In this document: one piece after another, positions 1 to 64,000 of the stretch | How positions within the stretch are numbered: position 1 is the first letter of the stretch | Layout of the letters: each line of letters begins with the position of its first letter | Assembly (NCBI RefSeq): GCF_902652985.1 | Contig: NC_047029.1 | Location: forward strand, 3,658,001-3,722,000 | Reading direction: 5' to 3' | Length of the DNA: 64,000 nucleotides | From: Pecten maximus | Taxonomy: Eukaryota | The notes under the pieces: generated by a model | The model's input: the letters and a program-made list of their open reading frames with translations, nothing else | What the model was told of the DNA's origin: nothing | Database searches by the model: none | Translations under genes and position numbers: made by a program

Positions 1-3000
1 GAGATTCGGATCAGGATTAGAAGTCATTAAAATAACGATGCCTTCTGATTGGGCTTTTGCCGTGATCGGCATCTTAATTTCTATTTCTTTATTAGGCTGT
101 TGTTGGTCACTTGTTGTGATGTCAAGGATGTTTGTCATTACGACGGCCTTTCCGGATGTTCCTTCATCTTTTTCATCCTGCTCGTTTTCTTCGATAAAGT
201 CTGTTGTGTCCGCAAACTGTCACATATTGTAAAGAAATGTTATATATGACTAATAAGGTTATAAAACATCGGACATCGGACGTATATACGACATACTTTG
301 CGCTCAATGCACTGATGAAAAATTTATGGGGAAAAGTGAAACTTTATTATTTTGACCGTGTTAATTTTCGATATAAACCGAGGTTACATTTATAATAAAC
401 ACACAAAAAATAACTATGAATACCTTTACAAAAAGTTCACAAGATTCAAAAGCGTCAGCAGGGATGTCAATTTCTGCTTCCGGTTCGCTTTCGGGTTTCA
501 ATGAGACTGCCCGATTTGAAACCTGAAAAACTTCTGTTTTTTCCCTGCTTGCAATGGCGAAATAATTAATTCCATCGGGTTTGAGAGTAATGGACATCTT
601 TATAACTGTGCTCTAGAAACCATAAGAAAAATCTTTGAATGCATGGTCATGAGTGTTTCTTTTGTGCGATTTAACTAAAACAGAATCGGCCATTTCGATG
701 AGCATCTGCTTTTATTGTGACACAAAGAGGTAGCAGTTTCATTTCAAACGTGCATTAAGCGGTAAAGAAATAGAAAATTTAATGACTTAATCGTAATAAC
801 TAGAACAGTCTTCATGTTTCAGTTTCCAGAAATAGGTATACTTAAAGCATACATATCGTTAATTAAGAAAACATTCAGATTTCACTAAAAATTGGAGTGT
901 ATCCAAATAAATCCGTATATCATGATCATTAAGGTAATTGAGGAAAACGCAGTTTACACAAATGGATTTAATGACGGATAGAGAAACAAATGTCTTCAGG
1001 AATTATACGAATATGATCTTTGTTTATTTTTTGATTGTGTGTTTAACATCCTCGTAAAAGCCAGGATCATACAAGGACGGTATCAAGGAGAAACCTATAG
1101 AGTAAACCAAAGCACAAAATGCCAGAGCATTCAGGTAAAAACGAATATATCTAAGATCCAAATTTGGGGGCAGAAGACTAAATTTGGTCTCTTGAATGTG
1201 TCCTAAATATAAAAAAAAAACACGGGAGAAAAATCACGGTTCACGAGGAGGCATGTACTGGATTACAGCTGGTGTTATGATAGGGCTATGCTATTAACAA
1301 CCCCTGACCCAGCGGGGAGGGGGAGAGGGGGGACACACTCAACTCATGCGACAAGCAGTGAGATACAACAGGTATATTGTTTCCCCACTATTGCAAGGGT
1401 ATATGCGAATGATATAATAATCCTTTGATGAAATATACAAAACCCCGAAATAGACTGACTTCTATAAATAAGACAACCTCCTCTTACCTTAACGCCATCC
1501 TTGTTTCTGACGTCTACCTCGATAATGCTACCACCTTTTGTCGCTGGCCGTAAGACAACCTCCTCATTTTTCCGGAGCGGTCTGTCTACGGTTACTGTTA
1601 GTGTGATGGATTTAACCCGTGGTCCCCAGGTCTGACATTCCAGTGGATGTCCAAACACATTCTCATCAGGTTCCATTTGTAGCGGACTACCATACTCCTC
1701 TCTTTTTTGACACAGGTACAGGTAGTATCGTTCCTGACCATTTGGCACTGTGACATCCACTCCTGTGTTTTTTAGATGGACTACTGGCCCGTCCTCAGGT
1801 GTTATTCTTTTTATGTCAAATGTGATTCCTCTGCGTATGATCAAGCGAAAGCTTCAGATTATTGCATTGCATTGTTTCCCACGCTATTAATGGGAGCTTG
1901 CATTTACAGAAGCGCTGGTCTTATTGCTACGTATCGATATTGTATCGTATTGATACAAAAGATACACATATAAGTAGAACCTTCGACATGTATGTGATTT
2001 TAGTGATACAAACTCTCTCTGTTCAAAACTACAACAAAAATGTTCCGAAATGGAGAAAGATTTTAGGCATTTTCATGTATTGCATGATGTGATCTAGAAT
2101 TTTCAGTGCTTTAAACCACAACTTATAAAACAAAAAGTGTAGATTTCTATATTGTACGTTTTTAGTGTTGCAGGACAAACAGTCTTACTGTTAATTAATG
2201 TATCAGGTTTTATACTAGAGTTTTACAGAGCTGGTAAGATAGGGGACTACTAAGGATATTTCATTGAAACTTAAAGGTGGTTTGCTAGTTGATCAACAAA
2301 TATTTTCTCTTTCAAAAGTGCTTAACCAAACAAAAGAGTCTAATTACAAGTTACGATTACAAAAAGATGCGCAAATGATATACAATGTAAACCCACTTTC
2401 CTAAAATAAATCTAGTAGTTAATGCAGAACGTGTCAATTAAGGATCATATTATTGTACTAATATGACATCACACTCGACACTTATTTTTTAGGCCAGAAC
2501 TTTGACACAGAGTCAAAAAGAGCGCTAAGATATGTTACACCATAGATACTCTGATGTGTCCTCATGATTCATTTGTGGTATATCATATAGCGAATAGTAC
2601 ATTTAAATTAGATAATGTCAAAAAAAGAACCGAAGGAAACAAAGTGAAGGGAACAGTTATTTTTCTATGACTATGCTTTTTGCAGAAATTTTCTCATGAC
2701 TTTATCAACTGTCGATTCTTCTAGATCGTATTCAATTCAAGAAATATATTATCTAACAAGATCTTATCTCACCTATAGGTCCCCGTCGTCTTTCTAAAAG
2801 AAGACATCTCATAAAAAGACAAGGAATGCGTTCCCTAAGCTTAAAATGGTGTTAAACATTATAAATGCAATAGCGGTTAACGAACTGATAACTGATGAAT
2901 TCTTGGTTGCAAAACAAGACCTGGTGGCAGCTATGTTTGGTCTATTGAGATTGCAAAACTCTTTCAGAAATGTAGGAGAACTTGCCCTACACTTGATACA

Positions 3001-6000
3001 GTATAACCAGTATTTCATAGGTGATATGATATACAATCATACAATTCTGTATATATCTCCGTATAGTTTTATATAAAACGTATTCTGTGTAGTACATTAT
3101 CTAACTAGGTTGCACGTGCGGGTGTACATTACGTCACTGTATACAAGGATAATATATAACGTATAAAAGATGTTTTAATTCTTTCAAAGTCTTATCATAC
3201 TTATGTTTATAGCCTGGGAACAGTCTGCATTGCTTTTGTATTATCAACCCCATTTCATAGTCTTTCTTTCTTTTCAAGATCCCTGGCATGGTTAACCAAT
3301 CCTGTAAAATCATCAAAAACCATCAGTTAAAATGTGATTCAATTAGTAAAATATTATTAGACAACACTAGTTAAAAACATAGCTAATATAAATGTATATT
3401 TCTTTATAATTGTAACATGAAAACAGTTCAGCAGGCATACAGCTATTTGTTTATTTTTTTTAATGAGGCGTCGACAGTGAAGGTCATTTAAGTGATAAAC
3501 TTAGCATGAAAATATAGATGGTTAACAATTCAAAATAATTCTGAAAGTTTATTGGTTTTCTAAATAGTCATATCTGAACATGAATACCTATAGAAAATTA
3601 ATCAAATGAATTTTTAAAAATTAAAAATTTGTTTCAAATCTGCACTTTCAACCGTTGTGTCTGATTGATCGATAGGTTTATCGAAAATATATACAAAAAA
3701 AATGTTGTTTTTTTTCTCACGTCGAATGTGTGAGGCATACAGGTAATTGTGATTCAAGTTACCCAATCTTTAAGTAGCGGTTCTGTCCCAAACTGACACA
3801 GTAAGTCCACTATCTCCACGGCCTTGTTCTTAATGGCATACTCCAGAGCGTAAAAGTCTTTCTGTTATAAAAAAACAACCAGACTAACTCTTTGATTGGT
3901 TGATACATAATCCTAAACCATTAATGTTAAACCACTAGGATTTAAATAGATGCACAAGATGGCCTGCTGTATACATATCTGCTGGGCTTATGAACTTTTA
4001 TATTGAATAGACTGCATTGCAATATGACAGAAAAAGCGTATTCAACGAACCATTTTTACAAGGGAATCTTCTTACACATCAAACACAAGACATGTATAAA
4101 AGGTGTTACACTAAGCATCATTTAATTGATATGAAAAGTATCTCATAAAATATAAAATAATTATCTTGATACCCTTAACCATTATTCCGTTGAGGCCTAG
4201 AGAATTGTAGAGTATGTTTAACAAAATAACTTTTATTACTTACATCAGACTATTAGGCATGCACAAGACAACATCCTGTATGTTTTATATGAAAATCAAA
4301 TTGTACCTTATCGGGTGTATGTACATTGGCACCCCAAGCCACCAACGTCACTATGGATTGTACATGTCCGCACATGACAGCTTTATGAAGAGCCGTCAAG
4401 CCATCCTAGGACAATGAAATACATATGTTATCAAATTTAAAGTCAGACATAGTGTCTTTGATTGACGGATTTCTTTTGGATGTATTGTAGCTTGAAGGAA
4501 TAGTGTATAAGCGATCCCGGAAGGATCTTGGACCATTTATTGGCCCTCTTTGGGTATATATAAGAGTGATACTTACTTTGCTTTCATCAACTCCAGAAAA
4601 AGAGGAATCTACATATATAGTTTGAGAAAGATCCATCAAGAACGTTGTTACAAACAACAAATATTAAATGTCAACATTCAAAACGGCCACATGTCAGACC
4701 TCTGTTTTCCTGATCAATCTCAAAATTGAACCTACACAAGTAGGGATCAATGTAAATATCTTGCACATAAAATGTGAGAGAGATCTCCTTGGTATTTCTC
4801 CGAAAATAAAATGGATTGTTTAAGGACGAACTGCCGGACAGATGGAAGAGGACGAAAGAAAAATTTGAACAATTTAAATATAACTCGAATATGCTGCGAC
4901 CCGTCGTGCTTGCGCCCGACGACCAGACTAGAGTGAAATTATTCAAACATTCTGATCTGGTACGATGTGTGTATACACTATAGCTTGTACACACCTTAAA
5001 ACAGTCACAAACATGGGTTTGGTGTTCTTCTAAGTCAAGTTAGACTACACTATCATCTTCACATATTTTACAGATATAATAAACAAATTGTTTTGTGAAT
5101 GGTTATGGAAGAATTTCAACAGCAAAACTATTTCTGAAATGAATATATAACATTAACACTAAGGAATAAAGTCTGACTAAGAAGTTCAATATTTCGTGCG
5201 ATAGCTTAACATCATTTTACTTGAGAATATGCGACATTATAAATTGACAATTGAAAATTTAAGAATATTTCCGTCCCAAGTCAATAGTATTTGCTTCATC
5301 CACTTAATAAGTTTTGCATTCAAATCGTTATTCTTTACATCGCTCACCTTGTCTGCAGACACTAACTTAGCGTTTTTCTCCAGTAGCACTTCAATGACGT
5401 CATCTAACTCCTTAGTAGCGGCATGATGTAAAGGGGACGATCCCGTCTATTAAAAAAAATCCATTCAAATCGCAAAGCAAACCAATAAGATTTAATGGGA
5501 ATTGGACAATTTGTTGTCTTCTCTGACATTGCTGATGTAGAAATATATGATTAGTATGTTCATGTTATTCCTTTGGAAACCGCGGTAATATCTACGTGAT
5601 GAAACATCGAATGCTAACACGATTGTACACATCTAACCGACAGTACACACTGATATCTGAAGGAATTGCATGACTAAATATCATCCAAAAATCTGATGCA
5701 ATGCCATCACTATTTGCAGTCAGAACAACAAACTCTCTTAAGGAGTTACATTACGATTTCATAGTTCAAATGACTCTTTTAAATGTTCGCATTACTGGTC
5801 AAATTAATTTTCCAAAAAAGAAGCTCTCACAAACACCAGATAAATATTTGTTGTTTTGACAACAAAACCTCTGAAATTGATTGATTGATTGATGGGGCTT
5901 AACGTCCTTGTTCCGGTTATAACCGAGCCTAGGAAACTAAAACCTCTGAAAGATTTACTTTACTCTTTATAGCCCAAACAACAATAGCTCGTTCTATTCT

Positions 6001-7593
6001 AGATTTTTGACCTCAAGATAATATTTCTACAGCCGGTAGCATTAGCATCAATAGTCAGCTTTCTTTAATTCAATAGATAATTCTCCAATCTCCTACGTAC
6101 CTCGTCCTGATAATCTATATCAACCCCTTCCTTGATTAAACTCAGCGCTTCTTTTCTGCGTTTGTTTCGTATTGCAGCCAACAGCTGCACCTGGAAAACA
6201 ACAATGCTGTCAAGTGATGCCGGCAGAGCAGAAAATAAAACAACTTAACACAACAAACAAAAAGATGTTCAGAAACCAAACTTTAGACAGATTTACACGG
6301 AGAAAAGGCAATTGAAAATAGAACCAAGTGTAAATAAAACGTGGACGTATTCTGCTTTAGGACACTGTACATCTATCTTGTCATGACATATAAAGCAGAA
6401 CCGGGGTAGTATCCATGGAAACATCACTCGTATCAAGCAGCATAAAGAGCTGAATGTACGTATACTCTTGACTTCCTGGATGAATAAATAAAATATTTCT
6501 TGTTCGGTTATCAATGCTGTGGTGATCTTCCATCCGGAGTTGGACAGCGTCTAGTATCCCAATAACTTATTGTAGTAGTTTGGTTGTTGGCATAATAGCA
6601 TATAACGATATTCCTCGACAAGAATAGCAAGATATTGTCATATTGTCACAGTAATTTAACATCTCGATAAGTTGTGCTTTCATTTAAGTGAATATGAGTT
6701 TAAAGTCATATCAATAGGCTCTTAGTATGAATTGAATGTTGATATGTAAATATTACAAGATAAAGTCATAATTCAATAAGAAATATTAATCGTGTCGGCC
6801 CCTCCAGACACTTAACTTTCATATCATGACCTCAGATTCGAATAGTTTCCGGATGACTCTCCTCGACGATGTGAACAGGTAGCATGTGGCAAAACAACCA
6901 GACACAGTCCCCTTTGTGTATTTAATTGTAAATATTTACCATTGAATGGCACTGCCACTATATAACCCTACCAATTCAGTTGCGTGTTCACCAGCCTATG
7001 AACTGCCAACAGGAAGTGATCTCTGCTACTGGTAAGCGCGGGATATTTGAATTTGAAAATTTCAAAACAAAAATCGCATGACAAATAAAAAATCGCAGAT
7101 GGTAAATATAAGAATTGAACGGCTTTCAGTTGGCATTCATAGTCAATATGAATGCCAACTGAAAGCCGTTCAATGCTTAAATGTATCAGAAACCTAAAGA
7201 ACCCTTGAAGAAAGGTGCTATACTTTTTTTTGTTACTTGAAGCAATAGAATGTGAAATAGATATATTAGTTTTTACATCTACAATGGTATCAAACAAAAA
7301 TATCTGTTCAAACACATTCTTCGTGGTTATATAAAATGTATGTGAACAAGTTGTTTACTGACGTCCACAAAAATTGAAAGTAAACAAACTCATCAGCAAA
7401 GTTACTATTATATCACAGATTATCAGAGTACCAATATTGGTAAGGAATTATATAATTCTCTTATTCCCTGGTCGATCCTCTCAATGTCGTTCTCCTTTAC
7501 CACATCACACACACTAAAACAATAGGATAAAGCCTTGATTATATAAATTACCTTTCGTTTATGATCATCAACTGTTTCTTCCAGTTCCGACAT
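1..7593 (-). CDS. Paralog A: ankyrin-repeat/ZU5-ZU5 protein gene, 5' portion (coding exons 1-9; 3' end lies beyond window start)
   Basis: GT-AG-bounded exons: 7593-7552 (MSELEETVDDHKRK), 6190-6101 (VQLLAAIRNKRRKEALSLIKEGVDIDYQDE), 5446-5348 (TGSSPLHHAATKELDDVIEVLLEKNAKLVSADK), 4405-4307 (DGLTALHKAVMCGHVQSIVTLVAWGANVHTPDK), 3861-3763 (KDFYALEYAIKNKAVEIVDLLCQFGTEPLLKDW), 3301-3201, 1830-1488 (GITFDIKR...DGVK), 612-424 (STVIK...INYFAIASREK...FVK) and 216-<1 (FADTT...NPDPNL). Phases join in frame, the 99-bp exons match the 33-aa ankyrin consensus, and the exon structure matches paralogs B and C. Confidence 0.85.
5877..5938 (-). mobile_element. 62-bp 5'-truncated retroposon tail
   Basis: Ends in GGACGTTAA..(TCAA)n on the minus strand. 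Flanked by a 13-bp direct repeat AAAACCTCTGAAA (5864-5876, 5939-5951). Absent from the matching intron of paralog B (about 19843). Confidence 0.6.
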
Positions 7594-8169
7594 GATTGGG
7601 CATTGACTTCAAATATGGAGATATAGCTGTTTAAATCGACACACGTTCTGTCATAACATAGTGGGTTTTTTTTTCGCAGAACTATGAATTAAAAACCAGT
7701 CAGGCTAAACCCTGATAATGCGATCCGTTTGCCCGAGAGGATATATCAAGTTACGGTTCTAGTCATTCTATACAGTATACATGTGTACCTTATACTCCAT
7801 TCTCCACTGTGTATATTTTGTTTTGGTACGATGTAATGATTTTGTAATATACAATCCATGTGTTATGTGTATACGACTTAGAAGAGGCCATCGTCGTTCA
7901 AACCCGAGTTGTATAAAGTATACATGTCTATTGAAGCTGTAACATAAAAACTAAACCATATCAAACTAAATTTAATATTTATTGTATTTAAAACGGCCTT
8001 TGACTACCTCATTACACATAGTACGTAATGTCTATCGTTTACCATCAATGTATATTAGCATATTGCCATTAAATAATTCATATAGTCATTTAAGAAAAAT
8101 GAAAATATGTTATTTGATTTATTCGAGCTGCTTCTTGCTCATATTTTCAGAGTCAGAATTCTGAGTAAA

Positions 8170-9545
8170 TGCCTTGTCTAGATATGATGTTATGATTTAA
8201 CAGAGCTCGCCTTGTCTGCACAGAATGGAATAAGTTTACAAAGCTCGTCTCGTCTTGATAAGATTAAATGACTTTACATACCTTCCCTTATCTTAACTGT
8301 TGTGTTGAATTTACAGGGTTCGCCTTGTCTAGACAGGATATATTATACATATGTACTTGTCCACATAGGATATATTGACTTTTCTAGGCTGGGTATGATG
8401 GATTTACAGATATCAACCGTCCTGAACTAGATGTAATAAATCCAAAGGGATCGCATTGTCTAGACAGGATGTTATGAATTCAACTACGTCTCCTTGTCTG
8501 GGCAAGATGTTATGAGTTTTGCAGAGCTCGTCTTGTCTGGGCAAGATGTAATGGATTCAACTAGGTCGCCTTGTCTGGGCAAGATGTAATGAGTTTACAG
8601 AGCTCGCCTTGTCTGGGCAAGATGTAATGAGTTTACAGAGCTCGCCTTGTCTAGGCAAGATGTTATGAGTTTACAGAGCTCGCCTTGTCTAGGCAAGATG
8701 TAATGAGTTTACAGAGCTCGCCTTGTCTGGACAAGATGGGATAAGCTTACAGAACTCGCCTTGTCTGGGCAAGATGTAATGAATTCAACTAGGTCGCCTT
8801 GTCAGGGCAAGATGTAATGAGTTTACAGAGCTCGCCTTGTCTGGGCAAGATGTTATGAGTTTACAGTGTTCGCCTTGTCTGGACAAGATGGGATAAGTTT
8901 ACAGAACTTGCCTTCTCTGGACAGGATGTTATTAATTCAAAGAGCTCGCCTTGTCTTGACAGGTTGTAATGAATTCATAGAGCTCGCCTTGTCCGGACAT
9001 GATGTCATGAGTTTTAAAGAGCTTGCCTTGTCCGGACATGATGTCATGAGTTTTAAAGAGCTTGCCTTGTCTTGACAGCATGTAAATAATTCTTATAGTC
9101 ATTAAGAAAAATGAAAATATTTTATTTGTTTTAACTCGAACTGCTGCTTTCTAGATATCATATTTTCAGAGTCAGAGTAATGAGTTTACATAGCTCGTCT
9201 TGTCTGGTAATATGAAATGAGTCATCTGATATTGCCTTGTCTTGTGTGAGCAAGATGTAATGAGTTACAGAACTTGACTGGTCTTAACTGGATATAATGA
9301 AAAATATATCTTTTAAAAGATTTCCCCTAGTCTGGACTATATATTATGAGTTAATCGGATTTGCCTTGTCCGGACGTGATACAATAGGTTAACAGAGCTT
9401 GCCTTTTATGGACTTCATAGAGGAACATGTTTTGTCTGAACTGAATATAAGGAGTTAACAAACCTCCCCTTGTCGGGATGTCGGGACGGAATATAATGAG
9501 TCAAAAGAGGGGTTGCTTTTTACCAAACAGGTTGTAATGAGTTAC
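8170..9545. repeat. 39-bp minisatellite (GAGCTCGCCTTGTCTGGGCAAGATGTAATGAGTTTACA-like), homogeneous core about 8490-9075
   Basis: Directly visible tandem units with degenerate flanks; a homologous array lies upstream of paralog B's ATG. Confidence 0.9.
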
Positions 9546-10629
9546 TGATTTCTTACTTGGGTTAAGCTGAAATTCATTGACTCATTTTTAGCCTTTATAA
9601 ATTAGAAAATAAATGTAAACTAGTATTGTCATCGGATGGCTTTCTCATTTCCTTGCTCGCAAATCAGCGATGATTTCCGCTGTACCAAAACACTTCTTAT
9701 TCAGAAATAATAGGAAAAAAGTAATAAATGTTATCAATATACATAACTTCAGTGAGTTATGACTACATTAGAAATAATAACAATAGAAAAGTTTCTTTAG
9801 AGTTAGAAACTATTCATTTCAAAACTTAGTTAGCGAAATTGTAGAATATGTTATCTGGACAAGAAATCTTCCAAGAACAATTCAAAAATGATATGAAATC
9901 AATTTTATTTGTTCCATATTTGTCAATTATTAACTACACAAGCACACACAAGTAGAAGAAACGACAGCACAATTTAAAAGATTTTGACCCTTGGAAACTG
10001 ATGGGAATATTTTGTTATTGAAATGTTACCAATACAGTAAGATAATTACATTAATAATATAGGTACAGATAGCACAGAAACAGCACCAAAGGCCGCAATA
10101 CATGGCTTATGTTGTATATCCCCGTACTTGAAGATATATACTCGAAAATCAAAGAGCGAAGCATCTAAATTGAATTATCTTATTATGTAGTTACAAATGT
10201 AGTTCATTTACCTTCACTTGTATTGTCTTTATTAGAATTCAGTTTCGTTTCCATAATTGGTGTTACCGTTTCCTTGTTCTTTATTTATCTGTTGATTTTG
10301 AGACATTTTAGTTCATTTATTATACAATGTATGTAAACTATATCCTTCTTGTCCATTTCAATAAAGTATTATTTTACTTTGAAGACTGAAGTGGAATGAA
10401 TATGGGCATGCTCGATGTTTAATTTTCGACACTGATGTAGATATTTGAGGTATGTATTCATTATATGTATGTATATATAACAATGGTATGCTTTATTCTT
10501 CCTATGTCTCATTGACAAGGACGCCATTAACAAATACCTTTTAAGCGCATGACAATTAATCTATACAACATATTCACCTGTGCGATACACATCACCACAA
10601 TCAATATTACATGGTTGTAAACACACAAA

Positions 10630-10985
10630 ATGACACTAACGTTAACAGTCTACGGTAGTCTCATTGTAAGGCAGCCATCCGTGTCGCTATTATCGACGAG
10701 TTGGCCATTTTACTTCCTGGTTCTTTTTTCGGGTGAGTAAACTGTCAGAAAATATAAATCACGTCCAAATTTCAGTAGATTTACCCTTCCCTGGCCGTTT
10801 GTCTTACAACGATGACAGGCAGCCATCCGTGTCGTTATGATCGACTAGTTGGCCAATTTACTTCCTGGTTCTTTCCTTGGGTGATTTAACTGTCAGAAAA
10901 AATATATATCTCATCCAAATCTCAGTGGATGTACCCTTCCCCGGCCGTTTGTCTAACAACGATGACAGAATGTAGCCATTGAAAC
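10630..10985 (-). promoter_or_regulatory. Putative promoter of paralog A with a duplicated ~148-bp block
   Basis: Homologous to blocks at 26480-26645 and 53560-53720 upstream of B and C. Two units start at 10670 and 10818, each with ACTTCCTGG (ETS-type CCAGGAAGT on minus) at 10712 and 10860. Confidence 0.5.
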
Positions 10986-13900
10986 CCCACACTTTCAATT
11001 TACAACCGTTTGTGATTTATATTTGCAAGAACATGCGAATAACCGATTCTGACAGTCAAAAATCAGTGTGAAATTTTGCAAGAAATGTTATATCCCGACG
11101 AGCAAGTTTTCAGTGTTATGCTAACAGAATATGTTTGATCATCCATTAAATCCTAATATACTTCAGATTGATGAGGAGAGTGTTGTATTCCAGTTTGATT
11201 AAGGCGGAATAGGACACGCATTTGGGTGTTGTTCATGAATTGTCATTGATAAGGCATCGTATTGTGACCACCCCATACTTCAGCTGGACTATCACTTTCA
11301 GCGAGAAAATATGTTGTTTATTCATAACAAACATAGCAAGAATGTCTTATTTGTGTCTTTCATTATTGATGTCATTTGGCCGTATCTCAATTCGTCCTAG
11401 ACAGATGTTTTCGCAGCGTTTCAACCGGGAGATTTGAAAGAGTAGTTCTCATCGGTCTCTCTTGGGGTTGTGACTGTTGGGATATTCCTAGATCTGCATA
11501 TATAAAAAGTTATATATATTGATACAGTAATATATAAGTATGATGTCACATTATAGCATTTGTTCTTAGAAAATTACCTCGTAAATATGTATCAAGCCAA
11601 TTAATGAAGTTAAGCATCATGAAAATTTAAAAAAAAATAAAAACCTCTAATGCTTATATCTATGCGTTGTTCTAGTTCAGATATGATATATACCTTTGAT
11701 GATTTCAGAAAATTATATCAAAGTAGGAGCTAGAAAATAGTGAGAAGCTAATTAACGATTTTTTTTTCAAAATCTTCCCCATATACGCTGTTTCAATGAA
11801 AATCAGAAACAGAAAACCTAATCTAAAACCTGACTTTAACATAAATGGTCAGCACATTATATACAAATAGATATTTGGTTTTTTTTTCGAAATAACACCG
11901 CCTTCATATTATAGCTATCAGTGAAAAATGCATGCAGAAGCGAAAACGATGACGACATCTGTCTCCAGATGAATATCGTTGTCTAAATTACTTCCTATTT
12001 AAACTAATATGTGTACATAAAGCATTTAACCAATATGATGTAGGTAAGACAGGTTATTGTCTCTAATTGTGGTATTTAATCAATGAACTCTATTATGAGC
12101 TTATAGTTGATGCCAGAATTTAAAATGACCAACTAAAACGACGCTGCTATCGGTATACTTATATCCTTCAGGCCAGAGAGAAAGAGGTCGGAGTCAAAGA
12201 CCAATTGACGATTACAAATTAAACTGAAAATGTAAACTATCGGTCTTTGGACAGAACCCCATGGAAGAAAAATGGACAGCAAAAATATAATCCAGACAAA
12301 AAATAAGGAAGTGTATAAAGTATTAACATAGACAATTTAGACAGGTTAAAAAGTACAAAAGTTACCTTGGTTGGTAAGTGTTGCTTTGAATGCTATCGTA
12401 CTGAGTTTCTCCTCTCTTTTGTCTTCATACGGCTCCACGCTCATCTTTTTAGTACATAAGTTGTAACAGCAACACTTAGCCTCGACCACCGGTACCTGGT
12501 AATGCGCTACTGGATAAATGTCAACAGTCCCGGAAATATCCGAAGAAGTATAGCTGATCTCCAGTTCTCGTGAGCTCTCTTGTTTGTCATTAAATATCAG
12601 CTCGATGTTTTCCCCACTCTCCACTGTTATTTCCCCATTAATAACAATCTGAAACATGAGAAGGTTAAAAATAATATCTTCATAATATTGTGACCCAAAA
12701 ATCAAGACATTCGGCAACATCTGTGTTAAACTATGGATAAATACAACAATTACGAGATACGAAAATGTTTCATTTTTCTTACCCTAAACCGCTGTCCATT
12801 CTGAACCAGTGGCAAATCTGCTCCCAGACTAGAACAGTTGTAGCTCTTGTCATATTTCCCTTTCACGTTGTTTATTGTACGTTTTGTTCCGCATGTTATC
12901 GTCATATTTGTTTGTATTTCGTTCACTTCCGGTATTTTTACTGCGACTAAAAAGTTCACTAGTCGATTGTGCTGAGAGGCGTTCATTACTGCATTTGTCG
13001 CAGTGACGGGGCTGGCCTCTAATGATTTCTGGGCAACCGCTGCAAATCTTAAAATGAAACAAACGATGAATAAGAATAATGAGGTACATATGTTTCCTGC
13101 TGAATAAATTGCGTACCGTTGCGATTGAGATGCAACATTTCTATGAGGATTAACATCGTATTGGTAAAACATCCGGAGAAATAGACATGAAAACGGAATT
13201 CTTGGTATGATTAAATTGTAATTAATTAAAAGGCAAATTAAAACCAGGTATTTGGAAGATTAGTGTTTCCTGATTCAATAACGACAAGCCAACATGAAAA
13301 TCGCGGTTAATGATGTCTAAAATGACGTCACTAGTGCGCATAAACAATGCTAGAGATTTGCTGTAATAAGAATACTGTAATCTTGTCCTTGATTTCGCAT
13401 CTAGCAAAATGAACTCAATTTTTTTTAACTTGACAATTAAATGATGTTTGATTTAGGATCTGCTCTTCGGAGGTTTCAGTCAATAATGACAATTTCATAG
13501 CAATTTTGTATTTGAAAAAAACGTGTTCAAAATGTCAGACTTCTGATGTAAGTCGATTTGTTTTAAGAACAATTTCACTAAATGGTCCATTTGGCGGTTA
13601 TTTTGAAAATTTCTGTTTCTTTATTCTCATTCTTGACCGTTCTATGAAGTTCGAAACATTTTTTTTAATTCTATATATAGTAACAGTAACCTTGTTCTTT
13701 GACCTTTGACCGGTATTATTTTAGGTTTTTGTCAAAAATGAAAATGTTTCTAGAATTCATAAAATATTGATTTAAATGATTGCATTTAACTCACCTACAA
13801 AAATGGCTTATTTTAAACTCAACCTTGTCATTTTTAATTTCCGCTGGAATTTCCTCCCACTCCCACTTCAAGAGATTCGGATCAGGATTGGGTGTCTTTA

Positions 13901-14720
13901 AAATAACGATGCCTTCTGATCTAGATTTTGCTGTGATCGGTATCTTAATTTCTATTTCTTGTTTAGGCTCTTTGTCGTCACTTGTGGTGATGTCAAGGAT
14001 ATCTGACATCAGGACAGGCATTCCCTGGTGTTCTTTCATCATTTTGATCCTGCTCGTATTCTTCGATAATCTCTGTCGTATCCACAAACTGTCACATATT
14101 GTAAAGAAATGTTATATATATATGACTAACAAGGTTATAAATCATCGGTTATCATGTTTATACGACCGACAAGATGTACCTTTTGTTCAATACACTGATA
14201 AACCATGTATGGGAAATATTATTGAAGTTCTGTTTATTCCTATGTAATGCTTTAATATCATATAATCAAAACCATGTGAATCCCTTTTGACATACCTTTA
14301 CAAAAAGTTCACAAGATTTAAAAGTGTCAGCAGGGATGTTAATTTCCGCTTCCGGTTCACTTTCCAGTGTCAGTGAGACTGCTTGCTTGAAAATCTGAAA
14401 AGCTTCTGTTTTTTCCCTGCTTATCACAGTGAAATGTGTTATTCCATCGGCTCTGAGCGGAACAGTCATCGTAACAATTGTACTCTGGAAACCGTCAGAA
14501 AAAAACATTAATTACATTGGCATACTGATGTGATGTAACTGAAATAACAATGAGCCATTTCAATGAGCAGCTCATACTGCGACTCCACGTGGTAGCAGCT
14601 TTATTGTAAACATGGATTAAGTGGTGAAATAAAAGAAAATTTCCCAAAATTTGATTTTAGAGGGTAATGTGTCTTAATTTTGATACATATAGAAGACATT
14701 CGATGCCCTAATTTGAATTT

Positions 14721-14908
14721 TGGTTTATTGGTTTATTTTGTTTAACGTCCTATTAATAGCCAGGGTCATTTAAGGACGTGTCAGAAAACCACCGGCCTAC
14801 GGTCAGAATCTGGCAACTGCCCCACGTAGGTTTCGAACTCGCAACCCAGAGGTGGAGGGCTAGTGATAAAGTGTCGGGACACCTCAACCACTCGGCCACC
14901 GCGGCCCC
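14721..14908 (-). mobile_element. tRNA-derived V-SINE-like element with internal deletion
   Basis: Reverse complement of the 26122-26349 element (GGGGCCGCGGTGGCCGAGTGG head, GTTCGAAAC B box, GGACGTTAAAC tail), lacking the CCGGGTACTCCGG core. Confidence 0.8.
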
Positions 14909-17900
14909 TCTCCCTAGTTTGAAGAGATAGGTAAACGTAAAGTGTAAATATCGTTATTGAAGCAAACATTCAGATAAAATGAAAACATTGAGTGTACCCA
15001 GTTTAATTGGGGGATCTTTAACTTTAGAGTTATTAAGATAAACGTAGCTTAAAAACCAAATAAAAGAGTTCCCATTTACTCTGCAATTATACACATTTAA
15101 TAAGCATCGTTTGATGCAACCCACTGTTACGAAACACCGAAAATACTTCTATATATAATGGACTAACCAACCAATTCTTTTTCCATAGATTTTAGTGTTA
15201 ACGTTTGGGAGTATATTATCAAAATTCCTGAATTCAATATGGCAAGTATGGTTTATAACAAAAGTTAGGGTTTCATATAACACGTAATAAAAAAAAAGGT
15301 TTGGTCATTCAGCTCAATTTTTTTCCAGTGTAGCCATTCTGAAAATGGGTGAATTTCGCAGTAAAAATTCTCAGAAGTCTGATATGTTTACCTAATAATG
15401 ATTATTACCTGAACTTTTCGGAAAAAATTCAATCGGACTTTCTTATGGATAGTTACCTATCAGGCTACATATCTATTTTGTTACTTCATAACATACTGGC
15501 CAAACAGTGGCTGCCAGACATTTTATCCTTGACTCAACTTTCTATACACAGGGGATGTTTCAAAAGTCTATTTTTTCAATTGGTTGGTTGTTCCCTATAG
15601 GCAACCTCCTATTACCTTGATGTCTTTTTTTTTTTTTTTTTTGACAACACTACCATTTTTTGTCGCTGGCTATAGGACAACCTCCTCTTACCTTAACGCC
15701 ATCCTCGTTTTTGATGTCTTCCATGATAATGCTACCATCTTTTGTCGCTAACCGTACGACAACCTCCTCATTTTTCCTGAGCAGCCTATCTACGGTCAGT
15801 GTTAATGTGATTGATTTGACCCCTGGTCCCCAGGTCTGACATTCTAGTAGATGGCCAAACACATTCTCATCAGGTTCCATTTGTAGCGGGCTACCATACT
15901 CCTCTCTCTTTTTACACAGGTACAGGTAGTAGCGTTCCTGATCCGTTTGGCACTGTGACATCAACTCTTGTGTTTTCTAGATGGACTAATGGCCCGTCCT
16001 CAGGTGTTATTCTTTTTACGTCAAATGTGATTTCTCTGCGTATGATCAAGTGAAAGCTTAAGATTATTGCATTGCATTTGTTTCTCGCGCTATGAATGGT
16101 AGCATATATTTACAGAAGCACTAATCGCATTGCTATGACGGTACCAAAGGCAAAGAAATAGCTAGAACATTTGTTCCTGACTTAATATATAAAAAAAATA
16201 TTCTGCTCAAAGCTACGACTTATTTTTTAGAAATTGGAGAGAAAGGAAGGCGTTTTCATCTAATGCATGTTGTGATCAAGAATGTTTGGTGCTTCAGACT
16301 AAATTATGCAAAATTGTAGATAATGTACGCTCTTAGCGTTGCATGATATGTCTTACTGCTAACTTTGAGTATGCAAAGTCATTAATTAGACATTTTACGG
16401 AGTTGGTAGGACATTGAACAAAAGAATATTTCCTTAGTACTTTCACACAGTATGCTGTTTGATGAAAAGGAATTTAATTACAAGAAATGGTATACGATTG
16501 ATTGGCATCCAGATGGGAGCCCGGACCCAACCAGATTATATAAAAAAGACATATGCTATACAAGTGAAGATAACATTCATGAATTGATTTAGTAATATAT
16601 GTTGTACATGTCAATTAAAGTACATATAATTGTATAATATGATAGTAGACTCGACAGTTATGTTAGATGTCAGAATTATTGAAACCACGAGATAGTCTGA
16701 AAAAGCCTCAAGAGGTGTAACAATATAGATGTTCTGATTTGTTCAGATGATACCTTAATGATAAATCAGATAGTTCAATTGTAAGCTAAACAATGTAAAT
16801 AAAACAGAAGACCAAGTTATCAAAGTAAAGGGCACAGTTCGTTTTGTGAGAAAGCAATTTTTCATATATTTTTCTTGTGATTTTATCCACTGTCGATTCT
16901 TCTGTGTCGTTATTCACGTGTTCATGAAATAAGTTTATGATAATGAAGTTACCTCGCCGATATGTCATCTTTGCCTTTCATCAAGAAGACTTAAAAGTCA
17001 AGGAATGCGTTTCCTAAACTTACAATTTTCGACAACTTACATAGAATGTGGGTATGATTATGAGGTCAAACGTTTGGTGAACCTCGAAGCAACGTGGCTT
17101 GGTGACTTGGACTTCTAGTCTATCAAAATTGCAGCACTCTTATAAAAAATCTATGAGACCTGATTTCAAAGGCAAATAGTATGACCATTAGTCATATTAT
17201 GATCCGTGTGTCCCAGGTGATATGATATAAAATTATACACTTCTGTATGTATCTGGGGATATGTTTATGTAATACGTATTCTGTGTAGTACATTATCTAA
17301 CTAGGTTGCACGTGCGTGTTTACATTACGTTACTACATACAAGGATAATTTATAAAGTATAAAAGATGTTTTGCTTCTTTCGAAATCTGTTTCTTACTTA
17401 TGTTTATAGCCTGGGAACACTATGCATTGCTTTTCTATTGTCACTCCCATGTCATAGTCTTCCTTTCTTTTTCTTACTCCGGGCGTTGTTAACCATTCCT
17501 GTGGAAATCATCAAGGGTTAAACACTTATTTGATTAATGAATCACTATTAAATTACACGTGTTAAAAACACATCTAATTTAAATATATATATATATATAC
17601 AATTATTCTATGATTGTGTCATGAACTCGGTTCATAACAAGATATCCATTTCTTGTTGATGTGTTCCATGAGGTATTGACAGCGTACTTCATTTAGATGC
17701 AAACGCTCAAAAAACAAGACAAACTAAGTATGGATATTTAAATAGTTAGCGATTCAAAAAATATTGATTGAACAGTTTTTCATATCTGAACATAAATTCC
17801 TGTATTAACTATCAGATGATTTTTTTCATATTCTAAAATCTATTTCAAGTCTGCACTTTCAACCGTTATGTGTCTGATTGGTCGAGAGATCTATTCAAAA

Positions 17901-20667
17901 TATAAAAACTGCACTTCGTTTTTTCCTCACTAGGAATATGAAAGACATGCAGGTAATTGTGATTCAAGTTACCCAATCTTTAAGCAGCGGTTCTGTCCCA
18001 AACTGACACAATAAATCCACTATCTTCACGTCCTTGTTCTGAATGGCATACTCCAGAGCGAAGCAGTCTCTCTGATAAAAGTCAAACGAACACTTTGATT
18101 GGTTGATACATATCTCTATACTATCAATGTTAAACTAAAAGGATTTGAATAGAAGTACAAGATGGCCTATTGTATGAATATCTGCAAGGTTTAAGAGCTT
18201 ATGGATATTGAATGGACTTCATTGCAATATGACTGAAAAAAGCGATATAAAACGAACCACTTTTACATGGAAACCTACTTGCACATCAAACATTAGACAC
18301 GTAGAAAAGGCGTAACATTAATCATCATTAAACTGATCTTTAATTATATGAAAAACATCTGTTTTGATATGAATTTTTCATGCATCAACATTTAGAAAAA
18401 CATGTTCGTGATACCCTTAACCATTTTTCCATTGAGACGTAGAGAATTGTGGAGTGTATGTGACATAGGACATTGTAATAGATCCGTACACGACAACTTC
18501 TTATATACATCTTTTATATCTAAATAAAATTGTACCTTATCGGGTGTGTGTACATTGGCACCCCAAGCCACCAACGTCACTATGGATCGTACATGTCCGC
18601 ACATGACAGCTTTATGAAGAGCCGTCAAACCGTCCTAGGACAATGAAATACATGTCAGATTAACTGTCAGAAGCAGTGTCGTTGTTTGACGGATTCTGTT
18701 TTAATGTATACAAGAAGAGAAAGGTTCATCTAGAATATTGTTAGAATGTTAAAAACAAACCTCATATGTCAAAATTCAAAATGGCAATGTGTCGGCCATC
18801 TGTTTTCCCAATCAGTCTCAAAATTGAACGTGTTTACCTAGGGATGAAGGGGAACCATTTACGCATGACATTAGAGTGATCCAATGGACGATTTTAACGA
18901 TAATATGATTCCACAGGCGGTGGAGCTCCGTACACCTTGACTAAGTGAGATTATTCCCAACATTCTGATCTTGTAATGTGTAAGTATAACTTCACCATGT
19001 ACCCACCAAAACAAAGTTACAAGCCAGAATTTTTTTTTTTTTTTTTTTTTTGCACAAAGGCTGGCTTTGGTGTTCTGCTAAGGCAGATAAGACTACACTG
19101 TCACTTGTACATATTTTACGGGTATCATAAACTAACCGTTTTGTGAATGGTTGTGAACAAAAATCCACAACAAAAACAATTTCTGTGGTGAATCTATAAT
19201 ATTAACTCTAAGAAATAAAGTCGGACTAAGAAGCTCAATATTTCATAAGATATCTCTACAAACTTTTACTTGAGGTTGAGCAACATTACGAATTGACAAT
19301 GGGCAATTTAAGAATATTTCCGGCGCAAGTCATTAGTATTTGCTTCATCCACTCAATAATTTTTGTCATTCAAATCGTTAATCTTTACATCACTTACCTT
19401 GTCTGCAGACTCTAACTTAGCGTTTTTCTCAAGTAGCACTTCAATGACGTCATCCAAACCCGCAGTAGCCGCATGATGTAAAGGATACGATCCCGTCTAT
19501 TAAAATATGTTTATATCATTCAAAAATCATATCAAACTAATAAGATTTAATGCTAATTGGACAATTTGTTGTCTTCTCTGACATTTCTGATGTAGACATA
19601 TATGATTAATATGTTCCTGCTATCCCTTTGGACACCGTAGTACATTTAATATCTACGTGATGAAACGTCGAATGCTAACACGATTGTGCCATCGCTATAT
19701 GTAGACAGAACAACAACATTCTAAAGGTGTTACATTACGATTTTATAGTTTAAAGAACTCTTTGAAGGATTTGTATTACTGGTCAAATTAATGATCCAAA
19801 CAACAAGCTCTCAAAAAACCCAGATTGATACTTGTTGTTTTGCCTCTGAAAGATTTTCTTTACCCTTTATAGCCCAAACAACAATAGTTCGTTCTACTCT
19901 AGATTTTTGACCTCAAGACAATATTTCTACAGTCGATAACATTAGCATAAATTGTCAGCATGTTTTACGTCAATAGATAATCCTCCAGTCTCTTACTTAC
20001 CTCGTCCTGACAATCAATATCAACCCCTTCCTTGATTAAACTCAGCGCTTCTTTTCCGCGTTTGTTTCGTATTGCAGCCAACAGCTGCACCTGAAAAACA
20101 ACAATGATGTCAAGTGATGCTGGCAGAAAATAAAACAACTTGACACAGCCATGAAAAATGTTCAGAATGCAAACAGAAAGATTTACACGGAGAAAAATTT
20201 CATTGAAAATAGAATCAAATGTAAATAAAGAGTGAGCGTTTACTGTATTATTGCCAAAAAAAAGTGTAAATCTATGTTGAATATAAGCCTTGCCACATTT
20301 TCAAAACCAGAACCGGGGTAATGTCCAGCACTGGGTTCAACTGACGCCCGATGTCCACGGAAACATCACTGTATCTAACAGCATAAAGAGAGGAATGTCC
20401 GTGTGCTCTCGACTTCCTGGATGAATAAATAAAGTCATGATGTTTTTGTTCGGTTATCTCAACTGTGATGATCTTCCATTTGGGGTTAGACAGCGTCTAG
20501 TATCCCAACAACTTGTTGTGGTAGTTTGGTTGTAGGCATAATAACATAGAAATATATTAATCGACACATTTTGCTTTCATTTAAGTCAATATGCATTAAA
20601 ATCAATGATCTAATCATGACAATAACACATGCTCTTAATATATATTGAATGTTAATATTACAAAATA

Positions 20668-20815
20668 CCTACGTGGGACAGTTGCCAGGTACTGACCGTA
20701 AGCCGGTGGTTTTTCTCCTGGTACTCCGGCTTTCCTCCACCTCCAAAACTTGGCACATCCTTAAATGACCTTGGCTGTTAATGGGACGTTAAACAAAAAC
20801 AAACCAAACCAAACC
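20668..20815 (+). mobile_element. 5'-truncated V-SINE-like element
   Basis: Matches the 3' two-thirds of the 26122-26349 element, including the core and (AAACC)n tail. Confidence 0.8.
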
Positions 20816-21690
20816 TCACTTTAACTTTTTTTTAACAAAGTGGCAACCATTTCCTGACTTCTGATTGTTCCTAATTAAGATATTGTCCTATTTTAATTAC
20901 AGTTGATTTGTATGTACATCATGGGAAACCAGTCACTTTCGTAGCCTGTTTTTCACATTTTAAAAAACTGGTCGCCATTTTCTGGCCTCTGATTGGTCCA
21001 AATTAAGATAGTGTCCGATTTTAATGACATTCGGTTTGTAGGTCCATCAGGGGACATTGGCAACTCTTGTCACCTCACTTTCACATTAGAACAGAATGCC
21101 CACCAATTACTGGCCTCTGGTTGGTCCAAATTAAAGTATTGTCAGATTGTAATGAAATTCGACATCTAGGTACATCATGGATGCAACCTCAATTTAACGT
21201 TTTAACAAAATGGCCACCATGCATCAACTGAGCTCTGATTGGTTCAAATTTAGATATTGTCCGATCTTGATGAAATTAGATATGTAGGTACATGATGGGA
21301 CACCGGTCACTCTTGTAACCTCACTTTCACATTTAAAGGAAACGGCCGCCATTTCCTTACATCTGATTGGTCCGGATTTAGATATCGTCCGAATTTGATG
21401 AAATTTGATATGTAAGTACATCAAGGACACCGGTTCCTGTCGTAGCCTCACTTTCACGCTTTAAACAAAATGGCCGCCAATTTCTTGCCTCTGATTGGTG
21501 GAAATTTAGATATAGTTCGATTTCAATTTAATTTGGTAAGTGGAGGCATTAGGTCTTAGGAACCACACAGTCATTATATTGGTCGAAACTTAGATATTGA
21601 ACGGTTTTGATGAAAACTGCTGAAACAGAGTTATCGCCCCTCACTACGCTTCATTCTTTCTGTTACATCCTTCAGGTGTCACCTCACTAG
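20816..21690 (+). repeat. Degenerate ~120-bp tandem array ending in hairpin+CTAG (possible non-autonomous Helitron/Helentron-type element)
   Basis: About 6-7 units, each with CTGATTGG..AAATT and AAAATGGC-like motifs. Terminus AGGTGTCACCTCACTAG. Absent from the matching intron of paralog A. Confidence 0.45.
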
Positions 21691-23569
21691 TATTACAAAA
21701 TATCGTTATAATTCTATATAAATCAACACTCAGAAGAATTATTCCTTACGTCCCCTCCGAAAACTTTATTGATTTATTCATACCATGACCTCAGATTCAC
21801 ATTGTTTTCTGATGACCCGGATATATACCAGTAACCTGCGGCAACACAGCCACTCACCATCCCTTATGAGTGTTTAATTGTTAATGTATCAGAAGCCGAA
21901 AGAAACCTTGATAGTAATGAAATAGCAATGATAGTAATAAATGAATCATAAAACATGTTAAGTTAGTAATGAAGCATGAAATATGCTGTGTATTGTATAA
22001 ATTTTCAGAATTGTATAGAGGCGAGATCACTATAGACTTTGACTAGTTTTGTTTGGCTGATGGTTCTGAGTATATCAAAATTAAAAAAAAAATTAAAAAA
22101 GGAAAAAGATAAAAAAAGAGAGGGAAAAAAGGAAACCTTGAAGAAAGGTGTTATATCATAAAGGATTTATGATAATAGTGCTATTTTCGAACATTTGTTT
22201 AATATCTTATTTCATAAATTGGACATTCCAACGAAGTTATTATTATGTATTTCCACTTACAAACTTTCGTAATTTTATTACACAATGTGACAATTTGTAC
22301 TTTAAAAGCAAGCTATTAATTATATCTCTACCAGAGGCTACAAGTTTCTATCTTTTGACATGAATACATCTAATTCCTTTTACTCATTGTTACCGGATTA
22401 ACTAACTGGTCTGCCAGTATGACACCTTAGCCTCGGACAAAGGACAATTAACGTGAATATCTCACCTGTCCGACATATGACCAGCTGAGCAATTATATAT
22501 AATTAACTGATACCTGTCAAGGCTGTCAATCACTTTTATAACTTTACGTTAAATACCATGTACTATATGCTGTACAATTAATTAGAGCCTAGAGTTCGGA
22601 CTGCACGGATCGATTTACGGACATTCCGGAAATCGCCTGCCGACTCATTCCTTTAATAAATACTATATTTTGGACCGTACCTGACCATCTTGGATTATAT
22701 ATTCATTCGACAAAAACATCGCAACAACCAGAAAAATCGTTGTGATAGTTATATCGTTTGTTCTGTTACTTGAAGCTTTAGAATGTGAAATTGATATATT
22801 AGTTTTAAGATCAACAGTGGGTTTAAACACACAGATCTGTTCAAACACATTCTTCGTGACCATATGTGAGTTATATGTGTACAACAATTTGTTTACTGAC
22901 ATCCACAGTTATATGTCGTTCTCGTTTAACACATCACATACACTAAAACAATAGGATAAATCTCTGATTGTATAAATTACCTTTCGCTTATGATCATCTT
23001 CTGTTTCCTCAACTTCCGACATGATTGGATATTGACTACCAATATGGAGATATAGCTGTTTAAATCGACACACGTTCTGTCATAACATAGTGGGTTTTTC
23101 GCAGAACTATGAATTAAAAACCAGTCAGGCTAAAGACTGATAATGCGATCCGTTTGTCTGAGAGGATATATCAAGTTACGGTACTAGTCATTCTATACAG
23201 TATACATGTGTACCTTAAACTCCATTCTCAACTGTGTATATTTCGTTTGGTACTATGTAATGATTTTGTAATATGCAATCCATGTGTTATGTGTATACTA
23301 CTTAGAAGAGCCCGTCGTCGTTCAAACCCAGGCTGTGGAGAGTTTATGTGTCTGTTAAAGTTGTAGTATAAAAAACTAAACCTTACAAAACTAGATTTGA
23401 TATGTATTGTATTTAAACCGGTATTTGACTACCATCCATGCCTTTTAGCAAATTGTCGTTACCTAATTCATATATTCATTCAAGAAGAATGGAAATATGT
23501 TATTTGTTTTAATTCAAACTGCTCCTTTCTACATTTCATATATCCAGAGTCAGAAGTCTGCGTAAATAT

Positions 23570-24380
23570 CATATCCAGATGCGATGTAATTAGTTCACGG
23601 AGCTCGAATTGTCTAAACATGATGTAATGAATTTACAGAGCTCGCCTTGTCTGCTCAGGATGGATTGAGCTTACATAGCTCCCCTTGTCCTGACTGGATT
23701 TAATAAGCTTAAAGATATCTTCTTGTCTGAACAGGATGTATTGAAATTACAGAGCTCGCCTAGTTTAGACAGGATGTAATGGGTTCATAAAGCTCTCCTT
23801 GCCTAGATAATATGAAATGCGTTTACAGATATCTACTTTACTACAGTTGATGCATTGAGTTGTAGATATCTCCTGGTCTGGAATAGATGTAATGTATTTA
23901 CAGATATCTACTTAACCACAGTTGATGCATTGAGTTGTAGATATCTCCTGGTCTGGAATAGATGTAATGTATTTACAGTTATCTACTTAACCACAGTGGA
24001 TGCATTGAGTTGTAGATATCTCCTGGTCTGGAATAGATATAATGTATTTACAGATATCTACTTAACCACAGTGAATGCATTGAGTTGTAGATATCTCCTG
24101 GTCTGGAATAGATGTAATGTATTTACAGATATCTACTTAACCACAGTTGATGCATTGAGTTGTAGATATCTCCTGGTCTGGAATAGATGTAATGTATTTA
24201 CAGATATCTACTTAACCACAGTGGATGCATTGATTTGTAGATATCTCCTGGTCTGGAATAGATGTAATGGCTTAACATATATCACCTCGCCTTGACTTGA
24301 TGTAATCGGTTAATATAGCTCGTTTTGTCTTGGCAGGATGTAATGAGTATACAGAGCTCTCATTGTCTCGACTTGATGTA
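23570..24380. repeat. 39-bp-family minisatellite with a homogeneous 78-bp (2x39) higher-order core at about 23822-24270
   Basis: About 5.5 near-identical 78-bp units (the 26-aa periodicity of ORF 23855-24295), flanked by degenerate GAGCTCGCCTTGTCT 39-mers. Confidence 0.85.
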
Positions 24381-24789
24381 ATAAAAAAGAAACGTTTGGA
24401 TAACAACTGTTGGAGAAATTTTCCCTCTCTCTGGCAATTACGTCCATAAATATACGCTGATGAAAGAAGTATTTTGTGTTCACATTTCAATGTGTCAATA
24501 ACATTTGGTTATAACTGTATCGAGAATTAAAAACCATTTTAACTTCAGTATAAAGTAGACGAATAAGGAATGTTTTCAATCTTAGGTGGATGTAAAATAG
24601 TTTAAATGTCATAATGATATTCAAACAAATTAACACAGACATATGCGTGCTGTTACTACAGTGCTCTAAAAGATTTGGTGAAAAAAGTAAAGGGATTGTC
24701 CGGACAAAATATCTCAAGCAGACAGATAGATCGACAGACGCACAAACAAACAACCTGATTTCAGTATACCATATAACCCTAACTTGGTT

Positions 24790-25016
24790 GGGGGCCGCGT
24801 GGCCGAGTGGTTAAGGTGTCCCGACACTTAATCACTAGCCCTCCACCTCTGGGTTGCGAGTTCGAAACCAACGTTGGACAGTAAGTGCCTGGTACTGACC
24901 GTAGGCCGATGGTTTTTCTCCGGGTACTCCGGCTTTCCTCCATCTCCAAAACCTGTCACGTCCATAAATGACCCTGGCTGTTAATAGGACATTAAACGAA
25001 ATAAAACCAAACCAAA
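24790..25016 (+). mobile_element. tRNA-derived V-SINE-like element
   Basis: A box TGGCCGAGTGG, B box GTTCGAAAC, core TTTCTCCGGGTACTCCGGCTTTCCTCC, (AAACC)n tail. Confidence 0.85.
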
Positions 25017-26121
25017 CTGTGGTGTTATCATATATATCACTATAACGTCATAGATGTTTTGAACAAGAAGTAGAGAAGTAACAGACAAATCGGAAACCAT
25101 TTAAAAAAAATTGGTTTATTTTATCTGCTTATAATTAGTTATACATAACACATAAGTACATAACACTTATCAATGTGAATTCCTGCCGAAACAAATAAGG
25201 CGATATTGGAGGATCAAGGTCGATACACCCAAATGATTTCTTCTACTATCCTTTAATGGAGGGTACCAATGTCCAAAGCATATATATCGAAATGAAATGT
25301 GGTATTTACCTACTGAACGTTTCATAAGCGGATATGGGACCTGGGTCGAGACAAATGTGAGCTATAAATTGCCATACCATATGCATATGAAGAGAGGTCA
25401 CGTTGTCAAATACAATCTAACGCAGAGATACAGTAACTGGAAAAGACAAGCATCATCGATTAAAAGATGAGTCCATGGAGGTAGCTGTGACCATTATGGT
25501 CTAGATAACAAGACAATTTGACCGAGTGCGATTGACTGATATGTGATCCAAATATTACATTTACAGTCAGCAAATTTCAAAAGCATTCAATAAATATCTC
25601 ATTTTAGTTTTCTTTTTAAACGATACAACTATAATACTGAAAATGCATCAAAGGCTTCAGTACTTACCTTAACATGATAACGTAATTATCCGGTTCTATT
25701 TGAGACAAACTATTAAATGAGCGATACTGTTATTTAAGATGATTTTCGGAAAATGGGAAATAAAGTGTATGCCCATATGAAGATATGATTTTGAAAGTAA
25801 CGGTTGAAAAATATTTTTTCAATGTGTATGCCGCCATTTGTATTTTGCCACTACGGGATAATAAGAAATTAGGTCATACAATGGAAAAACAATGATTTTG
25901 TATCAAAACCACATCCAGTATTGTATAGTTGGTTATATTCGTGGGGATTATGTTTCACTTTAATCACGGCAATTGAACATAGCTTATACCGGGTAATGTA
26001 AATATATAGCATGTCGGGTTTTTTTAGTGCTTTATTGTCCATAGTCTTATGTGTATTTGTGAAAATCCCGGTAACACTGTATTGAAATGAATTTGGGCTT
26101 GTTCCATACTTATATTACATA

Positions 26122-26349
26122 GGGGCCGCGGTGGCCGAGTGGTTAAGGTGTACCGACACTTTATCACTAGCCCTCCACCTCTGGGTTGCGAGTTCGAAAC
26201 CTACGTGGGGCAGTTGCCAGGTACTGATCGTAGGCCGGTGGTTTTTCTCCGGGTACTCCGGCTTTCCTCCACCTCCTAAACCTGGCACGTCCTTAAATGA
26301 CCCTGGCTGTTAATAGGACGTTAAACAAAAACAAACCAAACAAACCAAA
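26122..26349 (+). mobile_element. Full-length tRNA-derived V-SINE-like element with 12-bp TSD
   Basis: Pol III A/B boxes, V-domain-like core GGTTTTTCTCCGGGTACTCCGGCTTTCCTCC, tail ATGACCCTGGCTGTTAATAGGACGTTAAAC(AAACC)n. TSD TTATATTACATA at 26110-26121 and 26350-26361. Confidence 0.9.
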
Positions 26350-26479
26350 TTATATTACATATTTCGCATTAACAAGGACTACATCAACAAATGCCTATCA
26401 AGTGTATAATTGTAAGTCAGTTCTATAGACAGCACAACAATTCAATGAATATTACATGCCGGTAAACAGGTAAACTGAC

Positions 26480-26645
26480 ACAAACGTTAATAGTCTACGA
26501 GTGTCGCACCTCCCTGTAAGGCAGTCATCCGTGTCGTTGTGTTTTTATTACCTGTAAGACACCACCCGTGTAATGTATATATGAACAATGATCCTCTGGT
26601 ACAGGCGACCAATAGCGAATCAAATCGCTAGCTTATTTACTTCCT
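26480..26645 (-). promoter_or_regulatory. Putative promoter/non-coding first exon of paralog B
   Basis: Conserved with 53560-53720: minus-strand donor CAG|GTAAT near 26550, TACAGGCGACCAATAG (CCAAT) and TTACTTCCT (ETS-like). Confidence 0.5.
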
Positions 26646-27165
26646 TGTTTGTTTATATTTTGTTGGTTTTTTTTGGGGGGGGGGGGGGGGGGGGGGTTTC
26701 GTGTATTTTGGGGTTGTTGTTTTTTTTATGTTGGTTTTTTTTTCGTTTTTATTTTTGTTTTTGTTTTTTTGTTGTTGTTATTTTGTTGTTGTTTTTATAT
26801 GTATCTTTTTTTTCTTTTCTTTTTTTTGCACTTTTTCACTTGGTATACACTATGTTTTGAACTGTTTTGAAAAGAAGAATATTTATCTTCTACACTTTTG
26901 TGTGCACAAACTTCAGTGGTCATTTGTCTGATGAAAGTGACAGAATGTAGTCACTGAACCGTCATATATAAATCCAATACTTGTTGTTATATAGGAACAA
27001 ACATTGTATTTGCAAGACCATTTGCGCCCGATTAAGACAAGAGATAAATTCAGTTTGAAAATCAGCATAACATCCTGGTATACACGAGGCCATTATGAAT
27101 GCGTCACTCAAGTTTGAACTTGTGTATGAGTCTACATGGCACACAACAAGTGTTACACACGTTTT

Positions 27166-30100
27166 TCATGATTGGTCCTTTATAAGGTCTTGTCGTCCAA
27201 TTGCAGCCAAGGCCTCCTTCAATTGACTCACCATATTGTTTTTGGCCAGACTTATGAGCCATTGATTTAGTACAGCCATGAGTTGATCACCTTCCTCTAC
27301 CGTGCCGTCCAATGAGTTTTGTAATATCTTGACATCGATTCCAATCTGGACAGCCAATTGTCTAGTCTCCTCGGGCGAAAGATCGATATCAACCGCTTTC
27401 CTTAGTTCCTCCAATCTTGAAGGTTGTGATCGCATGGAACTCTCCAGGTCTGTAATATTATAGATATTGTTATGTAACTATTTGCATTCTGAGTTATAAA
27501 TCTTTCATCGTTTATGTAAAAATATGCTTCTCACTTAAGGCAAAAAAACAATATGACTAGTGGCTCGAACTCATGATCTACGGTACTTAATAGTGTATAT
27601 AATATATATCAGAGACAACATAAAAACACTTAACGATTGTGTATCAGAGACAACTATTGTTTGGATTCCCTGAATAATTAATGGATTTGCATTTGTACCC
27701 CGGATCAGTATATCTATGCCCATTATTGCATTCGGTCTGCTCTCGACTTCCACCTTCGTTTTTCATTTTCTAAAAAAAACATATTTAAGAAACACAAAAG
27801 TTACCTCGTTTAGTAAGTGTTGCTTTGAATGCTATTGTTCGCGGTGTCTGCTCGATTTTGTCTACATCCGGCTTTACACTCGTCTTTTTAGTACCTGAGT
27901 TGTAACAGCAACACTTAGCCTCGACCACCGGTACCTGGTCATGCGCTACTGGGTCACTGCTTCCCTCGTATATGTCTACAGTTCCAGATAAATCCAGAGG
28001 GTTTTCTGAAGTACTGACGATTTCTAGGGCTCTTGAGCTCACTTGACTGCCCTTGAATATTAGGTCGATGTTGTAATCATCGCTTTGTTCTTTAAAGTTG
28101 CCTTGAATTACAAACTGAAACAAACTGAATTTACTGATAATTTCGACATATCTAATTTGTGTAAATGGACAAAATAAAAAAAATAAGTGTCCTCGTGGAA
28201 GAAAATAAATTGAAACTAATCAAACCTGACGCAGACACAAATAAGCGCTTTCATGAAGAGCTCCAATAATGGAGCGAAAGCGCTACTTTGTGTCAGTTTT
28301 TACTATTTTAAATATATATATCTAGCTCGCTGCAAAATATGAAGTTATCCACATATATTTTAGTGGTCTGAACCTGAAACCAAGTCACTCGCTAAACTGA
28401 CACAACCTATCTCCCAAAACTAGAACTTGTCAGAAAAGTGTAAAGGTGTTATGATTTTACTCACCTTAAAGCGTTGCCCCTCTGGAACAAAAGGTAAATC
28501 TGGTCCGAGGCTGAAGCAGTGGTACGACTTGCTATACGTTTTCTTTTCTGACTTTATTGCATGTTTAGTTCCACATATAATGATCATATTTGTTTTCTTT
28601 TCGTCCAATTCCGGTATTTTTACTGCCACTACAATCTCCACTTTGCGCTTTTTGTCAGAGGCATCCCTGATCATATCCGTTGCGGCCTCAGGATTGGCTT
28701 CGTATAAGGGCCTGGAAATCCCTACAATGCTTAAGAATAAATTATTATTTATAATACAGATAGTTTTTAGATACTTTTATTTTTTCAATTACTGACCTAT
28801 CTATATATAGAAAGTCTTCATTTTCCGTTAAAGGATGTTATCGAACTGACGAAAAACTGAATCAGAAACTGTAACTCTTACTTCAGTCGATATGGAGACT
28901 TTCGGACTACAAGGTGACTACCCGGGTTTCTGGTAGCTTTTCATGCTTTAATGAACATACGTAACATGAACACGAAATCACGAGGCTTAATCAGGAGTAT
29001 CGAAAATGGCCGTGATAAAATGAAATGGGGTGTTTCCAAACTAAATGCGTACAAGGACTATTCATCTATATGATTTTGTTTTAATTACCTCGAAAAGTGC
29101 CTGATTTTAAACACAGCCTTTCCATCTGTATCAATGTGTGCTGGGATTTCCTCCCACTGCCACTTCAGGAGATTCGGATCAGGATTTGATGTCATTAAAA
29201 TAACGATGCCTTCTGATTTGGATTTTGCGGTGACCGGTATCTTCATTTCTACTTCTTTATTAGGCTGTTGTTGGTCACTTGTTGAAATGTCAAGGATGTT
29301 TGTCATCAAGACGGACTTATTATCACTGGGGTTTTCTTCATGATTTTCATCCTGTTCGTATTCTTTGATTATCTCCGCCGTGTCCACAAACTGAAACATA
29401 TTTTAACAATGTGCTATATCTATAACTAATCATGTATGCACTGTTTATTGGCAATGAAAGGACAATTCTGTGCTAGCCACATCAGAAAATATCAATCGGA
29501 AAGGGGGAACATAGGGGGTTCGGGATGTGATTAACACGATTTGTATACAATGTTTATTTTACCTTGACCAATAGCTGGCAAGATTTGAAAGTTCCAGCTG
29601 GGATGTCTATTTCCGCTTCCGGTTCGCTCTCCGGTTTCAACATGACTGCCTTATTGGAAATCTTGAAACCTTCTTTTTTCTGCCTGCTGGCCATGGAGAA
29701 GCATGTAATTCCAGACGTTTGGAGAGGAAGAATTAGTGTTACCTTGGTGTTCTATGAACGATCAGAAAATAAGAATATAATTTCATGTAGAGTTTATAGA
29801 AAATATGTGAGAATGGTAGTCAATAATAAAACGTTGGTTACATTGTCTTGATGTAGAGTATCGCTGGTTTGATGTAATTAAGAATGAATGAATCATTTCA
29901 ATGAGCAACAGCTTATATTGTGACTCCTTTGACGTCATTGAGTAATACGTCACCATAACCTAGAATTTAGCGGTAAAAAAATAAAGTTTGAGAGGGTTTA
30001 TATAAGACATGAAGGTACATTAATCTCAATAATTAGACAAATGAAATATGTTTAATGTAGGAGCTTGACAAAATGCAACAAATTGGAAATAAGATTACAT

Positions 30101-33100
30101 TTCTATGTACGGTTTAAACCATGGATCATCATTGGATTTTGATAAAGGCAACGTCTAATCAAGAGAATACTCGAGGAGAGATAAGAAGACGACTGCTTTA
30201 ACGACATATGGAGTTATACTAACGGAATAAATGTAATCGGATGAAATGGATTAAGGCTTTTATATAGAAACTTTCCACTTACCCCGGCACCTTCTACCTC
30301 ATTGACCTCGACGTCGACAACACTTCCACCTTTTGTCGCTGGTCGTAGGACAACCTCCTCATTTTTCCGGAGCGGCCTGTCTACGGTTACTGTTAGTGTG
30401 ATGGATTTGACCCGGGGGCCCCAGGTCTGACATTCCAGTAGGTGGCCAAACACCTCCTCCTCCGGGGAAAGTAGTGGCGGACTGCTGTATGCTTCCCATT
30501 TTTGACACAGATACAAATAGTAGCGTTGCTGACCTGTCGGCACAGTGACATCAACTTTCGTGTTTTCTAGATGTACTATTGCTCCGTTATCAGGTGTAAT
30601 TCTTTTTACGTCAAATATGATCCCCCTGGGAAATAAATTGAACGTTAGGAAATATCATGTTGGTCTTTTTCATGATAAAATTGTAAGATATCTGTAGCAC
30701 TGGTCAATATAGCGGGAATAACTGGAAGGTAGGAAAATAAAAGGCCGTGCAAGTTAAAATAACTTTTGTATGAAATAAGGCGATATGTTCCGAATGGCTG
30801 TAAAAAGACTCGAGGAACCATTGAGTGATCTTCAAGACGACCTAGCGTTATTTATACAGTTCTGTTTATTGTTATCAACGGGTTATCATCTAAAAGATTA
30901 CAATGATGCGAAATAATTAAATATTTCATTTTTCCATATTTGGGTCAGTGATGGCACAATTTTCTAGTTTATTTAGATCGCTTGATAATTTAGAATATAT
31001 AATATGTTTCCGGATATTGTATGATGACGTGTGTGTGCTAGGTAAGTAATACATTATAACACCCCCCCACACCCTTAATCCCACCCAAACCCCGCCCAAA
31101 CCCCGCCCCACCCCTTTCCCCATAGGAAAGCATTACAGACGTTTAGGAAAGTTTCCTGACGAAGATTTTTGTACTTCATTCCAATAATGTTTGCCTATGC
31201 CAATTATTAAGTTAAAAGATTTCATTTAGTTATGGAACTTGGATGAGGGGATTGGTTTTATACTATAGTCCCCTGCTTTTAACTAAGCTATCACGTCCTC
31301 GTTCGTGTATGAATTAGCTTTATCTATATGCATCACTAATAAAACAAACTGTATAAGAGGTGGTTCTGTCGTGTGGCAATATTTTTTCTTACTTTTGTTT
31401 ATAGCCAGGGAATAGTCTTATCTGTTTTCTTACTATCTTCGCCATTTTATCTTCGTCCTTTTTCTTCTTTGTCCCAGGCTTACACCAGGACTATGATAAC
31501 AATAAGTCATTATTATGATTTGATACATTTGTATTAAGTAATACATTAATAAATATTCAGAATGTTTAATAATTCGCCAGCGTATTTAATCGTCAACTCG
31601 GTTCAGGTAACATTCAGATTTGGTTTTGTTGAATATTGATTTACGGTCAGTCAAAAAGTTGAAGTCATCAAGGGAAAACAAAACACTTGAAATGGATATA
31701 CACCAAGTTTCACTGGATTATTTAAAAGGTCAACAATTCTGAAAAGTATCGAAAGTATTCCTTTCAAGCAAGTCGATTGTAAAATAGCATATTTTTTATT
31801 CATTTATATAATATTTATCTTGTAACCTTATAAACAAACATAAACAATATTACAAATCGGTGATGAGATTTTTCTACTGCGCCATACTCATAGTGATTCT
31901 CACAAACAAATATATCAATACTTACACACAAACGTCCTCACACACAAAATTGTATACTCATTGAAGTCAATGTTGGATGAATTATTTGATTTACACCAAT
32001 ACACTTGTGCGCATAATAATGAGGGAATAAGTTTTGACTATCAAATATCAAGTTGAATAATACTTCTCCCTTTTGCTCCAGGTATTAGTGATTCTATTTT
32101 TGAAACAATCGTTTTGGCAATTTTGAGATACAAAAACGATTGTATATTTTTGTATGATGTTATATTCTTTTATGTTGTTGGTCAATGCCTATGCCAATAA
32201 ATTGTATAAGATATGTTGTACTTCTTGGTATTCCCTCATTAAATGAATCATTGCTTCTCTTTCAGAGTTGAAGAAAATGACCACAAAAGTAACTGCTATA
32301 CCGTAGTTATACAAATAAGAGGTGTGAGTGTAATGATACCTTTCCGACTAGTAACTGTTACAATTCGAACTTTAAACAACACAAGCTACGTATTCGAATG
32401 ATCCGACTTATAGTTAGGCCATACACTGATTTTTCAAAGGTCATAGGTCACAGTTATATAATGTCTTGTGTTACATAGTTTTAACAACATGTGAGCATAT
32501 TGAAAAAAGTATGCCTCGGACATTTCAGTATCACAAACGTCAAGTCTGCATCTTGGTAGGTAGGTATGGTTATGGGGAGTAACTTTTATAAAGCAACGTA
32601 CCACAGACATGACGGGATCATTCAATAAAGGGAAACAACTCTACATGGAATATGATTATCTTCCTGACATACTCTACATTTGAATGTTATACAATTTTCA
32701 TTGACAATATCTGAAAGGTGACCGCTCTATTTCTGTCTTAGTTTTCTTTTTAACTGAAAGGCGTATGTATTACCATAAACTTATCAGTTACAAGCGTAGG
32801 CGAGAGTACTTTTGTCCTCTTTAAGATATAGACGGTAGTTTGATCATCATTTCAAATTACAGTATAACGCTTTATCATGTAAGATAACAAACTCATAAAC
32901 TTATCATATATAAGACTGGTGATTCTCGATTGGTATCCATATATGGACAAAAACGAATGACGACATAATAATGAAACCATAATTCAAACTCAAAAACGAT
33001 TAAAAGAGGCAAAATATACCAAAAAAATACAGCTTCGAATAGACTCTCATGGAAGGGAACAAGGGGGATAAGATCAGGCAGTCTGGAAGAGGAAACGTCT

Positions 33101-36100
33101 TCTGCGCTATCAGCGAAACGCATAGATCTAGGTCAAATTCGAGTTAAGGCACAATTTTAAATGGGAGTTTGGGTGGTGACAGCTGAACCACTGGGACTAT
33201 CAACAAGAACCACAAATGTCTGACTTCATATCGCGTAAGAAAATAGATAATTTCCAAATGATACCATAATGTCGACTGCCAATCTTCCCTGTGGTCTTTA
33301 CAACCAGCATCTTTCTTTTTTTATTTCGTTAGTAGTCAACATCGTTCACGGAAATCGTGATAATTGAAACGAAACCTAGAGTATCCAACATCTGGGACGT
33401 GCAAACACCGTAGGTAAGGGATGCATGGATGTTGCTATACAGAAAGGGAAAATTAACACTTGGGAAATTCAGGTCATCAGTTGTAACCTGATCCTGTTGG
33501 TTACGTAGTAACGACGGTCAAGGTAAGCGGCTGATGTTGAAGATTTTGTGTTGATTTCAAAAACAAGCCAACAAACAAAGGAGTAGAGTTTGTTCTCTTG
33601 ATAAATCATGTGACATCTGACAACAGCGGCCGACAGTACAATACTATCGTAGAGGAAAATTAGTATACCAATAATAAAAATGTGTGTGTATATGATACAT
33701 ATGTGATTGGTTTAACTCACCCAGTCAACAAGTACCGGTGGTGTGCCAAACTGATACAACAGATCCACTACGGCCACGTGCTTATTCTTGACGGCATACT
33801 CCATAGCAAGATAGCCTTTCTGTAATGATCAAGTTAAATGAGATGTAATAATGTTACAAAATGTAAATACATATTTCAAAACCATGAATATTACTCACCT
33901 GGATCATATGCACCACAGCAGAAGCAGATGGCATCATGTCTACATGAGTGTTAGGTTGTTTTCATGGTAGATTAACGTACCCATTTTCTTTCTAGTATAT
34001 TACTTGGTTTGGTTTGGTTAATTTTTTAGCGTCCTATTAACAGCTAAGGTCATTTAGGGATGGCCTCCCGTGCATGCGACATGCATGCGTGTGGTGAGTG
34101 CGTATGTGTGTTTTGGGAGGCTGCGGTATGTTCGTGTTAAGTCTCCTTGTGATAGGCCTGAACTTTAGCCGATTTATAATAGTAATACCTCACTGAAGCA
34201 TACTGCCGAAGACACCCAGCCGGTCATATTATATTCACAACGGGCGAACCAGTCGTGCCACTCCTAATATGCTGAGCGCTAAGCAGGAATAGAAACTACC
34301 ATTTTTAAAGACTCTGGTATATCTCGGCCAGGGGATAGAACCCAAAGCCTTCCTTACAGGGGCGAACGCTCAACTAAAGGCCAAAAGTGAGGCATTGTCA
34401 AGGAAAACAATAGGAAGAAGAAAGTTTTTAAGAAAGAAGAGAAAAGATAAGATCACAAATTTAGTCGCCTCTTACGATCATGCAATGGGGGCAGCAGGTA
34501 CAATTCTTACGCCCTACTTGCAGGGCAGCTAGTATATTACACACAGAACGAACGGAAAATAAAGACGAAACGGAATATTGTTAAATTGTGTTAAATGATA
34601 AGATATCTTTTGTGAAATAATTTAGTATCCATTTACACAAAAATGCAAATTTCGCATCGATGAAGACCAGATAACGTGCTGTATCAATATATAAGGAAAC
34701 GTTACATTTCATTCGGAGGAAATCTTAGCCGGTAGAAGAAAATAATTGGACATAATGCGAAGTCACAACTTTACCTGATCGAGCGTATATACAACTGCAC
34801 CGCAAGCCACCAACGTCACTATGGATCGTGCATGGCCGCGCATAGCAGCCTTATGGAGGGCCGTCCGTCCATTCTACAGCATTGAAAAAACATGATGTAT
34901 TCTACTATCAGACACACAACATAGACAGAGCCCGTGTTTACATGTAGATAGGACCGTTTTGTGTTTAATATAGCATATAGATACACACAGTAATAATTTA
35001 AGCTTTACAACAACAACAACAACAACAACAACACAACAACATCAACAACAGCAACGGTTATTATCAAGCCTGCTATGTCTAGTTATGATAGAGCTCAATC
35101 ATTTCAGTAAAGTGTTTTAAATAGACATGTAGATCCATAGTTTAAACAACAAATTGAAAAAAAAATCAATAATTAATCTGAGAAAATAGTTTAATACTAG
35201 TTTGATTAATTCATTCGTTTTATAGGACTTAGTGTAGCCGACGTGATGACAATCAATTAAATGTGGAGTAACCTTATATATAGAATGACGGCATATAAAT
35301 ATTATAAATGAATTTAAAAAATATTCAAATACATGAAGCCTGTAAACTTACATATCTAATTATTTCATTTGGACATTACAGAAATAGTCCGAGTTTTAAA
35401 TACGATTAAGTATCCTAATCTGCCCCAGCATCAAATATGTTCCATCTTTAACGTACTATACAAGTCGATCTTATCGTTTTTGCTGTTGAATTATTGTTGT
35501 AACGCAAGACTGATATGAATTATGTTCATAGAATATAAACCATAACCATTGTCTGTGTAGAATATGTGATTCAAAGATAATGATGTTTTGTGTCAAGGGA
35601 AGGACAGGACAATGCAGCTACCTTCATGTATATTGAAGTATCGTGTATTTTGGACACAATTTCAAAACATTCCTATATTCTAATAGCCTTTGTCTATTAG
35701 TTTGCTAAAAAATAGTCTGTGTATGTCATTGGAATAGAAACAAACAGTAATGAATTCAACTGACACGCCACTTACATTGTCCCAGGCCATAATCTTTGCG
35801 CCTTTCTCCAGTAGCTCTTCGATGACGTCATCATACCCCTCGTTGGCCGCATAATGTAAAGGGTAGGATCCAGTCTATTGAATATATATATATACATTTT
35901 GTATATATATACCGTAATATTTTTTTATCATATGCAACTGCCCAATCACCGTATTGTCAGAGTGATAAGATGGTATTCTGATTCAAAGGATTTCTCCATA
36001 GAATGCTTAAACATACATGATATCTCTATTTATATACGATACATCAATATTTCTGTAGGATTTACATGTACATTTCTATTTATATACCATGCATCAATAT

Positions 36101-39100
36101 TTCTGTAGGATTTACATTACTCTTTATATACCATACATCAATATTTCTGTAGGATTTACATTACTATTTATATACCATACATCAATATTTCTGTAGGATT
36201 CACATTACTATTTATACACCATACATTAATATTTCTGTAGGATTTACATTACTATTTATATACCATACATCAATATTTCTGTAGGATTCACAATACTCTT
36301 TATATACGATACATCAATATTTCTGTAGGATTTACATTACTCTTTATATACGATACATCAATATTTCTGTAGGATTCACAATACTCTTTATATACGATAC
36401 ATCAATATTTCTGTAGGATTTACATTACTATTTACATACGATACATCAATATGTCTGTACGATTTACATTACACTTTATATACGATACATCAATATTTCT
36501 GTAGGATTCACATTACTCTTTATATACGACACATTAATTTTCCTATAGGATTTACATTACTATTTATATACTATACATCAATATTTCTGTAGGATTCACA
36601 TAACTCTTTATATACGATACATTAATTTTTCTATAGGATTTTCATTTCTATTTATATACCATACATCAATATGTCTGTACGATTTACATTACACTTTATA
36701 TACGATACATCAATATTTCTGTAGGATTCACATTACTCTTTATATACGACACATTAATTTTCCTATAGGATTTACATTACTATTTACATACGATACATCA
36801 ATATTTCTGTAGGATTCACATAACTCTTTATATACGATACATTAATTTTTCTATAGGATTTTCATTTCTATTTATATACCATACATCAATATTTCGGTAG
36901 GATTTACATTACTATTTACATACGATACATCAATATTTCTATAGGATTTACATTACTATTTATATACTATACATCAATATTTCTGTATGATTTACATTAC
37001 TATTTATATACTATACATCAATATTTCTGTAGGATTTACATTACTATTTACATACGATACATCAATATGTCTGTACGATTTACATTACTATTTATATACG
37101 ATACATCAATATTTCTGTAGGATTTACATTACTATTTACATACGATACATCAATATTTCTATAGGATTTACATTATTATTTATATACGATACATCAATAT
37201 TTCTGTAGGATTTACATTACCCTTTCTATACGATACATCAATATTTTTGTAGGATTTACATTACTATTTACATATGATACATCAATATTTCTATAGGATT
37301 TACATTATTATTTATATACTATCCATCAATATTTCTGTATGATTTACATTACTAATTATATACTATACATCAATATTTCTGTAGGATTTACATTACTATT
37401 ATATACGATACATCAATATTTCTGTAGGATTTACATTACTATTTACATACGATATATCAATATTTCTATAGGATTTACATTACTATTTATATACCATACA
37501 TCAATATCTCTGGGATTTTAGTTAATAAATATACAATAATCAATATCTATGTAGGATTTTCATTTCTATTTATATACTATACATCAATATTTCTGTAGGA
37601 TTTACATTACTATTTATATACCATACATCAATATTTCTGTACGATTTACATTACTATTTATATACCATACATCGATATCTATGTAGGATTTACATGTACA
37701 TTTCTATTTATATACCATACATCAATATTTCTGTAGTATTTACAATACTCTTTATATACGATACATCAATATTTCTGTAGGATTTACATTACTATTTATA
37801 TACCATACATCAATATTTCTGTACGATTTACATTACTCTTTATATACCATACATCGATATCTATGTAGGATTTACATGTACATTTCTATTTATATACCAT
37901 ACATCAATATTTCTGTAGTATTTACAATACTCTTTATATACGATACATCAATATTTCTGTAGGATTTACATTACTATTTATATACCATACATCAATTTTT
38001 CTGTAGGATTTACATGTACATTTCTATTTATATACCATACATCAATATTTCTGTAGTATTTACAATACTCTTTATATACGATACATCAATATTTCTGTAG
38101 GATTTACATTACTCTTAATATACGATACATCAATTTTTCTGTAGGATTTACATTACTATTTACATACGATACATCAATATTTCTGTAGGATTTACATTAC
38201 TCTTTATATACGATACATCAATATTTCTATAGGATTAATATTACTCTTTATATACTTTACATCAATATCTCTATAGGATTTACATTACTCTTTATATACT
38301 ATACATTAATATCTCTGGGATTTAAGTTACTATAAATATACAATAATCAATATCTATGTAGGATTTTCATTTCTATTTATATACGATACATCAATTTTTC
38401 TATAGGATTTACATTACTCTTTATATACGATACATCAATATTTCTGTACGATTTACATTACTATTTATATACCGTACATCAATATTTCTGTAGGATTTAC
38501 ATTACTATTTATATACGATACATCAATATTTCTGTAGGATTTACATTACTATTTACATACGATACATCAACATTTCTTTAGGATTTACATTGCACTTTAT
38601 ATACGATACATCAATATTTCTGTAGGATTCACATTGTCACGTCGTATGTATATAATTGTTATTTGTTTTCGTGCGGTGTTTGTAATTATATGTTCCTAAT
38701 TGGCTACCGTACGGGAGTGTGTGACCAGGTAGGTGCGAGGTCATAATGAGTTAAAGTCTCGGACCGCGATTTACGGGTGTTTTACCCTATTTATACTGCG
38801 TTAGCAGTGGAATTTATATCAGGCACAGATGTCAGACTGTGGTAAGTCTATCTTTATATTTCTGTACCTATTTTACTGTTTTCATAGCCCTATTTTTGAT
38901 AAATATCTTTGGTAAACACTCTTTAGAGAGCGTGCGGCTCAGTGATGCGTAACATTGTTGTTATTGTTTGTTGTGCTTATTTAAGGTATATATTTACGAA
39001 TATTACTGTAATTTGCCATAAATATTATTATTTAAGCTATGTGTATATATATTTGTAATTATTATAACTTAAACTAATGTTATAAATTTGAAGTGTACTC

Positions 39101-42100
39101 AGGTGAGAACGTATGCATGTTTTGAAAAGTATGGAAGCCTTGAGTGGCCGTATGATGTGTGCATTGTTTTCAACATAGTTCTTAGGATATTCTGAGCCCG
39201 CACATAGTCGTTTGTGAAATCATTATCTATTACATTGTAGTATATTGTGAGTAATATATAACGGTAATTTAGCCTTTTTCCTATTAATAATTAATATTGA
39301 TATTAATTATTTGATTAAGATTGTTGTGTAATAACTTCGGTATAAGTGAGGTTTGTGTGCAAGTATTAGACAACTTGTATTATTATTCTTTAAGCTCCAT
39401 GTGAGGGTCACACCAGCATATGAACCCCTACCAGGGCCTATACCATCGCCAGGGAATGCCGGCGCCAGGACCATCAGACAGGATGGTCAGCCATCATTAC
39501 ATCCCGAGCGCCAGGACAGGTCAGGAGGTACAGGAGTGATTTAAACACTGACAAGCTTGAGGAGGTTTGTGCTCCAGCAGTGCTACAGTGTCAGTGTTTG
39601 GATGTGTCACATAAGGTGTTTGTGTAACCAACGTGCTTAGTGTTGTTGGTTGTTGGTATCCTGTGTGGAAACCTTAACTTGTATTCTGACTGCGGTTGGA
39701 AATACGTCATGTGTAATGGACTGGCACAGTTATAGCTACAGCTACAGATATACCGCACATGTTTGATGCGCGTTTGTGGATGTGATTGACCATTGTTTTG
39801 GAGCAGAGACTTTAGTGAATCTAAATTTGTGTGGAAATGGCTGAGAGTGAGTGCGTTTTGTTGTTTTGTTGTAAATAAATTGCTAATTTTCATATCCAAT
39901 GTTGTTTTCATTTCTCATCTAACTACTCGACGCTCGTCCTACGTAACAAATTGGTGGCAGCGGTGGGATGACTGACGTGTTGTTATTTGGGATTTGAATT
40001 CATGTTTGATCGTGTATATAGGTTAGGTTAGGTTAGGTAGCTTACCAGATATTTATTCTAATCGTGGGCATTTCTGTTTACTACTGTACTATCATTTCCT
40101 TTCCAAATGTTTCCCGTTGTCTTTATGATGAGAACATTTCAGATGGAACACATGGGTAAGTAACAGGGAGCGACCAGATTAATAGAATCACGTGGATTGC
40201 TTAAGTCTTCGAGGTTGGTGAGTATATATCCATGTTGTTTTCCTGTTGTGTTTCTTGTATTGTCTTTTGGGGTGTTTTGTTAAGTGGACCTTGTTTTCTA
40301 GGTACTTCTGGTGTACTTTTATATACCAATATGTCTACGACACAGGAACTGATTGCTATTGGTAAGGAGATGAAGTATGAAGGGACAGCACTGCAGGACT
40401 TTGTGACCGAACAGCAGGCATTGGCTAGAGATGAGCGTGAGAAGGAACGTTCTTTCCGGCTTGAGATGGAAAAGAAGAACCTTGTTCTGGAACAGGCAAA
40501 GATTGAGGCTGAACGGGAGGCAAGATCACATGCACGGTTGGAACAGGAGCACAAGTGGAAATTGGAGCTTCTACAAGCTGGAGGAGGTGAGCAGAGGGCT
40601 GATGTCCAAATACCGAGAGAAGCCATGATTCAGCGTGGACCTAAGCTGCCAGCGTTCGACGAGTCTCACGATAATATGGATGCCTATCTCCAGAGGTTTG
40701 AACGCTATGCTGAGGCACAGAAGTGGGAACATAGTCATTGGGGAGCAAATCTCAGTGCATTGTTAAAGGGTAAAGCCTTAGAAGTGTTTTCTCGTCTGCC
40801 TGTTGACAAAGCCTTGGATTTTGAAGAACTAAGGAAAGCGCTTTTGCTCAGATTTGAGATGACCGAAGAAGGTTTCAGAAAATCATTTCGAACAGCTAGA
40901 CCGGAAGGAGGAGAGACGTTTTCGCAGTTCGCTACACGATTGGAGAATTATATGGAGAGATGGGTTGAGCTGAGTAAGACAGAGAAGACATACAAGAAGT
41001 TGAAAGATCTCATGCTGAGGGACCAGTTCATCCACTGTTGCGGGCAGGAACTACCCCTTTTTCTGAAGGAACGGTCTCCGACTTCGTTTGTAGAGATGGC
41101 CAGACTTGCAGACCAATATGTGGAAGCAAGGGGTACGAAGGCGAGCCAGGTAACCGGAAGAGGTCAGAAGTCAGGTTACAGTAAACCACACGAACGTGGA
41201 AATCAGGATGCGCATGCGTCTAAGTCATCAGCAAAGGACAAGAAATGTTACAACTGTGGTAAACTGGGTCATATCTCTTACGACTGTCGATTAAAGAAGA
41301 ACGTATCTGGTAACAAGGTAGCCAGCGTGGTTGAGGAAGAAAATCGTAAGAAGCAGGCGAGCGACGCCAAGAGGGTAACTAGGAAGGATAGGACCTCAGC
41401 GATTGACAAGTCTCACGTAAAGGACTCGACAACTCTGAGTGTATCCTGTGATCTTAGGAGTTCGCAGTCTGCAGGTATGCCAGTGATGAGGGGTTGTGTA
41501 GGAAGCCATTGTGTTTCAGTGCTTCGAGATACCGGATGCAGTGGAGTTGTGGTGAGAAGATGTCTTGTTGACAAGGATAGTTTCACTGACAGAGTTCAGT
41601 TGTGTACATTCGCCGATGGATCAAAGCTAGAGGCACCTATTGTTGTTGTGGAGGTTGATTCACCTTATTTCATCGGAACTACTGAGGCTTGGGCTCTTGA
41701 GACTCCGTTATATGATCTGATCATAGGCAACATTCCTGGAGCATTTCCCCCTGATAAACCTGATAAGGAGTGGAAGATGAAGGAACATGATGTACAAGCG
41801 GTAGAGACGCGCGCACATGTCAAAAAGAAAGGAAGTGCGTACAAGTCGCTGAAGGTACCGGATTTGATGACGGATATGTGCAGTGTGGAAGATCTGAAGG
41901 ACGAACAGCAGAGAGATCCAACATTAGTGAAGTTTAGGAAGTTGGCTTCTGAAGAGCAGACATATGAACGGGATGATGGTGGTTCCTCTACTATCTTTTA
42001 TCAGAAGGGTGTGATGTACCGGAAGTTTCAAAGTCCGAAAGTGAGGAATGGTATGACCTTTCGACAGTTGATTGTCCCTGAGAGATATCGTGATATGGTG

Positions 42101-45100
42101 ATGAGGCTGGCACATGAATCTGTCATGTCTGGGCACTTAGCAGCTAAGCGGACCACTAGCCGGGTTTTGTCGGAGTTCTTCTGGCCGGGTGTTCAAGCGG
42201 AGGTCATCAGATTTTGCAGATCTTGCGACATATGCCAGAAGACATTCCCGAAAGGAAGAGTTCCTAAGGCTCCGCTTGGTGATATGCCTCTTATTGACAC
42301 TCCATTCAAGAGAATCGCCGTAGATCTGATTGGACCACTGGAGCCAGCGACAGAACGAGGGAATCGTTTCATTTTGACTGTCGTCGATTACGCCACTCGA
42401 TATCCGGAGGCGGTTGCTTTGAAAGGAATAGAGACCGAGAGAGTTGCAGAAGCACTTGTTGACATTTTCAGCAGAGTGGGAATTCCTTCTGAGATGCTTA
42501 GCGACCAGGGTGCACAGTTTACATCGGAGATGATGAGAGAGGTTAGTCGACTGTTATCCATCAGACAACTGACAACTACGCCATATCATCCGATGTGCAA
42601 TGGGCTAGTGGAAAGGTTTAATGGAACCCTGAAGCAAATGTTGCGCAAGATGAGTGTAGAGCGACCAAAGGATTGGGACAGATTTATCAACCCTCTACTG
42701 TTTGCCTACCGTGAGGTTCCTCAAGAATCACTTGGATTTTCACCATTCGAGTTGCTGTACGGTAGAGCAGTTAGAGGGCCTATGATGATCCTGAAGGAGT
42801 TGATGACGAAGGATATACCAGACGAGGAAGTGAAGACCACCTATCAGTACGTAATGGATTTACGAGAGAGGATGGAGGAAACGTGTCAACTAGCATCAGA
42901 GCATCTTAGAGATGCAAAGATAAAACAGAAGAGACATTTCAACAGGAGAGCGAGACAACGACACCTTAAGGCGGGAGACAGGGTTTTAGTACTCTTACCA
43001 ACGAAGGCCAACAAACTGCTGATGCAGTGGAGAGGACCTTACGAAGTAGTTGAGAAGGTGGGACCAACAGATTACCGTGTTAACAGAGATGGGAAAGTGA
43101 AGGTACTGCATGTCAATCTTCTTAAGAAGTACGAGGAGCAGAAGAAGAGTCGGGAAGACTTATTGACAGTGACTACTGAAGGTGTTATGGCTTGTGTCAT
43201 GTCCATGGTCATTGACGAGGAAGATGACGACAATGGTGAGGAATTAAGTCAAGTGTTGGAGACTCTTCCTTGTGACAGAGGGAAAGAAGGAATCCAAGAT
43301 GTGGAGATTTCACAAGACTTATCCGATGAGCAGAGAAGTGAGGTGAGGACTTTACTCGAGGGATATAGTGATGTGTTAACAGACCAGCCAGGAAGAACAG
43401 TACTTGCTGAACATGACATTGTGACTACAACGGCGGAACCTGTTCGTGTGAAACCTTATCCTTTGCCATTCAACACCAAGGCGGTTATAACAGAAGAGGT
43501 AGAGAAGATGTTGGAAATGAGAGTTATTGAACCTTCATCGTCACCCTATTCAGCACCTGTAGTGATGGTCAAAAAGAAAGACGGTTCAAATCGGTTCTGC
43601 ATTGAATTTCAGGAGACTTAACCGAGTGACCGTCTTTGACGCAGAGCCTATGCCGAATACCGATGAAATATTTTCCAGATTGGCAGGCGCTCGTTATTTC
43701 TCCAAACTTGACCTCAGCAAAGGATACTGGCAGGTGCCATTGACTGAGAGAGCGAAACCAATGACAGCATTCACAACGCCAAAGGGATTGTTTCAGTTCA
43801 GGGTTATGCCATTTGGTTTGGTGAACGCCCCGGCGACTTTTAGTCGTATGATGAGAAAGCTGTTGGCAGGAATGGACAATCTCGAGAACTTCATAGATGA
43901 TATTCTCATCTACACTTCTACATGGCAGGAACACTTGGATGTTTTGAAGGAATTGTTTTTACGACTGCGTGAGGCAGGATTGACTGCTAGACCAAGCAAG
44001 TGTGCATTAGGATTTCCGAACTTACCTTGCCTTGGACATGTGGTTGGTTCAGGACGACTAGAATTGGAGCAGGCGAAAGTGAAAGCGATTGCAGAAGCTC
44101 CAAGGCCAACAAGTAAGAAGCAAGTTCGTTCATTCTTGGGACTGGCTGGATTTTATCGCAAGTTCATTCCAAATTTCGCAGCCATCAGTGTTCCCCTGAC
44201 AGATTTGACAAAGAAGGGTAACCCCAACAAAGTCGTGTGGGAGGAAAGTCATGACATTGCCTTCAACACTTTGAAGAAAATGCTATCAGCCAAACCTGTA
44301 TTGAAGCTCGCTGATCTGGATCAGGAATTTATACTGCGCACCGATGCGTCAGATTCTGGATTAGGCGCTGTGTTACTGCAAGAAGATGCAGACAAGAAGT
44401 TGCCTGTTGCCTACGCGAGTAGGAAACTCTTACCTAGAGAACAGAATTATGCGATAGTGGAGAGGGAATGTTTGGCAATCGTCTGGGGAATCCAGAAGTT
44501 TGAGCCCTACTTGTATGGAAGAGAGTTTGTCCTTGAAACTGACCATCAGCCACTTACATATCTCCACAGATCGAGGACGGCAAACGCCAGATTGATGCGG
44601 TGGGCGCTGACACTCCAGCCTTACAGATTTCGGATTCGAGCGATAAAGGGTGTGGACAATGTTGGTGCTGATTATCTGAGCAGGATATGAACAACTATTG
44701 ACTATCCATACTCCGTGATCTTTTGAAAAAGTGTACCACTTTTTTCCGGAATGGGGGGATATTTGTCACGTCGTATGTATATAATTGTTATTTGTTGTCG
44801 TGCGGTGTTTGTAATTATATGTTGCTAATTGGCTACCGTACGGGAGTGTGTGACCAGGTAGGTGCGAGGTCATAATGAGTTAAAGTCTCGGACCGCGATT
44901 TACGGGTGTTTTACCCTATCTATACTGCGTTAGCAGTGGAATTTATATCAGGCACAGATGTCAGACTGTGGTAAGTCTATCTTTATATTTCTGTACCTAT
45001 TTTACTGTTTTCATAGCCTTATTTTTGATAAATATCTTTGGTAAACACTCTTTAGAGAGCGTGCGGCTCAGTGATGCGTAACATTGTTGTTATTGTTTGT

Positions 45101-48100
45101 TGTGCTTATTTAAGGTATATATTTACGAATATCACTTTGTAATTTGCCATAAATATTATTATTTAAGCTATGTGTATATATATTTGTAATTATTATAACT
45201 TAAACTAATGTTATAAATTTGAAGTGTACTCAGGTGAGAACGTATGCATGTTTTGAAAAGTATGGAAGCCTTGAGTGGCCGTATGATGTGTGCATTGTTT
45301 TCAACATAGTTCTTAGGATATTCTGAGCCCGCACATAGTCGTTTGTGAAATCATTATCTATTACATTGTAGTATATTGTGAGTAATATATAACGGTAATT
45401 TAGCCTTTTTACTATTAATAATTAATATTGATATTAATTATTTGATTAAGATTGTTGTGTAATAACTTCGGTATAAGTGAGGTTTGTGTGCAAGTATTAG
45501 ACAACTTGTATTATTATTCTTTAAGCTCCATGTGAGGGTCACACCAGCATATGAACCCCTACCAGGGCCTATACCATCGCCAGGGAATGCCGGCGCCAGG
45601 ACCATCAGACAGGATGGTCAGCCATCATTACATCCCGAGCGCCAGGACAGGTCAGGAGGTACAGGAGTGATTTAAACACTGACAAGCTTGAGGAGGTTTG
45701 TGCTCCAGAAGTGCTACAGTGTCAGTGTTTGGATGTGTCACATAAGGTGTTTGTGTAACCAACGTGCTTAGTGTTGTTGGTTGTTGGTATCCTGTGTGGA
45801 AACCTTAACTTGTATTCTGACTGCGGTTGGAAATACGTCATGTGTAATGGACTGGCACAGTTATAGCTACAGCTACAGATATACCGCACATGTTTGATGC
45901 GCGTTTGTGGATTTGATTGACCATTGTTTTGGAGCAGAGACTTTAGTGAATCTAAATTTGTGTGGAAATGGCTGAGAGTGAGTGTGTTTTGTTGTTTTGT
46001 TGTAAATAAATTGTTAATTTTCATATCCAATGTTGTTTTCATTTCTCATCTAACTACTCGACGCTCGTCCTACGTAACACACATTACTCTTTATATACGA
46101 TACATCAATTTTTCTATAGGATTTACATTAATATTTACATACGATACATCAATATTTCTATAGGATTTACATTACTATTTATATACGATACATCAATATT
46201 TATGTAGGATTTACATTACCCTTTATATACGATACATCAATATTTCTGTAGGATTTACATTACTATTTACATACGATACATCAATATTTCTGTAGGATTT
46301 ACATTACCCTTTATATACGATACATCAATTTTTCTGTAGGATTTACATTACTATTTACATACGATACATCAATTTTTCTATAGGATTTACATTACTATTT
46401 ACATACGATACATCAATATTTCTATAGTATTTACATTACTATTTACATACGATACGTCAATATTTCTATAGGATTTACATTACCCTTTATATACGATACA
46501 TCAATATTTTTGTAGGATTCACATATTACTCTTTATATACCATACATCAATATTTCTGTAAGATTTACATTACTATTTACATACGATACATCAATATTTC
46601 TATAGGATTTACATTACTATTTATATACTATACATCAATATTTCTGTAGGATTTACATTACTATTTATATACGATACATCAATATTTCTGTATGATTTAC
46701 ATTACTCTTTGTATACGATACATCAATATTTCTGTAGGATTTACATTACTCTTTGTATACGATACATCAATATTTCTGTAGGATTTCCATTACTCTTTGT
46801 ATACGATACATTAATTTTTCTATAGGATTTGCATTACTCTTTATATACTATACATCAATATTTCTGTAGGATTTACATTACTCTTTATATACGATACATC
46901 AATATTTCTGTAGGATTTACATTACTATTTACATACGATACATCAATTGTTCTGTAGGATTTACATTACTCTTTATATACCATACATCAATATTTCTTTA
47001 GGATTTACATTACTCTTGATATACTATACATCAATATTTCGGTAGGATTCACATTACTCTTTGTATAAGATACATCAATATTTCGGTAGGATTCACATTA
47101 CTCTTTGTATACGATACATCAATATTTCGGTAGGATTTACATTTCTATTTATATACGATACATCAATATTTCTGTAGGATTCACATTACTATTTATATAC
47201 CATACATCAATATTTCTGTAGGATTCACATTACTCTTTATATACCATACATCAATATTTCTGTAGGATTTACATTTCTATTTATATACGATACATCAATA
47301 TTTCTGTAGGATTCACATTACTATTTATATACTATACATCAATATTTCTGTAGGATTTAAATTACTATTTATATACTATACATCAATATTTCTGTAGGAT
47401 TTACATTACTATTTATATACGATACATCAATATTTATGTAGTATTTACATGTACATTACTATTTACATACGATACATCAATATTTATGTAGGATTTACAT
47501 TACTATTTATATACTATACATCAATATTTCTGTAGGATTTAAATTACTATTTATATACTATACATCAATATTTATGTAGGATTTACATTACTCTTTATAT
47601 ACTATACATCAATATTTCTGTAGGATTTACATTACTCTTTATATACGATACATCGATATTTCTGTAGGATTTACATTACTATTTATATACCATACATCAA
47701 TATCTCTGGGATTTTAGTTACTATAAATATACAATAATCAATATCTATGTAGGATTTTCATTTCTATTTATATACGATACATCAATATTTATGTAGTATT
47801 TACATGTACATTACTATTTATATACCATACATCAATATCTCTGGGATTTTAGTTACTATAAATATACAATAATCAATATCTATGTAGGATTTTCATTTCT
47901 ATTTATATACCATACATCAATATTTCTGTAGGATTTACATTACTCTTTATATACCATACATCAATATTTCTGTAGGATTCACATTACTCTTTATATACTA
48001 TACATCAATATTTCTATAGGATTTACATTACTCTTTATATACGATACATCAATATTTCTGTAGGATTTACATTTCTATTTATATACGATACATCAATTTT

Positions 48101-51100
48101 TCTGTAGGATTTACATTACTCTTTATATACGATACATCAATATTTCTGTAGGATTTACATTAAACATGAGTGTTATGTCGGCTTTCTTTACATCACTTTT
48201 TATAGTCATGACAACAAACACCCGTATGAACACTACATAGAATTAAAATGTAAGGACCAATGTCGATCTCCCAATGAAATTAAGCTACAAATAGGAGAAA
48301 AATCGTCAACAGTTTTATATTAACTTCATAGTACTCCTCCATACCTCGTCCCGATAATCTACACCAACCCCCGACTTGATTAGACTCAGCGCTTCTCTCC
48401 GTTGTTTATTCTGTAAGGCGGCCAGTAGTTGGATCTGACAAAGAAAAAACAATGTGTTAACAACAAGAGAATGGCGACTATAGAACAGAACTATCTTTTG
48501 TCAGATTTCTATTGATAATGACTTACAGGTTCTGTTTAAATCGCCCTCAAAATTAAAAAAAAAATCCAAATTTCTTACACTCTATGTTATTTTTCAGATT
48601 TCTTTTAATGATGAAGTTATTCAAAATATCCCAAAAGAAATATTTACATGGAAAATAACACCAAGCTTTCATGAAGAATAGTCATCTTAAGCTTTATCAG
48701 AAGAATCCTGAAATGTTTCTCTCTCAAAATGAGAGTCAAGGAAATGAACAATGAAGCAACAGCCATTTAATCTTTAAATCCAAGATGGCACCAATAAAAC
48801 AAGTTGGAATGTGATCGGCTCATACCCACGGGTTTGAATTTGTTCAAAATTCAACATCTTAAAACATTCTTTTCATATCTACTCTCTAATGATCTTTATT
48901 GTCCCTATCACCTCTTTCTCTATGCTAAGTTCTACCTCTCTACTTCTAGTCTTCCTTCTAACTTCTCATACCTATACTTGGAATGTTCCGCTGTTGTTCT
49001 CCCCTGACCCCTATGACCTCTTTAGTTCCCGGATTGCAGAGTGTGTGCTCATGCTAGTGTTCACGTGTGTGTTTTTCCGACCTGGTCGTCGCTCGATTAT
49101 AATGTTTGTATTCAATGACAATGGGTAACGATTTAGTGTCTAATAGACGGCGATCGGATGTTTTTACCTATGCACGCACGATGCCCTTTCTCGGAAACCT
49201 CCTCAGATCATTAAATGGGGTCATGGCGTGTACAAAGTATATTGTATTCAACTTAGGTTACGTTGTTCAACTGATTTTATCTTGCCTTATCAATAACTCG
49301 AGTTTTTTCCAAGTGCTACAATTGCTTCTGTTATGCTGTAATGACGTTCTTCTAAATCTAGGCCCTGATGACCATTCTAAAGATATTTCTATTTTTCATT
49401 TTAATATTCGTAGCGTGAGGAACAAGTTGTCATATCTAGAAAATATAGCATCTGATTTTGATATTGTCTGTATCACAGGTAATTTATTCAGAACCAATAT
49501 AGTTGATGACCAGATGTGCCACTGTGGCTCTCCAATTGAAGACAGCTATCATATCTTTTTTGACTGTATTACTTATGCTGAACAGAGAACGACACTCTTC
49601 AGAAAACTGTCTGCATACAATCCTCTATCTGTGAACCTACTTCTTTTTGGAGATTTAAATATATCTGTTCAGGAAAACGGAAATTTTTTTATACACACTC
49701 AGCAATTCAACCAGGATTCTGATAGATTCTAGTCATCTATGCTTAATAACACATAATTTTAAAAGATATGTCTCATTTAAATTGTTGATTGATTTATCAA
49801 AGGGAAGCACCCTTGCCCGAAGACACAATTTTGGGCTTTGTTTTAAATCTGCTTGGTGTGTATATGGTTTGTATTATTATTTTGTACCTATTATACATAA
49901 ACTATTTAGTACGACGACAAACAACTATTGTAAGTCACTCGAGGATGTCGTCATACTTGGAATAACATCTCGTGCTATTTAAGGACCCAGAGTAATTACC
50001 TGGATAGGTTCCAGAAAGGAAAAAAAATATCTATACTTGGATTGACAGGTTTATCCTGGAGAATGTACAGCTCAAATTGTACATAGTAACATAGTTTATA
50101 TTAACTAACAATATTATTTGTTGTTACTTTATCTTCATGTCAAAAAAAAATGTAATTGATGATATAGTTTTAACGCAATAAATAAACAAAGGCACAATCA
50201 CATTCGCGCTTCAACGAAGAAAATTTACAACCTTCAGACCGCTATCGCCATCGCTAATTCACACTACACTTACAGTTTAAGCTAGTCGCTAGTACACACT
50301 GGTAGCCATGAGTAACAAAATCATTGAACCTTACAGCTGGATGTTCCATAGATTGGTCAAACCGTGTGTTTAGTTTAAGATGTATCAGAATTTTTTTTTA
50401 AAAAGTTGAAATTTAGTTTGCTTATAAATATAAGAGATGATATTTTCTACTATTTCAACTAGTTATAACAATACTAACTAATAAGTTGTTTTTTATATTA
50501 TTACATAAAAGTATGCTATATAGTGAACTGACCCCCTCTAGAACATTAAAATTATAGATAAAATTGAGCTTTATGATTTTGATCCTAAGTTTCAAACTAG
50601 GGGCAGATAATCTAGTATTAGAATTTAGCTTGTCAAATTTTAACAAAACAACTTAGGGTCTGGTGGCCAGTCTAGCAATTTATCAGTATGCATTTAATTA
50701 TAAGCTTATAAATATAACACAATTTATATGAACGTTTTCTCTTGGTATTGCGGGCTCCTCTCACACTAAAACGCACTTCCATCCGGGTCAACAAACGTGA
50801 TTGATATCAGTTCATATAATATGTTTCGCATATGTTGTGTTATTTTATGTACATTTTTACAGTGATATTGTATAGTGTATTATATTACTTTGTATTTTCA
50901 TTGTAGATATATCATATTGCATTGTATTTTCATAATATATGGTATAAAACATTGTATTTTCATAGTATATTAATTACATTGTATTTTCATAATATATTAT
51001 ATTGCATTGTATTTTCATAATATATGGTATACAACATTGTATTTTCATTGCATATTATATTACATTGTGTTTTCATAGTAGATAGTATATTATATTACAT

Positions 51101-51276
51101 CATATTTTCATATTATATTATATTGTATTTCATAGTATATTATATTGCATTGTATTTCCATAGTATATGGTATACAACATTGGATTTTCATTGCATATTA
51201 TATTACACTGTGTTGTCATAGTACATTAAAATACCTTTCGTTTCCTGTCATCTTCAATTTCCACAACTTCCGACAT
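27166..51276 (-). CDS. Paralog C: intact 739-aa ANK(x~4)-ZU5-ZU5-UPA-Death domain protein with HFS autoproteolysis-like motif
   Basis: 12 GT-AG exons: 51276-51235, 48434-48345, 35874-35776, 34873-34775, 33819-33721, 31490-31393, 30625-30283, 29751-29563, 29390-29089, 28729-28465, 28114-27805 and 27449-27166. The sum is 2220 nt (739 aa plus stop) with all phases compatible and an in-frame stop just upstream of the ATG. Motifs: ankyrin (GSYPLHYAA, GRTALHKAAMRGH); ZU5 junction (CFSMASRQK..EPEAEIDIPAGTF); WEEI..AVFKIRHFS; UPA-like GQRFKFVIQGNF..SGTVDIY; death-domain-like LNQW..LKEALAAIGRQDL. Confidence 0.85.
33030..33620 (-). mobile_element. Degenerate Penelope-like element reverse transcriptase remnant
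   Basis: Minus-strand translation fragments RTNSTPLFVGLFL, EINTKSSTSAAYLD and DDLNFPSVNFPFLYSNIHASLTYGVCTSQ resemble PLE RT motifs (GTNCAPLLADLFL, SASYLD, DDFNF.IVNFPFL.SNIP...YGVYISQ). Frameshifts and an internal deletion are present. Confidence 0.55.
34004..34528 (-). mobile_element. Composite Meta-SINE-like element with 12-bp TSD
   Basis: TSD CTAGTATATTAC (33992-34003, 34529-34540). The minus strand has a degenerate tRNA-like head, a Meta/MESC-like core (TTTAAAAATGGTAG..GCTTAGCGCTCAGCA) and the same AAATGACC..GCTGTTAATAGGACG..(CCAAA)n tail as the V-SINEs. Confidence 0.75.
36020..38634. repeat. 44-bp minisatellite, left arm (intron 2 of paralog C)
   Basis: Unit TTTATATACGATACATCAATATTTCTGTAGGATTTACATTACTC; period 44 read directly. 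Confidence 0.95.
38635..39948 (+). repeat. 5' LTR (1314 bp)
   Basis: TGTCACG...CGTAACA; about 10 substitutions and one 2-bp indel versus the 3' LTR, counted by eye. Confidence 0.95.
39952..39969 (+). promoter_or_regulatory. Primer binding site complementary to tRNA-Leu 3' end
   Basis: TGGTGGCAGCGGTGGGAT, 3 nt after the LTR, is the reverse complement of ATCCCACCGCTGCCACCA. Confidence 0.85.
40331..43621 (+). CDS. Gag-protease-integrase-(RT N-terminus) polyprotein
   Basis: Likely start MSTTQE at 40331. SCAN-like capsid CTD (LMLRDQFI..LKERSPTS..LADQY), CCHC knuckle CYNCGKLGHISYDC (about 41246), protease LRDTGCS (about 41528), integrase H..H..CRSCDIC, D-D-E (AVDLIG/SDQG/VERFN), GPY module, and RT start PYSAPVVMVKKKDG. 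Confidence 0.9.
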   Translation: MSTTQELIAIGKEMKYEGTALQDFVTEQQALARDEREKERSFRLEMEKKNLVLEQAKIEAEREARSHARLEQEHKWKLELLQAGGGEQRADVQIPREAMIQRGPKLPAFDESHDNMDAYLQRFERYAEAQKWEHSHWGANLSALLKGKALEVFSRLPVDKALDFEELRKALLLRFEMTEEGFRKSFRTARPEGGETFSQFATRLENYMERWVELSKTEKTYKKLKDLMLRDQFIHCCGQELPLFLKERSPTSFVEMARLADQYVEARGTKASQVTGRGQKSGYSKPHERGNQDAHASKSSAKDKKCYNCGKLGHISYDCRLKKNVSGNKVASVVEEENRKKQASDAKRVTRKDRTSAIDKSHVKDSTTLSVSCDLRSSQSAGMPVMRGCVGSHCVSVLRDTGCSGVVVRRCLVDKDSFTDRVQLCTFADGSKLEAPIVVVEVDSPYFIGTTEAWALETPLYDLIIGNIPGAFPPDKPDKEWKMKEHDVQAVETRAHVKKKGSAYKSLKVPDLMTDMCSVEDLKDEQQRDPTLVKFRKLASEEQTYERDDGGSSTIFYQKGVMYRKFQSPKVRNGMTFRQLIVPERYRDMVMRLAHESVMSGHLAAKRTTSRVLSEFFWPGVQAEVIRFCRSCDICQKTFPKGRVPKAPLGDMPLIDTPFKRIAVDLIGPLEPATERGNRFILTVVDYATRYPEAVALKGIETERVAEALVDIFSRVGIPSEMLSDQGAQFTSEMMREVSRLLSIRQLTTTPYHPMCNGLVERFNGTLKQMLRKMSVERPKDWDRFINPLLFAYREVPQESLGFSPFELLYGRAVRGPMMILKELMTKDIPDEEVKTTYQYVMDLRERMEETCQLASEHLRDAKIKQKRHFNRRARQRHLKAGDRVLVLLPTKANKLLMQWRGPYEVVEKVGPTDYRVNRDGKVKVLHVNLLKKYEEQKKSREDLLTVTTEGVMACVMSMVIDEEDDDNGEELSQVLETLPCDRGKEGIQDVEISQDLSDEQRSEVRTLLEGYSDVLTDQPGRTVLAEHDIVTTTAEPVRVKPYPLPFNTKAVITEEVEKMLEMRVIEPSSSPYSAPVVMVKKKDGSNRFCIEFQET
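43602..44690 (+). CDS. Reverse transcriptase-RNase H (out of frame with upstream ORF by a 1-nt insertion)
   Basis: LDLSKGYWQ, MPFGLVNAPATF, FIDDIL; RNase H TDAS, ERECLA, TDH, ADYLSR. ATTGAATTTCAGG would read I-D-F-R if one A at 43605-43606 were removed. Confidence 0.9.
   Translation: MNFRRLNRVTVFDAEPMPNTDEIFSRLAGARYFSKLDLSKGYWQVPLTERAKPMTAFTTPKGLFQFRVMPFGLVNAPATFSRMMRKLLAGMDNLENFIDDILIYTSTWQEHLDVLKELFLRLREAGLTARPSKCALGFPNLPCLGHVVGSGRLELEQAKVKAIAEAPRPTSKKQVRSFLGLAGFYRKFIPNFAAISVPLTDLTKKGNPNKVVWEESHDIAFNTLKKMLSAKPVLKLADLDQEFILRTDASDSGLGAVLLQEDADKKLPVAYASRKLLPREQNYAIVERECLAIVWGIQKFEPYLYGREFVLETDHQPLTYLHRSRTANARLMRWALTLQPYRFRIRAIKGVDNVGADYLSRI
44748..44762 (+). promoter_or_regulatory. Polypurine tract
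   Basis: GGAATGGGGGGATAT immediately before the 3' LTR. Confidence 0.8.
44764..46079 (+). repeat. 3' LTR (1316 bp)
   Basis: Near-identical direct repeat of 38635-39948. Confidence 0.95.
46080..48162. repeat. 44-bp minisatellite, right arm
   Basis: Resumes in register directly after the TSD. Confidence 0.95.
49106..49732 (+). mobile_element. Internally deleted CR1/L2-group LINE: 2A-like/APE N-terminus fused to C-terminal Cys/His domain
   Basis: LLLLCCNDVLLNLGP, HFNIRS..NK and DIVCIT (APE start), joined at about 49478 to CHCGSPIEDSYHIFFDC..LLLFGD..RF* (ORF2 end). No RT in between. Confidence 0.7.
50870..51220. repeat. Degenerate ~30-bp AT-rich tandem repeat (TATATTACATTGTATTTTCATAG-like)
   Basis: Recurrent CATTGTATTTTCAT units. 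Confidence 0.65.
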
Positions 51277-51970
51277 GAGAAAAGATTATATATCATTAGC
51301 CAGTGTATCCTCGTAAATCGGCACACTTTCTGTTTATATATCACCGCATAGCTTTTGTACAGAACCTTCTTTAGGGAACCAATCAAGGGATCCACACTGA
51401 TAGCCCGATCCGTCCTACAGGGAGGTATATCGAGTTTCATGATACACGTTATTATGTACAGTATAGAACAATACATGTTATAGCTCATATCTAGGGTATC
51501 ATTGTCTGGTTAAGTGTTTTGTTATATTACCGAATTCGTCATCCATGTTACTACTTAGACCATTTGGTTAGACGAACATTTTAAGAAAATAACAAGATTT
51601 TTCTTTCTGTTCTCTTTTTGTTTCAGTGTTAAACGATATCGATTGTGTAAACTTTTAAGTTTTTTAAAGTTGTTTTTCCTGTGAACACCTAAGGTCAGAG
51701 TTGTATAGTGGTGAATACTTAACAGATCAACACAATTGAGTACTACCTATATTATCAAAAGCTATTTTGGCAAACCGTCTGTCCCAAATGCGCAACCGCA
51801 ACAGTACAGGGCGGGTTTGTTACGAGAACTCGGCTACATTTTTAAGCCATAGCAGAAAAGGGCAAAGATCAAACAAACACATTGATGTATTATACATGTC
51901 GAGTAGAGTGTGGGTACTGGTACGAAGGTGTCGTTAAAGTGTACATCAGTTTAACAATCTGGAGGAGGGA

Positions 51971-52810
51971 GGCTTACCCTGCCGAAACATCTTCGTGCCC
52001 TCTTTAAAATGTTCTGTGTAGTCGTGTGATGGCTAACCCTGTCGAAACATCTTCTTGTCCTCTTTAAAATGTTCTGTGTAGTCGTGTGATGGCTTACCCT
52101 GTCGAAACATCTTCTTGTCCTCTTTAAAATGTTCTGTGTAGTGGTGTGATGGCTTACCCTGTCGAAACATCTTCTTGTCCTCTTTAAAATGTTCTGTGTA
52201 GTCGTGTGATGGCTTACCCTGTCGAAACATCTTCTTGTCCTCTTTAAAATGTTCTGTGTAGTCGTGTGATGGCTTACCCTGTCGAAACATCTTCTTGTCC
52301 TCTTTAAAATGTTCTGTGTAGTCGTGTGATGGCTTACCCTGTCGAAACATCTTCTTGTCCTCTTTAAAATGTTCTGTGTAGTGGTGTGATGGCTTACCCT
52401 GTCGAAACATCTTCTTGTCCTCTTTAAAATGTTCTGTGTAGTGGTGTGATGGCTTACCCTGTCGAAACATCTTCTTGTCCTCTTTAAAATGTTCTGTGTA
52501 GTGGTGTGATAACTTACCCTGCCGAAACATCTTATTGCCCTCTTTAAAATGTTCTGTGTAGTCGTGTGATAACTTACCCTGCCGAAACATCTTATTGCCC
52601 TCTTTAAAATGTTCTATGTAGTCGTGTGATAACTTACCCTGCCGAAACATCTTATTGCCCTCTTTAAAATGTTCTGTGTAGTCGTGTGATAACTTACCCT
52701 GTCGAAACATCTTATTGCCCTCTTTAAAATGTTTTGTGTAGTCGTGTGATAACTTACCCTGTCGAAACATCTTATTGCCCTCTTTAAAATGTTCTGTGTG
52801 GTCGTGTGAT
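51971..52810. repeat. 60-bp minisatellite, 14 copies
   Basis: Units stack exactly on the 60-nt lines; two variant blocks (GGCTTAC/CTTCTTGTCC versus AACTTAC/CTTATTGCCC). Confidence 0.95.
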
Positions 52811-53559
52811 ACTTTTAGACATAGTTTGTCGTCGCTGTTTTATCGAATATGTTTGCGGTTTACTATTTTTGTCGTTGATTCGATGTATGTTTTGTAAACA
52901 TTCCAGCTGTTAAAATAATTTGCAGATGAAAGAGACTTCGATTTATCGTAAGTATTTAAGATGAATTTTGAAAACGAATAAATATTAAAAAAAAAATACA
53001 CAAAAATAGTCATGTCATTTATCAAAATGTTATGTAGTTTCTTAAAGTATCGATAATTTGCGAACAGTTTCTTGATTTGTTTGACCGGATTTGACGTTAT
53101 ATATGCATACACTTTTTTGCTTTGTTTTTTACCTAGAAATTTAAATGGCGGCTGTGCATGATATTACACAAATATGGCATCACTGTGTTTGCTATTCAGA
53201 TTACCCTTAAAGATAACCCAAACTACTGTTACGTCCGTCTTATCGCTTTATACAATGCACATTGTACTAGTTCTCGAACTCAAGTTCGTCTGCTAAGTTC
53301 CGTCATTTAAATCGATCATAAATATTATCCACCACAGTCCCACGAACTTCATTACATAATGATTTTATACAGCTAATAATTTTATTGATTTGTTTGTATG
53401 TTTCTTGTTTAAACACCGACAATGGTGAAAAAGTATGGTATATTTTCCAGGTCTAAATGACATAGACTACGCTTCGAATCTAGCCTATGTTATTTAGTCA
53501 AAGACAGATTTGGTAGATATTGCGTACCGGTACCTGTAAACACACATATAAAATGACAC

Positions 53560-53720
53560 ACAAGTTAACAGTCTACGACAGTCTACCCTCGTTGGAAGGC
53601 AGCCATTCGTATCGTTATGTAGTAATTACCTGTCAGACAACACCCGTTTATTGTATACTGTACCCACTGGTACAGGCGACCAATAGGATCGACGAGCTGG
53701 CCAATTTACTTCCTGGTCCT
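53560..53720 (-). promoter_or_regulatory. Putative promoter/non-coding first exon of paralog C
   Basis: Minus-strand donor CAG|GTAATT near 53628, TACAGGCGACCAATAG and TTACTTCCTGG; homologous to blocks upstream of A and B. Confidence 0.5.
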
Positions 53721-54087
53721 GAAATAAGTAGAATCAATTACCACACATAACGGTAACATTCTCATACATTGTATGGCTATAGTACAGAGGACGGGGTGAG
53801 AGCCATTGTGTTGAGTTCCAAAGACAATAGGTTATATCATTGTTACCCTAATCAAAGGTACGTTACTTACTGAAGGTATATACCACAAGGAACCAGTAAT
53901 CACACCCTTACAAACCGAGGACCGTTACGTACTTTTCGAGGGGAGTTTGAACTTTAACACTATAGGAAGTCACAAATGCTGCAATGACAGAAGTGGCACC
54001 AGAACCGGGACATGGCACTGACCTCAAGGTAGGTGGTTTAGATGGATACTTTAGGGATTGTGTAGGTCTAATCGGTCTTTTGATTCA

Positions 54088-54850
54088 CCATGTTCAACCA
54101 CACGTTAGTCTGCTCAAACACATGGTAGTCTGTTCAATCACACGATAGTCTGCTCAACCACACGTTAGTCTACTCAATCACACGTTAGTCTACTCAACCA
54201 CACATTAGTCTACTCAACCACACAGTAGTATACAAAACCACACGTTAGTCTACAAAACCACACGTTAGTCTACTCAACCACACGTTAGTCTACTCGACAA
54301 CACGTTAGTCTACTCAACCACACAGTAGTCTACAAAACCACACGTTAGTCTACAAAACCACACGTTAGTCTACTCAACCACACGGTAGTCAGTTCAACCA
54401 CACGGTAGTCAGTTCAACCACATGGTAGTTTGTTGAACTACACAGCAGCCTATTCAACCACACGGTAGTCTGTTCAACCACACGGTAGTCTGCTCAACCC
54501 CACGTTAGTCTGTTCAACCACACAATAGTCTGCTCAACCTCACGACAGTCTACTCAACCCCACGTTAGTCTGTTCAACCACACAATAGTCTGCTCAACCT
54601 CACGACAGTCTACTTAACCACACGGAAGTCTGTTTGACCACACGGTAGTCTACTCAACCACACGGTAGTCTGCTTAACCACACGGTAGTCTGTTCAACCA
54701 CACGGTAGTCCGCTTATTCCACACGTTAGTCTGCTCAACCACATGGTAGTCTGTCCAAACACACGTAAGTATGTTCAACCACACGGCAGGCTGTTCAACC
54801 ACATGGCATTTTGTTCAATCACACGGTATCCAGTTCAAACACATGGTAGT
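54088..54850. repeat. 20-bp minisatellite (CAACCACACGTTAGTCTACT)
   Basis: Directly visible tandem units. Confidence 0.9.
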
Positions 54851-55120
54851 CCATTATTGTTGTCGATATTGAACTTTATAAGCCAATACAATAAACAGAT
54901 TGTACTCTTGAGATATAGGTTTTTAAGGCAAATATGTACAACCATTGTTCATATAGAATTGTGGTCTAATTTATGGCAGTTAAGGATACAATAATGACGG
55001 TACTGTATTGTGCATTGTTTCTTATACTTTGTGTCGTTTGCTTTGTGAAAAATTCATGTCTACCGTACAAATGAAGAGAGAATTCAAACTCATTATGGAC
55101 AGAGGGGAAAATAACAAACA

Positions 55121-55155
<35 letters not shown>

Positions 55156-56299
55156 ACAAACAAAGATGTGTCATATACTACGTAATAAATACCATATCCA
55201 AATCAATAATTAAGTAATATAGGAAAAACAAGCAAAGAAATGTATACATGTTGTAATGGCTTGTATGATACAATGAGGTAGAGAGATCAGTCTAAAATAT
55301 TTCCTTCTGAATATAAAATGTCACTTCTGGAGTGGATGTAAAATAGTGAGGGTTGTTTAAAACAATGCTGCATGTGGACACCTCAGAGTACATACATTGT
55401 ATGGTTCACAGTTCATTTGTTTGGTGAATGCGACAGAACAATAATACTATACAATGGCATGTTTCAATGTATAATAATACAACGTATGGATCAAACGATA
55501 ATTATTATGTTTATACATATCCTCGTTGGGAGGGGTTGGGATGGGGGGGGGGGGGGGGATTTATATATCGATAGATCTAAAACAAAGTCCATTGGTGTTG
55601 TAGAAGACGTGACTGCATACATCAGAAATTATCAATATTCCTACAATAACAATAAATACGCCTTGAATCTTGTTTGCATTATAAACCTTACCGGTGTTGT
55701 CCTATAGTAGTGCCAGGTTCGATATCACATATATAGATATATACAGATATAAATGTGCTGCGTAACTCAGGCATGGCATAAGTTAACGGTAACAAAGGAG
55801 TTGATAATCTAGACATTTATAAAAATGTTATTTAACAAAGCCGTCATGATAAGGTTATTTTGCTATGAGATATCGTATCTGCTTATAATGACAGCCTGTA
55901 TCGAGAGGTCACCAGCGCAGCAGTGCATTCATTACCACTAGACATAACAGTTCCTTTATCGGCCTAACGGGCGTAACAGGTACAACCCGACGAGGAATGC
56001 ATACATACTAACAATATACTCGAGGATATTATATAAATTGTAAGGTGTTCAATGGTTGTAAACCTGTCTAATTTTTCTGATTAGAATGTGGGTTTATTTT
56101 TTAAATTGTTAAATAACCTTGACTTGGTCTGGCTTCAAACGACTGGTCTACATGTTTAACAGTACAGAACGTATGGAGGCATATAGTGGCCATCACATAA
56201 ATATTATATCTCGAAAAAATACTACATTTATTTATCTAGACTTATAAAACATGTATTCTGTAAGTATATTATTGCACATAAACTACATGTGTAACACAT

Positions 56300-57950
56300 T
56301 AATTATATATAAAGATATTATAACATATTAAATATACATAAATATGTTACAATTATACATATAACATATTAATTATACCTAAATATATAACAATTATACA
56401 TATAACATATTAATTATACCTAAATATATAACAATTACATATATAACATATTAATTATACCTAAATATATAACAATTACACATATAACATATTAATTATA
56501 CCTAAATATATAACAATTACACATATAACATATTAATTATACCTAAATATATAACAATTATACATATAACATATCAATTATACCTAAATATATAACAATT
56601 ACACATATAACATATTAATTATACCTAAATATATAACAATTACACATATAACATATTAAATATACATAAATATGTAACAATTATACATATAACATATCAA
56701 TTATACCTAAATATATAACAATTACACATATAACATATTAATTATACCTAAATATATAACAATTACACATATAACATATTAATTATACCTAAATATATAA
56801 CAATTACACATATAACATATTAAATATACATAAATATATAACAATTACACATATAACATATTAATTATACCTAAATATATAACAATTACACATATAACAT
56901 ATTAATTATACCTAAATATATAACAATTACACATATAACTTATTAATTATACCTAAATATATAACAATTACACATATAACATATTAAATATACATAAATA
57001 TATAACAATTATACATATAACATATTAAATATATATAAATATATAACAATTACACATATAACATATTAATTATACCTAAATATATAACAATTACACATAT
57101 AACATATTAATTATACCTAAATATATAACAATTACACATATAACATATTAATTATACCTAAATATATAACAATTACATATATAACATATTAAATATACAT
57201 AAATATGTAACAATTATACATGTACATATAACATATTAATTATACCTAAATATATAACAATTACACATATAACATATTAATTATACCTAAATATATAACA
57301 ATTACACATATAACATATTAATTATACCTAAATATATAACAATTACACATATAACATATTAATTATACCTAAATATATAACAATTACACATATAACATAT
57401 AATTATACCGAAATATAACAAATACAATAGAACATATAAGTATACCTAATATATAACAATACACAATAACATATTAATTATACCTAATATAAACAATTAC
57501 ATAGAGAACTAGAATGTATACCTAAATATATAACAATTACACATATAACATATTAAGTATACCTAAATATATAACAATTACATATATAACATATTAATTA
57601 TACCTAAATATATAACAATTACATATATAACATATTAATTATACCTAAATATATAACAATTACATATATAACATATCAATTATACCTAAATATATAACAA
57701 TTACATATATAACATATTAATTATACCTAAATATATAACAATTACACATATAACATATTAAGTATACATAAATATATAACAATTACATATATAACATATT
57801 AAGTATACCTAAATATATAACAATTACATATATAACACATTAATCATATATAAAGATATAACAATTACATATATAACATAATAATTATATAGAAAGATAT
57901 AACAATTACAAATGCAATACATTAATTATATATAAAGATATTACAATTAT
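56300..57950. repeat. 41-bp AT-rich minisatellite
   Basis: Unit ATATAACATATTAATTATACCTAAATATATAACAATTACAC. Confidence 0.95.
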
Positions 57951-60166
57951 CAATTATATTGAACAGCATGACATTTAACATGTTTAACATGTTATAAAAC
58001 AATATTTACACCTAAAGACATACAATGTCACTGATGTTATATCATTGCACATTGCCTCATAAAACTACTGAACAACATTACATATATGTCCTTAATAGTA
58101 CAGGTATACAATACATTACCAGTGTGTATACACAAGCACAGGTAATACCTGTATACTGCACATTATAACATTGAACCCTTTTGCATTAAATTGCATGTCA
58201 CAAGTTTCTTTCAATAAATGTTGATGTTTACCTAGCGAACCCTACTGGTAATTTACGATCAATGAATGCTCTCGTAATAAGCGTTTTATTGTTGTAAATG
58301 CGTCATTTATAAAACTAGGCCGGTTTATCCTTGATATAAACTGGCTTTTGCGAAGAAATTCGTTTTAGTATTATCGATAACTACAGGAAGGTTTTTATTA
58401 AGTTCGAAGTCCACTTTAACACATATTAGGGTATCAAGTTCACAAATAGCACACCTTTGATCAACAACACGTCAAAGGCTGAATACTTTCCGTTACTTGA
58501 GTTTGTGTAAATAATTTCCAAATGCAGATTTTTAATAAACAACGCAGGTATGGTTTGTAATGTGGTTTTTGTGATATAAGCATTTAAAATAATTCTTTTT
58601 GCTCAAATCTTTGGATTTTGAAATGGAAAGAACAGCAGATATCTTCCATTTATGAAGTATTTTCTGTTTTGTTTGTTGTTTCTTATTTTAAAGCAAGTTC
58701 TTTTTCTTCAGAATTTATATGTATATTATAAGTATACATGGATATACATATGTATATATTGATGTTCGTATGGATATTCATATTATAATTCAAACGTGGT
58801 AGAAGCCGCCGTGTTGAAGAGCCCTAGGTTAGACCTCCCAGACATCCGTAAGCATATAACTGGTAGGGTTTCACAATGGGTATGGAATGCGAATGGTAAC
58901 ATAAATATGTGTCTCGTTATTCACACATCCGGCTTCGATGTAAACATATAATCGTTTTGGCCTTACCGACTAAATTTACATTTCCACATCAGTAAACTTT
59001 ATACTGGAACGTAGGGGTACATTGTTCAAAGTGAGTGAGCTCGGATCGGCCCGGTCCCGATTCGGCACACACACATTATTCTAATTCTTACATTTTGTAA
59101 ATTTATTTTTGTTAATTAAGTATCAAATGAAAAAACATGTGAACTGAAGCTGTATTTTTTATAATTTCTCACAGAAATACTTGTTTTCTGTTGTTGTTTA
59201 CTGGTGCGTAAACTACATATTTACAGATATTTCAAATTACGTTGACGAGTGTAATTTAAAATATGTTTTTAAAAAATTCAGTTTACACACCATTTCATTT
59301 CTTAAATTACAAACATAATACCAAATTTAAGAGGAAAGAGAAAAAGAACAAGAAATAAACGTGTTTGAAATACAAACGTCTTAGGGTTTTTCTATAATTT
59401 ACTCCATATTTGTATGAGTTAAGGGACAAGTAATACTGCATCCTAAAACCTATGCCAGAAAAATAAATATAAATACAAAGTTATAAAGCTACACGTGTCG
59501 AGACACGTGTCTGACACGGAAATATTTTCCAATAAAATAAGATAAAGATATAACATTTGTTTACCATGTAAAATCGCTGTCAACACTTGATGTATTTTGA
59601 AATAAATCCAAATGCATTGCTTTAACGGTAGGTGAATTATCCAATCGATTATTTTATGATAATAGCTATACGGACAACATTTTGACATAAATTGTAACGG
59701 ATAACTTAGCAGGTGCTTTTCATCTCCAACATATAAGTATTTGCATTTTAAATATATATATATATTATTACTGTTATGTCCTTAATAGTCTCTCAACAGA
59801 AAATAAATCGTCAGAACTAGATATAATGGAGAAGGGTAGGAAGGTTTTCTCATGTAGATTTCATTAATCTAAAACAAGTTTTCCGTTACCAAAATGTTTT
59901 CAGTTAATTTGAAATTTTAAAGAAGGATCAGTGATCGACGTCCTCATGGCAGAAATCATGGCATTTCAATGATCACGTGATCGAATCATGGTATTTACTG
60001 TCTAAAATTGTTTGGATGGTTTAAATAAAGGAAATGTCCTGCAAATGCAAACATACATAAATAATAGTTAGATATAAAATTATTTACACAAGTATTCTTT
60101 CCAAATCATTTTCTGTTTTCATGCAAATATCCCTTATTTACAAGTGCAATTTAATTATTTTTTCAG

Positions 60167-63100
60167 GTTCCGTTGCTGTTTGCAGTACGTGATAATAAAC
60201 CGAAGGAGGCGATCAGATTGTTAAAGGAAGGTGCCGAGGTTGACTACAAGGACCAGGTATTGATATGTATATAACACTTTACCTATTTACCACAATAGTC
60301 TATGGAGGAACAGCCGTATATACCCAGAAATAAAAAAAAAAACTATCATTGGTTATTGGGAGGGGAGCTTTCACCTTGAAAGGTCAAGTCAGCATTGGTA
60401 TGTTTTAGGATAAATGAAGGGGAAACCTTAAGATTTCACCTTGAAAGGTCAAGTGAGCATTGATATATTTTAGGATATATGAAGAGGAACCTTAATATTT
60501 CACTTTAAAAGGTCAAGTGAGCATTGATATATTTAGTATATATGGAGGAGAAACCTTAAGATTTCACCTTGAAAGGTCAAGTGAGCATTGATATATTTAG
60601 TATATATGGAGGAGAAACCTTAAGATTTCACCTTGAAAGGTCAAGTGAGCATTGATATATTTTAGGATATATGAAGAGGAACCTTAATATTTCACATTGA
60701 AAGGTCAAGTGAGCATTGATATATTTATTATATATGGAGGGGAAACCTAAAGAGTGTACCTTGAAAAGTCAAGTGAACATTGGCATATTTGGAGGATAAC
60801 AAGTTACGGTTTACAAGGAAATGTAACAGGCAGTGGCCAAAGTTAACAAATGGGGTTTATATTTCACCTCGTCAGGTTAAGTGTCGATTGACATATCTTA
60901 GAGTATATGAAGATGAAGGCTTAGATTTAACCGCGTAAAGTCAAATGTCCATTGACATATTTTAGATAATGTGGAGGGGAAAACTTAGACGTTACCTCGA
61001 AAGGCCATGTGAACACTGATTGCTAAGTTTATATAAAAGGTAAAACGATCATCGGAATATTTATTAATTTCATAGCGGGGAAGAATCAGATTTCATTTGG
61101 ACAGATTGGGTGACTGTTTGTAGTTGGAGTATTGACGTCATTCTGCCAATCATTACTCAATTGAATAATTATAAAGGTGTAGTTTGTATAAGGGTAATTT
61201 GCAAATTTAAACTGCTTGCATTATATTGGCGTCGGGTTTTAATTTTCAAGGATTCCGTAATCTTATACAATATGTTTTTTATACTACATATGTCTTTATA
61301 TACTATTCTCCTACTTGGTTTGTGACATATATCCGGTAGTCTCTAAATGCATGATTAATCAGTTAGACTCGGTGATATATATTGCTAATTAAAAGGATTA
61401 AACAACATTTGATCATTTTAAAAACACAAACTGATAGATTGAGCCATCAAGATACAAGAAAATGATATATCCGAAATATTCCAAAGGCCTACCTAATCGT
61501 CCGCCAAAGGCCTACCTAATCATAGGTCAAGGGCCTACTTAATCATAGGTCAAAGGCCTACCTAATCATCCACCAAAGGCCTATCTAATCATCTACCAAA
61601 GGTCTACCTAATCATCCACCAAAGGCGTACCTAATCATCCGTCAAAGGCCTACCTAATCATCTGTCAAAGGCCTACCTAATCATCCACCAAAGGCCTACC
61701 TAATCATCCGTCAAAGGCCTACCTAATCATCTGTCAAAGGCCTACCTAATCATCCACCAAAGGCCTACCTAATCATCCGTCAAAGGTCTACCTAAGCATC
61801 CACCAAAGGCCTACCTAATCACCCCCTACCTAATCATACGTCAAAGGCGTTCCTAATCATCTACCAAAGGTCTACCTAATCATCTACCAAAGGTCTACCT
61901 AATCATCAACCAAAGGCCTACCTAATCATCCGTCAAAGGCCTACCTAATCATCCACCAAAGGCCTACCTAATCATTTGTCAAAGGCCTACCTAATCATCC
62001 ACCAAAGGCCTATCTAATCATCCGTCAAAGGCCTACCTAATCATCCACCAAAGGCCTACCTAATTATCCGCCAAAGGCCTACCTAATCATCCCCTACCTT
62101 ATCATCCGTCAAAGGCCTACCTAGTTATCCGCCAAAGGCCTCCCTAATCATCCGCCAAAAGCCTACCTAATCATCCCCTACCTAGTTATCCGTGAAAGGC
62201 CTACCTAATCGTCCGCCAAAGGCCTACCTAATCGTCCGTGAAAGGCCTACCTAATCGTTCGCCAAAGGTCTACCTAATCGTCCGCCAAAGGCCTACCTAA
62301 TTATCCGCCAAAGGCCTACCTAATCATCCCCTACCTAATTATCCACCAAAGGCCTAACTAATCATGCGACCAAAGGCCTACCTAATCATCCGCCATGCCT
62401 TCTGTTCTGGTTAATTCGAATTAACGGAATCACGAAATTATGTGTGAATGTCTTCCGATATTAAAAAGAAAGTGATCATTGCTGTACGATATCGCAATAA
62501 AACTTCATTCTAACCCTTCCAAGTAATGGATGACGATGTATGCTATACATCTTCATGTTGCTTATACTCCTCTATTACCTCAGCTTCATATTGTCATTCC
62601 GTAATTTGGTTTTACACAAAATGGAGATCGAGTTGTCCCAGGTCAATATACAAAGTATAGTTTTCGATGGATGGCATAATACCCGAGCCGGAGGGCACTA
62701 TGATCTGATAGTACTGTCGAGGGATGGCATATTACCCGAGCCGGAGGGCACTATGATCTGATAGTACTGTCGAGGGATGGCATAGTACCCGAGCCGCAGG
62801 GCACTATGATCTGATAGTTCTGTCGGGGGATGGCATAGTACCCGAGCCGGAGGGCACTATGATCTGATAATATACAGTTTTCAAATGGGTAGGAGGGCGA
62901 TAGTAATTTTGTCAGCCCCGAATTACCCCATTTGATAACTGTTTTATTATACCTTTACTTTTTTTCTTTTTTTTAATATATATATATAAGTAGTTATTCG
63001 CTACCCCGAGGGATGGCATAGTACCCGAGCCGGAGGGCACTATGGTTTGATAGTGTTGCAGAGGCGTGGCATAGTACCCGAGCCAAAGTCTCAAATCAAT

Positions 63101-63808
63101 TCTGTTGTATACACATTACTGATTTACCTTGCATTTACTGCGTTTTTAAATATTTCGAAATTTACCACTGAATCACAAATCGATGAAAGTATAATATTAA
63201 CTATATGACGTAATCGCTTTTGATAAAATAACATGTGTGATTACTCCGCTATTATCTGCTGTTGATTGCTATTGTTGTTGTTTTTATTGTTTTTAGACCG
63301 GATGTTTCCCCTTACACTACGCCGCTCAGAAAGGTTATATCGATGTTGTTGATCTTTTGCTGGAAAAGGGTGCCGAGACATTCGCATGGGATAAGGTAAG
63401 TAACATGTGCTAATGCAGTAAAATGAAACGTCAGTCCAACCTTTAGTCAAGTTACATATTCACAATTTAGATATAAGTAATTATTTAACTATTTATAGTT
63501 ACTTCCCATTAAGTAATTGGAGCCAGTAATAACAGTTGTACAATTCGAGTACAAAAGCGTTTGTGACAAGCAAAAACAGCACAAACTTGCGAAACGCCAA
63601 ATATAGGAAACGGAAAAATCACTATAATCACGTATGAAATATAGCTATCAACATTATTTCTTTTATAATATCATAATGCTGTGATTCATTTCCAAATTCC
63701 TTGTTTCAGAATGGCCAAACAGCGTTACACAAAGCTGCTATGCAAGGGCACGTGAACGCTATAATATCCCTGGTCGCCAGAGGAGCCAGGGTTGATATAA
63801 TTGATCGG
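60167..63808 (+). CDS. Paralog D: ankyrin-repeat exons of a fourth, divergently oriented family member (continues beyond window)
   Basis: Exons 60167-60256 (VPLLFAVRDNKPKEAIRLLKEGAEVDYKDQ), 63297-63395 (TGCFPLHYAAQKGYIDVVDLLLEKGAETFAWDK) and 63710-63808 (NGQTALHKAAMQGHVNAIISLVARGARVDIIDR). Same 90/99/99-bp phase-0 pattern as A-C. A possible start exon at 59826-59843 (MEKGRK|gt) is weakly supported. Confidence 0.8.
60369..61020. repeat. ~64-bp minisatellite (TTTCACCTTGAAAGGTCAAGTGAGCATTGATATA...)
   Basis: Tandem units, degenerating at the 3' end; intronic in D. Confidence 0.85.
61484..62395. repeat. 23-bp minisatellite (AAAGGCCTACCTAATCATCCACC)
   Basis: Directly visible tandem units. Confidence 0.95.
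62665..63085. repeat. 53-bp minisatellite in two blocks (GGATGGCATAGTACCCGAGCCGGAGGGCACTATGATCTGATAG...)
   Basis: ACCCGAGCC recurs at 62681, 62734, 62787 and 62840, and again near 63023. Confidence 0.85.
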
Positions 63809-64000
63809 GTGAGTAACTAGGGAGTTAAGTTGTTTGAAAACTGATAAGAAAGATAATGTGTCAATGTGTTCATCATCGTATGCAATAATGCACAGACATG
63901 CCTGGGTTGGTCAGTTTGGCTGGTTATATTAATCGTGTCTCGTGTTTGCATAAAAAGGTGTTGTTTTTTGCTTTTTTTTTTATTTTTATCAAACGTGTGC

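What the first reader, a model, noticed from the sequence alone, without database searches (positions are those of the whole stretch)
29089..29165. PIDD/Nup98-type HFS autoproteolysis motif at the ZU5-UPA boundary (HFC in paralog B)
Seen: C reads WQWEEIPAHIDTDGKAVFKIRHFS|S (HFS at 29099-29091). B reads WEWEEIPAEIKNDKVEFKISHFC|R (13805-13797). Established: PIDD1 self-cleaves at HF/S at the end of its second ZU5 (context W-DI...ARFQVTHFS) to free UPA-DD, and NLRP1/CARD8 cleave at F/S between ZU5 and UPA; canonical ankyrins lack the motif. Inference: C self-cleaves into a ~452-aa ANK-ZU5-ZU5 regulatory piece and a ~287-aa UPA-DD effector. Ser-to-Cys in B keeps a nucleophile, which hints at selection on the chemistry.
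Basis: partly seen in the sequence, partly recalled or inferred. Interest (0 to 1): 0.78.

Follow-up and report, generated by a model that had tools for sequence, protein, structure and literature searches.

The report
Scallop ankyrin-ZU5-UPA-death protein, HFS self-cleavage motif
A king-scallop gene for a small ankyrin-repeat/death-domain protein carries a strictly conserved His-Phe-Ser motif at the spot where PIDD1, NLRP1 and CARD8 cut themselves in two, so it probably self-cleaves, but nobody has shown this yet.

Summary
On the minus strand, HFS is encoded at 29099-29091 and ends an exon. RNA contigs from two studies join 29089 to 28729, so the mRNA reads HFS|SIVGIS. The window is Pecten maximus.

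Pfam and PDB sequence searches see only ankyrin repeats and a Death domain. An AlphaFold model (pLDDT 85) matches ankyrin-B ZU5-ZU5-UPA-DD, UNC5b, rat NLRP1 FIIND and CARD8. It places HFS in the loop before the strand that starts UPA.

The family is small: 33 cluster representatives, and all ten looked up are bivalve proteins. H and S are two of only 11 invariant columns. The nucleophile position reads Ser 27, Thr 1, Cys 1.

The single Cys is paralog B. B has two frameshifts and no detectable Death exon, so it says little about selection on the chemistry. The end of the first ZU5 is not conserved, which predicts one cleavage site, not PIDD1's two.

Cleavage itself is inferred, not shown. I read this as a new ankyrin-headed variant of the known self-cleaving ZU5-UPA-death-fold proteins.

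The parts
29091..29099 (-). HFS codons (H451 F452 S453 of the 739-aa model). Predicted scissile bond is F452|S453.
   Evidence: Sequence; invariant H and S in the family; loop between strands 135-140 and 145-150 of model mc9560810a59f.
29089..29390 (-). Exon for the C-terminal two thirds of ZU5-2. It ends two bases after the HFS codons.
   Evidence: RNA joints 29390|29563 and 28729|29089; P0001; fold match to ankyrin ZU5.
29563..29751 (-). Exon for the last strands of ZU5-1 (..SGITCFS|MASRQ..) and the start of ZU5-2 (EPEAEIDIPAGTF).
   Evidence: RNA joints 29751|30283 and 29390|29563; sequence.
30283..30625 (-). Main exon of ZU5-1.
   Evidence: Splice sites; RNA contig X1 record 4; 68% identical to ortholog P0006. 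In P0006 this region is all-beta in model 2 and lies nearest ZU5/PIDD1/UNC5 clusters in the ESM Atlas.
31393..31490 (-). Linker exon between the ANK repeats and ZU5-1.
   Evidence: X1 record 5 carries this exon, with 10 letters of the ZU5-1 exon on one side and 41 letters of the ANK exon on the other.
33721..33819 (-). ANK repeat exon (4th repeat).
   Evidence: tblastn with P0006; weak Pfam Ank; joined to the linker exon in RNA.
34775..34873 (-). ANK repeat exon.
   Evidence: Pfam Ank 3.7e-5; tblastn.
35776..35874 (-). ANK repeat exon.
   Evidence: Pfam Ank 2.8e-7; tblastn.
48345..48434 (-). Second coding exon (first ANK repeat). By homology only.
   Evidence: tblastn with P0006 and P0034; AG/GT sites.
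51235..51276 (-). First coding exon, MSEVVEIEDDRKRK. By homology only.
   Evidence: tblastn E 5e-4; ATG and GT donor.
28465..28729 (-). First UPA exon. It starts with the strand SIVGIS that follows the predicted cut.
   Evidence: RNA joint; P0001; model strand 145-150; UPA match to the rat NLRP1 C-terminal fragment, model 151-332 to 976-1107.
27805..28114 (-). Second UPA exon.
   Evidence: P0001; RNA joint 27449|27805.
27166..27449 (-). Death-domain exon, including the stop codon.
   Evidence: Pfam Death, 23.4 bits against a 22.6 cut-off; six helices in the model.
13797..13805 (-). HFC codons of paralog B.
14015..14025 (-). Frameshift in B's HFC exon: 1-nt insertion relative to the closest paralog.
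   Evidence: tblastn finds two frames; DNA alignment.
15935..15945 (-). Frameshift in B's ZU5-1 exon.
   Evidence: tblastn HSPs 16037-15939 and 15940-15728 lie in different frames.
1..6193 (-). 5' part of a further paralog (HFS). Its HFS exon straddles the window start.
60173..63805 (+). ANK exons of paralog D (P0002, HFS). The gene runs past the window end.

Best explanation
Gene C encodes a 739-aa cytosolic protein: four ankyrin repeats, ZU5, ZU5, UPA, Death domain. It belongs to a small family seen here only in bivalves. The family has diverged so far that Pfam sees neither ZU5 nor UPA.

Inferred mechanism: once the second ZU5 folds, the HFS loop is strained by the Phe anchor. The Ser453 hydroxyl, helped by His451, attacks the F452 carbonyl (N-to-O acyl shift followed by hydrolysis, as in PIDD1 and Nup98). 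This splits the chain into ANK-ZU5-ZU5 (452 aa) and UPA-DD (287 aa).

Also inferred, by analogy with FIIND: the two pieces stay together, because the new N-terminal strand SIVGIS pairs with the ZU5 sheet. Loss or rearrangement of the N-terminal piece would then free UPA-DD to assemble a death-domain signalling complex.

Shown here: the motif, its splicing into mRNA, the fold, its position in the fold, and its conservation. Inferred: the cleavage, the continued association of the pieces, and the signalling.
For: Sequence and splicing. Open 739-codon model with F452|S453. Fold (pLDDT 85.3): Foldseek 4d8o E 7.6e-17, 3g5b 3.8e-11, 7crw_A 3.9e-7, 7jn7_B; VIA 4d8o Z 15.6, 3ud2_A Z 13.7 at rmsd 2.7. 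HFS is in the loop 141-144 between two strands. The rat NLRP1 C-terminal fragment aligns from 976 to model 151, which is 7 residues after S969 and after S144 respectively. ESM Atlas nearest clusters are ZU5/UPA/FIIND by features and LRR-ZU5-Death (PIDD1-type) clusters by structure. Conservation: 27 Ser, 1 Thr, 1 Cys at the nucleophile position; H and S are 2 of 11 invariant columns among 17 sequences at about 29% mean column identity. Purifying selection on the exon, dN/dS 0.10-0.42. Literature: the PIDD1 and Nup98 HFS motifs and the NLRP1/CARD8 SF|S motif at this position are all self-cleaving.
Against: No cleavage data exist. The model coordinates could not be inspected, so burial of Phe and the geometry of the scissile bond were not checked. 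Residue-level equivalence to S969 rests on alignment end points only. Pfam ZU5, UPA and FIIND models and PDB sequence searches find nothing. The first four coding exons rest on homology, not on RNA. The HFS could be conserved for folding alone.
Confidence: 0.65

Rival explanations
1. HFS is only a structural feature of a divergent ZU5 fold. The protein would be an uncleaved mini-ankyrin-like scaffold or adaptor that signals through its Death domain as a single chain.
For: The closest solved folds are ankyrin ZZUD and UNC5b, and UNC5b has Leu at the Phe position. No cleavage evidence exists. Three homologs read HLS.
Against: His and Ser have no obvious folding role, yet they are invariant while most of the protein has diverged to about 29%. 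The only substitutions at the Ser position are Thr and Cys. HL|S/T is itself the self-cleaving GPS motif of the same superfamily (own knowledge for the GPS motif).
Confidence: 0.22
2. The cluster is decaying and the motif is a relic with no function in this scallop.
For: Paralog B has two frameshifts and no Death exon. RefSeq models of all copies are truncated.
Against: Gene C has an open 739-codon model. It is spliced correctly in RNA contigs from two studies. dN/dS is 0.10-0.32 among C, A, D and the window-start copy. Orthologs are conserved in other bivalve genera: Mizuhopecten, Argopecten, Mytilus, Saccostrea.
Confidence: 0.03
3. Gene C is cut twice, like PIDD1: at the end of ZU5-1 (CFS|M) as well as at HFS|S.
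For: C reads ..GITCFS|MASR at the end of ZU5-1 and B reads HFT. Phe at this column is 86% conserved. FIIND cleaves without a His at position -2.
Against: The residue after Phe is A, I, M, T or S across homologs, so it is not restricted to nucleophiles. In model 2 this segment lies inside a strand, not in a loop.
Confidence: 0.1

Closest known systems
PIDD1 (LRR-ZU5-ZU5-UPA-DD)
   Same: ZU5-ZU5-UPA-DD C-terminal architecture. An HFS tripeptide at the ZU5-2/UPA junction, where cleavage at S588 yields the UPA-DD piece PIDD-CC. PIDD1-type LRR-ZU5-Death clusters are among the nearest structures in the ESM Atlas.
   Different: Ankyrin repeats replace the LRRs. There is no conserved HFS at the end of the first ZU5. 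No detectable sequence similarity. Seen here only in bivalves, and tandemly duplicated.
Canonical ankyrins (ANK1-3: 24 ANK repeats plus ZU5-ZU5-UPA-DD)
   Same: The same order of domain types. Ankyrin-B ZZUD is the best structural match: 4d8o, Z 15.6, E 7.6e-17.
   Different: Only four ANK repeats, about 740 aa, and a conserved HFS. Whether ankyrins lack the motif was not tested here, and the paper that would say so is not held.
NLRP1 / CARD8 FIIND (ZU5-UPA-CARD)
   Same: A ZU5-UPA fold with a cut between Phe and Ser just before the first UPA strand. The UPA domain aligns with the rat NLRP1 C-terminal fragment at a register consistent with S144 = S969.
   Different: The motif is HFS, not SFS. 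The death fold is a Death domain, not a CARD. No NACHT-LRR. Pfam FIIND is not matched.
Nup98 and GPS/GAIN autoproteolytic domains (ZU5 superfamily of Zhang et al. 2012)
   Same: HFS in Nup98 and HL|S/T in GPS, each in the loop before the last strand. GAIN domains match model residues 2-153 at Z 8.4-9.4. The homology has been proposed before.
   Different: The protein contexts are unrelated, and these domains have no UPA or Death domain.

Membership tests
ZU5-UPA-DD supramodule proteins (ankyrin / UNC5 / PIDD1 type) | ZU5 beta-sandwich fold directly before UPA | tested here: met
   Model residues 1-168 match ankyrin-R ZU5B at Z 13.7, rmsd 2.7, 147 aligned; ankyrin-R ZU5A at Z 11; Foldseek 4d8o, 3g5b.
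ZU5-UPA-DD supramodule proteins (ankyrin / UNC5 / PIDD1 type) | Match to the Pfam ZU5 (PF00791) or UPA profiles | tested here: not met
   No hit on the exons at E<=10 or on full-length homologs at E<=0.01. A genome-wide PF00791 scan hits five other genes and none in this cluster.
ZU5-UPA-DD supramodule proteins (ankyrin / UNC5 / PIDD1 type) | UPA fold between ZU5 and the death fold | tested here: met
   Model 151-332 matches rat NLRP1 UPA at Z 9.2. Ankyrin-B/G ZZU chains span model 1-336 at Z 12.8-15.1.
ZU5-UPA-DD supramodule proteins (ankyrin / UNC5 / PIDD1 type) | C-terminal Death domain | tested here: met
   PF00531, 23.4 bits against a 22.6 cut-off, on exon 27169-27435. Helical bundle 338-419 in the model.
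Self-cleaving ZU5 (PIDD1 / Nup98 HFS type) | H-F-S in the loop before the last ZU5-associated strand | tested here: met
   HFS = residues 142-144 of P0001, between strands 135-140 and 145-150. The same arrangement appears in ortholog model 2.
Self-cleaving ZU5 (PIDD1 / Nup98 HFS type) | Nucleophile (S/T/C) and His at -2 conserved across homologs | tested here: met
   27 Ser, 1 Thr, 1 Cys. H and S are invariant in 17 long sequences.
Self-cleaving ZU5 (PIDD1 / Nup98 HFS type) | Phe buried in a hydrophobic pocket that strains the scissile bond | not testable with these tools
Phe is 88% conserved, otherwise Leu.
Self-cleaving ZU5 (PIDD1 / Nup98 HFS type) | Observed self-cleavage that a Ser-to-Ala change abolishes | not testable with these tools
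   Needs protein expression.
PIDD1 orthologs | N-terminal leucine-rich repeats | tested here: not met
   Pfam finds Ank repeats only. Model 2 residues 8-170 match DARPins at Z 22-23.
PIDD1 orthologs | HFS at the ends of both ZU5 domains | tested here: not met
   The end of ZU5-1 reads CFS, HFT, NFT, RFA, YFA, DII and others.
FIIND proteins (NLRP1 / CARD8) | SF|S motif, Pfam FIIND match, C-terminal CARD | tested here: not met
   The motif is HFS. There is no FIIND hit, and the death fold is a Death domain.
Canonical ankyrins | 24 ANK repeats forming the membrane-binding domain | tested here: not met
   Four repeats, helices 8-133 of model 2. Four ANK exons in gene C.

The most novel reading that the evidence does not exclude
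A bivalve-restricted, tandemly expanding family works as an ankyrin-headed tripwire of the NLRP1/CARD8 kind. Constitutive HF|S self-cleavage leaves UPA-DD held by ANK-ZU5-ZU5. When a pathogen or stress destroys or engages the ankyrin piece, UPA-DD is released and nucleates a death-domain signalosome. This would be an invertebrate, Death-domain counterpart of functional degradation.
Probability: 0.15. Interest if true: 0.65.

Novelty: new variant of a known kind. Interest (0 to 1): 0.4.

Why it matters
Self-cleaving ZU5-UPA modules control PIDD1, NLRP1 and CARD8 signalling in vertebrates. Their invertebrate counterparts are barely charted, and Pfam misses this family altogether. The family offers a simple, testable prediction: one Ser-to-Ala mutant should abolish cleavage. 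It would also show this switch joined to an ankyrin-repeat head in bivalves, animals known for lineage-specific expansions of death-fold immune genes. Finally, it corrects truncated RefSeq gene models.

Tried and rejected
- Pfam on single exons and on full-length homologs finds only Ank and Death.
- phmmer and a family profile against PDB sequences find nothing meaningful.
- hhalign of ZU5-1 against ZU5-2 sub-alignments gives no signal, E 0.52. The two domains are recognisable as ZU5 only by fold and language-model features.
- VIA search with the 649-aa ortholog model was swamped by DARPins, so it gave no independent fold hit for ZU5-1.
- Wang et al. 2012 (ankyrin-B ZZUD) is not held, so the statement that canonical ankyrins lack the motif stays untested.
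- The reading that HFC in B shows selection for a nucleophile is rejected, because B is disrupted. Caveat: dN/dS of B's exon (0.28-0.42, 72 codons) is not clearly neutral. The breaks may therefore be recent or, less likely, assembly errors.
- No complex prediction was run.
- The spliced 739-aa model of C was not sent to any search or fold tool as joined letters. RefSeq P0001 (identical to the exons from MASRQ onward) and ortholog P0006 stood in for it. A script joined the exons only to check frame, length and motif position.

Full report
**What is in the sequence.** On the minus strand, CAC TTT TCG (29099-29097, 29096-29094, 29093-29091) encodes HFS. It is followed by AG and a GT donor at 29088-29087. 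The downstream acceptor ttcttaag|C puts the next exon's first base at 28729. AG+C makes Ser, so the protein reads HFS|SIVGISRPLYEANPE. Paralog B reads CAT TTT TGT (13805-13797), then AG|GTGAGT, and its next exon gives HFC|RFAAVAQKSLEASP.

**Origin and gene model.**
- The window is G000:C15:3658001-3722000 of a 918-Mb genome.
- Exact look-up names Pecten maximus. P0001 = XP_033762800.1 (LOC117344233, 430 aa) is gene C from MASRQ.. to the stop. P0004 = XP_033762949.1 is B.
- Five paralogous copies of the HFS exon lie within about 105 kb on C15: four HFS and one HFC.
- RNA contigs from two studies show the GT..AG joints 30283|29751, 29563|29390, 29089|28729 and 27805|27449.
- One contig links the last ANK exon, the linker exon 31490-31393 and the ZU5-1 exon.
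- So the HFS|S junction exists in mRNA, and ANK and ZU5-1 belong to the same transcript. The RefSeq start is an under-call.
- A script that joined the exons, only to check frame and length, gives 725 open codons from 48434 to 27166.
- A 14-codon first exon lies at 51276-51235, with ATG and a GT donor.
- Exons 1-4 rest on homology to scallop orthologs only.
- The joined model was not sent to any search or fold tool. P0001 and ortholog P0006 were used by id instead.

**Is it ZU5-UPA?**
- Not by sequence profiles. Pfam finds Ank and Death only, on the exons and on ten family members. PDB sequence searches are blank. A genome-wide PF00791 scan hits five other scallop genes but not this cluster.
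- By fold, yes. The AlphaFold2 model of P0001 (pLDDT 85.3) matches:
  - ankyrin-B ZU5-ZU5-UPA-DD: 4d8o, Foldseek E 7.6e-17, VIA Z 15.6;
  - ankyrin-R ZU5B: Z 13.7, rmsd 2.7, 147 aligned;
  - UNC5b: E 3.8e-11;
  - rat NLRP1 FIIND: E 3.9e-7;
  - CARD8.
- ESM Atlas features point to ZU5/UPA/FIIND clusters (0.96), and Atlas structure to LRR-ZU5-Death (PIDD1-type) clusters (TM 0.59-0.60).
- In the model, HFS (142-144) sits in the loop between strand 135-140 and strand 145-150.
- The free UPA fragment of rat NLRP1 aligns from residue 976 to model residue 151. That is seven residues after S969 (the nucleophile, F968|S969) and seven after S144. The register fits S144 = S969, but it rests on range end points only.
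- The ortholog model (P0006, pLDDT 83.4) shows four ANK repeats, two beta domains and UPA, with HFS again in a loop.
- Support for ZU5-1 as a ZU5 comes only from the Atlas. hhalign of ZU5-1 against ZU5-2 is silent, and the VIA list was filled by DARPins.

**Conservation.**
- An exhaustive HMMER search with the exon profile found only 33 cluster representatives among 1.84 billion.
- All ten looked up are bivalve proteins: Pecten, Mizuhopecten, Argopecten, Mytilus, Saccostrea.
- In the motif column, 24 read HFS, 3 HLS, 1 HFT and 1 HFC. Four fragments do not align there.
- Among the 17 long sequences (mean column identity 29%), only 11 columns are invariant, and H and S of HFS are two of them. 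Phe is 88% conserved, otherwise Leu.
- dN/dS over 72 codons of the exon is 0.10-0.42 between paralogs.
- By contrast, the equivalent position at the end of ZU5-1 is not restricted to nucleophiles: T, S, A, I, M.

**Paralog B.** B's ZU5-1 exon changes frame near 15940. Its HFC exon has a 1-nt insertion near 14020 relative to the closest paralog. No Death exon was found. Its RefSeq protein starts at an internal Met in mid-ZU5-2. A half ZU5 cannot be expected to self-cleave. PIDD1 needs its upstream sequence to do so. HFC in B is therefore not evidence for selection on the chemistry.

**Mechanism (inferred).** PIDD1 and Nup98 cleave at HF|S through attack by the Ser side chain, with His at -2 and a buried Phe. 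NLRP1 and CARD8 cleave at SF|S in the same structural position, and the pieces stay associated through the first UPA strand. By analogy, gene C should split into ANK-ZU5-ZU5 and UPA-DD. There should be one site rather than PIDD1's two.

**Comparison and novelty.** The architecture is that of a miniature ankyrin. The motif and the predicted product (UPA-DD) are those of PIDD1. It is not a PIDD1 ortholog, because it has no LRR and no first HFS. It is not a FIIND protein, because the motif is HFS and the death fold is a Death domain. It is not a canonical ankyrin, because it has four repeats. ZU5/FIIND autoprocessing has been predicted in other invertebrate immune architectures. My four paper searches turned up no description of this family. 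I rate it a new variant of a known kind and of moderate interest. Cleavage remains to be shown.

Noticed in passing
window 40232-44690 (+), flanked by 36026-38635 and 46081-48162: A long retroelement-like reading frame (1129 aa, then 362 aa in another frame: gag-like zinc knuckle, integrase-like and reverse-transcriptase-like stretches). It sits in the 12.5-kb intron of gene C, between two arrays of the same 44-bp satellite. This explains the odd GC content and skew at 36-44 kb. Observed only.
   Followed up: partly
window 29680-29700 (-) and 14410-14430 (-): The end of the first ZU5 reads ..GITCFS|MASR in C and ..GITHFT|VISR in B. These look like a second F-S/T site, but the position is A, I or M in many homologs.
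   Followed up: yes
L009 (G000:C3:49891584-49894802, - strand open frame of 393 aa): A transmembrane protein with a canonical Pfam ZU5 ends that domain with ..VTVSLKHFT|LYTLIG, an HFT motif in the same position (UNC5CL-like). L007 on C18 reads NINTFT|LYTC, and the UNC5-like gene in L010 has no such motif.
   Followed up: partly
model mc9560810a59f, residues 2-153: The ZU5-2 model matches GAIN domains of adhesion GPCRs (BAI3, BAI2, CD97, CELSR1) at Z 8.4-9.4. This fits the ZU5/GPS/Nup98 superfamily proposed by Zhang et al. 2012.
   Followed up: partly
window 51971-52810: A 60-bp tandem repeat (14 copies, 97% matches). On the minus strand it reads as an open 245-aa frame of MFRQGKxSHxYTEHFKExxK units, just upstream of gene C's first exon.
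   Followed up: no
window 27166-51276; also the genes behind P0002 and P0003: RefSeq models of C, A and D all start inside or after ZU5-1 (430, 471 and 578 aa). Yet ANK exons lie upstream of the copies in the window, and RNA joins them for C. The annotation appears to cut the ANK head off these genes.
   Followed up: partly
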